A stretch of DNA of 64,000 nucleotides from a virus (lineage: Duplodnaviria; Caudoviricetes). The stretch spans positions 128,001 through 192,000 of IMG/VR virus record IMGVR_UViG_3300023174_003901; one strand, 5' to 3'. The first letter of the stretch is position 1; each line of letters begins with the position of its first letter. The notes below the pieces were generated by a model. That model was not told where the DNA came from and did not search any database. It saw nothing but the letters and a program-made list of their open reading frames with translations. Shown here piece by piece: positions 1 to 64,000 of the stretch. The translations under genes were made by a program, and so were the position numbers.

Positions 1-129
1 TCTATTGCCAGTATCATATGGCTCAAGATTGAGATCACTGCTGTTGGCAAATGCATCACTTAGACACAAGAGATTTTTGAGATGATTGCCACCTCCCGAA
101 GGAGGGTAAGCAATAATGGTGGCTTGCAC
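1..129 (-). CDS. 5' part of a sulfotransferase-like/P-loop hypothetical protein (runs off the window)
   Basis: Not in the ORF track. A GTG start 1 nt after the stop of 131..583 reads (M)QATIIAYPPSGGGNHLKNLLCLS..., open to base 1. The start resembles 46856..47569 (IVIDYQEGAGGEFIASWL). Confidence 0.55.
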   Translation of the reverse strand, partial: MQATIIAYPPSGGGNHLKNLLCLSDAFANSSDLNLEPYDTGNR

Positions 130-130
130 G

Positions 131-583
131 TTAGATCTTGATTGAAAGATTAGGGCGAGAAAGTTCATACTTGATCAAGGCGCCATTCTCACCATCTTCG
201 GCCACCTCAATCCACACTGCACGGTCAGGATATCGACCAGCAATTTCTGCGTACAAGTCATCAGCCATCATTTCACAACTTTTATAGTCAAGTTGTAAGA
301 TGCCGTCTTTGTACAAATTTTCTAACCAACGTTTGAATTGAATAAACTCAATGTCGCGGTCGTTGTGTAGCACATCAATCCATACTCTAAAGTGGAATAT
401 ATGACGATGTGGGGTACCAAGGAAACTCACATCATATTCATCACCTGTAGCCAGTGCAGAATCAGTAGCCGCCGCTGGATAGCAATGTATGCCTTCCTTG
501 CGGAATGTAACCCAGATTTTACGTTCTGCGTGACTCATGATTCGCTCACGCTGTTCTGTTAGTGCTTGCTCTCGTTGGTTCAT
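131..583 (-). CDS. QueD-like (6-carboxytetrahydropterin synthase, T-fold) protein
   Basis: EGIHCYP...PHRHIFHFRVWI...DRDIEFIQFKRWL...SCEMMA...VAEDGENGA pattern of phage QueD-like proteins; same operon as a TGT/DpdA-like gene. Confidence 0.65.
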   Translation of the reverse strand: MNQREQALTEQRERIMSHAERKIWVTFRKEGIHCYPAAATDSALATGDEYDVSFLGTPHRHIFHFRVWIDVLHNDRDIEFIQFKRWLENLYKDGILQLDYKSCEMMADDLYAEIAGRYPDRAVWIEVAEDGENGALIKYELSRPNLSIKI

Positions 584-987
584 GCTTTTAATGACTCCAT
601 GGTAATAATTTTGCCAAGTTCTTCGCCAATGTCTTGATCACTGGAGATCACATGCAGTTCAAAAAGGCTGTCACCGGTGCGTCGGTCATTACGACGAGTT
701 TCAACCACAGTACCACCATTGGCACGATACACTTCAAATCTAATACCCGTGGCACTGATTCTAATTTCATCTGGACGTTCTGATATCTGGATGTCTTCTT
801 GATGATGATCGCTCATGCTCCAAGTGACCAAATCTTTGATCATTCGTTTAAACATATTGGGTCCTTTTGTTTGATATTTTCTTGTTGATTTACCTAAGGT
901 AGCATCATAGCCAAAAATTGTGTTTATTCTATGTTTATGTTGTTTAGTGCTAACTTTGGCACCCATGATTGCTGGATATGTTGCCAT
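580..987 (-). CDS. hypothetical protein (probable real start at 855, MFKRMIKD)
   Basis: ORF abuts both neighbours; no recognisable motif. Confidence 0.5.
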   Translation of the reverse strand: MATYPAIMGAKVSTKQHKHRINTIFGYDATLGKSTRKYQTKGPNMFKRMIKDLVTWSMSDHHQEDIQISERPDEIRISATGIRFEVYRANGGTVVETRRNDRRTGDSLFELHVISSDQDIGEELGKIITMESLKA

Positions 988-1514
988 TAGATTACTGAAT
1001 CCTCACGATAGTCATCCCACGATGTAAATGTTCTTCGACTCATTAGACTGTGGAGACTGTGACACCAAACTCCAGGATTGGTAGCATCAAAGTCCTTGTC
1101 ATCTATTTTTAACATTGTATTATAATTCCACAGTTTTGTATAGGGTAGACTTACCCGAATCTGCGGAACAAAGTTTCTGTAGTCGCAAAGTGGGCCATCA
1201 TGAAACTCGTCCACGTGAGTAATTGGAATGTCCAGACTACACAAGTGACCGTCACGTAGAAATGGTTCAATCATGCTTTCCCATCGTTGCCATTCCAGTC
1301 TGTTGCTAGGATGAAAACTGTGATTGGCACCAAAGAAGATGTGTTTGATATGTTTGGTGTTGTCTGTGTGTGAATTGTGTTCGGCTAGTAGTCGAACAAT
1401 TTCGAGTACAGGTTGCCATCCCACAACAAACAAAGTGTGTCGGCCAAATGCAGGGGTGCGTTCTACTTCTGTTCCTACAAAAAAGTTTACGTCTTTGTGT
1501 CCGTTTCGATTCAT
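987..1514 (-). CDS. hypothetical protein in the deazaguanine operon
   Basis: 175 aa ORF overlapping the dpdA-like stop; FFVGTEVERTP and HIFFGANHSF motifs; function unknown. Confidence 0.6.
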   Translation of the reverse strand: MNRNGHKDVNFFVGTEVERTPAFGRHTLFVVGWQPVLEIVRLLAEHNSHTDNTKHIKHIFFGANHSFHPSNRLEWQRWESMIEPFLRDGHLCSLDIPITHVDEFHDGPLCDYRNFVPQIRVSLPYTKLWNYNTMLKIDDKDFDATNPGVWCHSLHSLMSRRTFTSWDDYREDSVI

Positions 1515-3088
1515 TTCTTTTGGTCCTGTTCCAGTTGATCCAATGCTGATGTGTCTAATTCTACACTATCATCGTCGGTTTCTGCAACCTCAACTTCTTC
1601 GAAAAACGTATTAAATTGCGGTCTTGCACTGATGGTCTTGTCACCTTTGAATCCTCTAGTGCCCACAATGTCCATCCAATATCTTGAGTAATGTTTGATA
1701 ATGGCTTCGGATTCCTCACGATCTGGTGTGGCAAATATGGCATCCACAATGTCCTTGAAGTGTGCATGGTCTCCAGTACGACCTTTGGTACCTTGGTTCC
1801 ACATCATAGCCGGCCACGAACCTGAATCGTATGTGCGATTGGCACGTTGAACTGATTCTAAATGTGTCCAAACATTGTGACCCATAAGCAAAGCATAACT
1901 AAAACTATCCCAACTTGTCTTGCCTTCTTTGCCAATCTTGTTTAGGTCACCTGGTTTGTAAATACAGATGTCTTTCATCTGTAGGTGTTGGCTAATTGGT
2001 GACTCATCAAAGTGACCAATCAATCCATCTGCTACCACTGCCTGTCCATATGGACGAGTATCTGCGGCATACTTCTTGTCATCCACAATAGGACTCATAC
2101 GATAGCACCACTTGTCGTTGTGTGGCAAGTCAATGTGATGATATACCTGTCCATTGGCAGTGGCAAGGAATGGACTGGCACAATCAAAGGAAATAGTAAA
2201 AGACGGATTAACGTATTTTCTAACTGCTCTTTGGATCACAGTGAGTAGCACAGCCCATTCCAACTTTGATGTGCCCAAGAAGTGCATCCAATCGTGTAAA
2301 CCTTCTTGTAGCAAACCGTCATGACGTAGTGCTACCAGTCTGCGCAAAACTAAATCAACGTCACACATGTTTTGACCACCCATGCCCCAGCCATCAAAGT
2401 GACGACCTGGATACTTGGCAGGATCGCAGTAGCCTTTCATAAGTTCATACCATGCATCTGCGTTGGGATGATTGTCACCTTGCAACACATTCAAGAACTT
2501 GGCACCACCGTTATCTTTGCCTTTACGGTGCTTGATAAAGTATTCGTTGTTGTACTTGGTGGCCGCAACTGCTTGGTCCAAGGTTTTAATTTGGCAAGCA
2601 TCTGACGCTTTCTTGTCATGAATAACCCAGGTAGGAATATCGAGCCCCATGCCATATGTGCTGATTGAGTCTAACCAAGTCAACACTTGTGAACGTTTCT
2701 TTTGTGCTTTGGCACAACCCGAATTGGCCTTCCAGTCACCTTCCCACAGGCCCTTGGCAATCTGGAAACCACCTGAGTCGCCTAGCATGATGGTATTGGG
2801 GTCTCGATTGCGAACCATGTCCTCTGACCAGTCTTGTTTGGTCAAATCTAAGTTGGCATGACCACCTGAGTATAGACTCCACTTGTAAGGGAACAGGCCC
2901 TTCTGCGAATTAAGCCAGTTCATCATTTCCATGTCCTGCATGCCTGCTGGCAATCTAGAAGGATCCACATAAGGACCATTCACAGGATCACGTTGCTTGC
3001 CTACAAAAGTAGCATAGAAGCCAGAGATGGCTGGTAAGAACACAGCATAGTCTAGTTGTTTGGCAGTTAAATTGTCTTGTTCACTCAT
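1511..3088 (-). CDS. dpdA: tRNA-guanine transglycosylase-like / DpdA-like DNA deazaguanine transglycosylase
   Basis: TGT-family MLGDSGGFQ motif, LDIP, LNVLQG, GWGMGG, HFLG, SFDCASP and C-terminal HN. Confidence 0.75.
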   Translation of the reverse strand: MSEQDNLTAKQLDYAVFLPAISGFYATFVGKQRDPVNGPYVDPSRLPAGMQDMEMMNWLNSQKGLFPYKWSLYSGGHANLDLTKQDWSEDMVRNRDPNTIMLGDSGGFQIAKGLWEGDWKANSGCAKAQKKRSQVLTWLDSISTYGMGLDIPTWVIHDKKASDACQIKTLDQAVAATKYNNEYFIKHRKGKDNGGAKFLNVLQGDNHPNADAWYELMKGYCDPAKYPGRHFDGWGMGGQNMCDVDLVLRRLVALRHDGLLQEGLHDWMHFLGTSKLEWAVLLTVIQRAVRKYVNPSFTISFDCASPFLATANGQVYHHIDLPHNDKWCYRMSPIVDDKKYAADTRPYGQAVVADGLIGHFDESPISQHLQMKDICIYKPGDLNKIGKEGKTSWDSFSYALLMGHNVWTHLESVQRANRTYDSGSWPAMMWNQGTKGRTGDHAHFKDIVDAIFATPDREESEAIIKHYSRYWMDIVGTRGFKGDKTISARPQFNTFFEEVEVAETDDDSVELDTSALDQLEQDQKK

Positions 3089-3762
3089 TGGTTGAATACC
3101 TGTTTTATTATTTCATAATCGCGAGCATAGGCTTTTTGTACTCGCTCACACAGTTCGGGTCTGGTATTTAGACGATGTTGCAAAAATTCATGAAGTTTTT
3201 TTGTGTCTGGATTGTCATTACCATCGTTGCGATCAAGATTTATTATTAAGTCAAGTCCTAACCCGGATGCAAAATTAGCATCAAAATCTTTGTCAAGCAT
3301 AAAATAACGTCTTGTAAGACCAGGCTTTATATGTTCATAAAAATCATGTTGAGGCCACACATGATCATCAAATCTAAACACATTGTCAAATATCAATCGT
3401 TCAGTAGTTTGATTGTAACAACTAATAAAATCATCAGCAGTCATACTATAATCTTCTGCCCCTTCGAGCATGCCCGGAAACACAGGACCATTGGGTCCTA
3501 CCGGACACAACACATAAGTTTTGAGATATTGACTCATACCACTAACCCATCTTGTCAACGGGTCTCTCAGGATCACAACTATCTCTTTCAAATCAAGCCA
3601 GGTGTCATTGGTTACCACAGCAGTCTTCCACTTGAATCTAGTGGTCCAATCTAGCACATAACTACTGGCATTTTTTGGTATATTAACAATGAATTTAGTA
3701 TTGTCAGGACTTATCATTCCTGAACACTCACCAAAACCTCGATTTGATAATGCTAGGTTCAC
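3085..3762 (-). CDS. sulfotransferase family 2-like protein
   Basis: IPKNASS (5'-PSB-like loop), ILRDPLTRWVSG (3'-PB-like motif), DHVWPQ. Confidence 0.6.
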   Translation of the reverse strand: MNLALSNRGFGECSGMISPDNTKFIVNIPKNASSYVLDWTTRFKWKTAVVTNDTWLDLKEIVVILRDPLTRWVSGMSQYLKTYVLCPVGPNGPVFPGMLEGAEDYSMTADDFISCYNQTTERLIFDNVFRFDDHVWPQHDFYEHIKPGLTRRYFMLDKDFDANFASGLGLDLIINLDRNDGNDNPDTKKLHEFLQHRLNTRPELCERVQKAYARDYEIIKQVFNQ

Positions 3763-4481
3763 TTGCTTTGTGCTGGAAGAATATAGTTGTAAACAGCCAA
3801 GCCAGAATCCACTGTGATCTGCATGGCACCGTCATCACTGATACGCATGGTCTTGTCCCCAACCAGCCCCATGATGCTCAATACCTGTGCCACCGGCCAT
3901 GCCCAAGCACGTTTGAGTTGTCCTGCAACTCCTGGCTGGAACACAAAATTGCCTGCGTGTGTAGAATGGTCTCCAAAGAAAAACTTTAGATCTCCATTTT
4001 CTGTTTTGGCAGTGAATGTGGTCTCTTCGGCATTGGCCTGTGCCTGCATACGTAATCGTTGAATAGCCGCCACAGTGGGTTCGAACTCAATATGCCATGT
4101 AGGTGCCTTAAACTTGAGTGTCTTGAGTTTCTCACTCACAATCTCTGCGGCCATAAATCTGTAACTATTTTTAAAGTCACCGTCAGCATTTTCAAAGTTC
4201 AGGCCATCAGGAGCACCTGTGGACTTCTTGCTCAACGCAATCTTGGCATTCTCTTTGTACTCTTGCAAGTTCAACAAGATTTTGAGTTTGGTCAAATTAG
4301 GCATGCCAAATGTACCTGCAAAGTCTGCCACTGGGTTATGGAATCGGGCTTCAACTACCACACTCTTGTCTTCGGCTAGTCCGTTAATAGCAGTTGTAGC
4401 GTCGTCGCCGTTGATCTTGATCAAATCGATACAGCCAAGATCGTGTGTGTGTTGTACTAGGTCTAATAAATGGTCTCTCAT
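3759..4481 (-). CDS. probable DNA polymerase sliding clamp (gp45-like)
   Basis: 240 aa with an alternating beta/alpha pattern, close to the polymerase; a clamp loader is at 48097. Assigned from size, context and general resemblance. Confidence 0.55.
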   Translation of the reverse strand: MRDHLLDLVQHTHDLGCIDLIKINGDDATTAINGLAEDKSVVVEARFHNPVADFAGTFGMPNLTKLKILLNLQEYKENAKIALSKKSTGAPDGLNFENADGDFKNSYRFMAAEIVSEKLKTLKFKAPTWHIEFEPTVAAIQRLRMQAQANAEETTFTAKTENGDLKFFFGDHSTHAGNFVFQPGVAGQLKRAWAWPVAQVLSIMGLVGDKTMRISDDGAMQITVDSGLAVYNYILPAQSK

Positions 4482-5647
4482 GATTGCTTCCTTTGGTTAA
4501 ATAATTCCGTTATCATCTGCTCAGTTAGTGGTTGAGGATGTATGCTCTGTTCAATAGAGCGTCTTAGTTTTTTTGCTGAGTATTGTCCTTTGGTGACGCA
4601 TTGTTTTAGGTCAATACCTAATCGTTGGGCAATGTTCAACAATATATTCAATTCATTGTACACAGAGTCTGGCGGGTTGTCAATGACATTGGTAATGTTT
4701 GATGCAGTAGATCTTTGGTGTATGGCTGCTAGGGTTTGCCCTCCGCGTATGCTAGACCAATTACCGGGGCGCCGAAGTTCCATCCAACTGTTATTTGAAT
4801 CATCGTCTAGATCGAACACTGTTTCATATCCTAGGGCTTGTGCATATGCTCGAACCAGTCGTCCAGGTGTATAACAACCAAAACAATGTTCAACTGCACC
4901 TACTCGTCTGGCAAGATCACAGTTGTTATAGGTGAACGCTAATACACCACCTGGCCTCAGCAGTTCAAAGCATTCCCTGAGATACTGTTGTAGCACCGGC
5001 CAAGGTCGATAATTGAAAAAATGAAATGCATAGATCAACCCAAACTGCCCAGCAGGCAAATTGATAAACGTGGGTTGATTATTGTATTCTTCAATCACAT
5101 AATGTCGTAGCCTGCGTTGATATTCAGGAGTAAACCACGACTCGGTGAGTTCTAACAATTGGTCACTGGTATCTACAAAGTACATGGGATCGCAAGCCAC
5201 AAGATCTTCTACGTACTTGGCATGGGCCGGACGTATAACCATACCTGGATGTTGCCAACTGGTATATATTTTGAGTCGCTGTTGAATTATCACGGCAGTC
5301 ACAGGATCTACGCCTATACGCCGATCTCGAATATGATCAGCCGAATCATTGCGATAACCGGTGTTGTAGAGGTCTAAACTGTTTTGAAAATACTCTGGTT
5401 CCTGTTGTTCTATTAGATTTTGAACAGACAACTTTAGTTGAGTAAACTGTTTTTCAAACTGCTCAACTGCTTGAGATACTTGTTCACGTGCTCGGTTCAT
5501 CTGATCCACAGCATTAGGAATCTGTATACTACTAACTTCGGCAACATTTATTATGCTCGAAATTTCATCCAGCAATTCTTGAGCCGTAGGTCTACTGCTA
5601 AGGGTATCTAATAAATTCTTATAACTGACTATGTCGCTGAGTTTCAT
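4478..5647 (-). CDS. class I SAM-dependent methyltransferase with N-terminal coiled coil
   Basis: MYFVDTS, QFGLIYAFHFFNY and LLRPGGVLAFTY (post-II/III motifs); heptad-rich N-terminus. Confidence 0.6.
   Translation of the reverse strand: MKLSDIVSYKNLLDTLSSRPTAQELLDEISSIINVAEVSSIQIPNAVDQMNRAREQVSQAVEQFEKQFTQLKLSVQNLIEQQEPEYFQNSLDLYNTGYRNDSADHIRDRRIGVDPVTAVIIQQRLKIYTSWQHPGMVIRPAHAKYVEDLVACDPMYFVDTSDQLLELTESWFTPEYQRRLRHYVIEEYNNQPTFINLPAGQFGLIYAFHFFNYRPWPVLQQYLRECFELLRPGGVLAFTYNNCDLARRVGAVEHCFGCYTPGRLVRAYAQALGYETVFDLDDDSNNSWMELRRPGNWSSIRGGQTLAAIHQRSTASNITNVIDNPPDSVYNELNILLNIAQRLGIDLKQCVTKGQYSAKKLRRSIEQSIHPQPLTEQMITELFNQRKQS
4655..4683 (-). promoter_or_regulatory. sigma70-type promoter embedded in the 3' end of the methyltransferase gene
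   Basis: Minus strand TTGACA-17 nt-TACAAT, about 170 nt upstream of the clamp-like gene. Confidence 0.7.
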
Positions 5648-8304
5648 TCAAATTCAAACAAATTAGTAAATGTGTTTTCTGTGTTGGTTGCTGATGCTAA
5701 TTCCCAGTCCAATACACCAAGCAAATTGTCGACCTTTTGATCCACAACCGTTGCTTCCATAAGTCCATCATCAAATGGCAATTCGGTAAACCAAGTGGGC
5801 AAACGTTGTTCATCCGTAGGATAACCGATTGACGTCCATCCAAGTGCATTTGACTTGAGTTTACACACAATAGTTTTCATACCATCTACAATTTGCATAC
5901 TATAGTTGTCCCCGTTCATTCTACGCATTTGGTTCCAGTTCATTGCGGCTCGCACATGCCCTGGCATGTTGGCTTTGCCAAGCCTGGCTTCTTCTGCCGC
6001 ATACTTGGTCAAATTGTTCACACGTTTGGGTGAACCTTTCTCCCAACCTGGACGCTCCATGAACTCGTATTTGAATTCACGGATACGTTCCACAATGTCA
6101 TCCTTACCTGCACCAGACAGTAGTTTATTTAGAATTTCTAACAAGAACTCTTGAATTACTTTGGGGGTGTCACTGCGTTTTAAGTCAAGTCCTGTGGCCT
6201 TGGTTTTACCAATTGACCCATTTACATCTAATCGCTTGCCTTCAATGTCAATGGCATTTACAGCATAACGCTTCTTGGTAATAAACAAACCACGATCTGC
6301 TACAGTTTCACGACCACACTTGATCAATTCACCCATGTCACGGGGACAATGAAACGCCTGTTCCATAAAGCCAGGGAAACTCGAGTTGACCTGTTCAGCA
6401 AGGCTGTCGTACAGTTGAATACAAGTTTCTTTCGACCATGCCATCCTACCTTCTTCAACTTCTTTCTTGAGTACCGGCCACGCGGAGAAATAACACGAGT
6501 CTGTGTCACCATATATAACTGCTTGGCCCACATGGTCGTATTCGCCTGTGATACACTCATTAAGATGAGCGTCCATGTGCCGGGCAATTGAACGACCAGT
6601 AAGTGTTGTTGACTGTCCAATACGTTTGTCAAAGAACCTACAACCCGGGTTAAGAATAGCCCCGTATAAACTGTTGAGGTTAATCTTTTTAACCAGTTGT
6701 CGTTTGTCCCAGAAAGCAATTTCTTTGGCATCTTTTGCGTCTTTCTTCTTGGCTTGTAAGTCTTTGCGCTCACTGTACCAACGTTTTAGTAGTCCAGGAA
6801 TGATACCTTCCTTATCGTAAGTGAAGATAGTTCCATTGGCACTGAGTATCCAAGGTTGATTAGAGTCAAACATCATATGCCATATTTCAGCACCTGAATG
6901 CACAGTCTCCTCACCTGACTGCCAATCTATAGTAATCTCTGTACCACGCTCTTGATTCAATACTGAGGTATATTCTAAACTAGCAAACACGCCTTCCCAT
7001 GCGGCCGCAAAACTTTGTCCTTTGGCCATGTTGTCCTTGATCAGTCGATCAGTCATCACAGGACGCAGTTGTCCTACAATGGTTTCTGGCCCCATGTTGA
7101 GCGCACGAATAGCCGAGGGATAGAGACTGTTGATGTCAACTGATCCAATCCATTCGTGGACACCTTTCTTGGGATAAGCAACATAGGCACCTGCCGCCTG
7201 TGTGTCTTCGTCTGTGAGTCTTTGTTTGCGGTTGGGCACAACCATTCCACGTTCATGTGCTTCATTGATAATTGCCTGTTCAGTTACAGCCACCGCTCCC
7301 ATTGTGGTTTGCAGTAGCACGGTATTGGCGTGAGCCAATTCATTGGCCAATTCCAAGAAGCGTAACTTCTTGTCCATCTTGGCGATAAGCATAGTATCTT
7401 GACGATTATACTCAATAAACGTCCGGAAATGTTGGTTGTATAAACTATCCAGTGTGCCTTCAAACTGTGTCTTGCGTTCGCCCAGTTCGTATTCAGAGAT
7501 GGCATCTAAACTGTATGAGTGGCGTTCTTCATAGGTGTACTTGCGATACAGTTGCATATAGTCCATATGCACCCGACCAATCAAGTCGTATGTTTCATTT
7601 TCAGCACCAAAGCGTTCAAACATACGCTTCTTGGGCAATTGGTTCCATAAACAAAAACGACGTGTGTCATCTTTTGATAACACTCGTGTGGCTCTGTTGA
7701 TGGTGTAGGGAATGTCATAGCCTTCTGAGTTCCAACCCGTTAGGATGTCCGCATCTTCAATCAAGTCCAGGAATGTCTTGATCATTTCTGACTCTTGTTC
7801 AAACAAGATGGTGTTCTCAAAGTCGGCCACAAGATCCTGTGCTGTGGCCCAGGTCATGCTCCGGGGCGGCACCGCAAGTGTTACTAACTGATCTAACCAG
7901 TCGAGATAGACTGAAATTGCAGTAATGGGATTAAAAGGGTCTGATACAGGTGAGAAGCCGCGGTCTTTATCAAAAGCCACCTCAATGTCAAAAAACGCTG
8001 TGTGAAGTTCAGGCGCATCTTGGTCTTTGTAGTTTTCTTCAAGGCATCTGAAGATGGGATTGATGTCGCTTTCATACAGCGGTTTATGGCTGTGAACGCG
8101 GACCTCCTTGCGAAACTCTTTGTTGTTTCTTGTACTAAATCTTGATACGGGTGTGCCATAGATACTTTGAAATTTACCTCGGGAGTCATCATAATAGAAA
8201 ATATAATTTGCTGGGTATTCCCGATACACTCGTTCGCCATTGCGACGTTCTACAATGTGAATACGATCGTGCTCACGATCAAATAGTGCGTCAATGTAAC
8301 TCAT
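5644..8304 (-). CDS. DNA polymerase family B (gp43-like) with 3'-5' exonuclease
   Basis: ExoI FFDIEV, ExoII GWNSEGYDIPY, ExoIII YNRQD, motif A DINSLYPS, motif B KINLNSLYG, motif C YGDTDS. Confidence 0.97.
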   Translation of the reverse strand: MSYIDALFDREHDRIHIVERRNGERVYREYPANYIFYYDDSRGKFQSIYGTPVSRFSTRNNKEFRKEVRVHSHKPLYESDINPIFRCLEENYKDQDAPELHTAFFDIEVAFDKDRGFSPVSDPFNPITAISVYLDWLDQLVTLAVPPRSMTWATAQDLVADFENTILFEQESEMIKTFLDLIEDADILTGWNSEGYDIPYTINRATRVLSKDDTRRFCLWNQLPKKRMFERFGAENETYDLIGRVHMDYMQLYRKYTYEERHSYSLDAISEYELGERKTQFEGTLDSLYNQHFRTFIEYNRQDTMLIAKMDKKLRFLELANELAHANTVLLQTTMGAVAVTEQAIINEAHERGMVVPNRKQRLTDEDTQAAGAYVAYPKKGVHEWIGSVDINSLYPSAIRALNMGPETIVGQLRPVMTDRLIKDNMAKGQSFAAAWEGVFASLEYTSVLNQERGTEITIDWQSGEETVHSGAEIWHMMFDSNQPWILSANGTIFTYDKEGIIPGLLKRWYSERKDLQAKKKDAKDAKEIAFWDKRQLVKKINLNSLYGAILNPGCRFFDKRIGQSTTLTGRSIARHMDAHLNECITGEYDHVGQAVIYGDTDSCYFSAWPVLKKEVEEGRMAWSKETCIQLYDSLAEQVNSSFPGFMEQAFHCPRDMGELIKCGRETVADRGLFITKKRYAVNAIDIEGKRLDVNGSIGKTKATGLDLKRSDTPKVIQEFLLEILNKLLSGAGKDDIVERIREFKYEFMERPGWEKGSPKRVNNLTKYAAEEARLGKANMPGHVRAAMNWNQMRRMNGDNYSMQIVDGMKTIVCKLKSNALGWTSIGYPTDEQRLPTWFTELPFDDGLMEATVVDQKVDNLLGVLDWELASATNTENTFTNLFEFE

Positions 8305-8359
8305 CTGTCTCCATTTGTGGCTGGTTGGCCATGATTCATGTTCGTCAAGTGAACGATTC

Positions 8360-8668
8360 TCAATTGCTTTGTATCAGCAATTTAATCAGCCCTGCGCTGT
8401 CAATAATACTTAGTATCAAGTAGTTGCCTAGGATACCAAAACTGCCTCGCGTGTAAGCACACCAGGCCATGATCAGACATCCTGTGATGAATGCCGCATA
8501 CAAGGGTATGAATGGCAAGTTGGGCACTGTGATAGCATAGGTTAGACTACAGCCGATGCTTATGACCCAACCCAACATCTCCAGGCAGAAACGCAGGGGA
8601 TATTCGCGGTAGTCGGCTCGAACATAGTCCGCAACTGAACTGCGCCATTCTCGAAATGTTTGACTCAA
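8360..8668 (-). CDS. small membrane protein
   Basis: Three hydrophobic segments; overlaps the upstream stop by 4 nt. Confidence 0.6.
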   Translation of the reverse strand: MSQTFREWRSSVADYVRADYREYPLRFCLEMLGWVISIGCSLTYAITVPNLPFIPLYAAFITGCLIMAWCAYTRGSFGILGNYLILSIIDSAGLIKLLIQSN

Positions 8669-8931
8669 AGTGTTTTACCAACAGTTTCCAAGATGGTGTT
8701 GAGTTCGTCGTGATCTCGATTGGTCTCGCCCAATTTGGCCTTGTGTGCAATCTTGATTGCTTTCTTTAAGGTAGCAGGTTTGATTTCTAATTCTTCAGCA
8801 ATGGCCTTGATGGTGTCATTGAGGCCTTCGTTTAGGGTATCAACTTCGTGTAGCACCTGCATGCCTTCGTTGATCAGTTGTGTGAGTTTGGCTTTGGCTT
8901 CGCCATTGAAAGTGCGGTTATAATCGCTCAT
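8665..8931 (-). CDS. small dsDNA-binding protein (T4 DsbA/GapR-like)
   Basis: Start MSDYNRTF follows AAGGAG; helical LNEGLNDTIKAIAEELEIKPATLKKAIKIAHK pattern. Confidence 0.6.
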   Translation of the reverse strand: MSDYNRTFNGEAKAKLTQLINEGMQVLHEVDTLNEGLNDTIKAIAEELEIKPATLKKAIKIAHKAKLGETNRDHDELNTILETVGKTL

Positions 8932-8950
8932 AAGTTCTCCTTGATCATGT

Positions 8951-8979
8951 ATTATACATTGATGTGTTAACGAAAGCAA
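8951..8979 (-). promoter_or_regulatory. sigma70-type promoter
   Basis: Minus strand TTGCTT-17 nt-TATAAT, followed by an AAGGAG RBS. Confidence 0.75.
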
Positions 8980-8993
8980 TGGGTTTGGTAAAG

Positions 8994-9083
8994 AAAAATG
9001 CTCACTTATGGGTTCCAGTAGCGAATTGGATGACCAAGGCAGCAGCCGCCTACCCTCGCAACTAGTGCGGTCCTAAGGGTGTT
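8994..9083 (-). ncRNA. candidate structured RNA (three hairpins, possible pseudoknot)
   Basis: GC-rich intergenic block. Stems ACCCU/AGGGU plus CGCA/UGCG around a UAGGAC bulge; AGGC/GCCU; GGU-UCCA/UGGA-ACC; then AAGUGAGC and a U-tract. Confidence 0.5.
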
Positions 9084-9084
9084 C

Positions 9085-11160
9085 TTATGATTGGATGATT
9101 TGTTTCAACAACGCTAGACGGCTTTCGCGCACAGGTGCTTTTGGTTGCTGTTGTTGCTTGGCTTTTTCTTGTGCTCGGGCTTTTTCACCCACACGCTTAA
9201 CCATGTCCTGATATTTTTTACCATAGTCGGCTTCTTTAGGTGGCACGTAGTCGTCCTTGGCTTCCGGCAATACAGGATCCACATGCTTGCCTAAACGACT
9301 ACGAATGTGATCTTTTTTGTCTTGGGTAGGAATAAGTTGTTGGACTGCACGAGGTCTATCTCCAGGCTTCCAATCTTTAACTTTGTTAATTTTATATCCT
9401 CTGCCAGGTTCCAACCCAAAAGTTTCTATGTCGCTTTTTGGCAGTCGAGAGCCAATGGTCACTGGCCCGTCTTCCGCCATGCCTTGCTTAATTGGAGGCA
9501 ATCCTCTTAACTTGACATAAGCATCAAGAATATCGGATGCAAAATCTGTATCGTACATGAGCCAGTTTAATCGTTGACGACTTCCTAACTCTTGAATAGC
9601 AATGGCAAAAGCATATCGTTGCACTAAATTGTAAGAGGTAAGTTTAGGATGTTCGGCAAATACTTTTTCTGCTAAATCTTTCGCGTATTTACGGGCAAAA
9701 GAACGGCCAAAGCGTTCGCGAATTTTATCTGTTCTTTGTTGTGGAATATTGTCTTCGCCTTCGTCCACACCTTGCTCAATCACATCAACACCGGCCTTGC
9801 TCTGCGGACTCAACATGCGTGTGATGTCTCTAGCATTGGCTTGAATAATTTGCTTGCCAACTTCAACATTCTGTGGAGTAAGTTCTCTAGCCACTTTGTT
9901 AATTTTGTCAACGACAGGAAGCACTGGGCTTGGTCGAGAACCAAACATGCCTTCTTCCACGCCCTGGTCTTCAATCTGCATCGGATTCAAAGGATCATCT
10001 GTGTAAATAGTTCTTACATCGCTGCCTGCATCACTTAGTAATTCATCAATCATGTCACTTACATCAGAATTATGCTGAGCCTGGAATCCGGCACGTTCAC
10101 CTTGTGTGATATAAATCTTTGCTATTTTTGCTGCCTGATCTAGTTCAGACCTGCTGTAACCATCTTCGCCGCCAAACCTCTTGTAGTTGGCTAAAATTAC
10201 TTTGCCTATCTCCGGTCCAGGGTCTGCCTTGGGCGCCGTCTTTTTGGCAATGCTAATGATTTGATCTAAATCCTCAATTTGATTTGTATTTTCAGGTGGC
10301 CCCATGCCTTGCCACACGTCTGAAACATATCCAGGTAATCCTGTGGTCTGTAAACTCTTGTTTATATCTACAAAAAATTTATTGATTTCCTTCACAGTCT
10401 TAACAATGTTTGTTGCAAGATAGGGGTAATTATTTGATGTGTATTCCTTTGCAGTGTCAAAGAACATTTCAGTAAAGCCCTGGCTTTGCCCAGAGTCAAT
10501 TGAATCCCATCCATATTTTTTACCAATAGACATTAGTTGTTGTTCAACTTGATCGGGAGTAAATTCTATTTTACCACTGAGAAATTGGTCAGGGTCGCCG
10601 ATGTTGGTTGGTATTGGTTTGCCATTGCGGCTAACACCTTTGATTTTTTTTGACCCTTGCTCACTTGCAAAACTCACTGCTACATATCCAGTTACTGGAA
10701 CATATTTAGGAGTTGATTTTTGTATGTTGCCCATCATCTTTTGAAAACGTGGGTCGTCCGTTGGACCTTCCTCTACACCTTGCTCGTCTAGGCCACGATT
10801 GTGACGCCACTGACGAACGCTCTTGCCCCGGTCACGTGCGCTGCCTAGTTTGGGTCTTAGGTCGCCTCTTTTTTCAGTCACGTCTTGCTCGCCAAAGTCA
10901 TCTGCCAACCGATCAAACACAATTTGTTCAATGCGTTCAAAGTCATCGTCTGGATGGAGACCTGCGTCAATCACAACATCGTCATACATGTCTTGCACAT
11001 ATCGGCCAGCAGGAGTGTTGGCACTAAACAACTCATACAATGCGTCAAAGTCTTCGCGGGCCACAATGTTGCGCAGTTCCGCGTCAATTTCACTCATCAC
11101 GCCTTCAGTCATGTCTTTTTCAAACACTTGGGGTAAGTTAAAAAATTCGTTCAGTATCAT
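9085..11160 (-). CDS. multi-module putative internal head polyprotein
   Basis: Starts MILNEFF; linkers DMTEG, DVTEK, QGVEEG (x2), QGVDEG, QGMAED and VRES. Confidence 0.65.
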   Translation of the reverse strand: MILNEFFNLPQVFEKDMTEGVMSEIDAELRNIVAREDFDALYELFSANTPAGRYVQDMYDDVVIDAGLHPDDDFERIEQIVFDRLADDFGEQDVTEKRGDLRPKLGSARDRGKSVRQWRHNRGLDEQGVEEGPTDDPRFQKMMGNIQKSTPKYVPVTGYVAVSFASEQGSKKIKGVSRNGKPIPTNIGDPDQFLSGKIEFTPDQVEQQLMSIGKKYGWDSIDSGQSQGFTEMFFDTAKEYTSNNYPYLATNIVKTVKEINKFFVDINKSLQTTGLPGYVSDVWQGMGPPENTNQIEDLDQIISIAKKTAPKADPGPEIGKVILANYKRFGGEDGYSRSELDQAAKIAKIYITQGERAGFQAQHNSDVSDMIDELLSDAGSDVRTIYTDDPLNPMQIEDQGVEEGMFGSRPSPVLPVVDKINKVARELTPQNVEVGKQIIQANARDITRMLSPQSKAGVDVIEQGVDEGEDNIPQQRTDKIRERFGRSFARKYAKDLAEKVFAEHPKLTSYNLVQRYAFAIAIQELGSRQRLNWLMYDTDFASDILDAYVKLRGLPPIKQGMAEDGPVTIGSRLPKSDIETFGLEPGRGYKINKVKDWKPGDRPRAVQQLIPTQDKKDHIRSRLGKHVDPVLPEAKDDYVPPKEADYGKKYQDMVKRVGEKARAQEKAKQQQQPKAPVRESRLALLKQIIQS

Positions 11161-11837
11161 TTGGCTTCTTCCACGTAGTCTGCACTAGAGTCTGGCTGCA
11201 CAGCCGGACGTCTGGCACGGTATAGATTCACTGCCATCTCGGCTTCATCTAATTCTTTGAAACTGGATGGCATGCTTCGAGTGCCATTGTGAATGGTAAA
11301 CCCTCTGCGTTGATCGCCGTGTATCTCTAGTACTGAACCATCTTCTAGCGGAATAGTCTTGACAGGTGAACTTGCAGGCTCAGGAATGGTACTAACTTGG
11401 CCTTGTCCTGGACGCATCTCATCTACTTCAACATCTTCTTCTTGACTGTCAGGATCTGTGGGATCATTGTCTTCAATGTCTCGAACTGCTTTGTCTTTGA
11501 GATCTTGATCTACTTTGACTTTGTCGGCCAACTGATCCAAATAGTGTGTTAGGTCTTTCTTGACCTTCGAAATCATGTCTTCTTCAATCTCGGACATGGT
11601 TTCTGCCAGGGGCATTTGCCCCACTTCTACATCATCACCAAACATGTAGCCAGCCGGGCTTGCTTTCCGATTGGCATCGCCGCCTAGTACAGGTCCTTGC
11701 TTGGGCATTTTGAACAGGGCCGGCATCTGTGGCACTGATTTCTGTTGTGCGTTCAAGCCTTTCTTGACTGTGGCGGGAGTTGTCTTTCCCTCAATCAAGT
11801 CCAAGCGTTGGAGGATGCTGTAGATATCGTCGCTCAT
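11157..11837 (-). CDS. hypothetical acidic protein, putative head-associated
   Basis: Start MSDDIYSILQRLDLIEG overlaps the dps stop (ATGA); linkers PLAET and VDEM. Confidence 0.6.
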   Translation of the reverse strand: MSDDIYSILQRLDLIEGKTTPATVKKGLNAQQKSVPQMPALFKMPKQGPVLGGDANRKASPAGYMFGDDVEVGQMPLAETMSEIEEDMISKVKKDLTHYLDQLADKVKVDQDLKDKAVRDIEDNDPTDPDSQEEDVEVDEMRPGQGQVSTIPEPASSPVKTIPLEDGSVLEIHGDQRRGFTIHNGTRSMPSSFKELDEAEMAVNLYRARRPAVQPDSSADYVEEAK

Positions 11838-12274
11838 GCTCGTTCGACTTTCAAGTAACTGGTCAGTTGCCAACGATATTTGCCATGAGCACTGAGTCGT
11901 TCTGCAATGAAGTTAGCAATACCTTGTTCGTTGGCGTCATTGGCTTCTGCAAAGCAACGATTCAACAAATCCAACATCTGATCATTGTTGGCCTTGAGTT
12001 CTTCTAACATGAGTCGAGCACGGGGAATCTTTGTCTGCCCTGAGATCTCAGTGAGTTCGCTAAACCGCTCAAAACTTGCAGGCGAATATTCACCTAGGTA
12101 GCGGATGTATTCTGCTGTGGGATCAATGGCTGAGTAAGCATCTTCATATATCTCTTGAAAGAACCCGTGGAGTTCGCTGAAGTCTGGCCCTTCTACATTC
12201 CAGTGGAAGCCATGGGCTTTCAAGTAGTAAGCAAAATTAGTTGCTAATAGAATTTTTAAACTGTCCGCGAGCAT
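11834..12274 (-). CDS. dps: Dps / ferritin-like DNA protection protein
   Basis: LKAHGFHWNVEGPDFSELHGFFQEIYE...DPTAEYIR...HGKYRWQL. Confidence 0.93.
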   Translation of the reverse strand: MLADSLKILLATNFAYYLKAHGFHWNVEGPDFSELHGFFQEIYEDAYSAIDPTAEYIRYLGEYSPASFERFSELTEISGQTKIPRARLMLEELKANNDQMLDLLNRCFAEANDANEQGIANFIAERLSAHGKYRWQLTSYLKVERA

Positions 12275-12449
12275 TTTTGTTCCTTTTGTATTCCTGGGGC
12301 GTGTTAGGCGTCAGGTCCCTAGTATATTTACCACTTAACATTGATCCGCCTGATCTTGCGACCATGCCCAAGGGCTGTGCGATAGTGGCTATACTACCTG
12401 CACTTGAGGTGGCAGCAGACGAATTTTCCAGGATTTCACGTGCTCTCAT
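12237..12449 (-). CDS. small hypothetical protein with CTS-like start
   Basis: MRAREILENSSAATSSAGSIATIA; contains the TAAATA at 12325-12330 upstream of dps. Confidence 0.5.
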   Translation of the reverse strand: MRAREILENSSAATSSAGSIATIAQPLGMVARSGGSMLSGKYTRDLTPNTPQEYKRNKNARGQFKNSISN

Positions 12450-12738
12450 GGGGATATATCCTTAACATAGTATTTTTTATTCTTGCACTGGGTGGGCCTG
12501 AATCCACACGCAGGTTTTTAACTGTTAATCGGGCTTGACTGGGTTCAACCAGTTCATAGCGTATGTCGTACTTGCCTGGCTCAGCATACACAGGAATCAA
12601 CTCTTCCAAATACTGTTCCTGCCAGATGTACGTGCGTTCCACAAACAGTTCGTTGCCCACAAATAATCTATACACAGGCGGCCGATCCTTCCAGTCACAG
12701 TAGACATCACACTTGATCATGACATGCTCGCGGCTCAT
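12436..12738 (-). CDS. hypothetical beta-rich protein
   Basis: Overlaps both neighbours; pattern loosely similar to 22601..23035. Confidence 0.55.
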   Translation of the reverse strand: MSREHVMIKCDVYCDWKDRPPVYRLFVGNELFVERTYIWQEQYLEELIPVYAEPGKYDIRYELVEPSQARLTVKNLRVDSGPPSARIKNTMLRIYPHEST

Positions 12739-14255
12739 TATTCGCTCTTGTTGCCCCAGTTGGCAGCACCTTTTTTACGACACTGAACCAAGGCTCCGGA
12801 CGCATAGGCCGACGGCCATACTTTGTATCTGCTTTTTACTTTGTAATAACAAGCATCTTGTTTTTCATTTATCATCAACTCACTGAACATGGGGCCGCCA
12901 CAGTTGGGACAGTGTTGTTCCTGCACAGATTTATCCTTAAGGCCCTGCACCGCAGTTGTGCGTCGGGGATCAGGAGCAGGTGCAGTGTCGGCACTGGGCA
13001 AGAACTTGACTATTGATTGCTTGGTCAGTGGACCCAATACACCATCCACATCTAAATTGGCATTGAATTTTTTGTTCAGCATCTGTTGTATTCTGCGGAT
13101 TTCGTCTGAATTCTTTTGGCCTAGTGTTTCGTTAACAAATTCTTGTATGGTATCTTTTGCTACGTCTTGCTGACCTGGTAATGTATCAGAAACGGTTATC
13201 ATATTTTCAGGAACTATTTGTACGGGAACGCGGCCTTGGTAGCCTGCTACTTGATAGGCCAGGAACCGGTGATTGCCATCTATTACAAAAAGTTGTCCAT
13301 TATCGTTCCACACCAGCAAAGGTTTTAACACACCATTTTGTTTTAATTCTGGTAAAAGTTTGTTAGTTACCCAATCAGCAATTTTAGGATCTTTCATTGA
13401 TTTATGCTTTTCCCACATGCGCAATTTATTGAACGGTACCAAGGTAGACGGCAAACTTTTCTTGATGTTATCATCTATTGTGGCACCTCTATGATTGGTA
13501 TACACAATCACTGGTTTTTGTTCTGACCCTTCTGCTACATCTTCATTTTTCTTTTTGTTCTTTACACAGTTGGGATACCTTTTGCCAAACATGGTTTTCA
13601 TGCCTTCTTTGTGATAGCCTTTCCAGCAGGCTTCTTCTAAATCCACGCCCTCGTCAGTTTTCTTGTTGGCATTGATGTAGGCACGATACACCGCGGCTGC
13701 TGATGCCTTGCCGGCTGCCCGGGCACGTTGTTCCATGGCCACTGCGGCCTGTATCTTGTGTGCATGGCTCCGACCACTGTTGCGTATCTTTGCAACACTG
13801 GCACGTGCGTCTTCAACTGTGGCAAACTTCAAGCCAGTTATGGTGCCTCGAGGATTCTCATCTGTGTATAAATCACTATGTTTCTTTGAATCAGCAGGTT
13901 GCCCTGGTTTCCTAGCAATTCGTGGGCTTTCCGTCACAGGCCGTTGCCAGGCACGGGCCGGAACGTTAAGTGTTTTTTCCAAATGTTTTAGTGAAGCATT
14001 TGTCAACAAGTCTGTGCTGTCTCTACCGGGTTGATAATACCACTTGCCACTTTTGGTTTGTCTTAGCCCCATAATCTTTAAATCAAGATGGTTGAAACTG
14101 CGGCCACCTCGAGCCACATCAAAGAAGTAGAGTGTGTCAGCAGGGTTGGTCACTGATTCTGTCTTGGGCTTTTTGCCGGCCTTTCGCATGGCAATGGCAA
14201 TAGCGGCCTGCTGTGCAGGGTTGGCTGCTTCTGAGAAGAAATCACCGAGTATCAT
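12738..14255 (-). CDS. multi-module polyprotein: ParB/Srx-like domain, peptidoglycan-binding-like domain, CxxC knuckle, two-Cys micro-modules
   Basis: MILGDFFSEA start; KPLLVWND...VIDGNHRFLA; IRRIQQML...LDVDGVLGPLTKQSI; HCPNCGGPM; linkers VTES, TDEG, LEEA, VAEG, IQEF, VQEQ and INEK. Confidence 0.7.
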   Translation of the reverse strand: MILGDFFSEAANPAQQAAIAIAMRKAGKKPKTESVTNPADTLYFFDVARGGRSFNHLDLKIMGLRQTKSGKWYYQPGRDSTDLLTNASLKHLEKTLNVPARAWQRPVTESPRIARKPGQPADSKKHSDLYTDENPRGTITGLKFATVEDARASVAKIRNSGRSHAHKIQAAVAMEQRARAAGKASAAAVYRAYINANKKTDEGVDLEEACWKGYHKEGMKTMFGKRYPNCVKNKKKNEDVAEGSEQKPVIVYTNHRGATIDDNIKKSLPSTLVPFNKLRMWEKHKSMKDPKIADWVTNKLLPELKQNGVLKPLLVWNDNGQLFVIDGNHRFLAYQVAGYQGRVPVQIVPENMITVSDTLPGQQDVAKDTIQEFVNETLGQKNSDEIRRIQQMLNKKFNANLDVDGVLGPLTKQSIVKFLPSADTAPAPDPRRTTAVQGLKDKSVQEQHCPNCGGPMFSELMINEKQDACYYKVKSRYKVWPSAYASGALVQCRKKGAANWGNKSE

Positions 14256-14518
14256 GATTTTTTCCTCTTTGTAGACACATTGATGGCTGGGCCTGAGCGT
14301 TCAGGATTGGGATCTTGTTTGCGTTTGCGGCTAGCGGCACTTGCACGACCTTTCTTGCCCAGTGAGTGTGCCTTGGAGGCAGGCAAGCACTTGGGTTTGC
14401 CTTCAGAATCTGATCCTCTGGCACAATCGCCGCGGATTTTACCATCAGGACCAAATCGTACCCATTTGTCTTTAAACCACTTGCGTAGGTTTTCGTTCAT
14501 GAATTCATCGGCTCTCAT
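14252..14518 (-). CDS. small basic protein with CTS-like start
   Basis: MRADEFMNEN|LRKWFKDKW; two Cys; TAAGTA 5 nt upstream of the ATG. Confidence 0.65.
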   Translation of the reverse strand: MRADEFMNENLRKWFKDKWVRFGPDGKIRGDCARGSDSEGKPKCLPASKAHSLGKKGRASAASRKRKQDPNPERSGPAINVSTKRKKS

Positions 14519-14542
14519 ATGTTTACTTAGCCCTGTCGGCTT

Positions 14543-15013
14543 TTACCTTATTCTGTGCAGTAGATAAACTGTGGTGTTGGCCATGTCACTGCGATCCAAT
14601 CTATAACCCCAGGCCTGAGCATAGCGTTGCACCAGGCGATCATAGAGATTGCTTCGGCTCATGGGTTTCTGTCCAGGCTCAACATCTTTGTCGGCTGTGA
14701 AACGCAGGGTTTCAGGCTGTTCCATTTCTATGAATTGACCAATAGCGGTCAACACTGTGGCAAACACTCGCTGAGCATCACCGGCTCCGGAAATGTCCAG
14801 GCGATTGTCGCGCCAAAATTCAACTACCCAATCTTCATTGTCGGCCACATCAGAATCAGTATAGAAATTGATTGTGAGATTGGTGCCATCTGGCAGTCGT
14901 GCTAAGGCATCATATCTAGGATCCTGTTCAGCACCGGGCTCGTCCTGATTGTTGTCCCAGTGAAATGCATAGGGTTGGTCAAATGCTTCTAAGATAATAT
15001 CTGTGACCCTCAT
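14543..15013 (-). CDS. hypothetical protein, possibly GNAT-like fold, with CTS-like start
   Basis: MRVTDIILEA; SGAGDAQRVFATV...LRFTADK...SRSNLYDRL. Confidence 0.5.
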   Translation of the reverse strand: MRVTDIILEAFDQPYAFHWDNNQDEPGAEQDPRYDALARLPDGTNLTINFYTDSDVADNEDWVVEFWRDNRLDISGAGDAQRVFATVLTAIGQFIEMEQPETLRFTADKDVEPGQKPMSRSNLYDRLVQRYAQAWGYRLDRSDMANTTVYLLHRIR

Positions 15014-16452
15014 TTTTTCTTTGCCTTTGCTCTACCAGCCTTCATATTGGCCAACCAGTGTGCCATGCGTTGCTTTTCACCTGAACTATTTTTAGCAGTT
15101 TTTCTCAGACTGCTTACTGATGCCTTGGTGTTCACACCTGAACGCTTGGCAAGTCCTTTGCGGCCAGGATTCTTGCCATCAGCAAAGTTTTCTGCTACAC
15201 CTTGCTTGGGAATCAACAATTCAGGCATACGATACTCACTGACATCTACTGGATATGGCTGTAGTGATGCTTTGTATAATTCGGCATACTGTTGTTTTTC
15301 TTCGGATGTCTTGGCTCTGTAAAACTTGTTGGCAATGGCCATGTCGCCCACCAAAGTTCCTGGTGGAATTGAAATCTTTTTTGGACCATAGTATTTTAAT
15401 TTGTCAGAATCTTTGTTGGTCAAACTGTAAAAGGTTGATTCCCATTTGTCCGGGTGCAAGGCATATTGTGCTGTTGTTCTTTCTGGCACAAACTCTGCAA
15501 GTGTATCTGCACCAGGATGAAATTTACCTAACTTGGATAAACTTATAGCAGTATCATTGCTTTCGCCTTCCGCAACAACCGGTTTGACAGGAACATAGGC
15601 AGGCACACTGGTCATGCCTGCTTCTACCGCGGCTACAGCACGATGGTTGCCATCAATGATCCAACCCTGTGAATCAACCACAATGGGCATACTTTTTAAC
15701 ACTGATCCAATCCGTGGTATCAATTCTTGAACTTTGTCATTGTCCACCCAGTTCACACGATTGTAAGGATCCGGTTCTTCGCCATCAGGATCCAAGTTCA
15801 GTTGTGACAAGGGAATACTCTTTAATTCCCACTCAGGATGATCAGTTATGCTGTATTCAATGTCAAATGCTTCTGGAGCATGAGCACGTTTGACATAATC
15901 AAGCACTTGGTCGGCCGCCATGGATTCTGTTATGCCTGGCCTGCTTTGTGCCACGGCCACATAGGCAGGACCAACGTAGCCATCAGGATACCGGGCAAAG
16001 TGTTGTATGGTTCTATGCCAACCTTCCAACAGTTCATAACCGTTGCCAAATTTAATTAATATTGCAGGTTCTCGACTCACACCGCCCTGTTGTATCAATG
16101 CCGCTTGTGTGGCATGTCTTTCAGCATCTTTGGGTATGCCCATACCCATGTCACTGGTGCCGCCTGCACGACCAATTAACTTTCGTTTGCTCTTCGGCTC
16201 AAACATGTCCATGGTAAACTTCATGTTGGGTACAAGTTGCCAAGGGTTGACATTAGGACTTAGTCCTGCATCTGCGATCATTTCGATAATTTCATCTTTG
16301 ACTGCTCTACTATCAGTGGTGTAATTTTTATTTTTACCGCGACCTTTGTACAACCAGTCTTGCACAACATATTCTGGCCATGTGGGAACAATGCTTCGGA
16401 TGTATTGATACATCCTGTCTCTGAGTTCTATTAAAAATTCACTTGCTCTCAT
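15010..16452 (-). CDS. polyprotein with two ParB/Srx-like domains and two further modules
   Basis: MRASEFLIEL; EPAILI...ELLEGWHR and MPIVVD...IIDGNHRAVAA; linkers GITES, VVAEGE and QGVAEN. Confidence 0.7.
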   Translation of the reverse strand: MRASEFLIELRDRMYQYIRSIVPTWPEYVVQDWLYKGRGKNKNYTTDSRAVKDEIIEMIADAGLSPNVNPWQLVPNMKFTMDMFEPKSKRKLIGRAGGTSDMGMGIPKDAERHATQAALIQQGGVSREPAILIKFGNGYELLEGWHRTIQHFARYPDGYVGPAYVAVAQSRPGITESMAADQVLDYVKRAHAPEAFDIEYSITDHPEWELKSIPLSQLNLDPDGEEPDPYNRVNWVDNDKVQELIPRIGSVLKSMPIVVDSQGWIIDGNHRAVAAVEAGMTSVPAYVPVKPVVAEGESNDTAISLSKLGKFHPGADTLAEFVPERTTAQYALHPDKWESTFYSLTNKDSDKLKYYGPKKISIPPGTLVGDMAIANKFYRAKTSEEKQQYAELYKASLQPYPVDVSEYRMPELLIPKQGVAENFADGKNPGRKGLAKRSGVNTKASVSSLRKTAKNSSGEKQRMAHWLANMKAGRAKAKKK

Positions 16453-19400
16453 ATCATCACCGGCAACACTTCAATATCTGCACCTGGTGCAGGGGATAAC
16501 GATCCTTGACGACGTTGATCCTGCAACCAAGTTTGTGCAATGCGATTGGCATCTGCTTGATTGTTGCCTACACCACGGAAGCGCCATACTTCTTCGCCAT
16601 CAATCATGACTCGCCACTGTCCACTAAAACTATTGCCAGGCGGTGCCGAACTGGCCTGATCTGTGGTGCCAAACAAGTCTCTGAATGAGTAATCCGTGTT
16701 GCGGCCATTGGTACGGTCCGGGAAGTTCTGTGCCACATCCATGGGAACTTCGGGAATTTCCTGCTGTGCCGCAACTGGATTGAATATCACCTGCAGACTC
16801 AGTTGACGGGCATCAACACCATGTCTGCGGGCTGTGTCGTCTCGTACCGCCAGGGCCTGATCCTGACTGGCACCACGTACGGTGTTGAGTGTCTCGTCAG
16901 TCTCACGATCCACTATGCGCCAGTCACGTGGAATTTGAGAAGGTTGAGGTCTGATCTCTTGGAATCCGTAGTCTTCAGTAGTTGTGGGCAGGCCAGCGGC
17001 TGCCAGCCACTCTCCATAAATTCTGTTGGCATCTCTGCGATCGTCAGCACGGAATCTAAACACAGGGTTAGTATTGAACCGATCCACAACTGCATAGTTG
17101 GCGTTGGTTGATTGACTTGGCAAGCCCAGGCGGTTCTCCATGTCGGTCTGTGTGCCTACGTTGGCCCCACTGCCTGTACCTCTAGTTCTCACACCGTAGA
17201 GATCGTGCCGTCCAGTGGAAATAAGTGCCATGGCTTGACGTTGTGCCGCGCCACGATCAGTTATGGGTTGTCCGCCCTGAAGAAGATTAACCGTACTGTT
17301 GCCAGTTTGTCTGTTGTAAACTTCCCAAGGCCCAGGTCCGGTAGGCCGCAAAGGGTTGGACGCGGCGTCTTGATCGGTATTACCGCTGCCATCCACAGGT
17401 CTAGCACCAAACAACAAGCGAGCATCTACTGTGCCTATGCCGTGGGGACCAAAATTGATATAATCATCTAATCTTGTGTTTACATCTGATTGATTGCGAG
17501 CAGAGAATTCAGTGTCGGGGACGGCCTCACCAGTGCGTCTATCGAACAGTTCATAGGTTCCTGTGCCGGTCTGTGGTGCGCCAGGTTTGTCTGGTTGTTC
17601 ATCGTAGGGCCGTAAAACTTCAGCATCCATTTGAGCCAGAGTGTTGACCAAGAGTGGTTCGCCCCATTCTTTTGCAGCCTTCTGTTTGGCTTCTTCTTCT
17701 GAGGTAGCAACCACTTCCACTGTGTAACTATATTGGCCAGCATTCTTGCCGTATTTGTAAACTTTCCACCACATTTTTTGGCCGTCAGTCTTGCCACGTT
17801 TGATATTGCGTTGTAACTGTGCCTGTTTGATAAAACTACGCAGGGCCGCTTTGGGAATCTTGCCGGCCACATAGTCACTAAAGTACTTGATGGTGTCGTC
17901 ATCTCGGTTGTTTTCAGTCAACATTTTGTAGAGTTTGGTCAGGTACTCTTGACGATACATTTCAGGATTTAGTGCCGCACTCATGGCCACAGTAAATCTC
18001 AACAGAGTGTTTTCAATCTTGTCAAAATTTTCGTCCAACCAGTCGCCACCGGGTGAGCGGAATTCAATGTGTCCATCCTTGGTGTTGATTGATGTATACT
18101 TGCTGGTGATGCCTGAGTGTATGGCCTTGCTGGCCAACTGATCCAAGTTGCCCTTCATCTTGTCCAACAACTGGGCGGCATTGTCAGGATTGTCACGCAC
18201 AGCCCGTTTCACAATGTCCAGTGCTGATTTGGCATAGGTGTTGCCACTACGACCAAATGCATCCAGCACATATTTGTCACCCATGAGCAGGGCCAGTTTA
18301 ACAAAGTCCAAGTTTTCTCTACTGTAGTCCGGCACAGAGATATTGATGTGCAGGCCAGTTGAATCATTGGTGTAACAACCATACTCCTTGGCCCAGCGTT
18401 TGACTTTGTTCAAGTCGCTGAGTATTTCATCAATAGGCAAGGGTGGACTCACAAACTCCAGGCCTTGATCGTTGGGATCATCTGGTTCCAGGCTGCCATC
18501 TGGTTCCACCACATATCGTATTTGAGTTGGGCTGGGACGGATTGTACTGCCTGAGTGATAGTTGCCACTGGCTCTGACATCGCGACCAATGGCATTTTCA
18601 AACTCTTGTGCCACATCTTCAATGCTGGCTTCGCCACCGCTTTGGGGGTCGCTCCAGTGCGGCCAACTCATGCTGTAGGCATTTTCAATTTCGCTCATGT
18701 TACTTAGATCTGCACCATCCAACCAGTCGCTTTCGTCATAACTTTCTTGATTTTCTTCGCGGAACTCTTCGTAGGCTGTTTGATATTGATCACTCACAGG
18801 ATCAGCATGAACATTGGCAGCATATTCTTCCAGGGCTTCTGTGCGTTCCAGGTCAGATTTTTCCTCTGGATTCCACTCTGACTCGTCTACGTTTTCTTTA
18901 ACCCATTGATATATGTATTCCTCACCCCCACTGTCCCAGTCGTCGGAGATCTTTTGATCCAACCATTCTGTATAGTCGTTCCGCATGCTGTCACGCATCT
19001 CATCGCAACTGCGGCGACTGTTCCAGTCACCATCATAGAAAAAGTCATATGCATCCTGTATGCTACGGCAACGTTGGTCGTAGTCGTAGTCGGGTTCCTG
19101 GTCGGCATCACCGCTGCCGCCTTCAACATTGGGCACAATCATTTCAAATTCCATACCGGCTATGGCGCCGGTCTTGGCAGCCTCTCGACGCAGGTTCTTT
19201 GAACCCATATTGATTTCAAACAGGTCTTGTTGTTTGAATTGAGCCAGTTCCTCTGCTAAACTTTCGTTTAGTTTGGCGGTCAACAATGCAGGACGACCTT
19301 GAGCGTCTGTTTGTAGTCCTAGTTTGTTGGCTTCTTTGCCCACAGCACCTGGTCGAACGTCTCGAGTCAAGGCCATGATAAAGCGTGGATCACGGGCCTG

Positions 19401-20546
19401 TTTCTTTGTGGGAATGTATCCTGAGGCTTCCTCCAATGGCACATGGGCAAACATCTCAGGATGTTTCTCTGCCCAGTGACGCATGATGCGACCTGCCATG
19501 GCATTGGCTTCATCTTCATAGGGACTGCCTGTCTCTCCGGCATTGTCGGGTAGTTTTTGTTTCTCTGCTTGCTTGCGATGTGTAAACTCATGGGCCATGG
19601 TTCGCAGGATGTCTAGAGTGTGGCGGCCTGCTGTGGCCAAGTGTAGCACATTGTTTTCGGGCTCATATTGACCAAACGATCCTGTCTGTTCACTCCAGTC
19701 TGTGCTGGTATGCAATTCAATACGGGGTGATTTCTTGATACCCAGGTACTCTATACAACTCTGTGCAAACTGATTGATAGTGTCTTGTAGTCCATCTTCA
19801 GACTCTGTGGTAAAGCCATAAGTCACATGTGGCTTGGCACGTTCATCAATACTGAGTTCTTGGTCCTTGGCAGCATTTCTGGCATCTACTAACTTTTGAA
19901 TATAACCTTGTGTGCGCAACATCTTGAATGCAAGATTCTCAGGACCAAACTCGCCATGCTCATCAAGACCGCTTTGGCGTAGTTGTCGAATCTTGGCCAT
20001 CAAATCAGCCATGACCGCATGGTCTTGAGTCTTGATAGCATCTTGGATGCGTTGTTTTAAATCTTGATACTTGCTACGAGTGTTTTGATCCACAACATCA
20101 GCACGTTGACGACGTGGTACTTGAATCCAGTCGTTGCGGAGCAAACTGTATTCACCTTGTGTCACATGTGGTTGGTCTACATCTTGCACATACAGTTCAA
20201 CATCATAGCCGCCAATCTTGATGTTGTGCTGATTGTTATATGCGTACTTTTTGGCATCAAACAATTCACGATATACCTCATCATTGGGTATGTCAACCAC
20301 AAGGTGCAGGTCTATGTCTGAATTGGGGGTATATGTGTAAGCGGCGTTTGATCCGCTGAGTGTGATGTCTTTTAGATCGAGATCTTTCACGCCCAGTGTT
20401 GCACGAAAATCATCTGCAATTTTCATCAGTGCGTCACGCACTTGGGGCTTCAAATGCTCGTCCTGGCCCCATATTCGGGGGTTTAGACGAGCATTGAATT
20501 TTACAGCGTCGGAAAGTTTATAGCGGTCTAACTCATGGAGATTCAT
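16449..20546 (-). CDS. 1365-aa polyprotein: Pol-beta-like nucleotidyltransferase, HExxH metallopeptidase, amidoligase (COOH-NH2 ligase), C-terminal repeats
   Basis: LSGSNA...SDIDLHL...VELY; TMAHEFTH...EDEAN; GMEFE...EPDGSL...LEFVSPP...TNDSTGLHINIS...IEFRSPG; TAAATA 5 nt upstream of the ATG. Confidence 0.8.
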   Translation of the reverse strand: MNLHELDRYKLSDAVKFNARLNPRIWGQDEHLKPQVRDALMKIADDFRATLGVKDLDLKDITLSGSNAAYTYTPNSDIDLHLVVDIPNDEVYRELFDAKKYAYNNQHNIKIGGYDVELYVQDVDQPHVTQGEYSLLRNDWIQVPRRQRADVVDQNTRSKYQDLKQRIQDAIKTQDHAVMADLMAKIRQLRQSGLDEHGEFGPENLAFKMLRTQGYIQKLVDARNAAKDQELSIDERAKPHVTYGFTTESEDGLQDTINQFAQSCIEYLGIKKSPRIELHTSTDWSEQTGSFGQYEPENNVLHLATAGRHTLDILRTMAHEFTHRKQAEKQKLPDNAGETGSPYEDEANAMAGRIMRHWAEKHPEMFAHVPLEEASGYIPTKKQARDPRFIMALTRDVRPGAVGKEANKLGLQTDAQGRPALLTAKLNESLAEELAQFKQQDLFEINMGSKNLRREAAKTGAIAGMEFEMIVPNVEGGSGDADQEPDYDYDQRCRSIQDAYDFFYDGDWNSRRSCDEMRDSMRNDYTEWLDQKISDDWDSGGEEYIYQWVKENVDESEWNPEEKSDLERTEALEEYAANVHADPVSDQYQTAYEEFREENQESYDESDWLDGADLSNMSEIENAYSMSWPHWSDPQSGGEASIEDVAQEFENAIGRDVRASGNYHSGSTIRPSPTQIRYVVEPDGSLEPDDPNDQGLEFVSPPLPIDEILSDLNKVKRWAKEYGCYTNDSTGLHINISVPDYSRENLDFVKLALLMGDKYVLDAFGRSGNTYAKSALDIVKRAVRDNPDNAAQLLDKMKGNLDQLASKAIHSGITSKYTSINTKDGHIEFRSPGGDWLDENFDKIENTLLRFTVAMSAALNPEMYRQEYLTKLYKMLTENNRDDDTIKYFSDYVAGKIPKAALRSFIKQAQLQRNIKRGKTDGQKMWWKVYKYGKNAGQYSYTVEVVATSEEEAKQKAAKEWGEPLLVNTLAQMDAEVLRPYDEQPDKPGAPQTGTGTYELFDRRTGEAVPDTEFSARNQSDVNTRLDDYINFGPHGIGTVDARLLFGARPVDGSGNTDQDAASNPLRPTGPGPWEVYNRQTGNSTVNLLQGGQPITDRGAAQRQAMALISTGRHDLYGVRTRGTGSGANVGTQTDMENRLGLPSQSTNANYAVVDRFNTNPVFRFRADDRRDANRIYGEWLAAAGLPTTTEDYGFQEIRPQPSQIPRDWRIVDRETDETLNTVRGASQDQALAVRDDTARRHGVDARQLSLQVIFNPVAAQQEIPEVPMDVAQNFPDRTNGRNTDYSFRDLFGTTDQASSAPPGNSFSGQWRVMIDGEEVWRFRGVGNNQADANRIAQTWLQDQRRQGSLSPAPGADIEVLPVMI

Positions 20547-20560
20547 GAGTGTATTTACCG

Positions 20561-21499
20561 TTAAGCGGCTTTGGTGGCCTTGACTTTCTTATCTGCCTTT
20601 TTATCTACTTTTTTGCTGGTTGCAATCACTTTTGCTTCCACAGGCACCGCAGTTGTTTGTGCGGCAGCGGCAGCAATCTGATTGTTCACAGCAATTTCAT
20701 GCAGGTCTTGATACAGTTTGTCCTGTGTTTGATAGTCAAACACATAGGTACCTGTATGTCGGAGCAACACACGGCGATCAATCCAGACTTGGCCACCCAG
20801 GTCACGCCAGTTTTCACAGAATGTCCAGTCTTCTGAGTAGTAACGATTTTCACGCACTGCTGTGTCAAAGTAGGTTTTCATGTAAGGGTTAAGAACAGGG
20901 TCCAGACCAATATCATTGGTAAATGGCTTCACAGCAGGGTGTGCATTGAGTTTCTCAAACACTTCACGCTTCATGAGCAAGAAGCCCGTGCCGGTCTTGG
21001 TAACTTCAACCAAGCCTGATGGATCATCTTGTGGTGTGCCAGGAATGCCGTTCACGCACCATTTCACTGGCAACGACTTCATTGGATACAATCCGCCTAC
21101 CACATCCTTTTGATGGTTCAACATGGCCAACAAGTGCCAGGGCTCCCAACCAATGTCAGCGTCAATAAACATCAAGTGTGTGGATTCTTTTGTGTGCAAG
21201 AACTTGGCAGTGAGTGTGTTACGTGCGCGGCTAATAAGTGATTCATTAGTCATGGTTTCTACTGTCCAATCAATGCCCAGTTGACGAGCAGTGTTAGCCC
21301 ACTTGATATAACTCATGAATGTTGATTCAGTCAGCATACCACCATAACATGGCATGCAAATATGCACTCGTGTGGTTTTCAAATAATCAAGATTTACTTG
21401 AATTTGGTTCTGTGGTTGTCCATTTGGAGTTTCCTGCGGTGCCAATGGCACGTCTGAAGGCAGTGTGGCTGGGGGTGTGGTTCCGGTTTGGGTTATCAT
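20561..21499 (-). CDS. GT-A-fold glycosyltransferase-like protein
   Basis: HICMPCYGG, ESLISRARN, LMFIDADIGW (DxD), GTGFLLMKREVF, YYSEDWTFC, LRHTG. Confidence 0.75.
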   Translation of the reverse strand: MITQTGTTPPATLPSDVPLAPQETPNGQPQNQIQVNLDYLKTTRVHICMPCYGGMLTESTFMSYIKWANTARQLGIDWTVETMTNESLISRARNTLTAKFLHTKESTHLMFIDADIGWEPWHLLAMLNHQKDVVGGLYPMKSLPVKWCVNGIPGTPQDDPSGLVEVTKTGTGFLLMKREVFEKLNAHPAVKPFTNDIGLDPVLNPYMKTYFDTAVRENRYYSEDWTFCENWRDLGGQVWIDRRVLLRHTGTYVFDYQTQDKLYQDLHEIAVNNQIAAAAAQTTAVPVEAKVIATSKKVDKKADKKVKATKAA

Positions 21500-21548
21500 A
21501 AGTTCCTCGTTAAAATTGTATAATATTTAACGAGTTTAGCACAGGGCG

Positions 21549-22586
21549 TTATTTTTTGCGACCTGCACAATGAGCACGTTGACTAAAACCTCGAGGATTG
21601 GCACAATTGATACTGCTCTTGTACTTTTGACTCCACTTTTCTTCTATGTAGTCTTCACTGACCGGAGTATCTGCGGCAGTCCATTCAAAATCACTGTCAC
21701 GCACTCCAAACTTTTTGCTGAGTTTGGCCAGTAGTGCATCCAGTACTGTTGCGGGCACATTCTTGGCCACCACACGCCGGCCACTACTGCGAGGATCAGG
21801 ACGATAGAATATGTCAATTCGTTTGGGATTAACATTGTGTGTTTCATCTACATTGTTGCTGTTCAATTGGTCTTCAATATCACTGCCAATTTCGTGTCCG
21901 GCCACACGCATGCCCAGTGTGCCCATGGTTCCAAGTTCTGTGGCGGCGGCCAGTCTTCCGCCCAAGGCCGCACCCAGTGCAGGTAAGAATTCATTCAGTT
22001 GTTCACCAATGGCTGTGTCCAACATTTTAACAACTGTGGCTGCCAGTTTAGGATTGGTTTGTGTTTTGGGATAAAGGCTCATTACCAAGGCTGTCTTGCG
22101 TTTGTCATTCAGTGTGGGCCAGGCAGTACGAATTTCTGTAGCCGACGTCATGCCAGGACCAAACTCCACAGTGGGCAAGTAAGTCATGTAAGCGTGTCGG
22201 TTCATGGGATAAAGAACGTCTTGTCCTGCCAGTGGTTGCAGATACGCTGGGTTGCCATCTTTTTTGATGCCACCTGCTTGTGGCGGCTTGTTGGCGTCTT
22301 TTTCTGAACGCACAAATATCAATTGTGTATCTTCGGGATTGTAATTTTTGGTAATTTCTTCAGCACGAAATGGTGATTTAACTTGATAAAAGTCTCCGGG
22401 CTTGACTCCAGCCAACTGGGCTAGTTTTTCTTTTATTTTAAAAGGAAACGGACGCTGACTTGTGTCATTGGTGGCAGCCACTTTGATATCGGCACCAGGA
22501 AACGCTTCTTGTGCAGATTGATAAAGTGCGTGGTGTCCGGCGTGAAAAGGATGAAATCCGCCAGGCATGATAACCAATTGTTTCAT
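21549..22586 (-). CDS. HIGH-superfamily (cytidylyltransferase-like) domain followed by cleavable modules
   Basis: PGGFHPFHAGH, FVRSEKD, TSATEIR; then QLNEF, NVDET and YIEEK linkers. The real start MKQLVIM lies 5 nt after TAAATA. Confidence 0.7.
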   Translation of the reverse strand: MKQLVIMPGGFHPFHAGHHALYQSAQEAFPGADIKVAATNDTSQRPFPFKIKEKLAQLAGVKPGDFYQVKSPFRAEEITKNYNPEDTQLIFVRSEKDANKPPQAGGIKKDGNPAYLQPLAGQDVLYPMNRHAYMTYLPTVEFGPGMTSATEIRTAWPTLNDKRKTALVMSLYPKTQTNPKLAATVVKMLDTAIGEQLNEFLPALGAALGGRLAAATELGTMGTLGMRVAGHEIGSDIEDQLNSNNVDETHNVNPKRIDIFYRPDPRSSGRRVVAKNVPATVLDALLAKLSKKFGVRDSDFEWTAADTPVSEDYIEEKWSQKYKSSINCANPRGFSQRAHCAGRKK

Positions 22587-22600
22587 ACCTGTATTTAGCG

Positions 22601-23035
22601 TTACATGTTTTCCAAAAGCCACAAGTACACAGGCGTGGCAAATTCTAACTCAATTGTGCCATTGCAACCCATATCGCCAAAGAATTGATCTTGGATTTCG
22701 GGACCTGTACCATTGAGATTGTGTCGATAAACAGCATGGTCATGAACAATTTGTGTACAATCAATTTCGTCAAACAAAATTTCAGTCACGCTTAATAATG
22801 AATCAGACACAATGTTGCCTTGATCATCAACTTGGGTATGTTCAGGTAGTTTGTTTTTTAGTGTGATACGCAATGAGTGCTTGCCATCGTCATCACTGAA
22901 TTCATGCGCAACAACTGTAGGATCGTTCACGTGATCCTGATCAAACACACAGGTATTGTCAATCCACACTTCACAACCCAGTGACATGGCAGTATTACTA
23001 GGGGCCACAACACAGGAAAATTTTACAGTATTCAT
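22601..23035 (-). CDS. hypothetical protein
   Basis: 144 aa ORF within the operon. Confidence 0.6.
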   Translation of the reverse strand: MNTVKFSCVVAPSNTAMSLGCEVWIDNTCVFDQDHVNDPTVVAHEFSDDDGKHSLRITLKNKLPEHTQVDDQGNIVSDSLLSVTEILFDEIDCTQIVHDHAVYRHNLNGTGPEIQDQFFGDMGCNGTIELEFATPVYLWLLENM

Positions 23036-23038
23036 AGT

Positions 23039-23416
23039 TTAATAGGTTGCTGAAACTAGTTCAATTGTGCCATCGGTGAAATTTGTGATCACAGCACGTA
23101 GCCAAGTAAAATTGCCCAGCACACTGTCGTAGTGTACATCAGTGATTGTGGTAGAATCTGCTGTGCTGCCGTCGCCGTAACTGGTCACATCAAACCACTG
23201 AACTGTGGCAGGATCTTGGTCCAAGGTGGCTTGTATAGTTACATCACCTTGTACCCCGAGAAAACGCCACTGGATTGTTTGCACACCACCACGCCCGCGA
23301 TAGTAATTGGCTGCCTTTTGTGGGTCACCAATAAAGTCCTCACTGGATCCATCATAGTTGCCCGAAGGCACACCATGCGTGGTTGAAGCCAACAGGGTCA
23401 CAGTGGTTGTGGCCAT
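23039..23416 (-). CDS. hypothetical beta-rich, probably structural protein
   Basis: T/G/S-rich composition; late operon. Confidence 0.55.
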   Translation of the reverse strand: MATTTVTLLASTTHGVPSGNYDGSSEDFIGDPQKAANYYRGRGGVQTIQWRFLGVQGDVTIQATLDQDPATVQWFDVTSYGDGSTADSTTITDVHYDSVLGNFTWLRAVITNFTDGTIELVSATY

Positions 23417-23580
23417 TATGCTCGTTCAACTTCCACAATGATACCTGCACCTGTCAGTTCTTCCACAACTGCTTGTAGGGCTGTTACTGTGTCGTCGCTG
23501 ACAATTTCAGTGCCTGCATCCAAATCTTTGACCAATTTTGATAGTTTGATCACAACTATTTCTTCGATGATTTTTGCCAT
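23416..23580 (-). CDS. 54-aa hypothetical protein (missing from the ORF track)
   Basis: MAKIIEEIVVIKLSKLVKDLDAGTEIVSDDTVTALQAVVEELTGAGIIVEVERA*; TAAATA 7 nt upstream; TAATG coupling to the next gene. Confidence 0.7.
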   Translation of the reverse strand: MAKIIEEIVVIKLSKLVKDLDAGTEIVSDDTVTALQAVVEELTGAGIIVEVERA

Positions 23581-23590
23581 AGTACACTAT

Positions 23591-24235
23591 TTAGCCGCGG
23601 GCCACAATGGGCAGGGTCTTTTTTACAATGCCCGGAACTGCCATGTTAATCAGAAAATCTGCTTGGGGCTCGTTGTGGTCCACAAAATAGTTGCCCATGA
23701 GCCACATGCGTCGGCCTTCTACTAGCATTTGAAATCCTGGACTCAGTCTAAATTGATCTGGTCTAGCCTGAAAGTACCCACGAAGATTTTGAAGTTCGTG
23801 GTCTCTCAGCCAACGTTCTCGAAAGAATGTTCTGTAACTGTGTCGGGGATTCTTTAGAGTGACCGCATCGGGCTGTAAACTCACACTGACCTGGGTGCAA
23901 TTAGTAACCACTAGTCCACCAACACCATTGAGATTCTTAAAATCCGCAGGATGGTTGGTGTAAAGATACATGGCATGTGTGCTGACTGTGCGTTTGAAAG
24001 GATTCGGACGACACAGCAAGTAGTCACACACACCAATCAAATCATGCTGTTCTTCTTCGGTTATTTTTTGTCGAAAATTCCCTGACGGCGGCCATGCATT
24101 GCGATAATGTATAGATTTTAAAGCCTTGATAGGATCCAAAACTCTCAGCACATTAACGTTCTTTAAGAAAAAAGAGATGCAGTAATGATACTGTCCAAAG
24201 AACAGTTGATTGCGTTCAATCGGCTTAAACTTCAT
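23591..24235 (-). CDS. hypothetical protein
   Basis: Probable start MKFKPIERN, just inside the clpA 3' end. Confidence 0.55.
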   Translation of the reverse strand: MKFKPIERNQLFFGQYHYCISFFLKNVNVLRVLDPIKALKSIHYRNAWPPSGNFRQKITEEEQHDLIGVCDYLLCRPNPFKRTVSTHAMYLYTNHPADFKNLNGVGGLVVTNCTQVSVSLQPDAVTLKNPRHSYRTFFRERWLRDHELQNLRGYFQARPDQFRLSPGFQMLVEGRRMWLMGNYFVDHNEPQADFLINMAVPGIVKKTLPIVARG

Positions 24236-26519
24236 TGGCAATCCTGATAATGCCATCATCTCCTACTATAGTATCCGCTCTGGGCGTGATATCAAAATGC
24301 ACAGCGTCATCTGCCATGGTAGCCATGATATCACAATCGCTCAGGCGCTCAAACAAGATCTTCTTGGATAGCGGTACACGAATAAGTTCGTCAATTTTAC
24401 GACTGAGTGGTCTCGCACCCATCTTCGAATCATAGCCCTTGAGAGCAAGCATGTCAACGACTGATTCGGAAAGATTGAGACGTATACCTTTTGTATGCAA
24501 ACTTGTCTTGAGTTCGTCCACAAACTTGACCACAACTTTCTTGATGGCCAAGGTGTCCAGTTTGACAAACTTGCAGATTTGATCGATACGATTACGTAGT
24601 TCGGGTTTAAAAAAGTTCTTAAGTGCTTTATCATCTTCGCCTGTCTTTTCAAAACTACCAAATCCAATGTTGTTGGCTTCTGAATCCTGTGAGCCCAAGT
24701 TTGATGTCATAATAATGATACAGTTCTTGACATCTACCCGCTTGCCATTGCTTGAAGTAATGTGTCCTTCGTCCAGCATCTGTAGCAGAATGTTTGAAAC
24801 ATCTTGGTGTGCTTTTTCAATTTCGTCAAACAAGATCACAGCAAAAGGATTCTTGCTGATATCTGAAATCAGTTTACCACCACCAATATTGCCATCTTCA
24901 AAGCCCACATAGCCCGGAGGAGCACCAATTAAACTTGATACTGTATGACGCTCTTGATACTCACTCATGTCGTACTTGAGCAGGTGCATGTCTAAGTTTG
25001 CGGCCAGTAGTTTGGCCAATTCTGTTTTACCTGTACCTGTTGGGCCCAGGAACAAGAAACTGGCCATCGGACGATTAGGGTTGCCAATGCCCGAGAAGTT
25101 GATGTACACACGCTCTAGTACAGAGTCTACTGCGCCATCCTGTCCATACAGTTTCTGCTTGATGTTTGATTCAAGATCCACAATCTTGGCAGAACGTTCG
25201 TTCTGCAAGCGATCCACAGGTATACTGGTCACCCGGGCCACTTGTGCCATGATCAAATCTTGGGTCACAGTGAGTTGGCCCTGATCTTTCACACGCTCTC
25301 GAGCACAGGCCGCATCCAACAAGTCAATTGATTTGTCAGGGTTCTTCTTGTCGTGTATGTAACGTCCACTCAGTTCCACTGCGGCGGTCATAGCCTCCGT
25401 GTCAATCAGCACATTATGAAACGTCTCGAGCCTGGGAGATAAACCAATAAGAATTTTCTCTGTGGTGTCACGATCTGGCTCATCGATTGCCAAGCGGTAG
25501 AATCGACGCATAAGCGCCCGATCCTTTTCAAAACTCTCATAGTATTCTTCCCATGTGGTTGACGCTACAACTTTTAAACTGCCCCGGGTGATAGCCGGCT
25601 TTAACATGTTGGCAAAGTCCAAGGCGCCATTTGACCCTGCTCCAGCACCTTGCATGGTGTGTGCTTCGTCAATGAACAAGATACACTTCTTCTTGCTTTC
25701 TAAAGCCTGGATCACCATCTTGAACTTTTCTTCAAACTCGCCGCGGTACTTGCTTCCTGCCAACAGTGACCCGATCTCCAATGACCACACTTCGTGATCC
25801 TTCAAGAATTCAGGCACACGTCCGGCTGAGATTTCTTGTGCTAGGCCTTCCACGATACAAGTTTTGCCCACACCAGGATCGCCCACCATGAGCACATTGG
25901 CCTTGAAGCGTCGAGCCAGCACAGCAATCATTTCTTCCAGTTCAGTAGCACGACCAATCAAGGGTTCCAGTCGATCTTTCTGTGCCATAGCAGTAAGACT
26001 CACACAATGCTCGTCCAGCACTTCGGTGGCCTGACGATCGCTCATACGGTTGGCTTCTCCTTGAGCATAGTTAACTTGCCAGAACTCCACAAACTCCTGT
26101 TTGGTCACTCCGTACTTGAGCAAGAAGTAGTGTGAATGACTGTTGCCTTCGCCCATGAGCGCAAGATACAGGTCCACAGTAGTAACTGATCTCCGTCCGG
26201 TAAACAGCACCTGTGTCAAGGCACGATTAAATGTGCGTTCCAGGGCTGTGGTTTTCCTGGGCGTGATATCTGGGTCAGTTGACACTAGACTTTGACAACT
26301 GTCTAAGTAAGCACACAGTTCGGTTTCGAACATGGCCACATCTGTGCCAAATTTAGTTAGGCAGCGACGAAATGGTTCGTGTCTAATAAGGCTCAGTAAC
26401 ACATGTTCAGTCAACACATATTCGTGTTGCCAGGTGCGGGCAATTTTGACCGCGTTTTCGATAATACTTTCAATTTCTGGGTTGTGTTGCATGTGATTGT
26501 GTCCTGAAGAGGTTGTCAT
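24225..26519 (-). CDS. clpA: ATP-dependent Clp protease ATP-binding subunit (ClpA-like)
   Basis: Clp N-domain; Walker A GDPGVGKT and GPTGTGKT; FIDEAH, LFDEIEKAH, GAPPGYVG, GARPL. Confidence 0.93.
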   Translation of the reverse strand: MTTSSGHNHMQHNPEIESIIENAVKIARTWQHEYVLTEHVLLSLIRHEPFRRCLTKFGTDVAMFETELCAYLDSCQSLVSTDPDITPRKTTALERTFNRALTQVLFTGRRSVTTVDLYLALMGEGNSHSHYFLLKYGVTKQEFVEFWQVNYAQGEANRMSDRQATEVLDEHCVSLTAMAQKDRLEPLIGRATELEEMIAVLARRFKANVLMVGDPGVGKTCIVEGLAQEISAGRVPEFLKDHEVWSLEIGSLLAGSKYRGEFEEKFKMVIQALESKKKCILFIDEAHTMQGAGAGSNGALDFANMLKPAITRGSLKVVASTTWEEYYESFEKDRALMRRFYRLAIDEPDRDTTEKILIGLSPRLETFHNVLIDTEAMTAAVELSGRYIHDKKNPDKSIDLLDAACARERVKDQGQLTVTQDLIMAQVARVTSIPVDRLQNERSAKIVDLESNIKQKLYGQDGAVDSVLERVYINFSGIGNPNRPMASFLFLGPTGTGKTELAKLLAANLDMHLLKYDMSEYQERHTVSSLIGAPPGYVGFEDGNIGGGKLISDISKNPFAVILFDEIEKAHQDVSNILLQMLDEGHITSSNGKRVDVKNCIIIMTSNLGSQDSEANNIGFGSFEKTGEDDKALKNFFKPELRNRIDQICKFVKLDTLAIKKVVVKFVDELKTSLHTKGIRLNLSESVVDMLALKGYDSKMGARPLSRKIDELIRVPLSKKILFERLSDCDIMATMADDAVHFDITPRADTIVGDDGIIRIANEV

Positions 26520-26526
26520 ACAATTG

Positions 26527-26555
26527 ATTATACATGAATAGGGCTGGGCAAGCAA
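26527..26555 (-). promoter_or_regulatory. sigma70-type promoter 7 nt upstream of the clpA ATG
   Basis: Minus strand TTGCTT-17 nt-TATAAT-CAATTGT-ATG. Confidence 0.65.
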
Positions 26556-26573
26556 CCTTTATGGCTCAATTAC

Positions 26574-27365
26574 TTAGCCACCAATTTCTTGTTTGATAGC
26601 AGCCATTAATTCTGGAGAAACTGTGGCGGGCATGGTGGCTTGTAGTCGAACCAACATGTCTCCGCGTGTGCCTGAACGATCCGGTAAACCTCGACCCTTG
26701 GCACGTAGTAGTGTTCCGGGTGCAGTATTGAGAGGAACTGTCAGAGCCAAATGGTTGCCCAGAATGTCTGTGACTGCAACGTCACCTCCGGCGACCAGAC
26801 ACCAAAATGAGACAGGTGCTTCAGTTATCAAAGTGGCACCGTTGCGTTGCCAGCGTGGGTTAGGGTGGATTCGGTAAGTGATCACCAGGTCCTGACCACC
26901 CGGAGCAAGATTGTCGTATTTCACATGATCACCATCTTCGATGCCATTGGGAATGTTTACTTGTACATTGTGTGCGCCTGTATGTGTGCCCATGCTCACA
27001 GTTCTAGGTCCAGGGTAGGCCACATCCTGTAAGGTGATCCAAAGAGTCATTCTTGAGTGTTGAGCACGTGGTGGGTGCTGTTGTTGAAACTTGGCGCCAA
27101 ACATGTCAAATATGGTATTGAAATCAAAGTTGGCATTGAAGTTTGGTCCGCCGCCGAACCCGCCGAACTGTGGTTGTGGTGAGTCATACTGTGACCGTTT
27201 GGCCACATCGCCTAACACATCATAGGCGGCTTGTATTTCTTGAAACTTTTGAGTATCACCACCCTTGTCTGGATGATTTTTACTGGCTAGTTTGCGAAAA
27301 GCCCGTTTGATTTCGTCAGCAGTGGCAGTTCGAGCAACACCTAGCGTTGCATAGTGATCGGGCAT
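26574..27365 (-). CDS. dnaJ: DnaJ/CbpA-like co-chaperone (no Zn finger)
   Basis: J-domain DHYATLGV...HPDKGG...FQEIQAAYDVL; G/F region; C-terminal GRGLP...GDMLV. Confidence 0.92.
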   Translation of the reverse strand: MPDHYATLGVARTATADEIKRAFRKLASKNHPDKGGDTQKFQEIQAAYDVLGDVAKRSQYDSPQPQFGGFGGGPNFNANFDFNTIFDMFGAKFQQQHPPRAQHSRMTLWITLQDVAYPGPRTVSMGTHTGAHNVQVNIPNGIEDGDHVKYDNLAPGGQDLVITYRIHPNPRWQRNGATLITEAPVSFWCLVAGGDVAVTDILGNHLALTVPLNTAPGTLLRAKGRGLPDRSGTRGDMLVRLQATMPATVSPELMAAIKQEIGG

Positions 27366-27368
27366 GAA

Positions 27369-27409
27369 AAAGTCCTGTATGTTTTAATTATACAGGACTT
27401 AGAGGGTAG
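27369..27409 (-). terminator. 11-bp inverted repeat (terminator-like) overlapping a sigma70 promoter upstream of dnaJ
   Basis: AAGTCCTGTAT-N9-ATACAGGACTT followed by TTT; overlaps TAGACA-17-TATAAT. Confidence 0.55.
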
Positions 27410-27415
27410 TGTCTA

Positions 27416-27649
27416 TTATTTCTTTTCGACTTCGAGTTTCTTGTGTTGCTTGACGTCTTTACACGTTTGTTTAACAACACCTTTGGCATCCTTTACAGGC
27501 TGGCCATCTTTGACAACGTCAACACAGACCCGCTTGGTTTCTTTTTGTGCTTTGGCTGCTTCTGCCTTGGCTACGTCTGCTGAGTGTGAGTCAGCGGCCA
27601 ATGCCGGGACACAAAACATTAATCCTGCTACAAATATAATATTTTTCAT
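27416..27649 (-). CDS. small secreted protein
   Basis: Signal-peptide-like MKNIIFVAGLMFCVPALA; two Cys in the mature part. Confidence 0.65.
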   Translation of the reverse strand: MKNIIFVAGLMFCVPALAADSHSADVAKAEAAKAQKETKRVCVDVVKDGQPVKDAKGVVKQTCKDVKQHKKLEVEKK

Positions 27650-27650
27650 T

Positions 27651-27980
27651 TTACTTTCCTACCTTTTGATTAAGTTGTCTCAACTTCTCTTCGTGGATAG
27701 ATATATGTTCTCTATTCTGTTGGATAGAATCACGGTTCTTTTGAATTTCGGCTGTTAAGTCTTGGCGTAGTTTTTCACGAGCAAGTTCGCTACTTGTATT
27801 AGATGCTTGTTTGTTATCGCTTGTGACTACTAAACTTACTTTGCTTTCCAACACTGTTATCTGATGATTTAGCGTTGATACTGCATTTAGCAGGTAACCC
27901 ACACCTGCTATGATAAGTGGTAATAGAGCAAACAACATTTTCTCTATAAACACACCTTTTGCTGATTCTTCTTGAGCCAT
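27651..27980 (-). CDS. membrane-anchored coiled-coil protein
   Basis: One TM segment followed by heptad repeats. Confidence 0.6.
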   Translation of the reverse strand: MAQEESAKGVFIEKMLFALLPLIIAGVGYLLNAVSTLNHQITVLESKVSLVVTSDNKQASNTSSELAREKLRQDLTAEIQKNRDSIQQNREHISIHEEKLRQLNQKVGK

Positions 27981-28000
27981 TTTGTTTTCCTTTATAGTTA

Positions 28001-28552
28001 TTATCGTTCTGGGAATGGTGGTATCACAGGGGCGGGTTTCCCACCAAATCCTGTAGTGACTTCAGCCGCTGGCGCTCCAAATCCTGCACTGCTACTAGGC
28101 CCTGCTGAAGGTGCGCTTCCAAAGCCGCTTCCCACGCCCAGGGGTTGTGATCCCCATGAGTTAGTGACTGGTGCGCCAACTGCGGCGGGTGCGCTGGGTT
28201 GAGGAACTGCTGCCGGGGGTGCGTAGGTTGTTCCTCCGCTGACTGGTATGGATAATCCGCCATTGTTAGCCCCTCCTAGTTTTTCTTGTGTACGACCGTA
28301 GGCTGCAATACCCAGCACAGCACCCATGGCAATGTGATACAGGCCTGCACCTTGTAAGGTGATGGGTTGCCATTGCACGTTGACTTGACCTTTTGAAATG
28401 GCCTGTAGCACTGACCACAGCACAGGAAATATCACAAAGTCTGCAATACAGGTCAGCATGTAACTCCAGCCCATCATGGGACGCCATTTTGAGTTCATCC
28501 AGTCTTCTTTTTTCTTTTCTGATTCCGACATCGGTTTTTGTTCTTCTGCCAT
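28001..28552 (-). CDS. holin-like membrane protein (3TM/GTA-holin-like) with P/G/A-rich tail
   Basis: KWRPMMGWSY...FPVLW...LYHIAMGAVLGIAAYGRTQEK. Confidence 0.6.
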   Translation of the reverse strand: MAEEQKPMSESEKKKEDWMNSKWRPMMGWSYMLTCIADFVIFPVLWSVLQAISKGQVNVQWQPITLQGAGLYHIAMGAVLGIAAYGRTQEKLGGANNGGLSIPVSGGTTYAPPAAVPQPSAPAAVGAPVTNSWGSQPLGVGSGFGSAPSAGPSSSAGFGAPAAEVTTGFGGKPAPVIPPFPER

Positions 28553-28581
28553 GTCTGCCCCTTTTGAATATTTATTATGAT

Positions 28582-29355
28582 TTACGGATGTAGTGTGCTG
28601 TAAATTACACCACTATTGGTCATGGTAAAGTTGTTGTTGCTAGAATCAGCCAGGTACGTGCCGGCGGAATTCACTTGTAGCAACAATGAAGTGTTGGCTA
28701 TGTTGGGCAATGGCGCTGACGGAGCAGTGAATCCTGAAGTGTACAGGGCCGACTTGGTCACACGCACACTGCTCATGTAGCCATTAAAATATCTGCCAGC
28801 GGAACTGGATCCCAGTGTCAATTGATCAGTCACTTGTGATGAACCCACATTTGTAGTAATGATATTGGCGCCTGACGCTTGATTTGTTTGCAAGGTACCA
28901 TTCACAAACAAGTAAACGTTGGGTCCATTTATGGTCATGGCCACATAGTACCAGACGCCTTCAGACAGTTGTGTTGTGGTTGCCACTAATTTGTTATATG
29001 AACCATTGTATATAAACAGTTGCAAATAACCATTGCTCTGCACATTCCATCCCCAAGGAGTGGTGGCCAGGTCTGCTGAGTAATTGCCTATGATCCAACT
29101 TTCTTCGCCGGTTTGACCGGTCTTGGTTCCATTGAATGAAGTGATGTTGATAAATGCTTCCAGCGTGAATACACTTGAAGTGGTCAATTGCCCGCCGGTC
29201 AGCAGATTGATGTTGGTAGAACCTGGGCTACTGACGGGTGTCTGTAGATACGCGGCAGCCGGAGTAAAATTCATACTGCCGGTGGCAACAGGTCCGCCAC
29301 TTATTGAGATGCCTGTTCCAATATTGATTCCGCTGCCGATACTAATTCCCATCAT
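28582..29355 (-). CDS. LamG/concanavalin-A-like domain virion protein
   Basis: FTLEAFIN, WYYVAMT, LFVNG, FNGYMSSVRVTK; N-terminal IGSGINIGTG. Confidence 0.75.
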   Translation of the reverse strand: MMGISIGSGINIGTGISISGGPVATGSMNFTPAAAYLQTPVSSPGSTNINLLTGGQLTTSSVFTLEAFINITSFNGTKTGQTGEESWIIGNYSADLATTPWGWNVQSNGYLQLFIYNGSYNKLVATTTQLSEGVWYYVAMTINGPNVYLFVNGTLQTNQASGANIITTNVGSSQVTDQLTLGSSSAGRYFNGYMSSVRVTKSALYTSGFTAPSAPLPNIANTSLLLQVNSAGTYLADSSNNNFTMTNSGVIYSTLHP

Positions 29356-29374
29356 GTGCTCCTTCTAATATTTA

Positions 29375-30094
29375 TTATAATCCGTATCTGCTTTTTACCG
29401 CATCATAATTTTGTGTGATTTCAATTGTGGATAGCGCACGATTATAAACCAACACTTGTGAAATTCTTGCTGTGGCAAATTCACCAGCATCTGGATCACC
29501 ACCAACAAAAAACGGCATGGCAGTCACTCTCAAATCTGGTTGGTCAGCGTCTCTCAAGCCCACTTGTGTGCCATTCACATACATCTTCATGTTGGCTGTG
29601 CCGGCCTGTGTGCCATCGTAAATCACACATATATTCTGCCAGACATTGAGTGTGAACAATTGGAATATTTCTGCAGGATACATTTCAAATTTTTGAGTGG
29701 TCAATTTGTAAAATCTAAGAAGGGTAGTTCCTCTATAGCCCATGAGAACAAAACTGTCTGAATTTCCTGTTGGATATGCCCAGATGTTCCAGGTAAATGC
29801 AGTGGCAGATGTTTGTATCGGCGTCTGATAGGTAAAACTGGTTCTTTGTGATCCAGCACTTCCAAAACTAAAATAACTTGCATCTCCAGCAGATGTAAAT
29901 GTAGGACTGTTGACCAGTGTTCCGTTGTTGCCGTTGCCGCTGATGTCATTCCAGGCAGTGCCTGAGCCGGAATAACTGGAGGTCTGTCCGGCGTCAATAT
30001 ACACTTGTAACCCTGTGGTAACTATGTCAGGACCGGGAGTGCTTCTTACGGTGATTCCTGGACCTATGGTAATTCCTGGACCTATTACTGGCAT
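29375..30094 (-). CDS. LamG-like domain virion protein
   Basis: GLQVYIDAG...WNDISGNGNNGTLVN, MYVNG, VLVYNRALS...NY; N-terminal IGPGITIGPG. Confidence 0.75.
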   Translation of the reverse strand: MPVIGPGITIGPGITVRSTPGPDIVTTGLQVYIDAGQTSSYSGSGTAWNDISGNGNNGTLVNSPTFTSAGDASYFSFGSAGSQRTSFTYQTPIQTSATAFTWNIWAYPTGNSDSFVLMGYRGTTLLRFYKLTTQKFEMYPAEIFQLFTLNVWQNICVIYDGTQAGTANMKMYVNGTQVGLRDADQPDLRVTAMPFFVGGDPDAGEFATARISQVLVYNRALSTIEITQNYDAVKSRYGL

Positions 30095-30103
30095 GGTTTG
30101 TCC

Positions 30104-30868
30104 TTAAAACGGTACTGTTGCTGTTTGTGTCACTGTGCCATTGTTGGTCACAGTCTGTGTGCTCGATGTGTCTGTGGTCACTGCCGCGCCCAACATCAAG
30201 TACTTGGTGTTTGCGCCTGATGTGAGTGGTGCTGACGGTGCAGTGATTGTGGCACTGTTGCTGTCATACACAGCCGCACCTGTAGTGATTCTTAGGTTGG
30301 TGATGTTGCCAGGCCAGTAGCCACCATAGTATCTGGCCACCCAGTTATTGTCGCCCCAGACCTGACTGTCTGTTTGTGTACCGCCCGAAGGACTGCCGCC
30401 GCCTACGGCACCGGTTGCCCGTGTGCAAGTCACGTAGTTGGCAGTGTTGGAGAAAGTTCCAACCCACATGGTTTCCAAGTCAGTTGTGGCATTGCGATTC
30501 AGCACTATGTATTGCCACTGACCTATTTTAAATGTACCTGCTGACCAGGTGTAAGAGGGCTGATATCCACCGCCGTATCTGTCCAGGGTAATGTTGGAAT
30601 CACTGGTGAGAAACATGCTCATGCCCACACTTTGATCAGTGCCTATCAGTGCCCGATTGGAGAAGTCACCGGTGTTGTAGAACCAGCCTTCTATAGTAAA
30701 TGCGCCGGCTGCCGGAGTCCACCCAGGAGTCATGCTGATATACTGACTGGTTCCGTTAAACCCTAAACTACCTGCCAGGGGTGTGTAGAGATTGGGAGGA
30801 TCTCCGCCCATAAAAATGCCGCCACCTATGTTGATTCCGCCACCAATTGCTATTCCTGGTAATGCCAT
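30104..30868 (-). CDS. LamG-like domain virion protein
   Basis: FTIEGWFY, WQYIVLNR, GNITNLRIT; N-terminal IGGGINIGGG. Confidence 0.7.
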   Translation of the reverse strand: MALPGIAIGGGINIGGGIFMGGDPPNLYTPLAGSLGFNGTSQYISMTPGWTPAAGAFTIEGWFYNTGDFSNRALIGTDQSVGMSMFLTSDSNITLDRYGGGYQPSYTWSAGTFKIGQWQYIVLNRNATTDLETMWVGTFSNTANYVTCTRATGAVGGGSPSGGTQTDSQVWGDNNWVARYYGGYWPGNITNLRITTGAAVYDSNSATITAPSAPLTSGANTKYLMLGAAVTTDTSSTQTVTNNGTVTQTATVPF

Positions 30869-30869
30869 A

Positions 30870-31412
30870 TTATACTCCTGGTATCCATAACCAAACGGCC
30901 TGGCTCATCAAAAGCAAGGCAAATGCGCCAACACCTATGCTGGCTCGATACAAACTGTTCTTCACGCTGAGTATACTGGCAGTGAGTAAAACAATAGCAA
31001 TCTGCAACAGACTGCCTGCGTATGTGTACCAAGGGCTACGTTGCTTGGCCACTGCACGATCTGCTTCAAGAGCACGTGCTTTAGTCATTAGTTCTTTCTT
31101 GCCTTCGCCTGTGGCAGGATCACTTTCATATCTGGCAATCTTTTTGCTGAGTGCGGCAACTTTGTTCACATCCTTGCGGGCCATGGCATCATCCAGGGCC
31201 ATTTCTGCCAAGGTACCTTTGATACTCTTGGCTTGATAAAATGCCCAGGTGTTGTTGGCTTCAATTGTGTCGTTTAAGATACGACTGCTATTGCCATTGC
31301 CCAGGTATGTGTTGATGGCCAACAAGGCTGCCATGACCACAATGACCCATCCGGCTTTGTCTTTGATTTGTGCTTCACGTTCTGAACGTGATAATTGTTT
31401 TTGTTCTGTCAT
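30870..31412 (-). CDS. DUF4337-like membrane protein
   Basis: TM...ANNTWAFYQAKSIK...coiled coil...LLQIAIVL; start MTEQKQ after TAAATA and GGAG. Confidence 0.65.
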   Translation of the reverse strand: MTEQKQLSRSEREAQIKDKAGWVIVVMAALLAINTYLGNGNSSRILNDTIEANNTWAFYQAKSIKGTLAEMALDDAMARKDVNKVAALSKKIARYESDPATGEGKKELMTKARALEADRAVAKQRSPWYTYAGSLLQIAIVLLTASILSVKNSLYRASIGVGAFALLLMSQAVWLWIPGV

Positions 31413-31434
31413 GATTTCTCCGTTGACATTGTAT

Positions 31435-32427
31435 TTAACCACGAGCAGGGAAATAATCTTCTACTGTGCTTTGACGGCGTATGTCCACGGTCAAGCAGTG
31501 CATGGCACCGTCCCAGAAACTTCTGGTGCGAAATGGCACCCAGTGTACTGTTATACCGCGACGGGACAGTTCTTCTGCTAGTTTTTCATTCTCTGCTAAC
31601 ATAATTACATTTGATTCATTTATACTCAGGCAGTTTAATTCAAAATAGGTTTCTGTGTAGTTGCCCACCCAGTCCTGGGCATGCTGAACAATGTGATCGT
31701 TGAACATGCGATTTGTGCCCACGGTGGTGTCATAAAACTTGCCATTGTACACAGGATAAGGTTGCTGGTAGCCTATGCTGGGGTGTGCATGATACGTGGG
31801 GTTGTCTAGATATATGATTTCCCAGCCGGGAAATGTGCGTTCGTATCCGTTGAAATAATGATTGGCCAGGATCAGTCCAGGCTTTAACACAGCAAAACAC
31901 CCGTCCATGTGCCCACCGTTCTGTTCTACCTGCACTCGATATTCAGGCCACCAATTGCGATACTCAATGTCAAATACATCTGTGTCCAACACAATGTCGC
32001 GACCCACACGCACAACATTGGCACCGTGTACAAACCTATGCGGACTGGTCATTTGCTGGCATCTTGGGTCTTGAACATATTGATCAATGATCCAATCCCA
32101 ACAACTGCCTGCAGAATCCGTTTGATACAGAGTGTGACCAATGACCACATGATCGTCCCGGGGCACAATGGGTGGCTTTTGTAATATGCCGTTTTTTAAA
32201 TGATTGTCTATGCTTGTGAATTGTGGCCGTTGCACCGTCACATTGAATGATTCAATTGTGCGTTGTATTGAATTCAAATCCTCTTGTGTTATTTCAGTTA
32301 ATTGTTGAAATACATCTCTAATCTCTGGGGCAAAATGCTCATACCAGGACGCAGGATAAACATCTCCCAACCAACATTCTTCCAGTTGTGACCACGAGTT
32401 GTGACTGTTGATAGTCGGTAATGTCAA
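31435..32427 (-). CDS. amidinotransferase (pentein superfamily, glycine/inosamine-phosphate amidinotransferase-like)
   Basis: NSHNSWSQLEECWLG, PRD, HGANV, GHMDGCF, WDGAMHCLTVD (Asp-His-Cys triad pattern). Confidence 0.8.
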   Translation of the reverse strand: MTLPTINSHNSWSQLEECWLGDVYPASWYEHFAPEIRDVFQQLTEITQEDLNSIQRTIESFNVTVQRPQFTSIDNHLKNGILQKPPIVPRDDHVVIGHTLYQTDSAGSCWDWIIDQYVQDPRCQQMTSPHRFVHGANVVRVGRDIVLDTDVFDIEYRNWWPEYRVQVEQNGGHMDGCFAVLKPGLILANHYFNGYERTFPGWEIIYLDNPTYHAHPSIGYQQPYPVYNGKFYDTTVGTNRMFNDHIVQHAQDWVGNYTETYFELNCLSINESNVIMLAENEKLAEELSRRGITVHWVPFRTRSFWDGAMHCLTVDIRRQSTVEDYFPARG

Positions 32428-33045
32428 TCAAGCACCCAGTACGTGTAATGCGTGTTCAGTATGACTGATACGATCGTCCAGGCCAATGTAGCCACCATTG
32501 ATGGCACGAGTCAGGCCTTTGACATCATTTGCATCAGCAAAGCGATTTAAATTGTTTTGTTCCCAGAACCAGCAGGCTGACTGTGCGGCACCTTCAAAGG
32601 TGGCCAAGTATTCGCTTGCTTCTTCTACTGTGATACCCAATGACCCTGCAAAGAATGTGTAGTTGTCTTTGCCTGTGAGTTGTATAAGTCCACGTCCGCA
32701 GTATCTATAGCCGTCGCCTGACGCTTCGTCGCCATTGCCCATTCTTTTGGCGTAGACTCTATTGGCAATCCGTTCAGGTTTATTGGCGTATTGTTGTGCC
32801 AATTCAGCAGTGGGAAAATACTTGGCAAATGTCTTTTGTAGGCTGACTGCTTTGTAATTCAAATTCTCTTTGATAAAAACAAAATTTCCTGACTCATGTG
32901 CGCATTGTGCTATGAAATGTGCAACTCTTAATGGAGTATTAATTTCGTAGTCGTCCAACAATTGCTCTAGTGCTTCATACCAGTGATCAATATGCGGATT
33001 CTTGACCATTTGTTTTAATTGGTCTTTTGTCAAGATTGTGCTCAT
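32428..33045 (-). CDS. glycoside hydrolase family 19 endolysin
   Basis: HFIAQCAHESG, GDGYRYCGRGLIQLTGKDNY, TRAINGG. Confidence 0.9.
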   Translation of the reverse strand: MSTILTKDQLKQMVKNPHIDHWYEALEQLLDDYEINTPLRVAHFIAQCAHESGNFVFIKENLNYKAVSLQKTFAKYFPTAELAQQYANKPERIANRVYAKRMGNGDEASGDGYRYCGRGLIQLTGKDNYTFFAGSLGITVEEASEYLATFEGAAQSACWFWEQNNLNRFADANDVKGLTRAINGGYIGLDDRISHTEHALHVLGA

Positions 33046-33353
33046 TTTTGGGCTCCTTCATGTATTATTTTTTGTATGCGGTACCATTCTTGCCAGGCAT
33101 CTGTCTTTACTGCACACTCATAATAGGTACTGTAGTTGACAGTGACTGTGTTGGCCACATCACTTAACTTAGCATTGTCCTTTAACTTTTGCAAGTCAGG
33201 ACACACAGTCATTGCACCCTTGCCAGGCGGTTCAGGGAATTTTGCTGTGACAGGCACTGCTGTGGCACATCCTGATATGGCCAGAATCACCATAATGACT
33301 AGAGAAAATATAATCAGACTTGATATAACCTGTTGGTCTCGTTGATCTTTCAT
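33042..33353 (-). CDS. o-spanin (Rz1-like lipoprotein)
   Basis: Lipobox LAISGC; Pro-rich segment; YYEC. Confidence 0.7.
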   Translation of the reverse strand: MKDQRDQQVISSLIIFSLVIMVILAISGCATAVPVTAKFPEPPGKGAMTVCPDLQKLKDNAKLSDVANTVTVNYSTYYECAVKTDAWQEWYRIQKIIHEGAQK

Positions 33354-33793
33354 TTTGGCGGCGCCTCCGCGGCACGATTGTGTGCGTCAATAAATGGTGG
33401 TGGAATCACGCATTGGTCATTGTATCGCACAACTTCACGGTCAACATACTGTCGGATGTATGTCATGCGCTGGCGGATTTCTGTTGTTTGTTTTTGTGTC
33501 TTGGAATCAATTTGGGCATTGGCTTCTGCTGATGCTTTTTCTGCCTCGGCCAAGCGTGCCTCTACTGCTGCCACACGCTCACGCCATTCTGTTTCCACAG
33601 CAATACCGCCGCGAAAGTAAACACCCAGCACTAGTAACGCAATGCCGGCCAGTTTAAAGCCCAGTTGATAGGGCCATAATACAGGAACACGATGTGCAAC
33701 AAAGCCTGCCGCAGTGGCCACAATACCTGTGAGTAACAAGATATTACAGAACCATAAGATAACAGAGTCAGGGAGAAAGTGTAGGATAAACAT
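33350..33793 (-). CDS. i-spanin (Rz-like)
   Basis: N-terminal TMs, coiled coil, C-terminal QCVIPPPFIDAHNRAA. Confidence 0.7.
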   Translation of the reverse strand: MFILHFLPDSVILWFCNILLLTGIVATAAGFVAHRVPVLWPYQLGFKLAGIALLVLGVYFRGGIAVETEWRERVAAVEARLAEAEKASAEANAQIDSKTQKQTTEIRQRMTYIRQYVDREVVRYNDQCVIPPPFIDAHNRAAEAPPK

Positions 33794-33824
33794 TATGCTA
33801 ATATTTATCGTTGATAACTACTTG

Positions 33825-35066
33825 ATGAATGTTCTAATTCTTACACCGGATGCAGTGGGCAGTACTTTGTTGCAACGTATGTTGACCATTTACATGCAAT
33901 TTCATGCGTTTGGCCGTCCAGTTATCAACCTACACGAACTGACCAATGGCCTGGCCCGATACTACAGCCCTGAATTCAATCAAGAATTGGTCAGTAAACA
34001 TGCCTTGAAAGAGTGGGGATATCATCAGTCACTGGCACAGGTGACTGAGATGTTGAGCAGTGTGGATCACTACAAAACGTCAAGACTTGCACACTATCAT
34101 ATTGTGCGCCGCGGGGACTCCGTGGCGGAACAAATTCCATTTTATAATTATCTCAATGAGAATTTTTTTGTAATTGCCTGCCGACGTGAGAACGTGTTTG
34201 AGCATGCGCTCAGCATGACTCTCAGCACTGTGACAAAAAAACTCAATGTGTACGATGTGTATGAAAAAGTAGACACTTTTTATGACATGTACAAATCTGG
34301 GATCAACCTGGATGCCACAGTATTTGAGCGCCAATTGACAGCCTACAAAAATTATCTCACCTGGAGTGAACAGTATTTTGATATTGGTGCATATTTCCAT
34401 TACGAAAAAGATATTCCCAGACTGGAACAATACATCCTAAATCTGCCGGTATTTGCCGCACAGGCCACACAGATAACCTGGGATCAAAATTTCGGGCACA
34501 GTTTCAATGACTGGAATCAAATGCACTATATCCGTAGCAATCCTAGTGCATTGTCCTGTCTGCCCGCACAGGCCGTGGAAAAATTGTTGTTGACTCTGGA
34601 TCCAGTTGATGATTATCAACAGCACAGTCAGCCAGAAATGCCGCCTGTTTATTCTGCCGCAGATCTTGCGGCGCTGCCTGAACATGTGGTCAACACCTGG
34701 ACTCGTGACGTGATCAGCCGCACAGGCATTGTGCCTTTCCTGGACTCAGAAAAACAGCAAAAACTAGCACCATATGAGTCTGGTTATGCCATGGCCAAAG
34801 CCACAATAGATCAAATGATCCAATTAGGCATAATGGTCAGTGGCCCGCCTATCAAAAAACAAACACTAGATGACAAGCACCAAATAATCAAAAATTTTGA
34901 TCAATTGATCACAGTGTACAACCATTGGATTGAACAAAATCCTGGTATTGGAGAGCCCATTGACAGTGATAAAATACAGAATCAAATATCAACAGAATCT
35001 AACTTCTGGAATTCAATTATGAATTCAAAAGATTCTGTACCTGCGTTGCTACCCATTCAGCCGTGA
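33825..35066 (+). CDS. sulfotransferase-like P-loop protein
   Basis: Probable start MNVLILTPDAVGSTLLQRML; IACRRENVFEHALS; TAACTA 4 nt before the ATG. Confidence 0.55.
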   Translation: MNVLILTPDAVGSTLLQRMLTIYMQFHAFGRPVINLHELTNGLARYYSPEFNQELVSKHALKEWGYHQSLAQVTEMLSSVDHYKTSRLAHYHIVRRGDSVAEQIPFYNYLNENFFVIACRRENVFEHALSMTLSTVTKKLNVYDVYEKVDTFYDMYKSGINLDATVFERQLTAYKNYLTWSEQYFDIGAYFHYEKDIPRLEQYILNLPVFAAQATQITWDQNFGHSFNDWNQMHYIRSNPSALSCLPAQAVEKLLLTLDPVDDYQQHSQPEMPPVYSAADLAALPEHVVNTWTRDVISRTGIVPFLDSEKQQKLAPYESGYAMAKATIDQMIQLGIMVSGPPIKKQTLDDKHQIIKNFDQLITVYNHWIEQNPGIGEPIDSDKIQNQISTESNFWNSIMNSKDSVPALLPIQP

Positions 35067-35880
35067 GGAGATCAAAGTGCAGTCCGTCACGTGCTCGATC
35101 CAGATATTCAACTCTTATTAAATCACACAAAAACTCAGGATGACTCTGTTGTATTGCTTGAAACTCCAGCAAGCCCTTGATATCTATACCGTGTAGTGTG
35201 CGCAATTCTGTGACAATTTCGGGATAAAGATCCTGACATTCTGTTGAACTTGATGGCAACAGAATTGGCCAATTAGGATCACGTGTTTTTTGCCAGGCCG
35301 CATCAGTAAAGGAGTTATTGCTGAAGTTTGGCACAATAGATTCTATCACACGTGAATTTGCACAATGTGTACGAACCTTTTTCCTACATGAATAGAAATT
35401 TTCAAAATCCTGTATATCAGTTGACTTCACATGATGCTGACGACGATCCAGATCCGACAGGTCAGCGTCAGGGTGTTCTCGACGATGCAAATAACTCCAC
35501 ATTATCACAATGTCACTGGGTCCGGCAAGATCATATGCATCACATGCTGTTCTAGCAATCCATTCATTGCTGGCCCCGTCCATGGCCACCGTGATCACAC
35601 GGCGCTGACTGTGTTGGCTCAGCACTTGAGGCCAGGTGTGCTCAAAGCAACTGCCCAGGCCTACGGTAAAACTATCACCCAGGCACCACACAGCAGACTC
35701 TAAATCCTCCGGCCATTCCTGATCTCTAAATCCTCTGCTGTTGTATCGGTAGTCAATTGAGTGTGGCCATTGTGTGAACACTTCCCGGTCTAAACATCTG
35801 TTCAAACTGTCCATTCCAGAATAGTCAAACTGTTGGTTGGCAAGTTCAGGCAGGGTCAATGGACCATTGACTGCGTTCAT
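35017..35880 (-). CDS. SGNH-like hydrolase-fold protein
   Basis: YNSRGFRD, CLGDSFTVG, MDGASN, RDGLHF. Confidence 0.6.
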   Translation of the reverse strand: MNAVNGPLTLPELANQQFDYSGMDSLNRCLDREVFTQWPHSIDYRYNSRGFRDQEWPEDLESAVWCLGDSFTVGLGSCFEHTWPQVLSQHSQRRVITVAMDGASNEWIARTACDAYDLAGPSDIVIMWSYLHRREHPDADLSDLDRRQHHVKSTDIQDFENFYSCRKKVRTHCANSRVIESIVPNFSNNSFTDAAWQKTRDPNWPILLPSSSTECQDLYPEIVTELRTLHGIDIKGLLEFQAIQQSHPEFLCDLIRVEYLDRARDGLHFDLLTAEWVATQVQNLLNS

Positions 35881-35892
35881 ATTTGACCCTGG

Positions 35893-36117
35893 TTAATCTT
35901 TGTCTGTGACAATTACTGCCACATTATCTACCCAGACCATTCGCCCAACACAAGCAATATTCCATTTGGTTTCACCATGCTCTTGAGTGCATTCTGTGTA
36001 GGTTTCGCCAATCAATCTCACATCTTTGGCCAGATGTTCCGTACCATTTTCAAATATGCGCCAAACCAATTCTGAGCCATTGTGTCGGGTGTTGAATCTC
36101 ACGTGGTACTTATTCAA
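35893..36117 (-). CDS. small hypothetical protein
   Basis: 74 aa, coupled to the upstream gene. Confidence 0.6.
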   Translation of the reverse strand: MNKYHVRFNTRHNGSELVWRIFENGTEHLAKDVRLIGETYTECTQEHGETKWNIACVGRMVWVDNVAVIVTDKD

Positions 36118-36952
36118 GGCCCAGAGACTTTCTTATATTGGTCGCAGAGATATTGGTAATCGATTGGTCAAAGGATTCTTGCTCGATTGTGTAACCCACG
36201 TCGCGACCATAAGTGATATTAACAATATTAGGAACAACCTGAATTTCATATTGACCTTGGTATACAGTATCTAAATCCCTGCGTATGAAGTATTTAACTT
36301 GCTCAATGGCAAAAGGATTTGTGCCTTGCCAACCCTGGCAATCACGTATTTGTATAACCACCTGCCCTGTTTTGGCAATGGCACGTTCAAACAAGGCACG
36401 ATGTCCTGCATGCCACGGCTGCCAGCGACCCAGCATTTGCACAGTTTCCTTTTGCCAATCGAATGTGGGTCTACGGCGATTCTCAATTATGTGCTCGCCC
36501 ACAAATTCCACCCATTTCTCTGCGTTCTGTTCTGTAATGCGGAAATCATAAACTTCAGGTGGCACAAACATCCGGTTGGTGTCTTCAAAACGGCCTTTTT
36601 CAATTGTGTCAATCCAAATGCACCAATCTGCTTTGAAATTGTTGCGCATTTCCACCAAGGGTGCCACAAAGTCCACAATACAATAGTCAGTATTGGCTTC
36701 GTCTGCTAGGTCTCGCATGCGCAGACTTTGTCTAACTCGTCCTTCTGTTGAGAAGTCCCAATCATTGTAGTGTCTACGCACTTCGTCGGCATTGAGCCAT
36801 GCCACTGTGATTCGAGCATCAGCAATGGGTCTTAGACTGTGCTCATTGATGGGTGTGATGTGATCTTCGAGATAGCGTTTTAATCGTTCTGCAAAGTAGG
36901 TTTTGCCCGAGCCGGGCAGGCCCATTATTAATATGCGTTTAGGTGTTTTCAT
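36110..36952 (-). CDS. adenylylsulfate kinase-like domain fused to a HIGH-type nucleotidyltransferase
   Basis: MGLPGSGKT, WLNADEVR, VDFVAP, FEDTNRMFVPP; then LGRWQPWHAGH and ISATNIR. Confidence 0.8.
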   Translation of the reverse strand: MKTPKRILIMGLPGSGKTYFAERLKRYLEDHITPINEHSLRPIADARITVAWLNADEVRRHYNDWDFSTEGRVRQSLRMRDLADEANTDYCIVDFVAPLVEMRNNFKADWCIWIDTIEKGRFEDTNRMFVPPEVYDFRITEQNAEKWVEFVGEHIIENRRRPTFDWQKETVQMLGRWQPWHAGHRALFERAIAKTGQVVIQIRDCQGWQGTNPFAIEQVKYFIRRDLDTVYQGQYEIQVVPNIVNITYGRDVGYTIEQESFDQSITNISATNIRKSLGLE

Positions 36953-37574
36953 AGTAGTTCTCCAGTATAAATTTGGCTATAGATTCATGTTCAGAATCTG
37001 AGGGGTGTTTGACATGTGGTATTAATTTATTAGTTATTAAATCATTGATAGTTAAATCCACTAATTTTATTTGTTTTGCATCACAATGTGCTTGGATTGC
37101 CTGCCGATAATTCCGAGTCTTTTTTGCCATTTCCTGGCTGTCAAAATAATTTTCAATCAAGAATGGGTACACCGCAGATAGATCATTTATCGCCTGATCA
37201 CTATCGCCGGTGAACCATGCTCCATGCTCGCGCTTGTCGTGCATTTCAAAGTTGACTAAATCAATCATGCTACTGGCCCAATTGGGCAACACAAACCAAT
37301 GTCGATTTTGATTTTTCCAATACAGTCGTTCATTGCTGGTCCACATCACAACAACAGAATGTATATTGTTTGCGCTGTGTAAATGGTCCATGACACTGTG
37401 AAATATGTATTCATTTGACGCACCACTCAAGGCAACATTTACTAGTTCTGTGTTTAATGCTCGAGACATATAAGCAGAGTAGGATCTTTTGACATTTTCT
37501 TCATGCATGAATCCGTTGTACAACTCTGCACCGTGAGTGACTGAACATCCTGACACCAGTAACTTTTGTTTCAT
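36939..37574 (-). CDS. SGNH-like hydrolase-fold protein
   Basis: VSGCSVTHG, VALSGASN, KHPSDSEH. Confidence 0.6.
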   Translation of the reverse strand: MKQKLLVSGCSVTHGAELYNGFMHEENVKRSYSAYMSRALNTELVNVALSGASNEYIFHSVMDHLHSANNIHSVVVMWTSNERLYWKNQNRHWFVLPNWASSMIDLVNFEMHDKREHGAWFTGDSDQAINDLSAVYPFLIENYFDSQEMAKKTRNYRQAIQAHCDAKQIKLVDLTINDLITNKLIPHVKHPSDSEHESIAKFILENYYENT

Positions 37575-38191
37575 GTGTGTTTTCTACTAGCGTGTCGTGC
37601 AAGATCATCTGTGGCGTGATGTGCAATGGGTTTAAAATACTTGGCATTTGCATCCGTTGCTAATATATCCTTTAATCTGGGATCTGCTGTGGCAATTGGG
37701 AAGGCCAGTTGTTGTTGAATATTTTCTAGATATCGTTGGCCATAAAGATGCAGTAATTCATAACTCAAGAACACAGGTGCTGCCAATTGATCAAACTCTG
37801 CCAGGGCCGTGCTCAATGTAGTTGCGCCACGGACACGGGACTGTTGCATTTGAACTATGTTCTGATCACGTCCTAACACAGCAAACTTTATACGTAGACC
37901 TGCTATTTGCAATTTAGACACAAATGCTTTGAAATTGGGCACCGTAGGCACACCATTATTCATATACGGCACACTCATTGACGTCACATACCAGTCGCTC
38001 TGAGCCCATCTGTAGTATCGCAATTGATCAGGATCCTGCCAGTACTGTGCAAATGGCTCTTGATCATGTCCTATCCAATAATCCGTTAATAGTGCTGACC
38101 ATCCTGAGACCTGAGGGTGTAGGGCAAATATCTTGCTCCATAAGTGATTGCCTGCGCCTTGCGGGCCTGTTAAGATTAATATTGTTTTCAT
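37571..38191 (-). CDS. sulfotransferase-like P-loop protein
   Basis: LTGPQGAGNHLWSKIF; VLGRD; FLSYELL. Confidence 0.5.
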   Translation of the reverse strand: MKTILILTGPQGAGNHLWSKIFALHPQVSGWSALLTDYWIGHDQEPFAQYWQDPDQLRYYRWAQSDWYVTSMSVPYMNNGVPTVPNFKAFVSKLQIAGLRIKFAVLGRDQNIVQMQQSRVRGATTLSTALAEFDQLAAPVFLSYELLHLYGQRYLENIQQQLAFPIATADPRLKDILATDANAKYFKPIAHHATDDLARHASRKHT

Positions 38192-38838
38192 CGGGGTAGT
38201 GCCGCTAGGTAGTCCATGGTTGCGGCAGTTCGTATGCCTGTTAATTGCAATGTCACGCGAGGATCAAAGCCTGCGTTGGCTGTGCAGTGTGGAATATTGG
38301 CCCAGTCAAATGTTGTTACATCTCCTGCCCGCCAATGGTTGTAGTGATAATTGCCGTATTCCCAGAACTGTCCTGGCTGCCACGCTGTCAATTGAATCAT
38401 TATACGCATGATGCTGTCAGGGTGTTCGGGGCTCCATTTCTGCAATTTATCTATGTGTAGATTCCATACTTCTCCAGGCTGCTGTACGTGTATGCGATTC
38501 ATGCAGTCTTCCAGTGCAAAAGCATCACTGATACGCTGTAGACTTTCAGGCATGCGCCACGTCAAATGTGAAATAGGCAAGTCCGCAGGCATGCCATTTG
38601 CCGTCAAATCATATTCTTCTTTTTCAAGTTCTTCCGGCGGCGCTTCCAGTCCTTCACCTTTGTAACCACGTGTGGCCCAGGTTGCAGGTCGTGCGTTTGC
38701 AACAATATCCGTTAAGTCGTGAGCCCACGTGGGTTCTATACAGCCCAAGTATGCAACAACCGTTTCCGGCCGATCTATTTGTTTAGGATCAAAATGATAG
38801 GTGCTCTTGGACTTTGATATTTCCCAATTTGATTTCAT
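38188..38838 (-). CDS. AspH-like / Fe(II)-2OG oxygenase (cupin) protein
   Basis: QQPGEVWNLHID, RIMIQL, FDWANIPHCTAN, RVTLQLTG. Confidence 0.7.
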   Translation of the reverse strand: MKSNWEISKSKSTYHFDPKQIDRPETVVAYLGCIEPTWAHDLTDIVANARPATWATRGYKGEGLEAPPEELEKEEYDLTANGMPADLPISHLTWRMPESLQRISDAFALEDCMNRIHVQQPGEVWNLHIDKLQKWSPEHPDSIMRIMIQLTAWQPGQFWEYGNYHYNHWRAGDVTTFDWANIPHCTANAGFDPRVTLQLTGIRTAATMDYLAALPR

Positions 38839-39455
38839 ATCACTGTTACCCTTATGTTTGATTGACCATAGTTTTGGCTGTATTCACCTGGCGGCCAATC
38901 AAGATTCAATATACTGGCCAACTCGTGATTTGTCAGCGGGTGCCTTCCGTAATATTGAAGTTGTGCCGCTACTATACCTGCATTTTGCTCGCGAATTATA
39001 CCAGCCATTGTTTTTAAGTTCTTGTAATAGTCATGATACAGTGGATATGTGATGTCAAAATGGCCGCACTTGACCCACCAACCTAAACAAGCGTCATCAT
39101 CACGATGCACCAACACTATGGGGCAGTCAGGCCATGTTGCTTTGATATAATCAATATGATTGGCAAACACGTGACTTTTGATAATTCTAATTCCTGTGCC
39201 CGAAAATGGCCTATCAAATTCTGCTTCGCACTGGTCTTTTGTGTATTGATCCAATTGATCAAAGAAATGGCCGAATTCCATTCCAGGATCAAAATACGCA
39301 CCCAAGTGCATTAATTCTCGCCGGCCACTCGCATCGTGATAATATGTACGTGCGTCAGAATAGTCAGAACGATCAATATCGGAACTGTAATAAATGTTCT
39401 TTACTACACTTGACCATTTAGAGCCTGGAGCGCCAGCCACAAAGATATATTTCAT
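38835..39455 (-). CDS. sulfotransferase-like P-loop protein
   Basis: FVAGAPGSKWS, RIIKSH, IVLVHR. Confidence 0.55.
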   Translation of the reverse strand: MKYIFVAGAPGSKWSSVVKNIYYSSDIDRSDYSDARTYYHDASGRRELMHLGAYFDPGMEFGHFFDQLDQYTKDQCEAEFDRPFSGTGIRIIKSHVFANHIDYIKATWPDCPIVLVHRDDDACLGWWVKCGHFDITYPLYHDYYKNLKTMAGIIREQNAGIVAAQLQYYGRHPLTNHELASILNLDWPPGEYSQNYGQSNIRVTVI

Positions 39456-40429
39456 TCTTTACTTAAATCAATTTTACTCAGCACAGGAATAAAGGCGGCT
39501 CTTAGGTCATCCATGTGTCGTTTTAATCCAGCAGGAGTTAGTTCATCTTCAGCATAAAAGATAACATTGGCATCCGTATATTCTCGATATTCTGCACTAC
39601 GAACAGCGGCTGAGAACTGTTGTTGATACCAGTCTGCGATATCCTTAGATGTACCAGGAGGCAATTGAATTGACCACGCGGCATATACGTTAATGCCAGG
39701 TGTGACTGTGTTCAATAACGGAACTGCAGGAAACTGTGGCATTCGCCTTGTGCCGGTAAATCCAATGGGCTTTACCTTGCCCCCATCAATTAATGATTTG
39801 GCCACTGCAATGGGCACAATACCAAATTCTGTTCCTATCTTACCATCCCATTGACCCACACTTTGCAGTGCAGGAACAGGGCCATTGAATTTGATGCTTT
39901 TAACAACATCCTTGTTGCCCCGGCCCTTGTCCATTAGGTATTCAAATGCAGTACGATGCGCACCGCCACCAATGGCCACATTGATATTTCTACCCGATTG
40001 AATATATTTTACAAAGTCCTGAGGAGTTTCAATCCCACTCTTTACACTTGCAACTAGTACCAATGGTGATTTACCCATTGTGAGCACATCAACAAATGAA
40101 TCGTAATTGTATTTTTTGATGTTCTTTTCCCAGATGTCGTTTGTGACATAACTGCTCATGTGGCTGGGCAGATTAATGGTGTGCCCATCATTGGCGGCTT
40201 CTAAAAACCGGTTGTTGGCAATCACACTGTCTGCGCCAGGAATGTTTTGTACAACATACACAAAGTTGGGATTGCGCTTCTGCACAATTTCAGCCAGTTT
40301 GCGGAAGGCCATTTCGTTTCCGGCCCCGGGGGTGTTGCCAATAACAACTGTGACAGGACGTGTGGGCTCCCAGGCAAATGCCATGACAGGCGCCAGTAGT
40401 GCGGCGATTAATAATTTTTTGATTGACAT
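39452..40429 (-). CDS. Bug/TctC tripartite tricarboxylate transporter substrate-binding protein
   Basis: Signal peptide; WEPTRPVTVVIGNTPGAG, NIPGA, KVKPIG, PGTSKDI. Confidence 0.85.
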   Translation of the reverse strand: MSIKKLLIAALLAPVMAFAWEPTRPVTVVIGNTPGAGNEMAFRKLAEIVQKRNPNFVYVVQNIPGADSVIANNRFLEAANDGHTINLPSHMSSYVTNDIWEKNIKKYNYDSFVDVLTMGKSPLVLVASVKSGIETPQDFVKYIQSGRNINVAIGGGAHRTAFEYLMDKGRGNKDVVKSIKFNGPVPALQSVGQWDGKIGTEFGIVPIAVAKSLIDGGKVKPIGFTGTRRMPQFPAVPLLNTVTPGINVYAAWSIQLPPGTSKDIADWYQQQFSAAVRSAEYREYTDANVIFYAEDELTPAGLKRHMDDLRAAFIPVLSKIDLSKE

Positions 40430-40481
40430 GCGGACTCCTTAAATAGTATTTGAAAATCAACTTTATTTACCAAAATTTCTT

Positions 40482-41207
40482 ATGAACACCAAAATTTTTA
40501 ACCTCTTAACAAAAAATTTGCAACTAGCGTTTAATTTACCCAAGTATGCAAATATTTCTATTGATGCTGATACTGTTGTACAAGACCTGCCCTGGACCCC
40601 AGCACGTTATTCAAAGTTCAAGGACGCTGTGGAAGCAGAGTTATCGTTGCCTTGCGATTATGTGGGTACATTACGAAGCATAGTAGACGATCTTTCAGAA
40701 CGTTATATTCTACGTTTCTTCAGTGAAATATGGAAGCCACGCACAGGCGACTATGAACACACAGGTTGGGAACTTGCTGATGAGATCAACAAATTAAATC
40801 CTGAGCGTGTGTTGGACGTGGGCTGTGGCTATCACCCATTCAAAGGGCGCATACAGAACATTGTTGGAATTGACCCTTACAATAACTGTGCAGATTATGA
40901 AGTTGATATCTTAGAGTACCGAGTCAAGCATCAATACGATGTTATTATTGCGCTGGGATCAATCAACTTTAATAGTCGAGACGAAATTGAGCAACGTTTT
41001 GCACACTGTGTGAGTTTGTTGAAACAGGGTGGAAAATTTTACTTACGTGCCAATCCTGGTATCACACACAAAACAGGACCTTATGTGGAAATATTCCCCT
41101 GGACATTTGAAGTAGTAAATGAATTTGCTGAGCAGTACAATTTACATTTGGATACCTACAAAAAGGATGCCAATGATCGATTGTATTTTGTCTATACCAA
41201 ACTGTGA
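40482..41207 (+). CDS. SAM methyltransferase with N-terminal ACP-like domain
   Basis: VLDVGCG, GIDP, IALGSINF, LKQGG; the first ~75 aa follow an acyl-carrier-protein helix pattern. Confidence 0.75.
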   Translation: MNTKIFNLLTKNLQLAFNLPKYANISIDADTVVQDLPWTPARYSKFKDAVEAELSLPCDYVGTLRSIVDDLSERYILRFFSEIWKPRTGDYEHTGWELADEINKLNPERVLDVGCGYHPFKGRIQNIVGIDPYNNCADYEVDILEYRVKHQYDVIIALGSINFNSRDEIEQRFAHCVSLLKQGGKFYLRANPGITHKTGPYVEIFPWTFEVVNEFAEQYNLHLDTYKKDANDRLYFVYTKL

Positions 41208-41836
41208 TTTTGCAGGTAGTTGGCGGCTGCAGAATGTGCCTGTTCCAATGGATGATGATATTCTGTACTAATAGCATGCCCATTGCGTTGACTCCAGGCC
41301 ACAAAGTTTGCACCGTCAAACAAATGCAAGTGTGGCGCAATTTTTTGTTGTAATTGTGCAATGCCTGGACTGATGTTCCATCTTGAATCCAGCAATAATT
41401 CGTCCATGTAAGTCATGCAAAACTTTGCTCCCACGGACTGTAGTGCTTGCACAGCACAATCAATCCAAATTAAATTGTTTAATTTGTCTGTGTATTCTGC
41501 TTGGAAGTGTCGATAATAAAATTCTGCTCGCTCATGTTGATCCCAAGGCAAGACAGAATGCCATTGATTGTTGCCAGCATACATATAGTCCCAACGATTT
41601 ACAAAAGTCCAATTGATTACATAAACATCACTGCTGTGTTGTGCCACCTGATCCAGTATGTTGTTTAGTATTTGTAAATTGCCCGATCCTGGCCTGGCAT
41701 AACACTGATACTCCAATCCTTGACGTTGGGCAATTATGGCCGGCCATGTCAATTGACTGTATTTTTTTGATTTGGTGGTAATGTCAGAAAGATCACTGCC
41801 AAAAATAAAACTGCACCCGAAACTTTTCAACTTCAT
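41192..41836 (-). CDS. SGNH-like hydrolase-fold protein
   Basis: SFGCSFIFG, ARPGSGN, HHPLEQAH. Confidence 0.6.
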   Translation of the reverse strand: MKLKSFGCSFIFGSDLSDITTKSKKYSQLTWPAIIAQRQGLEYQCYARPGSGNLQILNNILDQVAQHSSDVYVINWTFVNRWDYMYAGNNQWHSVLPWDQHERAEFYYRHFQAEYTDKLNNLIWIDCAVQALQSVGAKFCMTYMDELLLDSRWNISPGIAQLQQKIAPHLHLFDGANFVAWSQRNGHAISTEYHHPLEQAHSAAANYLQNHSLV

Positions 41837-41870
41837 AGTGCAGTTATATATTGTGAATTATATGTGTAGT

Positions 41871-42620
41871 TTATTTTCCAGCCACTGCCAGTGCGGCGCC
41901 TTTGTTGAAACTGGGACTCCAGGGACTGTTGGCCTGAACCAAACCTTTGCGCTTGCTCCAATTGTAGCCAGCACGATGTCCTGAGCAGTCCTTGGTACAG
42001 GTTGAGCCCAGGAACTGTAATTCACTCAATTGCTCACGTCCTTTGATGCCAATGACCATTGAGCGTTGATACTCAGTTTCAGGATCTTCCAGGTCCCATG
42101 TGCCTGAATACAGTACTGATTCTAATGGATATGCCTGTAACAGTTCTTCAGGAGATTCGTATGCGTTTTGTTCCACAGCATCTCGTCCTTGCATGATCAC
42201 CAGGGTGCCGTCAGGAATATTATCAAACCATCCGTGGTCAGCAATGTCGTTGATGCTGGTGTTTATGACTAGTCCGGGCTGTTCAAGTTGTCTGTAGTCT
42301 AGTTCATTGACATCAGCCTGCATGTGTTCCACACCTGAAATATTCATATCTTGTTGCAATTGCTGACCAGTACGCAACCATTCGCCTCGTTGTTCTACAT
42401 CCACAATTCGATCAATAGGCACGCCTGTTCTGCGTAGGATTGTGCTGAGATTGCTGTACCAAGAGCCCAGTATGTAAGCAACAGGTACTGATTCAACGCC
42501 CTGTTGTTCCAGTATCAATTTGAGTTCACGGGCCAGCCACAGTTTGCTGAACACCAGATCCGGCGTGTAACTGCCCTCTAAACTAGGGCCGCTGGATTCA
42601 AAGATATCACCCAGATTCAT
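41871..42620 (-). CDS. methyltransferase-like domain plus C-terminal two-Cys module, CTS-like start
   Basis: MNLGDIFES; ILGSWY, VDVE, LVINTS; QLSEL|QFLGSTCTKDCSGHRAG. Confidence 0.55.
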   Translation of the reverse strand: MNLGDIFESSGPSLEGSYTPDLVFSKLWLARELKLILEQQGVESVPVAYILGSWYSNLSTILRRTGVPIDRIVDVEQRGEWLRTGQQLQQDMNISGVEHMQADVNELDYRQLEQPGLVINTSINDIADHGWFDNIPDGTLVIMQGRDAVEQNAYESPEELLQAYPLESVLYSGTWDLEDPETEYQRSMVIGIKGREQLSELQFLGSTCTKDCSGHRAGYNWSKRKGLVQANSPWSPSFNKGAALAVAGK

Positions 42621-43049
42621 TTAGTTGGCCTTTTGCCCGCGATCTTTTTCAGTGATAGGACCGCCTACTACCCAGCCCGCACAGGTTCTGGTTCCAGCAC
42701 ATTTAAAGTGTAGAAAATTGCAGTAGCCAAGATCACTCAAGTTTATTGTGGCCACAGCGTCTGCATGTTTTTCATCGCCTTGGATTCCTGACTCGATACA
42801 CTTGCGCATACTGTCACTGGCATCAAACGCCGCACAGTTGCCGCAAAGCATGGTCTTTACAGTTTTTTCTGGCACCGCCCAACGCTTGGCAGCACCTGCC
42901 CAATAGTCGCCTGGCTCTAGTGGATTAGCCGGGCCGTAGTGATAGTCGTCAATGGCTGTTTGGCGATTTTTAAGATTTAAGGTGATATCATGCGTGGCAA
43001 TAGGACAGCCCTTTTGCACCGCTTCCACAAGATTGATGTACTGTCTCAT
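42621..43049 (-). CDS. Cys-rich hypothetical protein with CTS-like start
   Basis: MRQYINLVEA; CGNCAAF, GYCNFLHFKC, RTC. Confidence 0.65.
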   Translation of the reverse strand: MRQYINLVEAVQKGCPIATHDITLNLKNRQTAIDDYHYGPANPLEPGDYWAGAAKRWAVPEKTVKTMLCGNCAAFDASDSMRKCIESGIQGDEKHADAVATINLSDLGYCNFLHFKCAGTRTCAGWVVGGPITEKDRGQKAN

Positions 43050-43057
43050 TGGGTACC

Positions 43058-43972
43058 TTAGGCCTTTTTGGGCAATGCTTTGTAGTTGGATTTCTTGTCA
43101 GCGCGATTAAACTCTCGTGCTACTGATTGTTTGATGCCTACTTTGCGAGCAAACTCGGGATTGTGCGCAGCCGCTGCCATTGTGCGGAACTGTGCTTGGC
43201 TTGTGGACTTTTCATTCAAGTCGCCTTCGTGTACTCCGGTATCTGCCATAGCATGGCCCACAGCATGGCCGTGTGCTCCTCCGGCCACAGCACCCTGTGC
43301 CACGTGTCCTGCCGCTTGGCCAGCACGTTTTTGCCAATTAGGGTCAGGAGTAAAAGACTTTTTAATATTGTCCCATACACCTTCTGTTAAATCTTCTGCG
43401 GCCCATGAGACGTAACTATCGCCATTGATGTCACCAGCACGTATCACAAACACGCCACCGTTGTCGTAGCCGCCTTCGTCTTCGCCAATTTCCCAGCCCA
43501 TTTTTGCCAGTGCGGCTTCAATTTGCATTTGTGTTGCTTCGTCTCCGGCCCACCACATTCTAGCGTAGTTATGTAAGGCATCGTCTTCACCGCCACTGTC
43601 ACCATCATCGGCTGCAAATTCATTTAGGCCTTCGCTCAAGTCCTCATCTGAAAAGGCCATAAAATCATATGGTCCCCACTTTTGTCCTGTGCGACTGTCT
43701 ATAGTGTCATCGTGATCACCATATTCATAGTAGTCATCACTGTAGATTTCCACACCGTCAAAGTCACCATTGTAATCAATATGCAGTTTACGTGTTTTAC
43801 CATCAGGACAAACAATGCCGCGATTTAGTAAACGTTCAACATCTTGTTGACTCTTGATACCTTTTTGCAGACTACCTGTGTCAAAGGTACCATTGTACCA
43901 GGCCGAGGCCAGGGCTTGGAAGTAGTTGCCTGAATCTCCGCCACCTGAGGGTGCAAATTCTCTCAGTCTCAT
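43058..43972 (-). CDS. multi-module putative internal head polyprotein
   Basis: MRLREFAP start; internal DLSEG, LNEFA, DLTEG, GVHEG and DLNEK. Confidence 0.65.
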   Translation of the reverse strand: MRLREFAPSGGGDSGNYFQALASAWYNGTFDTGSLQKGIKSQQDVERLLNRGIVCPDGKTRKLHIDYNGDFDGVEIYSDDYYEYGDHDDTIDSRTGQKWGPYDFMAFSDEDLSEGLNEFAADDGDSGGEDDALHNYARMWWAGDEATQMQIEAALAKMGWEIGEDEGGYDNGGVFVIRAGDINGDSYVSWAAEDLTEGVWDNIKKSFTPDPNWQKRAGQAAGHVAQGAVAGGAHGHAVGHAMADTGVHEGDLNEKSTSQAQFRTMAAAAHNPEFARKVGIKQSVAREFNRADKKSNYKALPKKA

Positions 43973-44553
43973 AGGATACCTGCGGCGGATTGTATCGTGC
44001 GAATAGCATCATCTCGATCGTAAGTGGCCTTCACAGGCAAACCTGCGGCCGTGCGCCATTCGTTGAGATCGCGCTCTGTGCGCTCGCGATACTCTCTTGG
44101 ACTGAGTGGCACCAAGCGAGCAAATTCTTCAGTACTCCAAGGGTGTGTCTTTTCCTTGTAGACCATGGTCCAGTCTTCAGGTTCAAACTCTGTTAGTGTA
44201 GCCAGGTCTTCCAAGAGTTCGTTGATCTGCTCAGGAGCGGCTCTGCGACGTCGCATTTCCACGTAAACCAGATATCTATTGGGTTTGATTTCGCCAGGGC
44301 TTTGATCAGCGTCCAGCACAAAGTCATAGCCTTTTTCAAACCAATTCATCAGGTCCTTGGCAGCGGCTTTGTCACGGGCAAAGAAACTCACAACAATGAT
44401 GTCATCATCGTCACCCATTTTGGATGAGAATTCATCAATGTGAATAGTGGGCTTGAGTATGCCCTCAAGGTCTTTGTAGCCAAGACCTTCAAGAAGCGAC
44501 TGGCGGTGCGGCTGCAATTGGTGCTCCTGGTTGTTGTAGTGATTGTTGTGCAT
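43969..44553 (-). CDS. hypothetical protein
   Basis: Start uncertain (44553-44592); overlaps the upstream gene. Confidence 0.6.
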   Translation of the reverse strand: MHNNHYNNQEHQLQPHRQSLLEGLGYKDLEGILKPTIHIDEFSSKMGDDDDIIVVSFFARDKAAAKDLMNWFEKGYDFVLDADQSPGEIKPNRYLVYVEMRRRRAAPEQINELLEDLATLTEFEPEDWTMVYKEKTHPWSTEEFARLVPLSPREYRERTERDLNEWRTAAGLPVKATYDRDDAIRTIQSAAGIL

Positions 44554-45097
44554 TTTCTGCGCTCTGGTCATTTTGATATTGTTCTCCATCAAGATCTTCT
44601 TGATAGGCTGAATCCAAATCTTCTAGATCAATTTCCTCGTCTTCCAACTCAATTGATCCTGTGCGGATGTCTGAAATCAAGGCCTTGGGCATGACAATTT
44701 CCACCAGCCATACATGTTTGTCCACCAAGCGAGCGGTGTGCGTACCAGCCATGTAGTCTGCAGGTTGCTCCACTTTGATGGGTATTTTGATAGTGGTTTT
44801 TTTGAACTTGACATCGCAATCAAACGGCAGCAGTCGACGTGCGCCACGTGGATCAGGCATGAGTTTTTCCGGCCACATAAAGATACAGCCCACTTTGTAC
44901 TTGCCAATGTCGGGACCTTGTACCAGTTCACCGCGGTCCCAGTTTTTGAATGCATACAAGTCCATTTCGTCCAGCACACGCTCAAAATCCAGGAGAGTAA
45001 GCAAACTGCCTTCTGATAGATAGATATCGCGGATGTTGTCAGCCACCATCCAGTAATCCTGATGATCTTTAAAAATTGCTTCGTCTTTGAGTGCCAT
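44489..45097 (-). CDS. hypothetical late protein
   Basis: MALKDE start 5 nt after TAAATA; acidic tail. Confidence 0.65.
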   Translation of the reverse strand: MALKDEAIFKDHQDYWMVADNIRDIYLSEGSLLTLLDFERVLDEMDLYAFKNWDRGELVQGPDIGKYKVGCIFMWPEKLMPDPRGARRLLPFDCDVKFKKTTIKIPIKVEQPADYMAGTHTARLVDKHVWLVEIVMPKALISDIRTGSIELEDEEIDLEDLDSAYQEDLDGEQYQNDQSAENAQQSLQQPGAPIAAAPPVAS

Positions 45098-45260
45098 GCA
45101 GATATTTATGGCAAACATCAATTCCGGGTTTGTTTAAATTTGCTCCGGACAGTGGAATACTTATGCTAGAAATATCTGAAATACATGGTCAGAAAACTCC
45201 GGGCTAACTCACCTAAATATTCACACAGCCAGACCGGCTGTTTCAAAAGGAGAATCGCAC

Positions 45261-45995
45261 TTGAGTAGAAACAGAGGCGCTAAGGCGCAACAACGTATGC
45301 AAACAAACATTGAAAACACAATTCCGTTTAACACACAACCAAAGGCACGACAACGACCCATAGAACTAATACCCAAAACACGAAACCAAGAGCATCTCAT
45401 ACTAAATCTACTCGACGCAGACCAACACATCATTGTAACAGCAGGGCCAGCAGGAACTGGTAAAACCTATCTAGCCATGCTGGCAGCGGTCAAAGCCTTC
45501 AGAAGCGGCGAAGCCAAGCGTATCGTTCTAACTCGTCCCGCCATCGGCGTGGAGGATGAACAACATGGCTTCTTACCCGGCAATCTAGTGGCCAAAATGG
45601 AACCCTGGACAAGACCCTTGCTTGATGTACTGCGTGAGTATTACCGGCCCGCTGAGATCACTGCCATGATCGAAGAAGGCAACATTGAAATTTCACCCTT
45701 GGCCTACATGCGTGGACGCACGTTCAAGCATGCCTGGATCATTGCAGATGAAATGCAAAACGCTACTCCCGCACAAATGAAAATGCTCCTGAGCCGCATC
45801 GGCACCGGCAGCAAGATTGTGGTAACTGGAGATGTGGAACAAGCAGATCGCAAAGAGCACAACAATGGACTGTTGGATCTGTGTATCAAATTAGAGGCAC
45901 GGCCCGTGGCAGGTATGGCTGTGTGCAGACTGACCGGAAAAGATATCCAGCGTCACCCTATAATTGGCTCAGTGCTGAGATTGTACGAAGATTAG
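45261..45995 (+). CDS. phoH: PhoH-like ATPase
   Basis: GPAGTGKT, LTRP, GFLPG, YMRGRT, ADEMQN, TGDVEQ, RHP. Confidence 0.93.
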   Translation: MSRNRGAKAQQRMQTNIENTIPFNTQPKARQRPIELIPKTRNQEHLILNLLDADQHIIVTAGPAGTGKTYLAMLAAVKAFRSGEAKRIVLTRPAIGVEDEQHGFLPGNLVAKMEPWTRPLLDVLREYYRPAEITAMIEEGNIEISPLAYMRGRTFKHAWIIADEMQNATPAQMKMLLSRIGTGSKIVVTGDVEQADRKEHNNGLLDLCIKLEARPVAGMAVCRLTGKDIQRHPIIGSVLRLYED

Positions 45996-46606
45996 GAGGT
46001 GACGATTTCGTAAATTTCTCGCCAGTTTTTGACTACCGGAATTTGTTCGTTGACATGATTCATATTATGCCCATGCTCCATCAGGATGCTACGTAAACCT
46101 AAATCTAGTCCAACTTCAGCATTTTCCGGTTTGTCTTCAATCCAGTGACAACCAGAATTCTGATACTCACTCAATGCATCATTCTTGTCTGCACCGGTGT
46201 CCAAACACACAATGCGTTCAAATGCAGTTTTTCCAAATAACTTACGTAGATTCATTTCTCTCAGTTTGCCGGCGTTGGCATCAAGACTTAGACTGGTAAT
46301 ACAGTGAAATACGTAACCGTGTTCTTCGTGCAAGCGTTTGACATAATACATGGCATCACGTAATGGAGGCAAAAAACCAATGGCAGCCGATTCGTTAAAA
46401 ATCTTAATCAACTTGCGACCTTGTTCATGGTCAATTCCGTAGCGTTGTCCTATATCATACATGAACTGACTGCCTTCAGTTCTCACAAAGCCATGCTCTT
46501 CCATCCAGACTGAGAAGGCATATTCCCAATCTAAGATAACGCCGTCGGCATCAACTAGGATCAACTGTTTGGGGTTGTACTTCTGGGGTTTCTTCAGGTT
46601 TGACAA
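45992..46606 (-). CDS. HAD-superfamily 5'(3')-nucleotidase-like protein
   Basis: LVDADGVILDW, CITS, WIEDK. Confidence 0.8.
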   Translation of the reverse strand: MSNLKKPQKYNPKQLILVDADGVILDWEYAFSVWMEEHGFVRTEGSQFMYDIGQRYGIDHEQGRKLIKIFNESAAIGFLPPLRDAMYYVKRLHEEHGYVFHCITSLSLDANAGKLREMNLRKLFGKTAFERIVCLDTGADKNDALSEYQNSGCHWIEDKPENAEVGLDLGLRSILMEHGHNMNHVNEQIPVVKNWREIYEIVTS

Positions 46607-46859
46607 TTTCGTATCCGTTCTCTTTTAGTAAGCGTTCAATAATGTTTTCATAATATTGATTGTAGTAGGAAACAATTCGGTCCCAATCTCTAGGAACCAC
46701 TGTACCAACCATGCTACATTTTACTACAGAAAGGGTGCGAAAGTCAAGTATTACATTGCAAGTTTGAATGTCTCGCTTTTTTAGATTTCGGCTGATTGCG
46801 GTGCTTTCGTCAATTTGGCCATTGGGTTTTTTATAGTAGGTAATTAATAGATATCTCAT
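46551..46859 (-). CDS. hypothetical protein
   Basis: 102 aa, coupled to neighbours. Confidence 0.6.
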   Translation of the reverse strand: MRYLLITYYKKPNGQIDESTAISRNLKKRDIQTCNVILDFRTLSVVKCSMVGTVVPRDWDRIVSYYNQYYENIIERLLKENGYEIVKPEETPEVQPQTVDPS

Positions 46860-47569
46860 GCTGTACTTAAATGCTTTTGATGGTGTTGTAAATTTTTTCT
46901 GTTACGATCAACAAGTGCGTCCAACAACACAAGATTGGGTGATATTTCCAATTGATTGCACAGTTGTTTGTATGCTGCCAGAGTCCCGGTAAAATCAACA
47001 AAAAAATCTCCATACATTATTTCTAAATCTGCGCTGGGCAAATGCTTTGATTCGGCGCTTGATGTAGTTGGAACAAGTTCACTATAGGTTAATTTTCCTT
47101 GTTTGAACAAATTCAAACAATGTTTGCGTTTTTCTTTGCCTTGGTTGCCTAGCATGAACTTAATTTCAGCAAAGTCGTTGGGCCCCAACACACGATCAAG
47201 TATTTTTCTTTTGAAATCTTCAGCAATTTGAAATTCATACCCTTCACAGTTGATGCGTATAAATCTTGCCTGATTGATTTTTTTTAATATGTCTACATGT
47301 TCGGGCCATTTATACAAATGATAAGGAATACAGATGTGTTGAATATTGTGTTCACTGCAGAGATTGTTAAAATTCAACAAATATTCAGTAAAGTTTATTT
47401 GCCAATCAGGCGTGATTAAACTGTGAGAATTCAACCATTTTTGCAAATAGTTAGGATCATCCTGTGTGTTGATTTCTAACTGTTGTCCAAAATGTGCAGA
47501 CAACCAACTGGCTATGAATTCCCCGCCTGCACCTTCCTGATAATCAATTACAATTAGTTGTTTGAGCAT
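46856..47569 (-). CDS. sulfotransferase-like P-loop hypothetical protein
   Basis: IDYQEGAGGEFIASWL start; family resemblance only. Confidence 0.45.
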   Translation of the reverse strand: MLKQLIVIDYQEGAGGEFIASWLSAHFGQQLEINTQDDPNYLQKWLNSHSLITPDWQINFTEYLLNFNNLCSEHNIQHICIPYHLYKWPEHVDILKKINQARFIRINCEGYEFQIAEDFKRKILDRVLGPNDFAEIKFMLGNQGKEKRKHCLNLFKQGKLTYSELVPTTSSAESKHLPSADLEIMYGDFFVDFTGTLAAYKQLCNQLEISPNLVLLDALVDRNRKNLQHHQKHLSTA

Positions 47570-48119
47570 GACTTAACGATTTTATTGTTTTGGCCCAGAT
47601 CTTGTGAGTGTTTGGTCCTGGGTGAGTACCTGAAACATCTTGATCACACGATGGCATGAGATTGATAGCCTTGGATCGCGATTGTCCAGAACTGATATGC
47701 AAACAACCAGGTGCCAGGATTTTGACCTGTTGAATCAGTGCATCAACATCTTCTTGATCTCGATCAATCCAAAAAAATACAATACGAGTTGTTGGTGTGT
47801 AGCATGTTGATTCAACAAAATTTGACAAGTTGGTCACACTGTGATGATTCATGTAATTGCCCGACAATCCATAATTTTGACTGCGTTCAAACTGTGATGT
47901 CAATATATCCAATTCGGCAACACCAGTTCCAAACACAATGCTGTTGCCAAAAAATGCCCAATCTGCTGGCCAATTGTAGTTTTGACTATGCCGATACCCT
48001 TGATTATTAAATCGATATTCAATCAACCCAGTGGAATCTTTACCCCATGCACGTACAGTCTGACCACGATGGTTCCATGCTGGTTGATAACAGTTGTTAA
48101 TTGATTTGTCCAAGTTCAA
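47544..48119 (-). CDS. SGNH-like hypothetical protein
   Basis: FNNQGYR, FFGNSIVFG, HPGPNTH. Confidence 0.55.
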   Translation of the reverse strand: MNLDKSINNCYQPAWNHRGQTVRAWGKDSTGLIEYRFNNQGYRHSQNYNWPADWAFFGNSIVFGTGVAELDILTSQFERSQNYGLSGNYMNHHSVTNLSNFVESTCYTPTTRIVFFWIDRDQEDVDALIQQVKILAPGCLHISSGQSRSKAINLMPSCDQDVSGTHPGPNTHKIWAKTIKSLSHAQTTNCN

Positions 48120-49020
48120 TCAAGGTAGCACTCAAGTTGATCTCTTGATCAGCCACTAGAGGAATTTTAGCAATGCCATCACGAATGATCACAATGGCTT
48201 GATCCTGCTGTTCAGGGGTCTTTCCAAACAAGTCCAAGTTGTTGTACATCCATGTGAATATTTCATTGGCTTCTTCCGGCGTGGAACTTTGACACATGAG
48301 TGTTCTTGCGTCGCGAACTCTGCCTTGTTTGAACAGGTCCACACACTCCAGTCGCCAGTCGCCCATGCTCTTGTCCGCGGCCTTGGGTGCAATCAATTGT
48401 CCTGACTGGCTGTTGGGCTGTAACAAGTTCAGGCACTTGCGTAGATCTGGGTACGTGGCCTTGACATAGGTGTCCAGCACATCAAGATCAAACTCCACAC
48501 CTTCTGTGACCAGCACAGTTGCGGCTCTGGCAGTGAACTCTGTGTGATCAGTTTTGGCAATGTGAAACCCTTGGCAACGTGAGTGCAAAGGTGGAATAAT
48601 CTTTGATGGATAGTTGCAAGTGAGAATGAAACGAACAGTTTGGCTATAGTCTTCCATCAAGTTGCGAAGTGCTGGTTGAACTGTGTTTACTCCTAGATAA
48701 TCAGCCTCATCTACCAGCACAATTTTTAATTCACCAAACGGCATGGTCTGACAGAATGATATCAATTTGTCTACCCAGGCAATCACACGACCTTCTTTGG
48801 AACCATTGGCATACATCACATCATATTCATCCACACCCAGTTGATTGATCAGCAGTTTGGCCAAGGTTGTTTTGCCTGTGCCTGCTGGACCCGACAACAA
48901 CAGATGCGGAATACTTTTATCTTGAATCCATTGCTCAACTTGTTCACGTTGTGCATCGTCCACAAACACATAGCCATCTACAGTTTTTGGCCTATACTTT
49001 TCTACCCATAGTTCTTTCAT
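48097..49020 (-). CDS. clamp loader AAA+ subunit (RFC small subunit / gp44-like)
   Basis: LWVEKYRPK, GPAGTGKTT, LVDEADYL, LHSRCQ, PDLRK. Confidence 0.92.
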   Translation of the reverse strand: MKELWVEKYRPKTVDGYVFVDDAQREQVEQWIQDKSIPHLLLSGPAGTGKTTLAKLLINQLGVDEYDVMYANGSKEGRVIAWVDKLISFCQTMPFGELKIVLVDEADYLGVNTVQPALRNLMEDYSQTVRFILTCNYPSKIIPPLHSRCQGFHIAKTDHTEFTARAATVLVTEGVEFDLDVLDTYVKATYPDLRKCLNLLQPNSQSGQLIAPKAADKSMGDWRLECVDLFKQGRVRDARTLMCQSSTPEEANEIFTWMYNNLDLFGKTPEQQDQAIVIIRDGIAKIPLVADQEINLSATLIELGQIN

Positions 49021-49493
49021 TGCTTCAATGCCTTTATTGTTTCTGCTGCCACTACTCTTTTACGTAAACTTGAACTGGAGAACGAATGATCTCTGCCGTT
49101 GAACACCAGTTCAATCCCGCGCATGCCACATTCCTCATAGCCAGAAAAGTTTTGGTGTTGATATTCCACACCCAGCACACGAACATCAACTGGCAGGATC
49201 AGCAACAAGTCCACAAGATCTTGTTCGGTTTGGTATACAACAACTTCATCAACGTAACGGCATGCGGCCAACTGTATCTGTCGCTCAACAATACTTTGTA
49301 TAGGGCGATTTTTGGTGTCTGGCCGATCGATAGTTGGGTCCGTTTGTAACCCACAGATCAGATAGTCACAATGATTCTTGGCTTCACTCAGCATGGCAAT
49401 GTGGCCTGCATGTGGGCCCATGTCAAAGGTTGAGAAAGTAATGCCAATGCGCTTACCTTCTGATTTGAGTTGTTTGATGTGGTTGAATATCAT
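49017..49493 (-). CDS. glycerol-3-phosphate cytidylyltransferase-like (TagD/RfaE-II family)
   Basis: TFSTFDMGPHAGH, YVDEVV, RDHSFSSSSLR. Confidence 0.85.
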   Translation of the reverse strand: MIFNHIKQLKSEGKRIGITFSTFDMGPHAGHIAMLSEAKNHCDYLICGLQTDPTIDRPDTKNRPIQSIVERQIQLAACRYVDEVVVYQTEQDLVDLLLILPVDVRVLGVEYQHQNFSGYEECGMRGIELVFNGRDHSFSSSSLRKRVVAAETIKALKQ

Positions 49494-49720
49494 TTTTTAA
49501 GTATGTTGACAATGCATTCTGCTTCTTGTTCGCGAAGCCATTCCTCTTCACCAGCAAAGCCTGACGTCTTTTTCAGCATCTCGTCTACAGCAAATTTTAC
49601 ACGATACAAGTCTTGTTTGCAAGGCCAATTGACATAACCCGTCATGTAAGGGTCGTTGGCACCACGGTACATCTTTTGGCATTCGCCAATGACGTTTTTT
49701 ACATTCCAATCTATAATCAA
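49490..49720 (-). CDS. small hypothetical protein
   Basis: 76 aa, coupled to neighbours. Confidence 0.55.
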   Translation of the reverse strand: MIIDWNVKNVIGECQKMYRGANDPYMTGYVNWPCKQDLYRVKFAVDEMLKKTSGFAGEEEWLREQEAECIVNILKK

Positions 49721-50118
49721 TTGTGTTGCATCCAGTCTGGCTTGGCTTCCACATGAATGGCCGTGCTAAAAGTTTCGTCTTTGGGCTCTTCGTCTGTTTG
49801 TATCAGTATGTCTTTGGGGTCAACTCGGCGTAGTGTTTGTTTGCCGTTTTCATCTTCGATATCGATACCACGTGTCCAACGACCGTGTGCAATACACACC
49901 CATTCGCCTACCCGGACATCATGTTGTTCTGGACCCACAGCATACACCTGTCCCCAGCGTGGACGAATACCTGTGCTCTTGCCGTTGTCGTTGAGCAACA
50001 CAATACCACCTGTGGTAAAGCGTTGGTCAAATGTCATTTCTCCCACGATAACTGAGTCGTTTAAGGGACGCAGTTGATCTCGGGTGATCTGATGTGCTTG
50101 ATATGCTAATTTTGTCAT
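49717..50118 (-). CDS. GroES-like co-chaperonin (gp31 analogue)
   Basis: LRPLNDSVIV, TTGGIVL, GQVYAVGP, VRVGEWV. Confidence 0.8.
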   Translation of the reverse strand: MTKLAYQAHQITRDQLRPLNDSVIVGEMTFDQRFTTGGIVLLNDNGKSTGIRPRWGQVYAVGPEQHDVRVGEWVCIAHGRWTRGIDIEDENGKQTLRRVDPKDILIQTDEEPKDETFSTAIHVEAKPDWMQHN

Positions 50119-50519
50119 TCTTGATCCTTGAGTTTTTCTGCACGAGCCATGGCAGCCGCCAGACCCTGTGTGGGTGCATCGCCCTTGAGTTCTACCTTTT
50201 CCCCACGTTCCATGGCTTCACGCTTGGCCTGGCGTTGCTGGCGATCCTGTTCCAGTTGTTCTGCTTCAGTCAACTTTGGTTCTGGAGTTGGATTACGATT
50301 GCTTGTGGGTATTGGTCCTGCGTTGGCATTGGTTTGACGATTGAGATTTCGGTTTACTTGTTGGCCACGAGTGGCCACAACATGTCCGTGATTGTCAATA
50401 ATATCACCACGTGCGTTGGCTTTCATGTTGCCCACAGCACGAACATTTTCGTTTTGTACCATCATGGCACCCAGGTCCACAATCTTGCCTTGTGCAGTTC
50501 GATAGGTTTTTTGTGTCAT
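50115..50519 (-). CDS. hypothetical late protein
   Basis: TAAATA and AAGGAG upstream. Confidence 0.6.
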   Translation of the reverse strand: MTQKTYRTAQGKIVDLGAMMVQNENVRAVGNMKANARGDIIDNHGHVVATRGQQVNRNLNRQTNANAGPIPTSNRNPTPEPKLTEAEQLEQDRQQRQAKREAMERGEKVELKGDAPTQGLAAAMARAEKLKDQE

Positions 50520-50541
50520 TGTTTTTCTCCTTGATTTTTAT

Positions 50542-51069
50542 TTAACGCAGGAACTCTGCAGGATCTAATTCATAGTATAAACTGTCAATTCTGTGTACGC
50601 CCAACAGGTATAACACATAACTGGCCACACTAGATCCTCGACCCACGCCCCATATCACATGATTTTGTTTCATAACGTCCACTAGATACTTCAAGTAACG
50701 CAAAAGATCAAACAGGCCACGCTCTTGATACTGTAACAGTTCTGCACCACAGCGTTGTAGTTGTGCTTCTGTAGCACAAAGTTTCAGCACATGTTCTGCA
50801 ATGTCCAACGTCCGGTATTCTTCGGGCATGTGCCATGTGCTTTGTTGCATGTGATCAAACACTGCTTGAGCATCCGGTTCTGACCAGTGTGTGAAATCAG
50901 GCACATGCTCCAACCAAAAGGCCGCGGCTTCTATGTCCACGGAATCGTCTACCAGGGTGCCGCCCACACTTTCGAGATCACGCCCTTGCATGACCAAGTT
51001 GATTAGATCTGCTTCACCTAGTACAATTTGTCCTACACTATCAGTTTTCATCGGGCCCAAACTTTGCAA
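50542..51069 (-). CDS. stand-alone fragment of DNA polymerase III alpha (DnaE)
   Basis: RCGAELLQYQERG...YLKYLVDVMKQNHVIWGVGRGSSVASYVLYLLGVHRID; stops before the catalytic PDxDxD. Confidence 0.75.
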   Translation of the reverse strand: MQSLGPMKTDSVGQIVLGEADLINLVMQGRDLESVGGTLVDDSVDIEAAAFWLEHVPDFTHWSEPDAQAVFDHMQQSTWHMPEEYRTLDIAEHVLKLCATEAQLQRCGAELLQYQERGLFDLLRYLKYLVDVMKQNHVIWGVGRGSSVASYVLYLLGVHRIDSLYYELDPAEFLR

Positions 51070-51655
51070 ATACCACGGTGTTGCCAGTGTTGCCAGTGTT
51101 GTCGGTGGGTTCTACATCTGACCATTCCAGTTCAAGATCCTGCCAACTCAGTGTTCTACTGAGTTTGACCACATGTTTCTTACTAGCAGAGGATTTGAAA
51201 TCGGAATGCACGGGTGTGTGATCCTGCCACCAGCCCGGTTGTGCCATAGGGCCTGCGCTTTCACGGTCACTGTGCAGGTATCGCACATTATCCCCCAAAT
51301 CACTTTGTATGGTCACACCGTTCACAAACATTCGCTCCTGCAATATAGCATTGAGTTTGCAGTATAACGCAATACCAATGATCTGGTCAATGGGTTGTTC
51401 AGGCATGGTGGTTACTTTGATTCCGGCCGAAGTCAGTGCTTGGATCTGCGTGACATCATTTTGATGAATGTACACAGTATTGGCCATTTCGTTGTAGACA
51501 AAGTGATTGAGTCTATTCAGACTGACCACATGATCATCTGCGTTGGAAGTATTGGTTGTGATGGCCAATTCTATGTTGTAACTGTTGATCTGTAGACAGT
51601 TTTCAAACCAGATGGCGGCACGCCATTGCATGTCATATTCTAATCTTACGTTCAT
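51041..51655 (-). CDS. hypothetical protein
   Basis: 204 aa in an early operon. Confidence 0.6.
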   Translation of the reverse strand: MNVRLEYDMQWRAAIWFENCLQINSYNIELAITTNTSNADDHVVSLNRLNHFVYNEMANTVYIHQNDVTQIQALTSAGIKVTTMPEQPIDQIIGIALYCKLNAILQERMFVNGVTIQSDLGDNVRYLHSDRESAGPMAQPGWWQDHTPVHSDFKSSASKKHVVKLSRTLSWQDLELEWSDVEPTDNTGNTGNTVVFAKFGPDEN

Positions 51656-51888
51656 GATATATCAATCTTGGAATTAAAAGGATCTTCCCCGTCTTTGGGT
51701 CGGTAAAGTTCGGCTGTTTTTTCTTGTTGTTTGGTTGTGTAACTGCTCAGGGCCATTCGTATTTGATCACAGAGGTAGGGATTACCAGACCGCATGGCAA
51801 TGCCCAATTTTTTATGAAGTTCGGAAATTTTCGACCCCAGTTGTTCCAGGGTCAAACCATCTAGATCATTGATGAATGGATGTTCCAT
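51652..51888 (-). CDS. small hypothetical protein
   Basis: AAGGAG RBS; sigma70 promoter upstream. Confidence 0.65.
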   Translation of the reverse strand: MEHPFINDLDGLTLEQLGSKISELHKKLGIAMRSGNPYLCDQIRMALSSYTTKQQEKTAELYRPKDGEDPFNSKIDIS

Positions 51889-51906
51889 GTTACTCCTTGT
51901 GTGTAG

Positions 51907-51935
51907 AGTATACAGGAATTACAGTGGCCTGTCAA
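51907..51935 (-). promoter_or_regulatory. sigma70-type promoter
   Basis: Minus strand TTGACA-17 nt-TATACT. Confidence 0.8.
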
Positions 51936-51941
51936 TACCTG

Positions 51942-52823
51942 TTAGGCAAATGCTACACCATTGGCGCCGATGGCAAACCATTTGGCATTGATGTACATCA
52001 AGGTACAAGCATCACCAATGTCATTGAACGTAATTGTTCCTGAACCGCTTGATTTCCAGCCGGCATTTGAAACAGTGATCACCATGTCTCCAGAATCAGC
52101 ATACATGGCAAACACTTTGATTTGTCCTGCAACTCCGGCTGCCAGCGTGGCAGTTTCTGAGGTAGAAGTTGAAAAATAACTGGTAGTTTTGCCCAAACTG
52201 GCGGCAGCACTTGCAGCCAAATCTTCAGAACTGGGCAAGTACAATGGATCTCTGTTGCGGTTAAGATCAACAATGCTGATTGCGGAACCACCATTAACCG
52301 TGGTAAATTCAAATATGAAGGTTCCTGTAGTACTGAAGGTGATTATGTTTGAGGCATAACCTTGCAAGTTTGCAGTACCAATAGACACAGCGGCTGGCAG
52401 TGTTAGCGTATGTGCTGTGCTGGCCACGGTGATCCGCAACACAATTGAAGCCGCCACGCCCGAGGCAGGAAAGTTAGTAAATCCCAGTGTGACTGAACCC
52501 GATGTGGTTAGAGTTTGATAAGAGCCGTTGTCCCAATCCAGTGTAACTGTACCTGATGTGGTACCCAACGGATTGACCGCTCCAGCAACTTGACTAGCCT
52601 CAAAGTTGTACAACAAACTCCCGTTCATGTTGTTGTCCAAAGTGGTTCCGGTCAACGCGGCTTTCAGCACAGCATTATTTTGCAGATCAGTAATTTCATC
52701 GGCTGCATATTGAAAGTTGGTTGAGGTATTGGTAAAATTGTCACGAAAGCCTTGGCTGTCGTTGTCTTGCCCGGCTACTGGATAAGCGCCGTCAATGTCG
52801 TTTGGGTTAATTTGGCTGGTCAT
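51942..52823 (-). CDS. virion structural protein (baseplate/tail-associated)
   Basis: N-terminal DGAYPVAGQDNDSQGFRDNF resembles a baseplate-docking segment; T/S/G-rich beta domains. Confidence 0.6.
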   Translation of the reverse strand: MTSQINPNDIDGAYPVAGQDNDSQGFRDNFTNTSTNFQYAADEITDLQNNAVLKAALTGTTLDNNMNGSLLYNFEASQVAGAVNPLGTTSGTVTLDWDNGSYQTLTTSGSVTLGFTNFPASGVAASIVLRITVASTAHTLTLPAAVSIGTANLQGYASNIITFSTTGTFIFEFTTVNGGSAISIVDLNRNRDPLYLPSSEDLAASAAASLGKTTSYFSTSTSETATLAAGVAGQIKVFAMYADSGDMVITVSNAGWKSSGSGTITFNDIGDACTLMYINAKWFAIGANGVAFA

Positions 52824-52835
52824 TTTTTTTCCTTG

Positions 52836-55445
52836 TTACACTAATATATTCCGTCTGGGAAACACAAGATATTTATCGTAAACGTCTGTGCTGGAGTACA
52901 TATCTACTGGTGCTTCAAATCTCATACTTGAAGCATCAAATGTGGTTATTTCACCGCTGGCTACCACAAAGTTAAACGTGGCTCCTGTGCCCGATCCAGT
53001 AATATCAGTTCCTGAAATACCGGTATAAGTGTCACCGCTAGAGAAACGTGGTGCTTGACCTTGCAAGGTTACCAAGGTTATGTTCCCAGTATTGCCCACA
53101 TCTTGCACTCTAATTGTGATGTCATTGATGCCATCATCTCCCCCAACTTGGGATCCTAAAATTAAAATTTCATCACCGGGATAAACAATTATTCCGGTTG
53201 TACTACGCTCAATACCACGATATCCAGTTCCGCCACCGCCTCCAATGGCAGTGACCTGGTAGTGCAAGAGCAAATCAAATGTGGTTGAATTTGGCACAAA
53301 AGGAGGTTGAGAACTGACCCATCGTTGAACAGTTGGGTTCCAATTCTTGGTCAACAATCGATCCAGTTCATAGCGATCAACTTTGAAGTCTACCCGGTTC
53401 AGTTGATCTCCATACTGCTGGGCTATGTTGTAGGCCACTTGTCCAGACTTACCGGGCATGCAATAACAAATTACCCAGGCAGGAGTAAAGCCCAGTACTC
53501 GCCCGTTTGCCTGTTTGCTCAACATCCAACGTGGCAACAGTTTTGAAATTTGTCCCACGGTATCAATCACTTGGTCTCGCATGTTGATCAGGCTATTGGG
53601 ATACACTGTGGCAATTTCTGTAGAGTCAAATTGATTGATTGGATAGGGCAAGGTCACACTCTTGCTCACGCTTTGTCCTGAATTGTTCACTAGATCATCA
53701 ATGATACTGCTATACACCACTTCATACAATACATTGCCTGCATCATCAAGTGCCCGTGCTGTTTGAATTGACCCCAGCACAAGATTTTTCCAGTAGTGAT
53801 TGATTACCAAACTACTGACATAGGCTTCGTAGGTGGCCGCAGTAAGTCCATAGGCATGTTCATATATCACATTCTTGGCAATGCCAAAGTTGGGATCATC
53901 AATACGATACACCAGATCAACTGGAATAATATCTTGATTCTGAATCAACTGATTGATCAAATCTCTGTCTGCTTGTGGGGGCATGCATTTGATGTAGAGA
54001 TTTTCGTAGGGTTCGTTGTACTCTCGTAACACAGTTATGGAGAACGTTTTAAACACACTGATCAAGCCATCTTGACTGTAGGCGTTTACTGTGAATGTGT
54101 ATACGGAATCAAATGTTGTGGTGCCTTGGTCAAATGTTGTGGTTCCAAGATCCACAGCAAAGGTGTTGAAACTCACACGTCCTGCAATGTCTCCTGATGA
54201 CAACAACTGTAGGCCTTGTGGCAACTTGTTGTACACACCAATGTTAGGGGAGGGATATGATCCTGGCATGAGACGATACTGCAAAAGTCGCCCACCCAAG
54301 GTATTGACTGCTGCCACATATAATGTACTGGTGCTGCCATTGATGATAGTGCCAAGATCGGCGGCGGTCAACCAGGTAACATCGGTGTTGACTTGTCCAA
54401 CCAGAGTCAGTGAGAACGTATAATTTTCACTGCGATATTGTGGGTAAGCGGCTTTTCTTACATAGATTTCGAAATTGTAGATATTTTCTGTGGCACCTTG
54501 ATAGGGCAGGTAACCATATAACCAACCGGTTTGCAGATCAAGAGTGGTACCAGGCGGCAATGCACTTGTGGATCCATCAGTTTGATATTCTAAATATTCA
54601 ATAGCATCGCTATCGAAGTCTAGGCCAATAAACTGATAGGCCCAGAAATTGTCACTACGAACTTGTCCCAAGTCGCTGGGCTCAGAGTTGACCAAGAATG
54701 GTAGATATACATTGGTTTCATCGGCAGTGACAAAAGTGTTGTCTGCTGTGATATCTATTGTGTCAGCCGTTAATGAACTACGGCTATAAACATAAATCTC
54801 AAATGTGCGTATGTTTGTTTCTCTACCATCATTGAGTTCCAGTGTAAATTGATAGTTGGTATTGAGACTATTGGTAGCAAAATCAAATGGGTATTGATCA
54901 AAAGGTGTGGCATCAAACCCTGGGGTTTGTTCAACAGGAACCAATGGCACAATGTATCCTGTGATCAAACCGGTTGGGCTTAAACTTAGTCCTGGAGGTA
55001 ATGTACCGGCAGCCAATGATATCACAACATTGTCTCCAGGATTGGGATCGGATATTTCAATTTGAATGGGAGCAATAGGTGCGCCGTCGTAGAATGTACC
55101 CACATTGCCTGCTGGAGTTACAAATACCGGAGGCACCTGTGACAGCACAGTAAAATCAAATGTTCTATCGGCAAAACGTGGCGGAATTGAGTTGCTACTT
55201 GCTCTAATCACAAATCGACTGTCAACATTGTTTATACCGTTGATAACATAAGGTATACCTTTTAATAGGCCACTTGTGGTACATTGTATACCTAAGGGCA
55301 AAGCACCTGCAATTGCTCTATAGGTCACTGCGGTAGGATCAAACGGATCAGCAGGATCTGTTGCTACCAATTGAATTTGGTAGAACTCACCTTCGGGTAT
55401 GGTACCCAAGTGGCCTGCGGCAGTTTGCCACTGTGGCTGTGCCAT
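52836..55445 (-). CDS. baseplate wedge-like protein with putative Ig-like (He_PIG) repeats
   Basis: Repeated GALPLGI...SGLLKG / GTLPPGLSLSPTGLITG / KLPQGLQLLSSGDIAG. Confidence 0.65.
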   Translation of the reverse strand: MAQPQWQTAAGHLGTIPEGEFYQIQLVATDPADPFDPTAVTYRAIAGALPLGIQCTTSGLLKGIPYVINGINNVDSRFVIRASSNSIPPRFADRTFDFTVLSQVPPVFVTPAGNVGTFYDGAPIAPIQIEISDPNPGDNVVISLAAGTLPPGLSLSPTGLITGYIVPLVPVEQTPGFDATPFDQYPFDFATNSLNTNYQFTLELNDGRETNIRTFEIYVYSRSSLTADTIDITADNTFVTADETNVYLPFLVNSEPSDLGQVRSDNFWAYQFIGLDFDSDAIEYLEYQTDGSTSALPPGTTLDLQTGWLYGYLPYQGATENIYNFEIYVRKAAYPQYRSENYTFSLTLVGQVNTDVTWLTAADLGTIINGSTSTLYVAAVNTLGGRLLQYRLMPGSYPSPNIGVYNKLPQGLQLLSSGDIAGRVSFNTFAVDLGTTTFDQGTTTFDSVYTFTVNAYSQDGLISVFKTFSITVLREYNEPYENLYIKCMPPQADRDLINQLIQNQDIIPVDLVYRIDDPNFGIAKNVIYEHAYGLTAATYEAYVSSLVINHYWKNLVLGSIQTARALDDAGNVLYEVVYSSIIDDLVNNSGQSVSKSVTLPYPINQFDSTEIATVYPNSLINMRDQVIDTVGQISKLLPRWMLSKQANGRVLGFTPAWVICYCMPGKSGQVAYNIAQQYGDQLNRVDFKVDRYELDRLLTKNWNPTVQRWVSSQPPFVPNSTTFDLLLHYQVTAIGGGGGTGYRGIERSTTGIIVYPGDEILILGSQVGGDDGINDITIRVQDVGNTGNITLVTLQGQAPRFSSGDTYTGISGTDITGSGTGATFNFVVASGEITTFDASSMRFEAPVDMYSSTDVYDKYLVFPRRNILV

Positions 55446-57664
55446 TACATTCTTCCTACAACTATTTCAATTATTCCTGAATCACCATTAAAGTTTACAA
55501 GTGCTTTACCAATCACGGTTCCCATTGCTGGTGTTGTACAGGCTTGTGCCCATCCATTGCCAGCAGATACCATCATGTCGCCTTTGCGCACCGGACCAAT
55601 AACCAGGGTTGGCACACGCCCGGTTAGAGCCACTGCGGCACGGTGCTCAGCATCAAGTCCTGAGTTCATCAAGTAACTGGGCTTCTCTGATATTACACCA
55701 GCCACTCTTGGGTCGCTGGGTGTGATAGATTTTGTAACTTCTTGATCGCCGCCAAAACTCACCACAGTACCAGGAGCGTACTCAGCATCTGCTGAGTATA
55801 CCTCAGCCAAGTCAGCATACAATGCTGTGGTTGCTTGAGCAAACACCTGATTGAAATACTTGCTGGATGATCCGATATTGCCCACTGCATTGCCGGCACC
55901 ATTTATAATGGCAGTGGCAGCATTACCACTATTGATTGTGATAGCACCAGTGGCGCTGATCAGTCCACCTGTTAAGAAATTACCGGCTGTGATATTACCC
56001 GAGCCTGAAATTGCTCCGCCGGCACCGGACGTAACAATATTACCGCCTGTGATGTTACCCGATGCACTTACTATACCAGTTACGTATGCACCTGAAGTAG
56101 CAAACACAGTTACGTTCGATGTTCCGCCAACTCCAACTGCAACGTTGCCGCCAGAACTGACCACAGTAACATTACTATTACCCAAATTGATATTAGCAAC
56201 TGAAGTGATAACTCCGCTTAACAAAGCACCATTACCCAGGATGTAACTACCAGATATGTTGCCAGTGGCACTTACGACTCCACCAAAAGATGCATCGTGT
56301 GCATATAAATTGCCTGTGCCTGTATCTAGAGTGACGTTTCCACCGGTAATGTTGCCAGTTGTAGATACTACTGCACCCAAGAAACTTGTGCCGGTTATGG
56401 TACTGGTTGAACTTATTAGCCCACCGGTCAAGATGTTGCCACCAGTTACGTTACCACTTACTGATACTACGGCACCAGTGAAACTGGCCACGTTCACAAT
56501 GTTAGTGAATATGCCGTTGTTGGCTGTGACGTTACCTGTAACAGAAACAAGACCACCAGTGAAACTGGCCACGTTCACAACGTTGGTAAACATGCCATTG
56601 TTGGCTGTGACGTTGCCTGTGACACTCACCACGGCACCTGTATGACTGGCCACGTTCACAACGTTGGTAAACATGCCATTGTTGGCCAAGACATTGCCGG
56701 TGACACTCAATAAATTAGTATCTGACGCAAAAGTCAATCCGGAGGCGGCACCTGCATTACCATTAGAGTTAAAGAGTACCTGTGTGTTTGACCCAGGAAC
56801 TGTTAGGTTACCAGAAATATTGCCGGCAAAGTTACCCACAAAATATCCAGATGTGTTTATGTTACCGCTGGCACTTATTTGGCCACCTGTTGACAAGTTA
56901 CCACCTGACACGTTGCCTGATGATATGATGTTGCCACTGGCACTGACTATACCTGTTACATACTCGCCTGTGGTGGCAAATACTGCTACATTCGATGTTC
57001 CGCCTACACCAACACTGATGTTGCCGCCTGAACTTACCACTGTGACGTTTGATGTGCCTGAATTGATATTAGCGACCGAAGTGATAACGCCTGTTAAGCA
57101 AGCGCCATTACCAAAAATATAGTTACCAGTCACATTGCCCGAGGCTGATACTAAGCCTCCAGTCAGTAAATTACCTGACTGTGTGTTGCCACTAACTGTG
57201 AGTGAAGTTAAAGAACCAACACTAGTAATGTTTGGTTGTGCGTTGGTATACACTGTGCCAGCAGCCAATGCATTGGCAACTTGTCCAGTGATATTACCTG
57301 CTGGAATTGAAGTCAATAATGACCCATTGCCCACAATGTAAGCACCTGTAATATTGCCTGTAGCACTAATCAATCCACCTGTGAGCAAATTACCGCCGGT
57401 GATGTTGGCAGTAGCACTAATCAATCCGCCAGTTCTTATATTACCACCAGTCACGTTGGCAGTGGCACTGATCAGTCCACCTGTGAGCAAATTACCACCG
57501 GTGATATTGCCAGTAGCAGTCACAGTCACCGCATTGGTTGTTATAAAACTTCCTAGAGTGTTTGCTGTTACCTTGTAAGTTGCGCCGCTGTAGTCAGCAG
57601 GGACTACTGTAGCACCATCGATGGTGTTGGTATTGGTTAATCCCGATATGGTTGTATCTGCCAT
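55445..57664 (-). CDS. tail fibre-like protein with GNITGGN repeats and C-terminal autoproteolytic chaperone (Peptidase G2-like) domain
   Basis: Repeats; ADLAEVY...PSYLMNS...VALTGRVP...IGKAL. Confidence 0.75.
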   Translation of the reverse strand: MADTTISGLTNTNTIDGATVVPADYSGATYKVTANTLGSFITTNAVTVTATGNITGGNLLTGGLISATANVTGGNIRTGGLISATANITGGNLLTGGLISATGNITGAYIVGNGSLLTSIPAGNITGQVANALAAGTVYTNAQPNITSVGSLTSLTVSGNTQSGNLLTGGLVSASGNVTGNYIFGNGACLTGVITSVANINSGTSNVTVVSSGGNISVGVGGTSNVAVFATTGEYVTGIVSASGNIISSGNVSGGNLSTGGQISASGNINTSGYFVGNFAGNISGNLTVPGSNTQVLFNSNGNAGAASGLTFASDTNLLSVTGNVLANNGMFTNVVNVASHTGAVVSVTGNVTANNGMFTNVVNVASFTGGLVSVTGNVTANNGIFTNIVNVASFTGAVVSVSGNVTGGNILTGGLISSTSTITGTSFLGAVVSTTGNITGGNVTLDTGTGNLYAHDASFGGVVSATGNISGSYILGNGALLSGVITSVANINLGNSNVTVVSSGGNVAVGVGGTSNVTVFATSGAYVTGIVSASGNITGGNIVTSGAGGAISGSGNITAGNFLTGGLISATGAITINSGNAATAIINGAGNAVGNIGSSSKYFNQVFAQATTALYADLAEVYSADAEYAPGTVVSFGGDQEVTKSITPSDPRVAGVISEKPSYLMNSGLDAEHRAAVALTGRVPTLVIGPVRKGDMMVSAGNGWAQACTTPAMGTVIGKALVNFNGDSGIIEIVVGRM
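56452..56708. repeat. about 3 x 81-bp imperfect tandem repeat in the fibre gene
   Basis: Encodes NV(T/L)ANNG(M/I)FTN(V/I)VNVAS(H/F)TG..VSV(T/S)G three times. Confidence 0.8.
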
Positions 57665-57675
57665 TTTCTATTTCC

Positions 57676-57816
57676 TTAAATTGTAATAAATTTGTCGCCC
57701 GCGAGCGTGGTAATATAAAGTCCACTTATAGTGGTAATATAACTACCGCTGGGTGTGCCTCCTTGAAGTACCCACCCAGATCCTATTTGCCATCCTGATC
57801 CAATTGATAAACTCAT
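57676..57816 (-). CDS. 46-aa protein between the two fibre genes (missing from the ORF track)
   Basis: MSLSIGSGWQIGSGWVLQGGTPSGSYITTISGLYITTLAGDKFITI*; AAGGA RBS; fills the gap. Confidence 0.7.
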   Translation of the reverse strand: MSLSIGSGWQIGSGWVLQGGTPSGSYITTISGLYITTLAGDKFITI

Positions 57817-57826
57817 AATATTTTCC

Positions 57827-59788
57827 TTACAGTCTTCCTACCACAATTTCAATTGTGCCTTCTACGCCGTCAAAATCTTCCAAGGCCTTGCCAATAACAG
57901 CGCCCGACATTGGTTCGGCTTCTGCACGGGCCCGACCACTACTGGTTGAAACCATCATGTCGCCTTTGACCACTGGACCAATTACCTGAGTGGGCACTCG
58001 ACCAGTCAGTGCTACCACAGCACAATGTTCTGCTTCAAGTCCGGAGTTCATTAGGTAACTGGGTTTCTCGGATATTATCCCAGCCACTCTGCGACTGGAA
58101 TCTACGGTACTTACGGTCACTTCTTGGGTGCCACCAAATACAACCACAGTACCTGCAGAATATTTAGCATCTGCTGAATATACCTCGGCCAAGTCAGCAT
58201 ACAATGCTGTGGTTGCTTGAGCAAACACCTGATTGAAATAATTACTGGATGATCCAATGTTGCCCACAGCATTGCCATTGGCGTTTACAATGTTGCCTGC
58301 AGTTACATTGCCAGTGCCCACAGTCAAGTTGCCGCCAGTGATGTTACCGGTGGCTGTGATCAATCCGCTGGTTAAGAAATTACCAGCAGTGATATTGCCT
58401 GTGCCTGAAATTGCTCCACCAGCACCGATTGTGGTAAGTCCAATTGATGTAATGTTACCAGCAGAACTAATCAAGCCACCTGTTAAAATATTACCACCAG
58501 TGATGTTGGCAGCGGCTGATACTTGGCCACCTGTGATCAAGTTACCACCCGTGATGTTGCCTGACGCACTTACTACGCCTGTTACATATTCTCCTGATGT
58601 AGCAAACACAGCCACATTTGATGTCCCGCCAACTCCAACTGCAACGTTGCCACCTGAACTCACAATAACAACATTACTTGTGCCTGAATTGATATTAGCA
58701 ACTGAAGTGATCACACCAGTTAGTAAAGCGCCATTGCCCAAGAAATATGTGGCTGCGACGTTACCAGACGCAGATACCAGCCCACCTGTTGTGATGTTAC
58801 CACCAGTTACGTTGGCAGTTACAGATACAACTGAACCCAATAAACTTGAACCAGTAACAGTACCTGTAGAACTTATCAAACCCGCAGTTAACAAGTTGCC
58901 ACCAGTTACGTTGGCAGTTACAGATACAACTGAACCCAATAAACTTGAACCGGTAACAGTACCTGTAGAACTTATCAAACCCGCAGTTAACAAGTTGCCA
59001 CTGGTTACATTGCCACTTGCACTCACAACACCAGCAATGATCAAACCTGCAGTGGTCAATGTAAAGACGTTGGTCACACCGGCCACGTTACCAACGATGT
59101 TTCCGCCTGAGGCAGGAATATTCATTTCACTGGTGCCATTGAGCAATTTGCTTGCCGCACCCACGTTGCCCGATGCAACAACACCAGTTAAACCTGCACC
59201 GTTACCTGTGAAGAATGCCGCAGTGATATTGCCCACAGCACTGACTTGTCCAGCAGTTATCACGTTACCACCTGTGATATTGCCAGTTGCCGTCACCAGC
59301 CCACTGGTTGCAATATTACTGCCCACAATGTTACCTGTCACTGTGGCTGACACAATATTACCGGTCAAACTCAGTTGACCCGCAGTCAACAAGTTGCTGA
59401 CTATTGCGTTGTTGGCTGAACTATTGCCCGATGCTGTCACCGTGACCGCAGTCACAGCGCCAAGACCTTGAATTGTTCCGGTACTGATCACAGTACCAGT
59501 CACGCTGAGATTGCCGAGAGTGGCCAGTCCTGACGAATTTAGGGTTCCTGCTACATTAACGCCGGTACCAGTGACTGTGAGCACATTGGCAGTGCCGGCT
59601 GAGGAAATAACCACATTTCCATTGACTAGAGGAATATTTACATTGCTAGAACCATTGGAAATACCACTTACACCACTGGTGGCAAAAAGTTGACTGAAAT
59701 TGTTATTGGTTTTGGCAAATGCCTCGCGCAGTGGGTCGCCCAAGCCGTCATTTGGCGCAGTCCCTATATCGATTACTTCTTGAGTCAT
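57827..59788 (-). CDS. tail fibre-like protein: T4 gp9/gp10-like N-terminus, GNITGGN repeats, Peptidase G2-like C-terminus
   Basis: IDIGTAPNDGLGDPLREAFAKTNNNFSQL; ADLAEVY...IGKAL. Confidence 0.8.
   Translation of the reverse strand: MTQEVIDIGTAPNDGLGDPLREAFAKTNNNFSQLFATSGVSGISNGSSNVNIPLVNGNVVISSAGTANVLTVTGTGVNVAGTLNSSGLATLGNLSVTGTVISTGTIQGLGAVTAVTVTASGNSSANNAIVSNLLTAGQLSLTGNIVSATVTGNIVGSNIATSGLVTATGNITGGNVITAGQVSAVGNITAAFFTGNGAGLTGVVASGNVGAASKLLNGTSEMNIPASGGNIVGNVAGVTNVFTLTTAGLIIAGVVSASGNVTSGNLLTAGLISSTGTVTGSSLLGSVVSVTANVTGGNLLTAGLISSTGTVTGSSLLGSVVSVTANVTGGNITTGGLVSASGNVAATYFLGNGALLTGVITSVANINSGTSNVVIVSSGGNVAVGVGGTSNVAVFATSGEYVTGVVSASGNITGGNLITGGQVSAAANITGGNILTGGLISSAGNITSIGLTTIGAGGAISGTGNITAGNFLTSGLITATGNITGGNLTVGTGNVTAGNIVNANGNAVGNIGSSSNYFNQVFAQATTALYADLAEVYSADAKYSAGTVVVFGGTQEVTVSTVDSSRRVAGIISEKPSYLMNSGLEAEHCAVVALTGRVPTQVIGPVVKGDMMVSTSSGRARAEAEPMSGAVIGKALEDFDGVEGTIEIVVGRL
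58802..58999. repeat. 2 x 99-bp tandem duplication (1 mismatch)
   Basis: accagttacgttggcag...caagttgcc at 58802-58900 and 58901-58999. Confidence 0.9.
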
Positions 59789-59832
59789 AGATCTGTATCC
59801 TCTGCTGTATTTAGCGGCAGAGAAGGTCTATG
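59786..59832 (-). promoter_or_regulatory. late promoter TAAATA in the loop of an RBS/AUG-sequestering hairpin
   Basis: CAUAGACCU.CUCUGCCG-CUAAAUA-CAGCAGAG.GAUAC.AGAUCUAUG. Confidence 0.65.
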
Positions 59833-59841
59833 TGTTTTGGG

Positions 59842-60162
59842 CTACACGGAAAAACTGCTTCCGCAACCGCAGGTGGTTTGTGCTTGAGGATTGTTGATTA
59901 CAAAACTACTGCCCATGATATCTTCTTTGTAGTCAATGGTAGCACCCTGCAGGTACTGCATGCTCATGGAGTCGACCACTACCTTCACCTCTTCGTAGGC
60001 AAAATCAAAGTCATCTTCGTTTTGCATTTCGTCAAAAGTGAATCCATAACTCATGCCCGAACAGCCGCCACCCTGCACAAACACTCGGAGCATGAGATCA
60101 GGGTTGCCTTCTTCAGCCACAAGTTCACGAAGTTTCTCAACTGCGCCAGATTCTAGTTTCAT
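59842..60162 (-). CDS. erpA: iron-sulfur cluster insertion protein (ErpA/IscA family)
   Basis: [33 protein letters not shown]. Confidence 0.92.
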
Positions 60163-60174
60163 AATGTACCTACT

Positions 60175-60717
60175 TTATAGTCTATCAGAACAAACGTCCC
60201 AATTGATGATACGCCAGATATTGTCCAGGTATTTTTCTTTTTCCCACTGGTAGTCCAAGGCCCAAACATGTTCCCACCAGTCAATAAGTACGCATATATC
60301 TGTACGCACTGCATGATTGCGAATGGTTTTGATTTCACCACCGGTGCTCAAATACACCCACCCAGAACCTTGGATCTTCATTGCGACTTTTTTAACTTCA
60401 TCCTGGAAGTTTTCGTAACTCTTGAACTTGCGTTCAATCAGTTCCAGTACAGCACCACGTGGGCGGTTGTTGCCTTTGGGAGGTTGCAATTGTGGAAAAA
60501 ACTTGTTGTGTAAGAAACTGCCAGCACGATTGAAATCTGAATCACCTTCGCCGGCGTTGTAGCGTTTGGCATAGCCCTTGGCCAAATGCTCATAATGATA
60601 ATTGATACTGTCTCCGCTGAGCACAGGATTTAGGTCGTCTTCACCGTATGGCAAAGGGATTGTTTCCAATTTGGCTGGACGGGTTGTTGCTTCTAATAAA
60701 TCGATGTGTTTGCGCAT
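60175..60717 (-). CDS. sod: Fe/Mn superoxide dismutase with CTS-like N-terminal extension
   Basis: LPY...NYHYEH, LHNKFF, QGSGW, DWWEH (four metal ligands in place); start MRKHIDLLEA 4 nt after TAAATA. Confidence 0.85.
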   Translation of the reverse strand: MRKHIDLLEATTRPAKLETIPLPYGEDDLNPVLSGDSINYHYEHLAKGYAKRYNAGEGDSDFNRAGSFLHNKFFPQLQPPKGNNRPRGAVLELIERKFKSYENFQDEVKKVAMKIQGSGWVYLSTGGEIKTIRNHAVRTDICVLIDWWEHVWALDYQWEKEKYLDNIWRIINWDVCSDRL

Positions 60718-60724
60718 GTTGTAT

Positions 60725-61810
60725 TTATTGCATGATATAACTTGTGTCAATGTAAGTGGTTTTGTAGATATCTGCTTTTCTATACAAAAGAAACTTCCAT
60801 TCCGATTCGATGTAAGCATTGTGTTCCATGTCCATCCATATCAACAACTCACCAAGTTCAATTGGTCTAGGATCAATTACATACAACACATGGTCCACGA
60901 TTTCTTTAGGATTTCGGTATTCCTCGGTTGCAAAGCGTTCCAATCTTCCTGATCTTCCGCCAAAGCCTTGAATTTCATCAATGATGTGTTGGCCAGACTC
61001 AATTTCTACTATGTCCCAAGCGTCGAAGTAATTGTGTATTTGTTCGGGCCAGTTAGTGTATATTTTTATTTTTGGTTTTATTGGGTATTGACTCCGCCAG
61101 GCGGAATAACTATCCCAAATATTATAACTGTTAATATTACTAAAATTATCAAACTTGTCTAATTTGTTTTCGATTGATAGAAAATAAATTTTATTTTTTA
61201 TTAATTCAGTGATTAACATAACTTTTGCTGAATCGTGTGGCGGGTTGTTATCTAATTGTAGAACATTGTGCAACATCTCAGTGGATGTTATTTCTTTGGG
61301 ATCAGATAGCATGGTGCTTGATTGCCCTAATTCAACTAACTCGAAGCCCAACACACTATTCCACGGATCACGTTTATGCATGCCAGTTGCCACAGACCTG
61401 CTACCACCATTTACCCATTTACTATAATTGCACAATGTAGGAAAATTCCATACCGTGTCACTGGCCAGTCTACACATGTACATGATAAATGATGCACTTT
61501 GATATGAACCCCTATTCTCAAAAAAATGATCCGACCATTGACAAGACTTGTATGCTGACAAATCAATGAGTTGTTGTACTAATTGATTTCGTACCTGCAA
61601 AAATCTGTCAATATAAACTTGTTTATGAAAATGTCCATAATACAAAACTGCATATAAATTCAAAAAAGGAACAATGTCATCGGTTGCAGGTATGATTGTT
61701 TCTGCGGAGAACTCTATTTTACCTAATTGGAAATTATAAAAAGATTGCTTGCGTAAATCGGTTGCTGACATAAAATTATTTTCTACAAGTGATACGTCTC
61801 TTGAGATCAC
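60725..61810 (-). CDS. hypothetical protein
   Basis: 361 aa AT-rich ORF; VNGGSRSVA faintly ParB-like. Confidence 0.55.
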   Translation of the reverse strand: MISRDVSLVENNFMSATDLRKQSFYNFQLGKIEFSAETIIPATDDIVPFLNLYAVLYYGHFHKQVYIDRFLQVRNQLVQQLIDLSAYKSCQWSDHFFENRGSYQSASFIMYMCRLASDTVWNFPTLCNYSKWVNGGSRSVATGMHKRDPWNSVLGFELVELGQSSTMLSDPKEITSTEMLHNVLQLDNNPPHDSAKVMLITELIKNKIYFLSIENKLDKFDNFSNINSYNIWDSYSAWRSQYPIKPKIKIYTNWPEQIHNYFDAWDIVEIESGQHIIDEIQGFGGRSGRLERFATEEYRNPKEIVDHVLYVIDPRPIELGELLIWMDMEHNAYIESEWKFLLYRKADIYKTTYIDTSYIMQ

Positions 61811-63372
61811 ATGGTTTCATGATTGAGTTCCAAAATGTAACTTCTTGCGGCCTCTAATTCAGGTATGTAATCTGCTAGTTTTGTGCCGCGAGCACGGTCC
61901 AACTGATCGTTGTATGCAAAAAAATCTTTGAGATCTTTGAGGTCACAAACTGGATTATTGTTGTAATGATTGTAAATGCTGTCTATACCACTTTTGCAAC
62001 TTTTACCATTGGAATGATACACAGATGTCTGCATGCATTTGAGCATGGATTCAACTACTAGATCTTGACGAGGATGATTGAATGCTGACTGCCAAGCCAG
62101 GTAATTGATTTGTAGATAGATAGCAGTAAACGGGAATTCACGATCTAAAAATTCAAACAACAGATGCAAGTTGGTCACATTGTAAATACCCGGCACAGTG
62201 TTAATACTGACAGAATGACCAAGATTCTGTATCATGTGTGCATTTGCTATGACTCGGTCCCATTTGGATCCTGATCTCCAGTAGTCATTGACCTTGGCGT
62301 ACCCATCAATGCTGAAACTAAAATTGGTGTTGGGAAAATGCGAAACTGTTTCTAAAAATTCGTCAGAAAATTTTACTCCGTTGGTACACATGGTGAGATT
62401 GAAATCTGTCTGATTTTTCTTGATGCACTGTTTCATAAAGTCCAGAACTTCTGGCATGATCGTGGGTTCGCCGCCTTGAAAATAAACAGTAGATTTGCTG
62501 TCTAAGTCGTCTATGCTGATTTGATCTAGAGTTGACGTGCTGGGAGTCCACATCATGGTACCGGGTGTGACAATATTGAATTTTTTTAATTCTTTACCAA
62601 TGGGCTCACTGAACGCTGGTTGACAACCTCTACATTTGATGTTGCAATGATTACCTGTGTGAATTTCGTAAAAATAAGGGTGTTGAATTTTCTCCAGATC
62701 TTCAACTGTTTCTAAATCCAATTGCACTGCCCAGTCCATGGTTTCAAATTGCCTGTAACTTTCAATGTCATGATCTTCATACTCATAACACACTTTGCAA
62801 TGTTCTGGCAGTTTGTGACCTTGTAACATTGAATCGCGAATTTGGGTATAATTAGGATCAGACTTCCAGTCTTGAAATTGATCAATTTTGGTCACCGCAG
62901 TGTCAGCACGTGAACATAATCTAAGTTCTTTTCCGTCATTGAAGAAATTAATCCATGGGTATATACAAAAACTTTTGTTTTCTTTGTACACCAAGTCGGA
63001 CCAATATAAGATTTTTTTAATATTTTTATTGTTACGAAATACAGTATCACACCCCATTTGTTCCAGTTTGACCATTAACTTAAATGTGGCCTGCATGCAT
63101 TTCCAATGACTCCATTGAGCCTGCGGCTGATCTAACATGACAATCAAATCAAATTTTGATGCAAATGAAATTAAATCGCCCCAGGGAATGTCTACCACAG
63201 TGGTATGATAAAATCCTGGTTGGTCATGAACAACCTTAGATTCGATTACTAGTCCATGATTGACAATGTCGTGTTCTGTTGCCAGAGTTGACACTTGATG
63301 ATCTGTAGATTCATTGTTGTTGCCAAGGAATAGTACTCGAGCAGTTGAATCATTTAATTTTACATGATACAT
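61807..63372 (-). CDS. radical SAM protein with SPASM/twitch-like N-terminal Cys cluster
   Basis: CNIKCRGC, FQGGEPT, TNG, FSIDG; FCIYPW...LCS...CKVCY. Confidence 0.85.
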   Translation of the reverse strand: MYHVKLNDSTARVLFLGNNNESTDHQVSTLATEHDIVNHGLVIESKVVHDQPGFYHTTVVDIPWGDLISFASKFDLIVMLDQPQAQWSHWKCMQATFKLMVKLEQMGCDTVFRNNKNIKKILYWSDLVYKENKSFCIYPWINFFNDGKELRLCSRADTAVTKIDQFQDWKSDPNYTQIRDSMLQGHKLPEHCKVCYEYEDHDIESYRQFETMDWAVQLDLETVEDLEKIQHPYFYEIHTGNHCNIKCRGCQPAFSEPIGKELKKFNIVTPGTMMWTPSTSTLDQISIDDLDSKSTVYFQGGEPTIMPEVLDFMKQCIKKNQTDFNLTMCTNGVKFSDEFLETVSHFPNTNFSFSIDGYAKVNDYWRSGSKWDRVIANAHMIQNLGHSVSINTVPGIYNVTNLHLLFEFLDREFPFTAIYLQINYLAWQSAFNHPRQDLVVESMLKCMQTSVYHSNGKSCKSGIDSIYNHYNNNPVCDLKDLKDFFAYNDQLDRARGTKLADYIPELEAARSYILELNHETM

Positions 63373-63374
63373 GT

Positions 63375-63593
63375 TTACTTGCGTCGGGTAATACGACCCT
63401 TGGTAAGATCGTAGGGTGAAAATTCCATTTCAACCCGATCTCCTAGCAACACCTTGATGTTGTTTTTGCGCATACGCCCACTCAAGTGTCCTAATACCTG
63501 AGCGTCTATGTTGTCTAACTTGACCCTAAACATGGTAGCCGGTAGTACCTCTTCAACACGGCCTTCCATGTTTATAATATCTTCTTTTGCCAT
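63375..63593 (-). CDS. infA: translation initiation factor IF-1
   Basis: [26 protein letters not shown]...[19 protein letters not shown]...[13 protein letters not shown]. Confidence 0.95.
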
Positions 63594-63603
63594 AAGCAAT
63601 TAC

Positions 63604-63996
63604 TTATTGGAAATCCAGGGTAGCCGTGACCTTTTTGAGTCGTTCAAAACGGAAACTGCGCCACTCCTGCTTTTCCAAATCAAACACACGGATACTGTGC
63701 GGGTCGGGTTCTTTTTTGGGTTTCCGACTCTCACGCACAATGCCATCCACTGGAGCGGTACTTGTGGTTGGTGCTACCGGTCGAACAGGGATTCTACTGT
63801 GATCCAGCGTACACAACATGTCACGGTCGGTACCATCTGCTTTGGTGAATGTCACAGTGGCTTCACTGTTTTGTAATAGGCCTCTAATCCATTCACGTAT
63901 TTGTTCTTTGACCTGATCATCTGCTTCTTGATATTGAGTGCCAGGCTGGCTTCTGAGCAAGCGAACCACTTCATCTTTTTCCCACATACCACCCAT
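63604..63996 (-). CDS. WYL-like / Sm-like SH3 beta-barrel protein
   Basis: ATVTFTKADGTDRDMLCTL...IRVFDLEKQEWRSFR. Confidence 0.7.
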   Translation of the reverse strand: MGGMWEKDEVVRLLRSQPGTQYQEADDQVKEQIREWIRGLLQNSEATVTFTKADGTDRDMLCTLDHSRIPVRPVAPTTSTAPVDGIVRESRKPKKEPDPHSIRVFDLEKQEWRSFRFERLKKVTATLDFQ

Positions 63997-64000
63997 TTCA

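Follow-up and report, generated by a model that had tools for sequence, protein, structure and literature searches.

Leader-tagged, linker-joined proteins as candidate head cargo of an uncultured T4-type giant phage

Introduction

Why should consecutive phage genes with unrelated contents open with the same short peptide, and why should recurring linkers ending in Glu lie inside several of their products? The locus that raises these questions lies in a 64,000-nt stretch of an uncultured giant phage genome, hereafter the window. The original prediction held that its genes encode strings of effectors that are loaded into the prohead, cut apart and probably ejected into the host, on a scale far beyond that of T4. 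We propose, with a probability of roughly 0.6, that this T4-type jumbo phage packs the leader-bearing proteins into its head as cargo, where the prohead protease cuts them.

Results and Discussion

Head genes and prohead protease

Judged from its capsid protein and polymerase, the phage belongs to a T4/Rak2/PA5oct-like lineage, and its genome carries T4-type head genes for portal, a gp21-family protease, scaffold and major capsid protein. The protease matches phrog_207 (3e-56), is 37% identical to T4 gp21 (E = 2e-21) and retains the GE-x-x-HP and GVSSRG motifs. T4 gp21 cleaves after L/I-x-E, with processing directed by residues 8 and 10 of the capsid targeting sequence (CTS). Two head-core genes beside the protease bear cargo-type leader or linker signatures, which are kept in related phages: a small gene at the gp67 position, in the gap between portal and core, starts MILNEIY, and an acidic core protein encoded immediately upstream of the protease contains QGMAED. 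Across 73 related head modules, MILNE(I/L)Y is the usual start of the gp67-position gene; in the acidic core protein, x-G-M-x-E-(D/G/A/N) is conserved near residues 85 and 170, its Glu invariant and its P2 free. PA5oct is the nearest phage having mass-spectrometry data; its gp150, encoded at the gp67 position, starts MKINDIITE and was detected in virions. Against the cargo reading, a single leader-type protein was found within the 148 kb of PA5oct scanned, and the putative cargo proteins described below were not found in any cultured phage of the searched collection.

A shared leader on unrelated genes

The leader has the consensus M-(R/K/I/N)-x-x-(E/D)-(F/I/L)-hydrophobic-x-E and was assigned to seven genes within 9085-20546 and five elsewhere in the genome, all on the minus strand. 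Every N-terminus quoted in the original prediction was recovered in place on that strand (starts at 11160, MILNEFF; 12449, MRAREILEN; 14255, MILGDFFSEA; 14518, MRADEFMNEN; 15013, MRVTDIILEA; 16452, MRASEFLIEL; 20546, MNLHEL; and 42620, 43049, 43972 and 60717, the last being SOD-like). The genes are as follows, a slash marking the bond after the candidate Glu.

9085..11160 (-): 691-aa modular protein, putative cargo, its leader at residues 1-19 followed by about six modules
11104..11160 (-): leader of the 691-aa protein, MILNEFF...DMTE/G, with candidate cuts after Glu14 or Glu19
11157..11837 (-): protein of about 226 aa when read from Met13 of the listed ORF, a start whose ATG overlaps the Dps stop codon
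11834..12274 (-): Dps/ferritin-like protein, leaderless (Pfam Ferritin, E = 2e-18)
12237..12449 (-): 70-aa basic protein, leader MRAREILE/N, mature pI 10.6
12436-12738: leaderless gene
12738..14255 (-): 505-aa modular protein, leader MILGDFFSE/A
14252..14518 (-): 88-aa basic protein, leader MRADEFMNE/N (phrog_23735, E = 5e-14; pI 10.9)
14543..15013 (-): 156-aa acidic protein, leader MRVTDIILE/A
15010..16452 (-): 480-aa modular protein, leader MRASEFLIE/L
16449..20546 (-): 1365-aa polyvalent protein with nucleotidyltransferase, HExxH zincin-like motif, amidoligase and variable C-terminal region
20561-21499: glycosyltransferase-like gene, leaderless
21549..22586 (-): cytidylyltransferase-like gene, start MKQLVIM, leaderless (Pfam CTP_transf_like, E = 7e-4)
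41871..42620 (-): 249-aa protein, leader MNLGDIFE/S, without a match in a family search
42621..43049 (-): 142-aa protein, leader MRQYINLVE/A (MRNLIRLVE/A in its homologue in L091)
43058..43972 (-): 304-aa protein, start MRLREF
60175..60717 (-): Fe/Mn superoxide-dismutase (SOD)-like protein, 180 aa, leader MRKHIDLLE/A (Pfam Sod_Fe_C, E = 1e-20)

A six-frame scan of the 200-kb contig for M[RKIN]xx[DE][FIL][FILMA] followed by at least 50 open codons gave 11 matches, nine of them true N-termini and six within 9-16.5 kb of the window. In a greedy gene set from which three leader genes are missing, the pattern stands at 6 of 234 gene starts versus 3 of 1278 internal Met (Fisher p = 7e-4). Replication genes lack the signature. 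The leaders resemble the T4 CTS (MKTYQEFIAE) and the propeptide N-termini of T4 gp24 and gp22 (MAKINELLRE and MLKEQLIAE). Against the cargo reading, the hydrophobic-x-E motif is itself short and common.

Relatives have syntenic clusters in which up to 13 of 17 genes in a row start with a leader. The Dps/ferritin gene keeps its place beside the putative cargo genes, with the same synteny in the related stretches L003 and L091 and in the P0104 contig. The 16-aa N-terminal stretch of the protein of about 226 aa ends LIE/G, and its syntenic counterparts behind the ferritin gene of L003 and L091 retain a hydrophobic-x-E triplet there, at residues 14-16; small leader genes also occupy the place of the 70-aa gene in L003 (MKIKDVIRE) and L091 (MRAHEIMED). 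The first five residues of the 691-aa leader are those of the head-core gene MILNEIY, and its first 16 recur unchanged at the start of about 35 metagenomic proteins whose bodies differ.

The signature might instead have a cytoplasmic role, in regulation, as a translation start context or through another partner, in proteins that stay outside the virion; the metabolic-looking SOD-like and cytidylyltransferase-like modules could work in the infected cell. We hold this to be very unlikely, as the signature is conserved as a peptide while its codons differ, is absent from replication genes, and is common to the gp67-position head gene, here and in relatives, and to the PA5oct virion protein. Late-promoter-like elements upstream of several genes of the set likewise argue against it. 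These T4-like elements, TAAATA-N3-9-ATG, stand ahead of the genes for portal, core and tail, and ahead of the 1365-aa, cytidylyltransferase-like, SOD-like and MRFKEIFTE genes (TAAATAC 4 nt upstream of the 1365-aa ATG and upstream of the cytidylyltransferase-like gene; ATAAATAC 4 nt upstream of the SOD-like ATG).

Linkers at module borders

Five QG(V/M)xE(G/D/N) linkers were found, one in the 480-aa protein and four in the 691-aa protein.

10765..10782 (-): linker 1, QGVEEG, residues 127-132, in low-pLDDT stretch 122-135
9949..9966 (-): linker 2, QGVEEG, residues 399-404, in low-pLDDT stretch 387-420
9757..9774 (-): linker 3, QGVDEG, residues 463-468, in low-pLDDT stretch 443-485
9469..9486 (-): linker 4, QGMAED, residues 559-564, in low-pLDDT stretch 553-567

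QG[VMIL]xE occurs seven times in the proteome of about 64,000 residues: four times in the 691-aa protein, once each in the 480-aa and acidic head-core proteins, and once apparently by chance. Linker 4 is identical to the head-core QGMAED. In orthologous linkers P2 and P1' vary while Q, G, V/M/I and E are constant, and G[VMIL]xE was observed 474 times in the first homologue set versus 94 expected.

That such linkers separate modules agrees with the AF2 model of the 691-aa protein, in which confident domains are split by low-pLDDT coil that contains the linkers. Its modules comprise a helical unit (21-91), an alpha/beta unit (152-386) and small ones, and its C-terminal tail is basic. With the exception of one full-span protein (74% identical), its 113 homologues each cover 9-68%, and their HSP borders cluster at the linkers (24 starts at linker 1, 17 starts and 23 ends at linker 2, 12 ends at linker 3). 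Linkers coincide with module borders in homologues, and modules are exchanged exactly there. All five linkers named beforehand (QGVEEG twice, QGVDEG, QGMAED and QGVAEN) are present, in coil and at module borders; the weaker items DVAEG, VVAEG and VTES also hold as junctions, sitting where homologues gain or lose modules.

The 505-aa protein, with a ParB_N-like module and small Cys/basic modules common to T4-like cyanophages, has junctions VTE/S (13926-13937) and DVAE/G (13527-13541); in a homologue (P0154) its residues 32-110 are fused straight to 240-440 at PVTE/QKP. The 480-aa protein combines two ParB_N-like modules with a very basic tail (pI 11.9) and has junctions GITE/S (residue 176), VVAE/G (15565-15579) and QGVAE/N (15187-15204). 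Its 2485 homologues, many with PF02195, have HSP borders at 161-180, 281-300 and 411-430.

Leader and linker Glu in register

The strongest evidence is positional: in different phages, the Glu that closes a leader and the Glu of a linker occupy matching positions ahead of a given module. Post-leader mature N-termini recur inside other proteins, with an in-register [VMIL]xE before 28 of 56 distinct cases against a background of 1.7% (p about 3e-34). The mature start AFDQPY of the 156-aa protein is preceded in register by GVAE, SVAE, GVVE, ELPE or NVSE in other polyproteins, and the mature N-terminus AANPAQQ of the 505-aa protein lies inside four other proteins with xxE ahead of it. The 480-aa modules at 296 and 422 have hydrophobic-x-E ahead in 14/14 and 13/14 distinct contexts, once as a leader directly. 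The 304-aa module follows QGVAEG-N or EGMSE-NS elsewhere, the 88-aa module is internal in P0078 and P0081-84, where EG(V/M)AE linkers come after it, and an NFAD tail module follows MNE, INE, MQE, LNE or VAE with unrelated residues further upstream. The cytidylyltransferase-like protein ends in a small DUF6321-type Cys module after YIEE/K (21639-21647), and the same module stands behind the leader MKINEILTE/Q in P0077 and P0079.

In relatives the linker is also fixed as DNA (CAAGGTGTGGCGGAAGG), a feature that the original prediction had overlooked. Nearly every QGVAEG in L003, L091 and L092 is encoded as CAA GGT GTG GCG GAA GG(C/T), although GCG makes up only 6-8% of their Ala codons; conservation of this kind can be explained without a protease. 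Leader and linker might then be DNA-level shuffling joints only, with the proteins remaining uncut and multi-domain and the peptide motif a by-product. This would fit the coincidence of linker DNA with module borders, the exact 17-mer in at least 120 IMG/VR stretches (in frame in 98 of 103 copies, with unrelated flanks) and the one 16-residue leader on many bodies. We nevertheless find it unlikely that shuffling is the whole explanation. The window has no exact 17-mer, only three copies with two or three mismatches (linker 1 has two mismatches), and its silent sites vary while Q, G, V/M and E stay. Junctions without the 17-mer, such as MNE, INE, MQE and LNE before the NFAD tail, still read hydrophobic-x-E; leader and linker Glu share a register; and the motif is conserved at matching sites among orthologues of the head-core protein, a setting free of shuffling. 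Since the linker DNA is fixed in relatives, it probably doubles as a recombination joint, and we regard shuffling as more likely to accompany cutting than to replace it.

The 1365-aa protein

The 1365-aa protein (Pfam NTP_transf_2 and Amidoligase_2, with HExxH read in the sequence) has 1742 homologues and departs from this pattern. Its leader is doubtful: MNLHEL belongs to a conserved nucleotidyltransferase N-terminus, found also on stand-alone enzymes of this type in other phages, and has no Glu at position 8-10, which places it among the weaker items of the original prediction. QGVAEG-type linkers are missing from the core in 112 of 120 homologues, and in the other eight all lie in C-terminal add-ons, which makes it doubtful that this protein is cut apart. 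Its alignments break at TTE/S (about 252), LEE/A (373) and LNE/S (428); LEEA, proposed as a recurring linker, marks no more than an alignment break here.

Such a protein invites another reading, in which polyvalent effectors as defined by Iyer et al. 2017 are packaged or delivered by another route, whole or processed by their own HExxH peptidase or host proteases, and the linkers are flexible spacers. The union of nucleotidyltransferase, HExxH and amidoligase in one chain, the ART, GNAT, deaminase, chitinase, ParB and M48 peptidase domains added in homologues, and the published proposal of embedded metallopeptidases as processing agents speak for it, as does the missing leader of some linker-bearing proteins (the cytidylyltransferase-like protein, P0035, P0037 and P0044). 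An invariant Glu and a hydrophobic P3 over hundreds of contexts would, however, be unexpected in passive spacers, most leader or linker proteins lack a peptidase domain, and the motif fits the specificity of the phage-encoded protease family and recurs in head-core genes. We judge this reading quite improbable.

A proposed model of packaging and cutting

Under the favoured cargo reading, the leader of 8-19 residues would act like the T4 CTS, binding the scaffolding core and bringing the protein into the prohead. The gp21-type protease, cleaving after the Glu of hydrophobic-x-E, would then strip the leader and cut the 691-, 505- and 480-aa proteins at exposed (Q)G(V/M)xE/(G/A/D/N) linkers. The freed small modules, several very basic, some ParB-like and some enzymes in relatives, would stay beside the DNA and probably pass into the host along with it. 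With one cut site closing both leader and linker, a module could be its own gene in one phage and a polyprotein bead in another with its mature product unchanged, and the single 17-18-nt linker sequence of relatives probably allows modules to be swapped by recombination exactly at that site. The effector-string proposal is partly supported, by the leaders, protease, linkers and register, and is doubtful for the linker-free 1365-aa core.

Comparison with known systems

The closest parallel is with T4 IPI, IPII, IPIII and Alt, which share a short N-terminal leader ending in hydrophobic-x-Glu (MKTYQEFIAE versus MRASEFLIE), a gp21-family protease, unrelated mature parts behind a common leader and gene sets that differ among relatives. 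T4 has a handful of internal proteins, whereas at least 12 leader genes occur here, with leaders mostly of nine residues; several products are module strings joined by conserved internal (Q)G(V/M)xE. Unlike the basic T4 proteins, many predicted products are acidic (several at pI 4.4-4.7, a point against the cargo reading) or enzyme-like, and the mature parts have no homology to T4 internal proteins.

In phiKZ, 201phi2-1 and SPN3US, many head proteins are processed by a diverged gp21-type protease that recognises a three-residue motif and cleaves behind its Glu; a propeptide may have several such sites, and these phages package and eject protein in large amounts. Their motif is S/A/G-x-E rather than hydrophobic-x-E, and the substrates are conserved paralogue families rather than freely shuffled modules; we know of no common leader or fixed linker DNA in these phages. 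Viral polyproteins such as retroviral Gag-Pol, single translation products that a virion protease divides at short conserved sites into separate functional proteins as the particle matures, offer an analogy only, as neither the protease fold nor the type of virus nor the route of assembly is related.

The claim of a scale far beyond T4 is fair as to size, but multi-domain polyvalent proteins, with packaging and injection predicted for them, were already described in phages and conjugative elements (Iyer, Burroughs, Anand, de Souza and Aravind 2017, PMC5512222). Like those, the present proteins join many unrelated conflict-type domains in a single chain (ParB, nucleotidyltransferase, zincin, amidoligase; GNAT, ART and deaminase in homologues) and are encoded by portal/terminase phages. 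That work proposed embedded metallopeptidases as the processing agents, whereas most modular proteins here have no peptidase of their own; neither it nor a jumbo-phage survey describes a shared capsid leader or a conserved inter-module prohead-protease site, and no published description of the arrangement was found in the literature searched. The putative cargo set thus combines the logic of T4 internal proteins with that of polyvalent proteins.

Phage lineage and head module

The window covers bases 128001-192000 of a 200,246-bp contig, and identical copies of proteins encoded in it are found also on a 330,017-bp metagenomic contig, which makes this a jumbo phage; the 200-kb assembly is for the same reason probably incomplete, and further leader genes may exist. 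The major capsid protein is ~65% identical to those of PA5oct, Vibrio phage 2.275.O and Sinorhizobium phage Phosso, and the DNA polymerase is 49% identical to that of Phosso; by these two proteins the lineage is that of the PA5oct, Rak2 and Atu_ph07-like T4 relatives. Against cultured phages, megablast of the region gave no DNA-level match and tblastn with the 691-aa and 480-aa proteins gave none either; one linker-rich homologue has only its last small module in common with such phages. Consequently, no published virion proteome applies.

The contig carries a T4-type head module in which the portal is followed by a 72-aa gene, an acidic protein of 297 aa, a protease of the gp21 family, a coiled-coil protein resembling a scaffold and, last, the major capsid protein. 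The protease matches phrog_207 (E = 3e-56) and the T4 prohead protease gp21 (37% identity, E = 2e-21), and keeps the GE-x-x-HP and GVSSRG motifs. Membership of the class of T4-type capsid-targeted cargo calls for a gp21-family (S77) prohead protease in the same phage, and one is encoded here. The 72-aa gene starts MILNEIY, its first five residues being the same as those of the 691-aa cargo protein, while QGMAED in the acidic protein is identical to linker 4 of that protein. Across 73 head modules of related phages, whose proteases are 73-97% identical, MILNE(I/L)Y is the usual start of the small gene; in the acidic protein, x-G-M-x-E-(D/G/A/N) is conserved near residues 85 and 170, with P2 free and the Glu invariant. 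PA5oct gp150, encoded at the same gene position, starts MKINDIITE and has the only leader-type start in the 148 kb of PA5oct scanned; it was detected in virions by mass spectrometry, the one indirect hint that proteins with such a start are virion components, and proteolytic processing lies outside what the PA5oct paper analyses.

Leaders, linkers and module borders

Every N-terminus quoted in the original prediction is present in the sequence. The leader, M-(R/K/I/N)-x-x-(E/D)-(F/I/L)-hydrophobic-x-E, is carried by 12 genes. A loose leader pattern, run over all six frames of the entire contig, matched 11 times, with nine matches being true N-termini and six clustered at window 9-16.5 kb. The same leader residues are written with different codons, so the constraint on the leader acts at the peptide level. 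Four genes inside the interval are leader-less, and linker-bearing proteins without an N-terminal leader exist, such as the cytidylyltransferase-like ones. The genes of the finding all lie on the minus strand, among them:

9085-11160, minus, 691-aa protein
12738-14255, minus, 505-aa protein
15010-16452, minus, 480-aa protein
16449-20546, minus, 1365-aa protein
21549-22586, minus, cytidylyltransferase-like protein
60175-60717, minus, SOD-like gene with leader
genome 100638 (outside the window), minus, MRFKEIFTE leader gene

The predicted QG-type linkers are equally real. The proteome holds seven copies of QG[VMIL]xE (four in the 691-aa protein, one in the 480-aa protein, one in the head protein and one probably there by chance). 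G[VMIL]xE was observed 474 times in the first homologue set versus 94 expected, and the linker consensus there is (E/K)-Q-G-V-A-E-G; single proteins hold as many as ten copies. Searching the literature for this peptide returned only an unrelated fungal paper. All but one of the 113 metagenomic homologues of the 691-aa protein cover 9-68% of it, the remaining one spanning the whole protein, and their alignment ends accumulate at linkers. The AF2 model of this protein (mean pLDDT 61) has confident domains at residues 21-91 and 152-386 and low-confidence coil at 92-135, 387-420, 443-485 and 553-567, with one linker in each coil. The 480-aa protein has 2485 homologues, with alignment borders at GITE176, VVAE295 and QGVAE421.

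Register of leader and linker Glu

The strongest comparative evidence that leader and linker Glu mark equivalent candidate cleavage sites is their register. Modules that are separate leader genes in one phage lie inside polyproteins in another, and the same residue comes after the leader Glu as after the linker Glu, as in these pairs (the arrow marks the candidate cut):

MRVTDIILE↓AFDQPY (this window) and ...GVAE↓AFDQPY (other phages)
MILGDFFSE↓AANPAQQ and ...GVAE↓AANPAQQ
MKINEILTE↓QWSQKYK and ...YIEE↓KWSQKYK (cytidylyltransferase-like protein of this window)

[VMIL]xE stands in register before the mature start in 28 of 56 distinct internal occurrences, against a background of 1.7% (p about 3e-34), and the exceptions are mostly low-complexity matches or wrongly assigned leader ends. 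In the 480-aa protein, the basic tail module has hydrophobic-x-E (MNE, INE, MQE, LNE or VAE) in front of it in 13 of 14 distinct contexts, with unrelated residues farther upstream. A linker stands before the module starting at residue 296 in 14 of 14 contexts, and in one case that module comes straight after a leader. The rule of a hydrophobic-x-Glu followed by a module thus holds also where a canonical linker is lacking. A chance origin of leaders and linkers is ruled out by the enrichment statistics, namely the contig scan, the proteome counts, the excess of G[VMIL]xE, the register p value and the 0.14 expected DNA copies described below. Taken together, the finding has good support from comparative sequence analysis, and leader-bearing cargo is probably packed into the prohead and cut at the leader and linker Glu.

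Linker DNA as a possible recombination joint

In three related phage loci (L003, L091 and L092), QGVAEG is nearly always encoded by CAA GGT GTG GCG GAA GG(C/T), where GCG makes up 6-8% of the Ala codons. The exact 17-mer CAAGGTGTGGCGGAAGG, which contains this rare Ala codon, is present in at least 120 IMG/VR stretches with unrelated flanks, and 98 of 103 copies lie in open reading frames, in the frame that reads QGVAEG. It is found in frame in >100 viral contigs (these three loci and the IMG/VR loci L093-L171), with at most four copies per locus. We conclude that in this lineage the junction DNA itself is homogenised or exchanged, recombination at the joint being the simplest route. The window itself has no exact copy of the 17-mer, and holds three copies with 2-3 mismatches versus 0.14 expected; the codons vary between its linkers. 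A purely DNA-level origin is ruled out for this window, where codons differ and the key residues stay. The linker copies of this phage have diverged, and they show that the peptide Q-G-(V/M)-x-E, too, is under selection of its own.

Tentatively, and at odds somewhat worse than even, the two levels may be combined in a plug-and-play cargo platform. A fixed 17-18-nt junction would at once encode a prohead-protease site and act as a recombination joint through which phage genomes swap effector modules, and a captured module would be packaged behind the shared leader, cut free and delivered. If true, uncultured T4-like jumbo phages of fresh and marine waters would share a widespread and evolvable system for delivering effectors.

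The 1365-aa protein

The 1365-aa protein, one of a family with at least 1742 members, combines a nucleotidyltransferase (NTP_transf_2), an HExxH motif and Amidoligase_2. The prediction that it is cut apart at linkers is doubtful: its core has no QGVAEG-type linker, and the eight of 120 family members that carry one have it in C-terminal add-ons. MNLHEL is likewise doubtful as a leader, as MN(L/I)xELD forms a conserved segment of the nucleotidyltransferase domain, has no Glu at positions 8-10, and is the common start of stand-alone homologues in cyanophages and Maribacter phages. Alignments of the protein break at TTE↓S, LEE↓A and LNE↓S, a weak hint of cleavage there. The HExxH motif is confined to this protein, the 691-, 505- and 480-aa proteins being without a peptidase; a Pfam search of the 1365-aa protein gave no peptidase match, and Peptidase_M48 is found in some homologues.

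Timing and predicted cargo

TAAATA followed by 3-9 nt and ATG resembles, as a consensus match, the T4 late promoter TATAAATA. The element lies upstream of the portal, small core, tail, 1365-aa, cytidylyltransferase-like, SOD-like and MRFKEIFTE genes, and the following TAAATA(C) copies, each 3-9 nt before ATG, were listed:

window 20547-20562, 22587-22602 and 60718-60731
genome 25660-25674, 27446-27462 and 100639-100652

This arrangement fits late expression of the cargo genes. Transcripts from these elements, if they act as T4-type late promoters, would be all but devoid of a 5' leader and have no space for a Shine-Dalgarno sequence.

Among the predicted cargo products are small, very basic proteins (pI 10-12), ParB_N-like modules and an SOD-like enzyme, and homologues carry GNAT, ART, deaminase, chitinase, LysM, zeta-kinase and SET modules on the same linkers. 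The ParB_N-like modules of the 480-aa and 505-aa proteins are weak matches here, with PF02195 in many homologues, and PDB sequence searches gave marginal ParB matches only. Such a predicted repertoire is what would be expected of injected host-takeover and anti-defence proteins; that the cargo is ejected into the host with the DNA we infer from T4 only.

Fold searches with the 691-aa model returned weak mixed matches (TM < 0.3; glutamine synthetase, GGDEF/cyclase-like, TRADD-N), and the ESM Atlas yielded nothing usable. The confident alpha/beta domain at residues 152-386 has weak fold matches only, palm-like (GGDEF, cyclase, primase) and TRADD-N-type, and by its model may be a new domain family. 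The SOD-like protein, of the Fe/Mn type, bears a capsid-type leader, and its N-terminal hairpin domain is shortened; an antioxidant enzyme is a possible, if unusual, virion cargo. A leader-less Dps/ferritin-like gene (11834-12274) lies inside the cargo cluster, its position kept in at least three related phages, and the gene after it always encodes ~200-240 aa with an N-terminus ending in hydrophobic-x-E at residues 14-16. In Synechococcus phage Bellamy (L008, genes 122-123), a 619-aa protein unites the small Cys/basic modules known from the 505-aa protein, without QGVAEG linkers, and its gene sits between the tail-fibre and large terminase genes; the adjoining 51-aa gene starts MKSFKQFQE, a CTS-like (capsid targeting sequence) leader. 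Three adjacent paralogous genes (~240-257 aa) at window 28582-30868 have Gly/Ile-rich repetitive N-termini (e.g. GISIGSGINIG).

Significance and comparison with known systems

On our reading, if correct, the different proteins injected by T4-like jumbo phages number in the dozens, not three or four, and are made from modular precursors whose architecture is legible straight from sequence. The leader and the hydrophobic-x-Glu junctions would then be a simple predictor of virion cargo and its mature ends across thousands of uncultured phage genomes, and open up a large source of candidate early-acting host-takeover and anti-defence proteins. They would also supply natural, portable tags and cleavage sites with which foreign proteins could be loaded into T4-type capsids, and the coupling of a recombination joint to a protease site would place one short sequence under selection at both the DNA and protein level.

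Our literature search found no description of a shared leader together with a conserved prohead-protease-type linker joining shuffled modules. Packaged polyvalent proteins have already been published (Iyer et al. 2017, PMC5512222), and the 1365-aa protein is best called a polyvalent protein in that sense. It joins two or more conflict-type domains of unrelated kind in a single chain, in a phage of the portal/terminase type (the portal is present). The phiKZ-type cleavage motif, (S/A/G)-x-E, differs from the junctions here, which have V, M, I or L at P3, and PHROG and Pfam searches gave no link to phiKZ head-protein families. CTS-directed packaging and gp21 processing are textbook T4, and the head module mirrors the order of T4 genes 20-67-68-21-22-23, with a putative equivalence, by position and composition only, to gp67, gp68 and gp22, all gp21 substrates and components of the T4 scaffolding core to which such a leader would bind. 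The T4 enzyme cleaves after (L/I)-x-E, directed by CTS positions 8 and 10. The T4 CTS, MKTYQEFIAE, is one residue longer than the leader consensus of this phage, which the N-termini of T4 gp24 and gp22 (MAKINELLRE and MLKEQLIAE) resemble, and the leaders described here agree with the T4-type capsid-targeted head cargo, in which a MKTYQEFIAE-like leader of ~10-19 residues ends in (L/I)-x-E.
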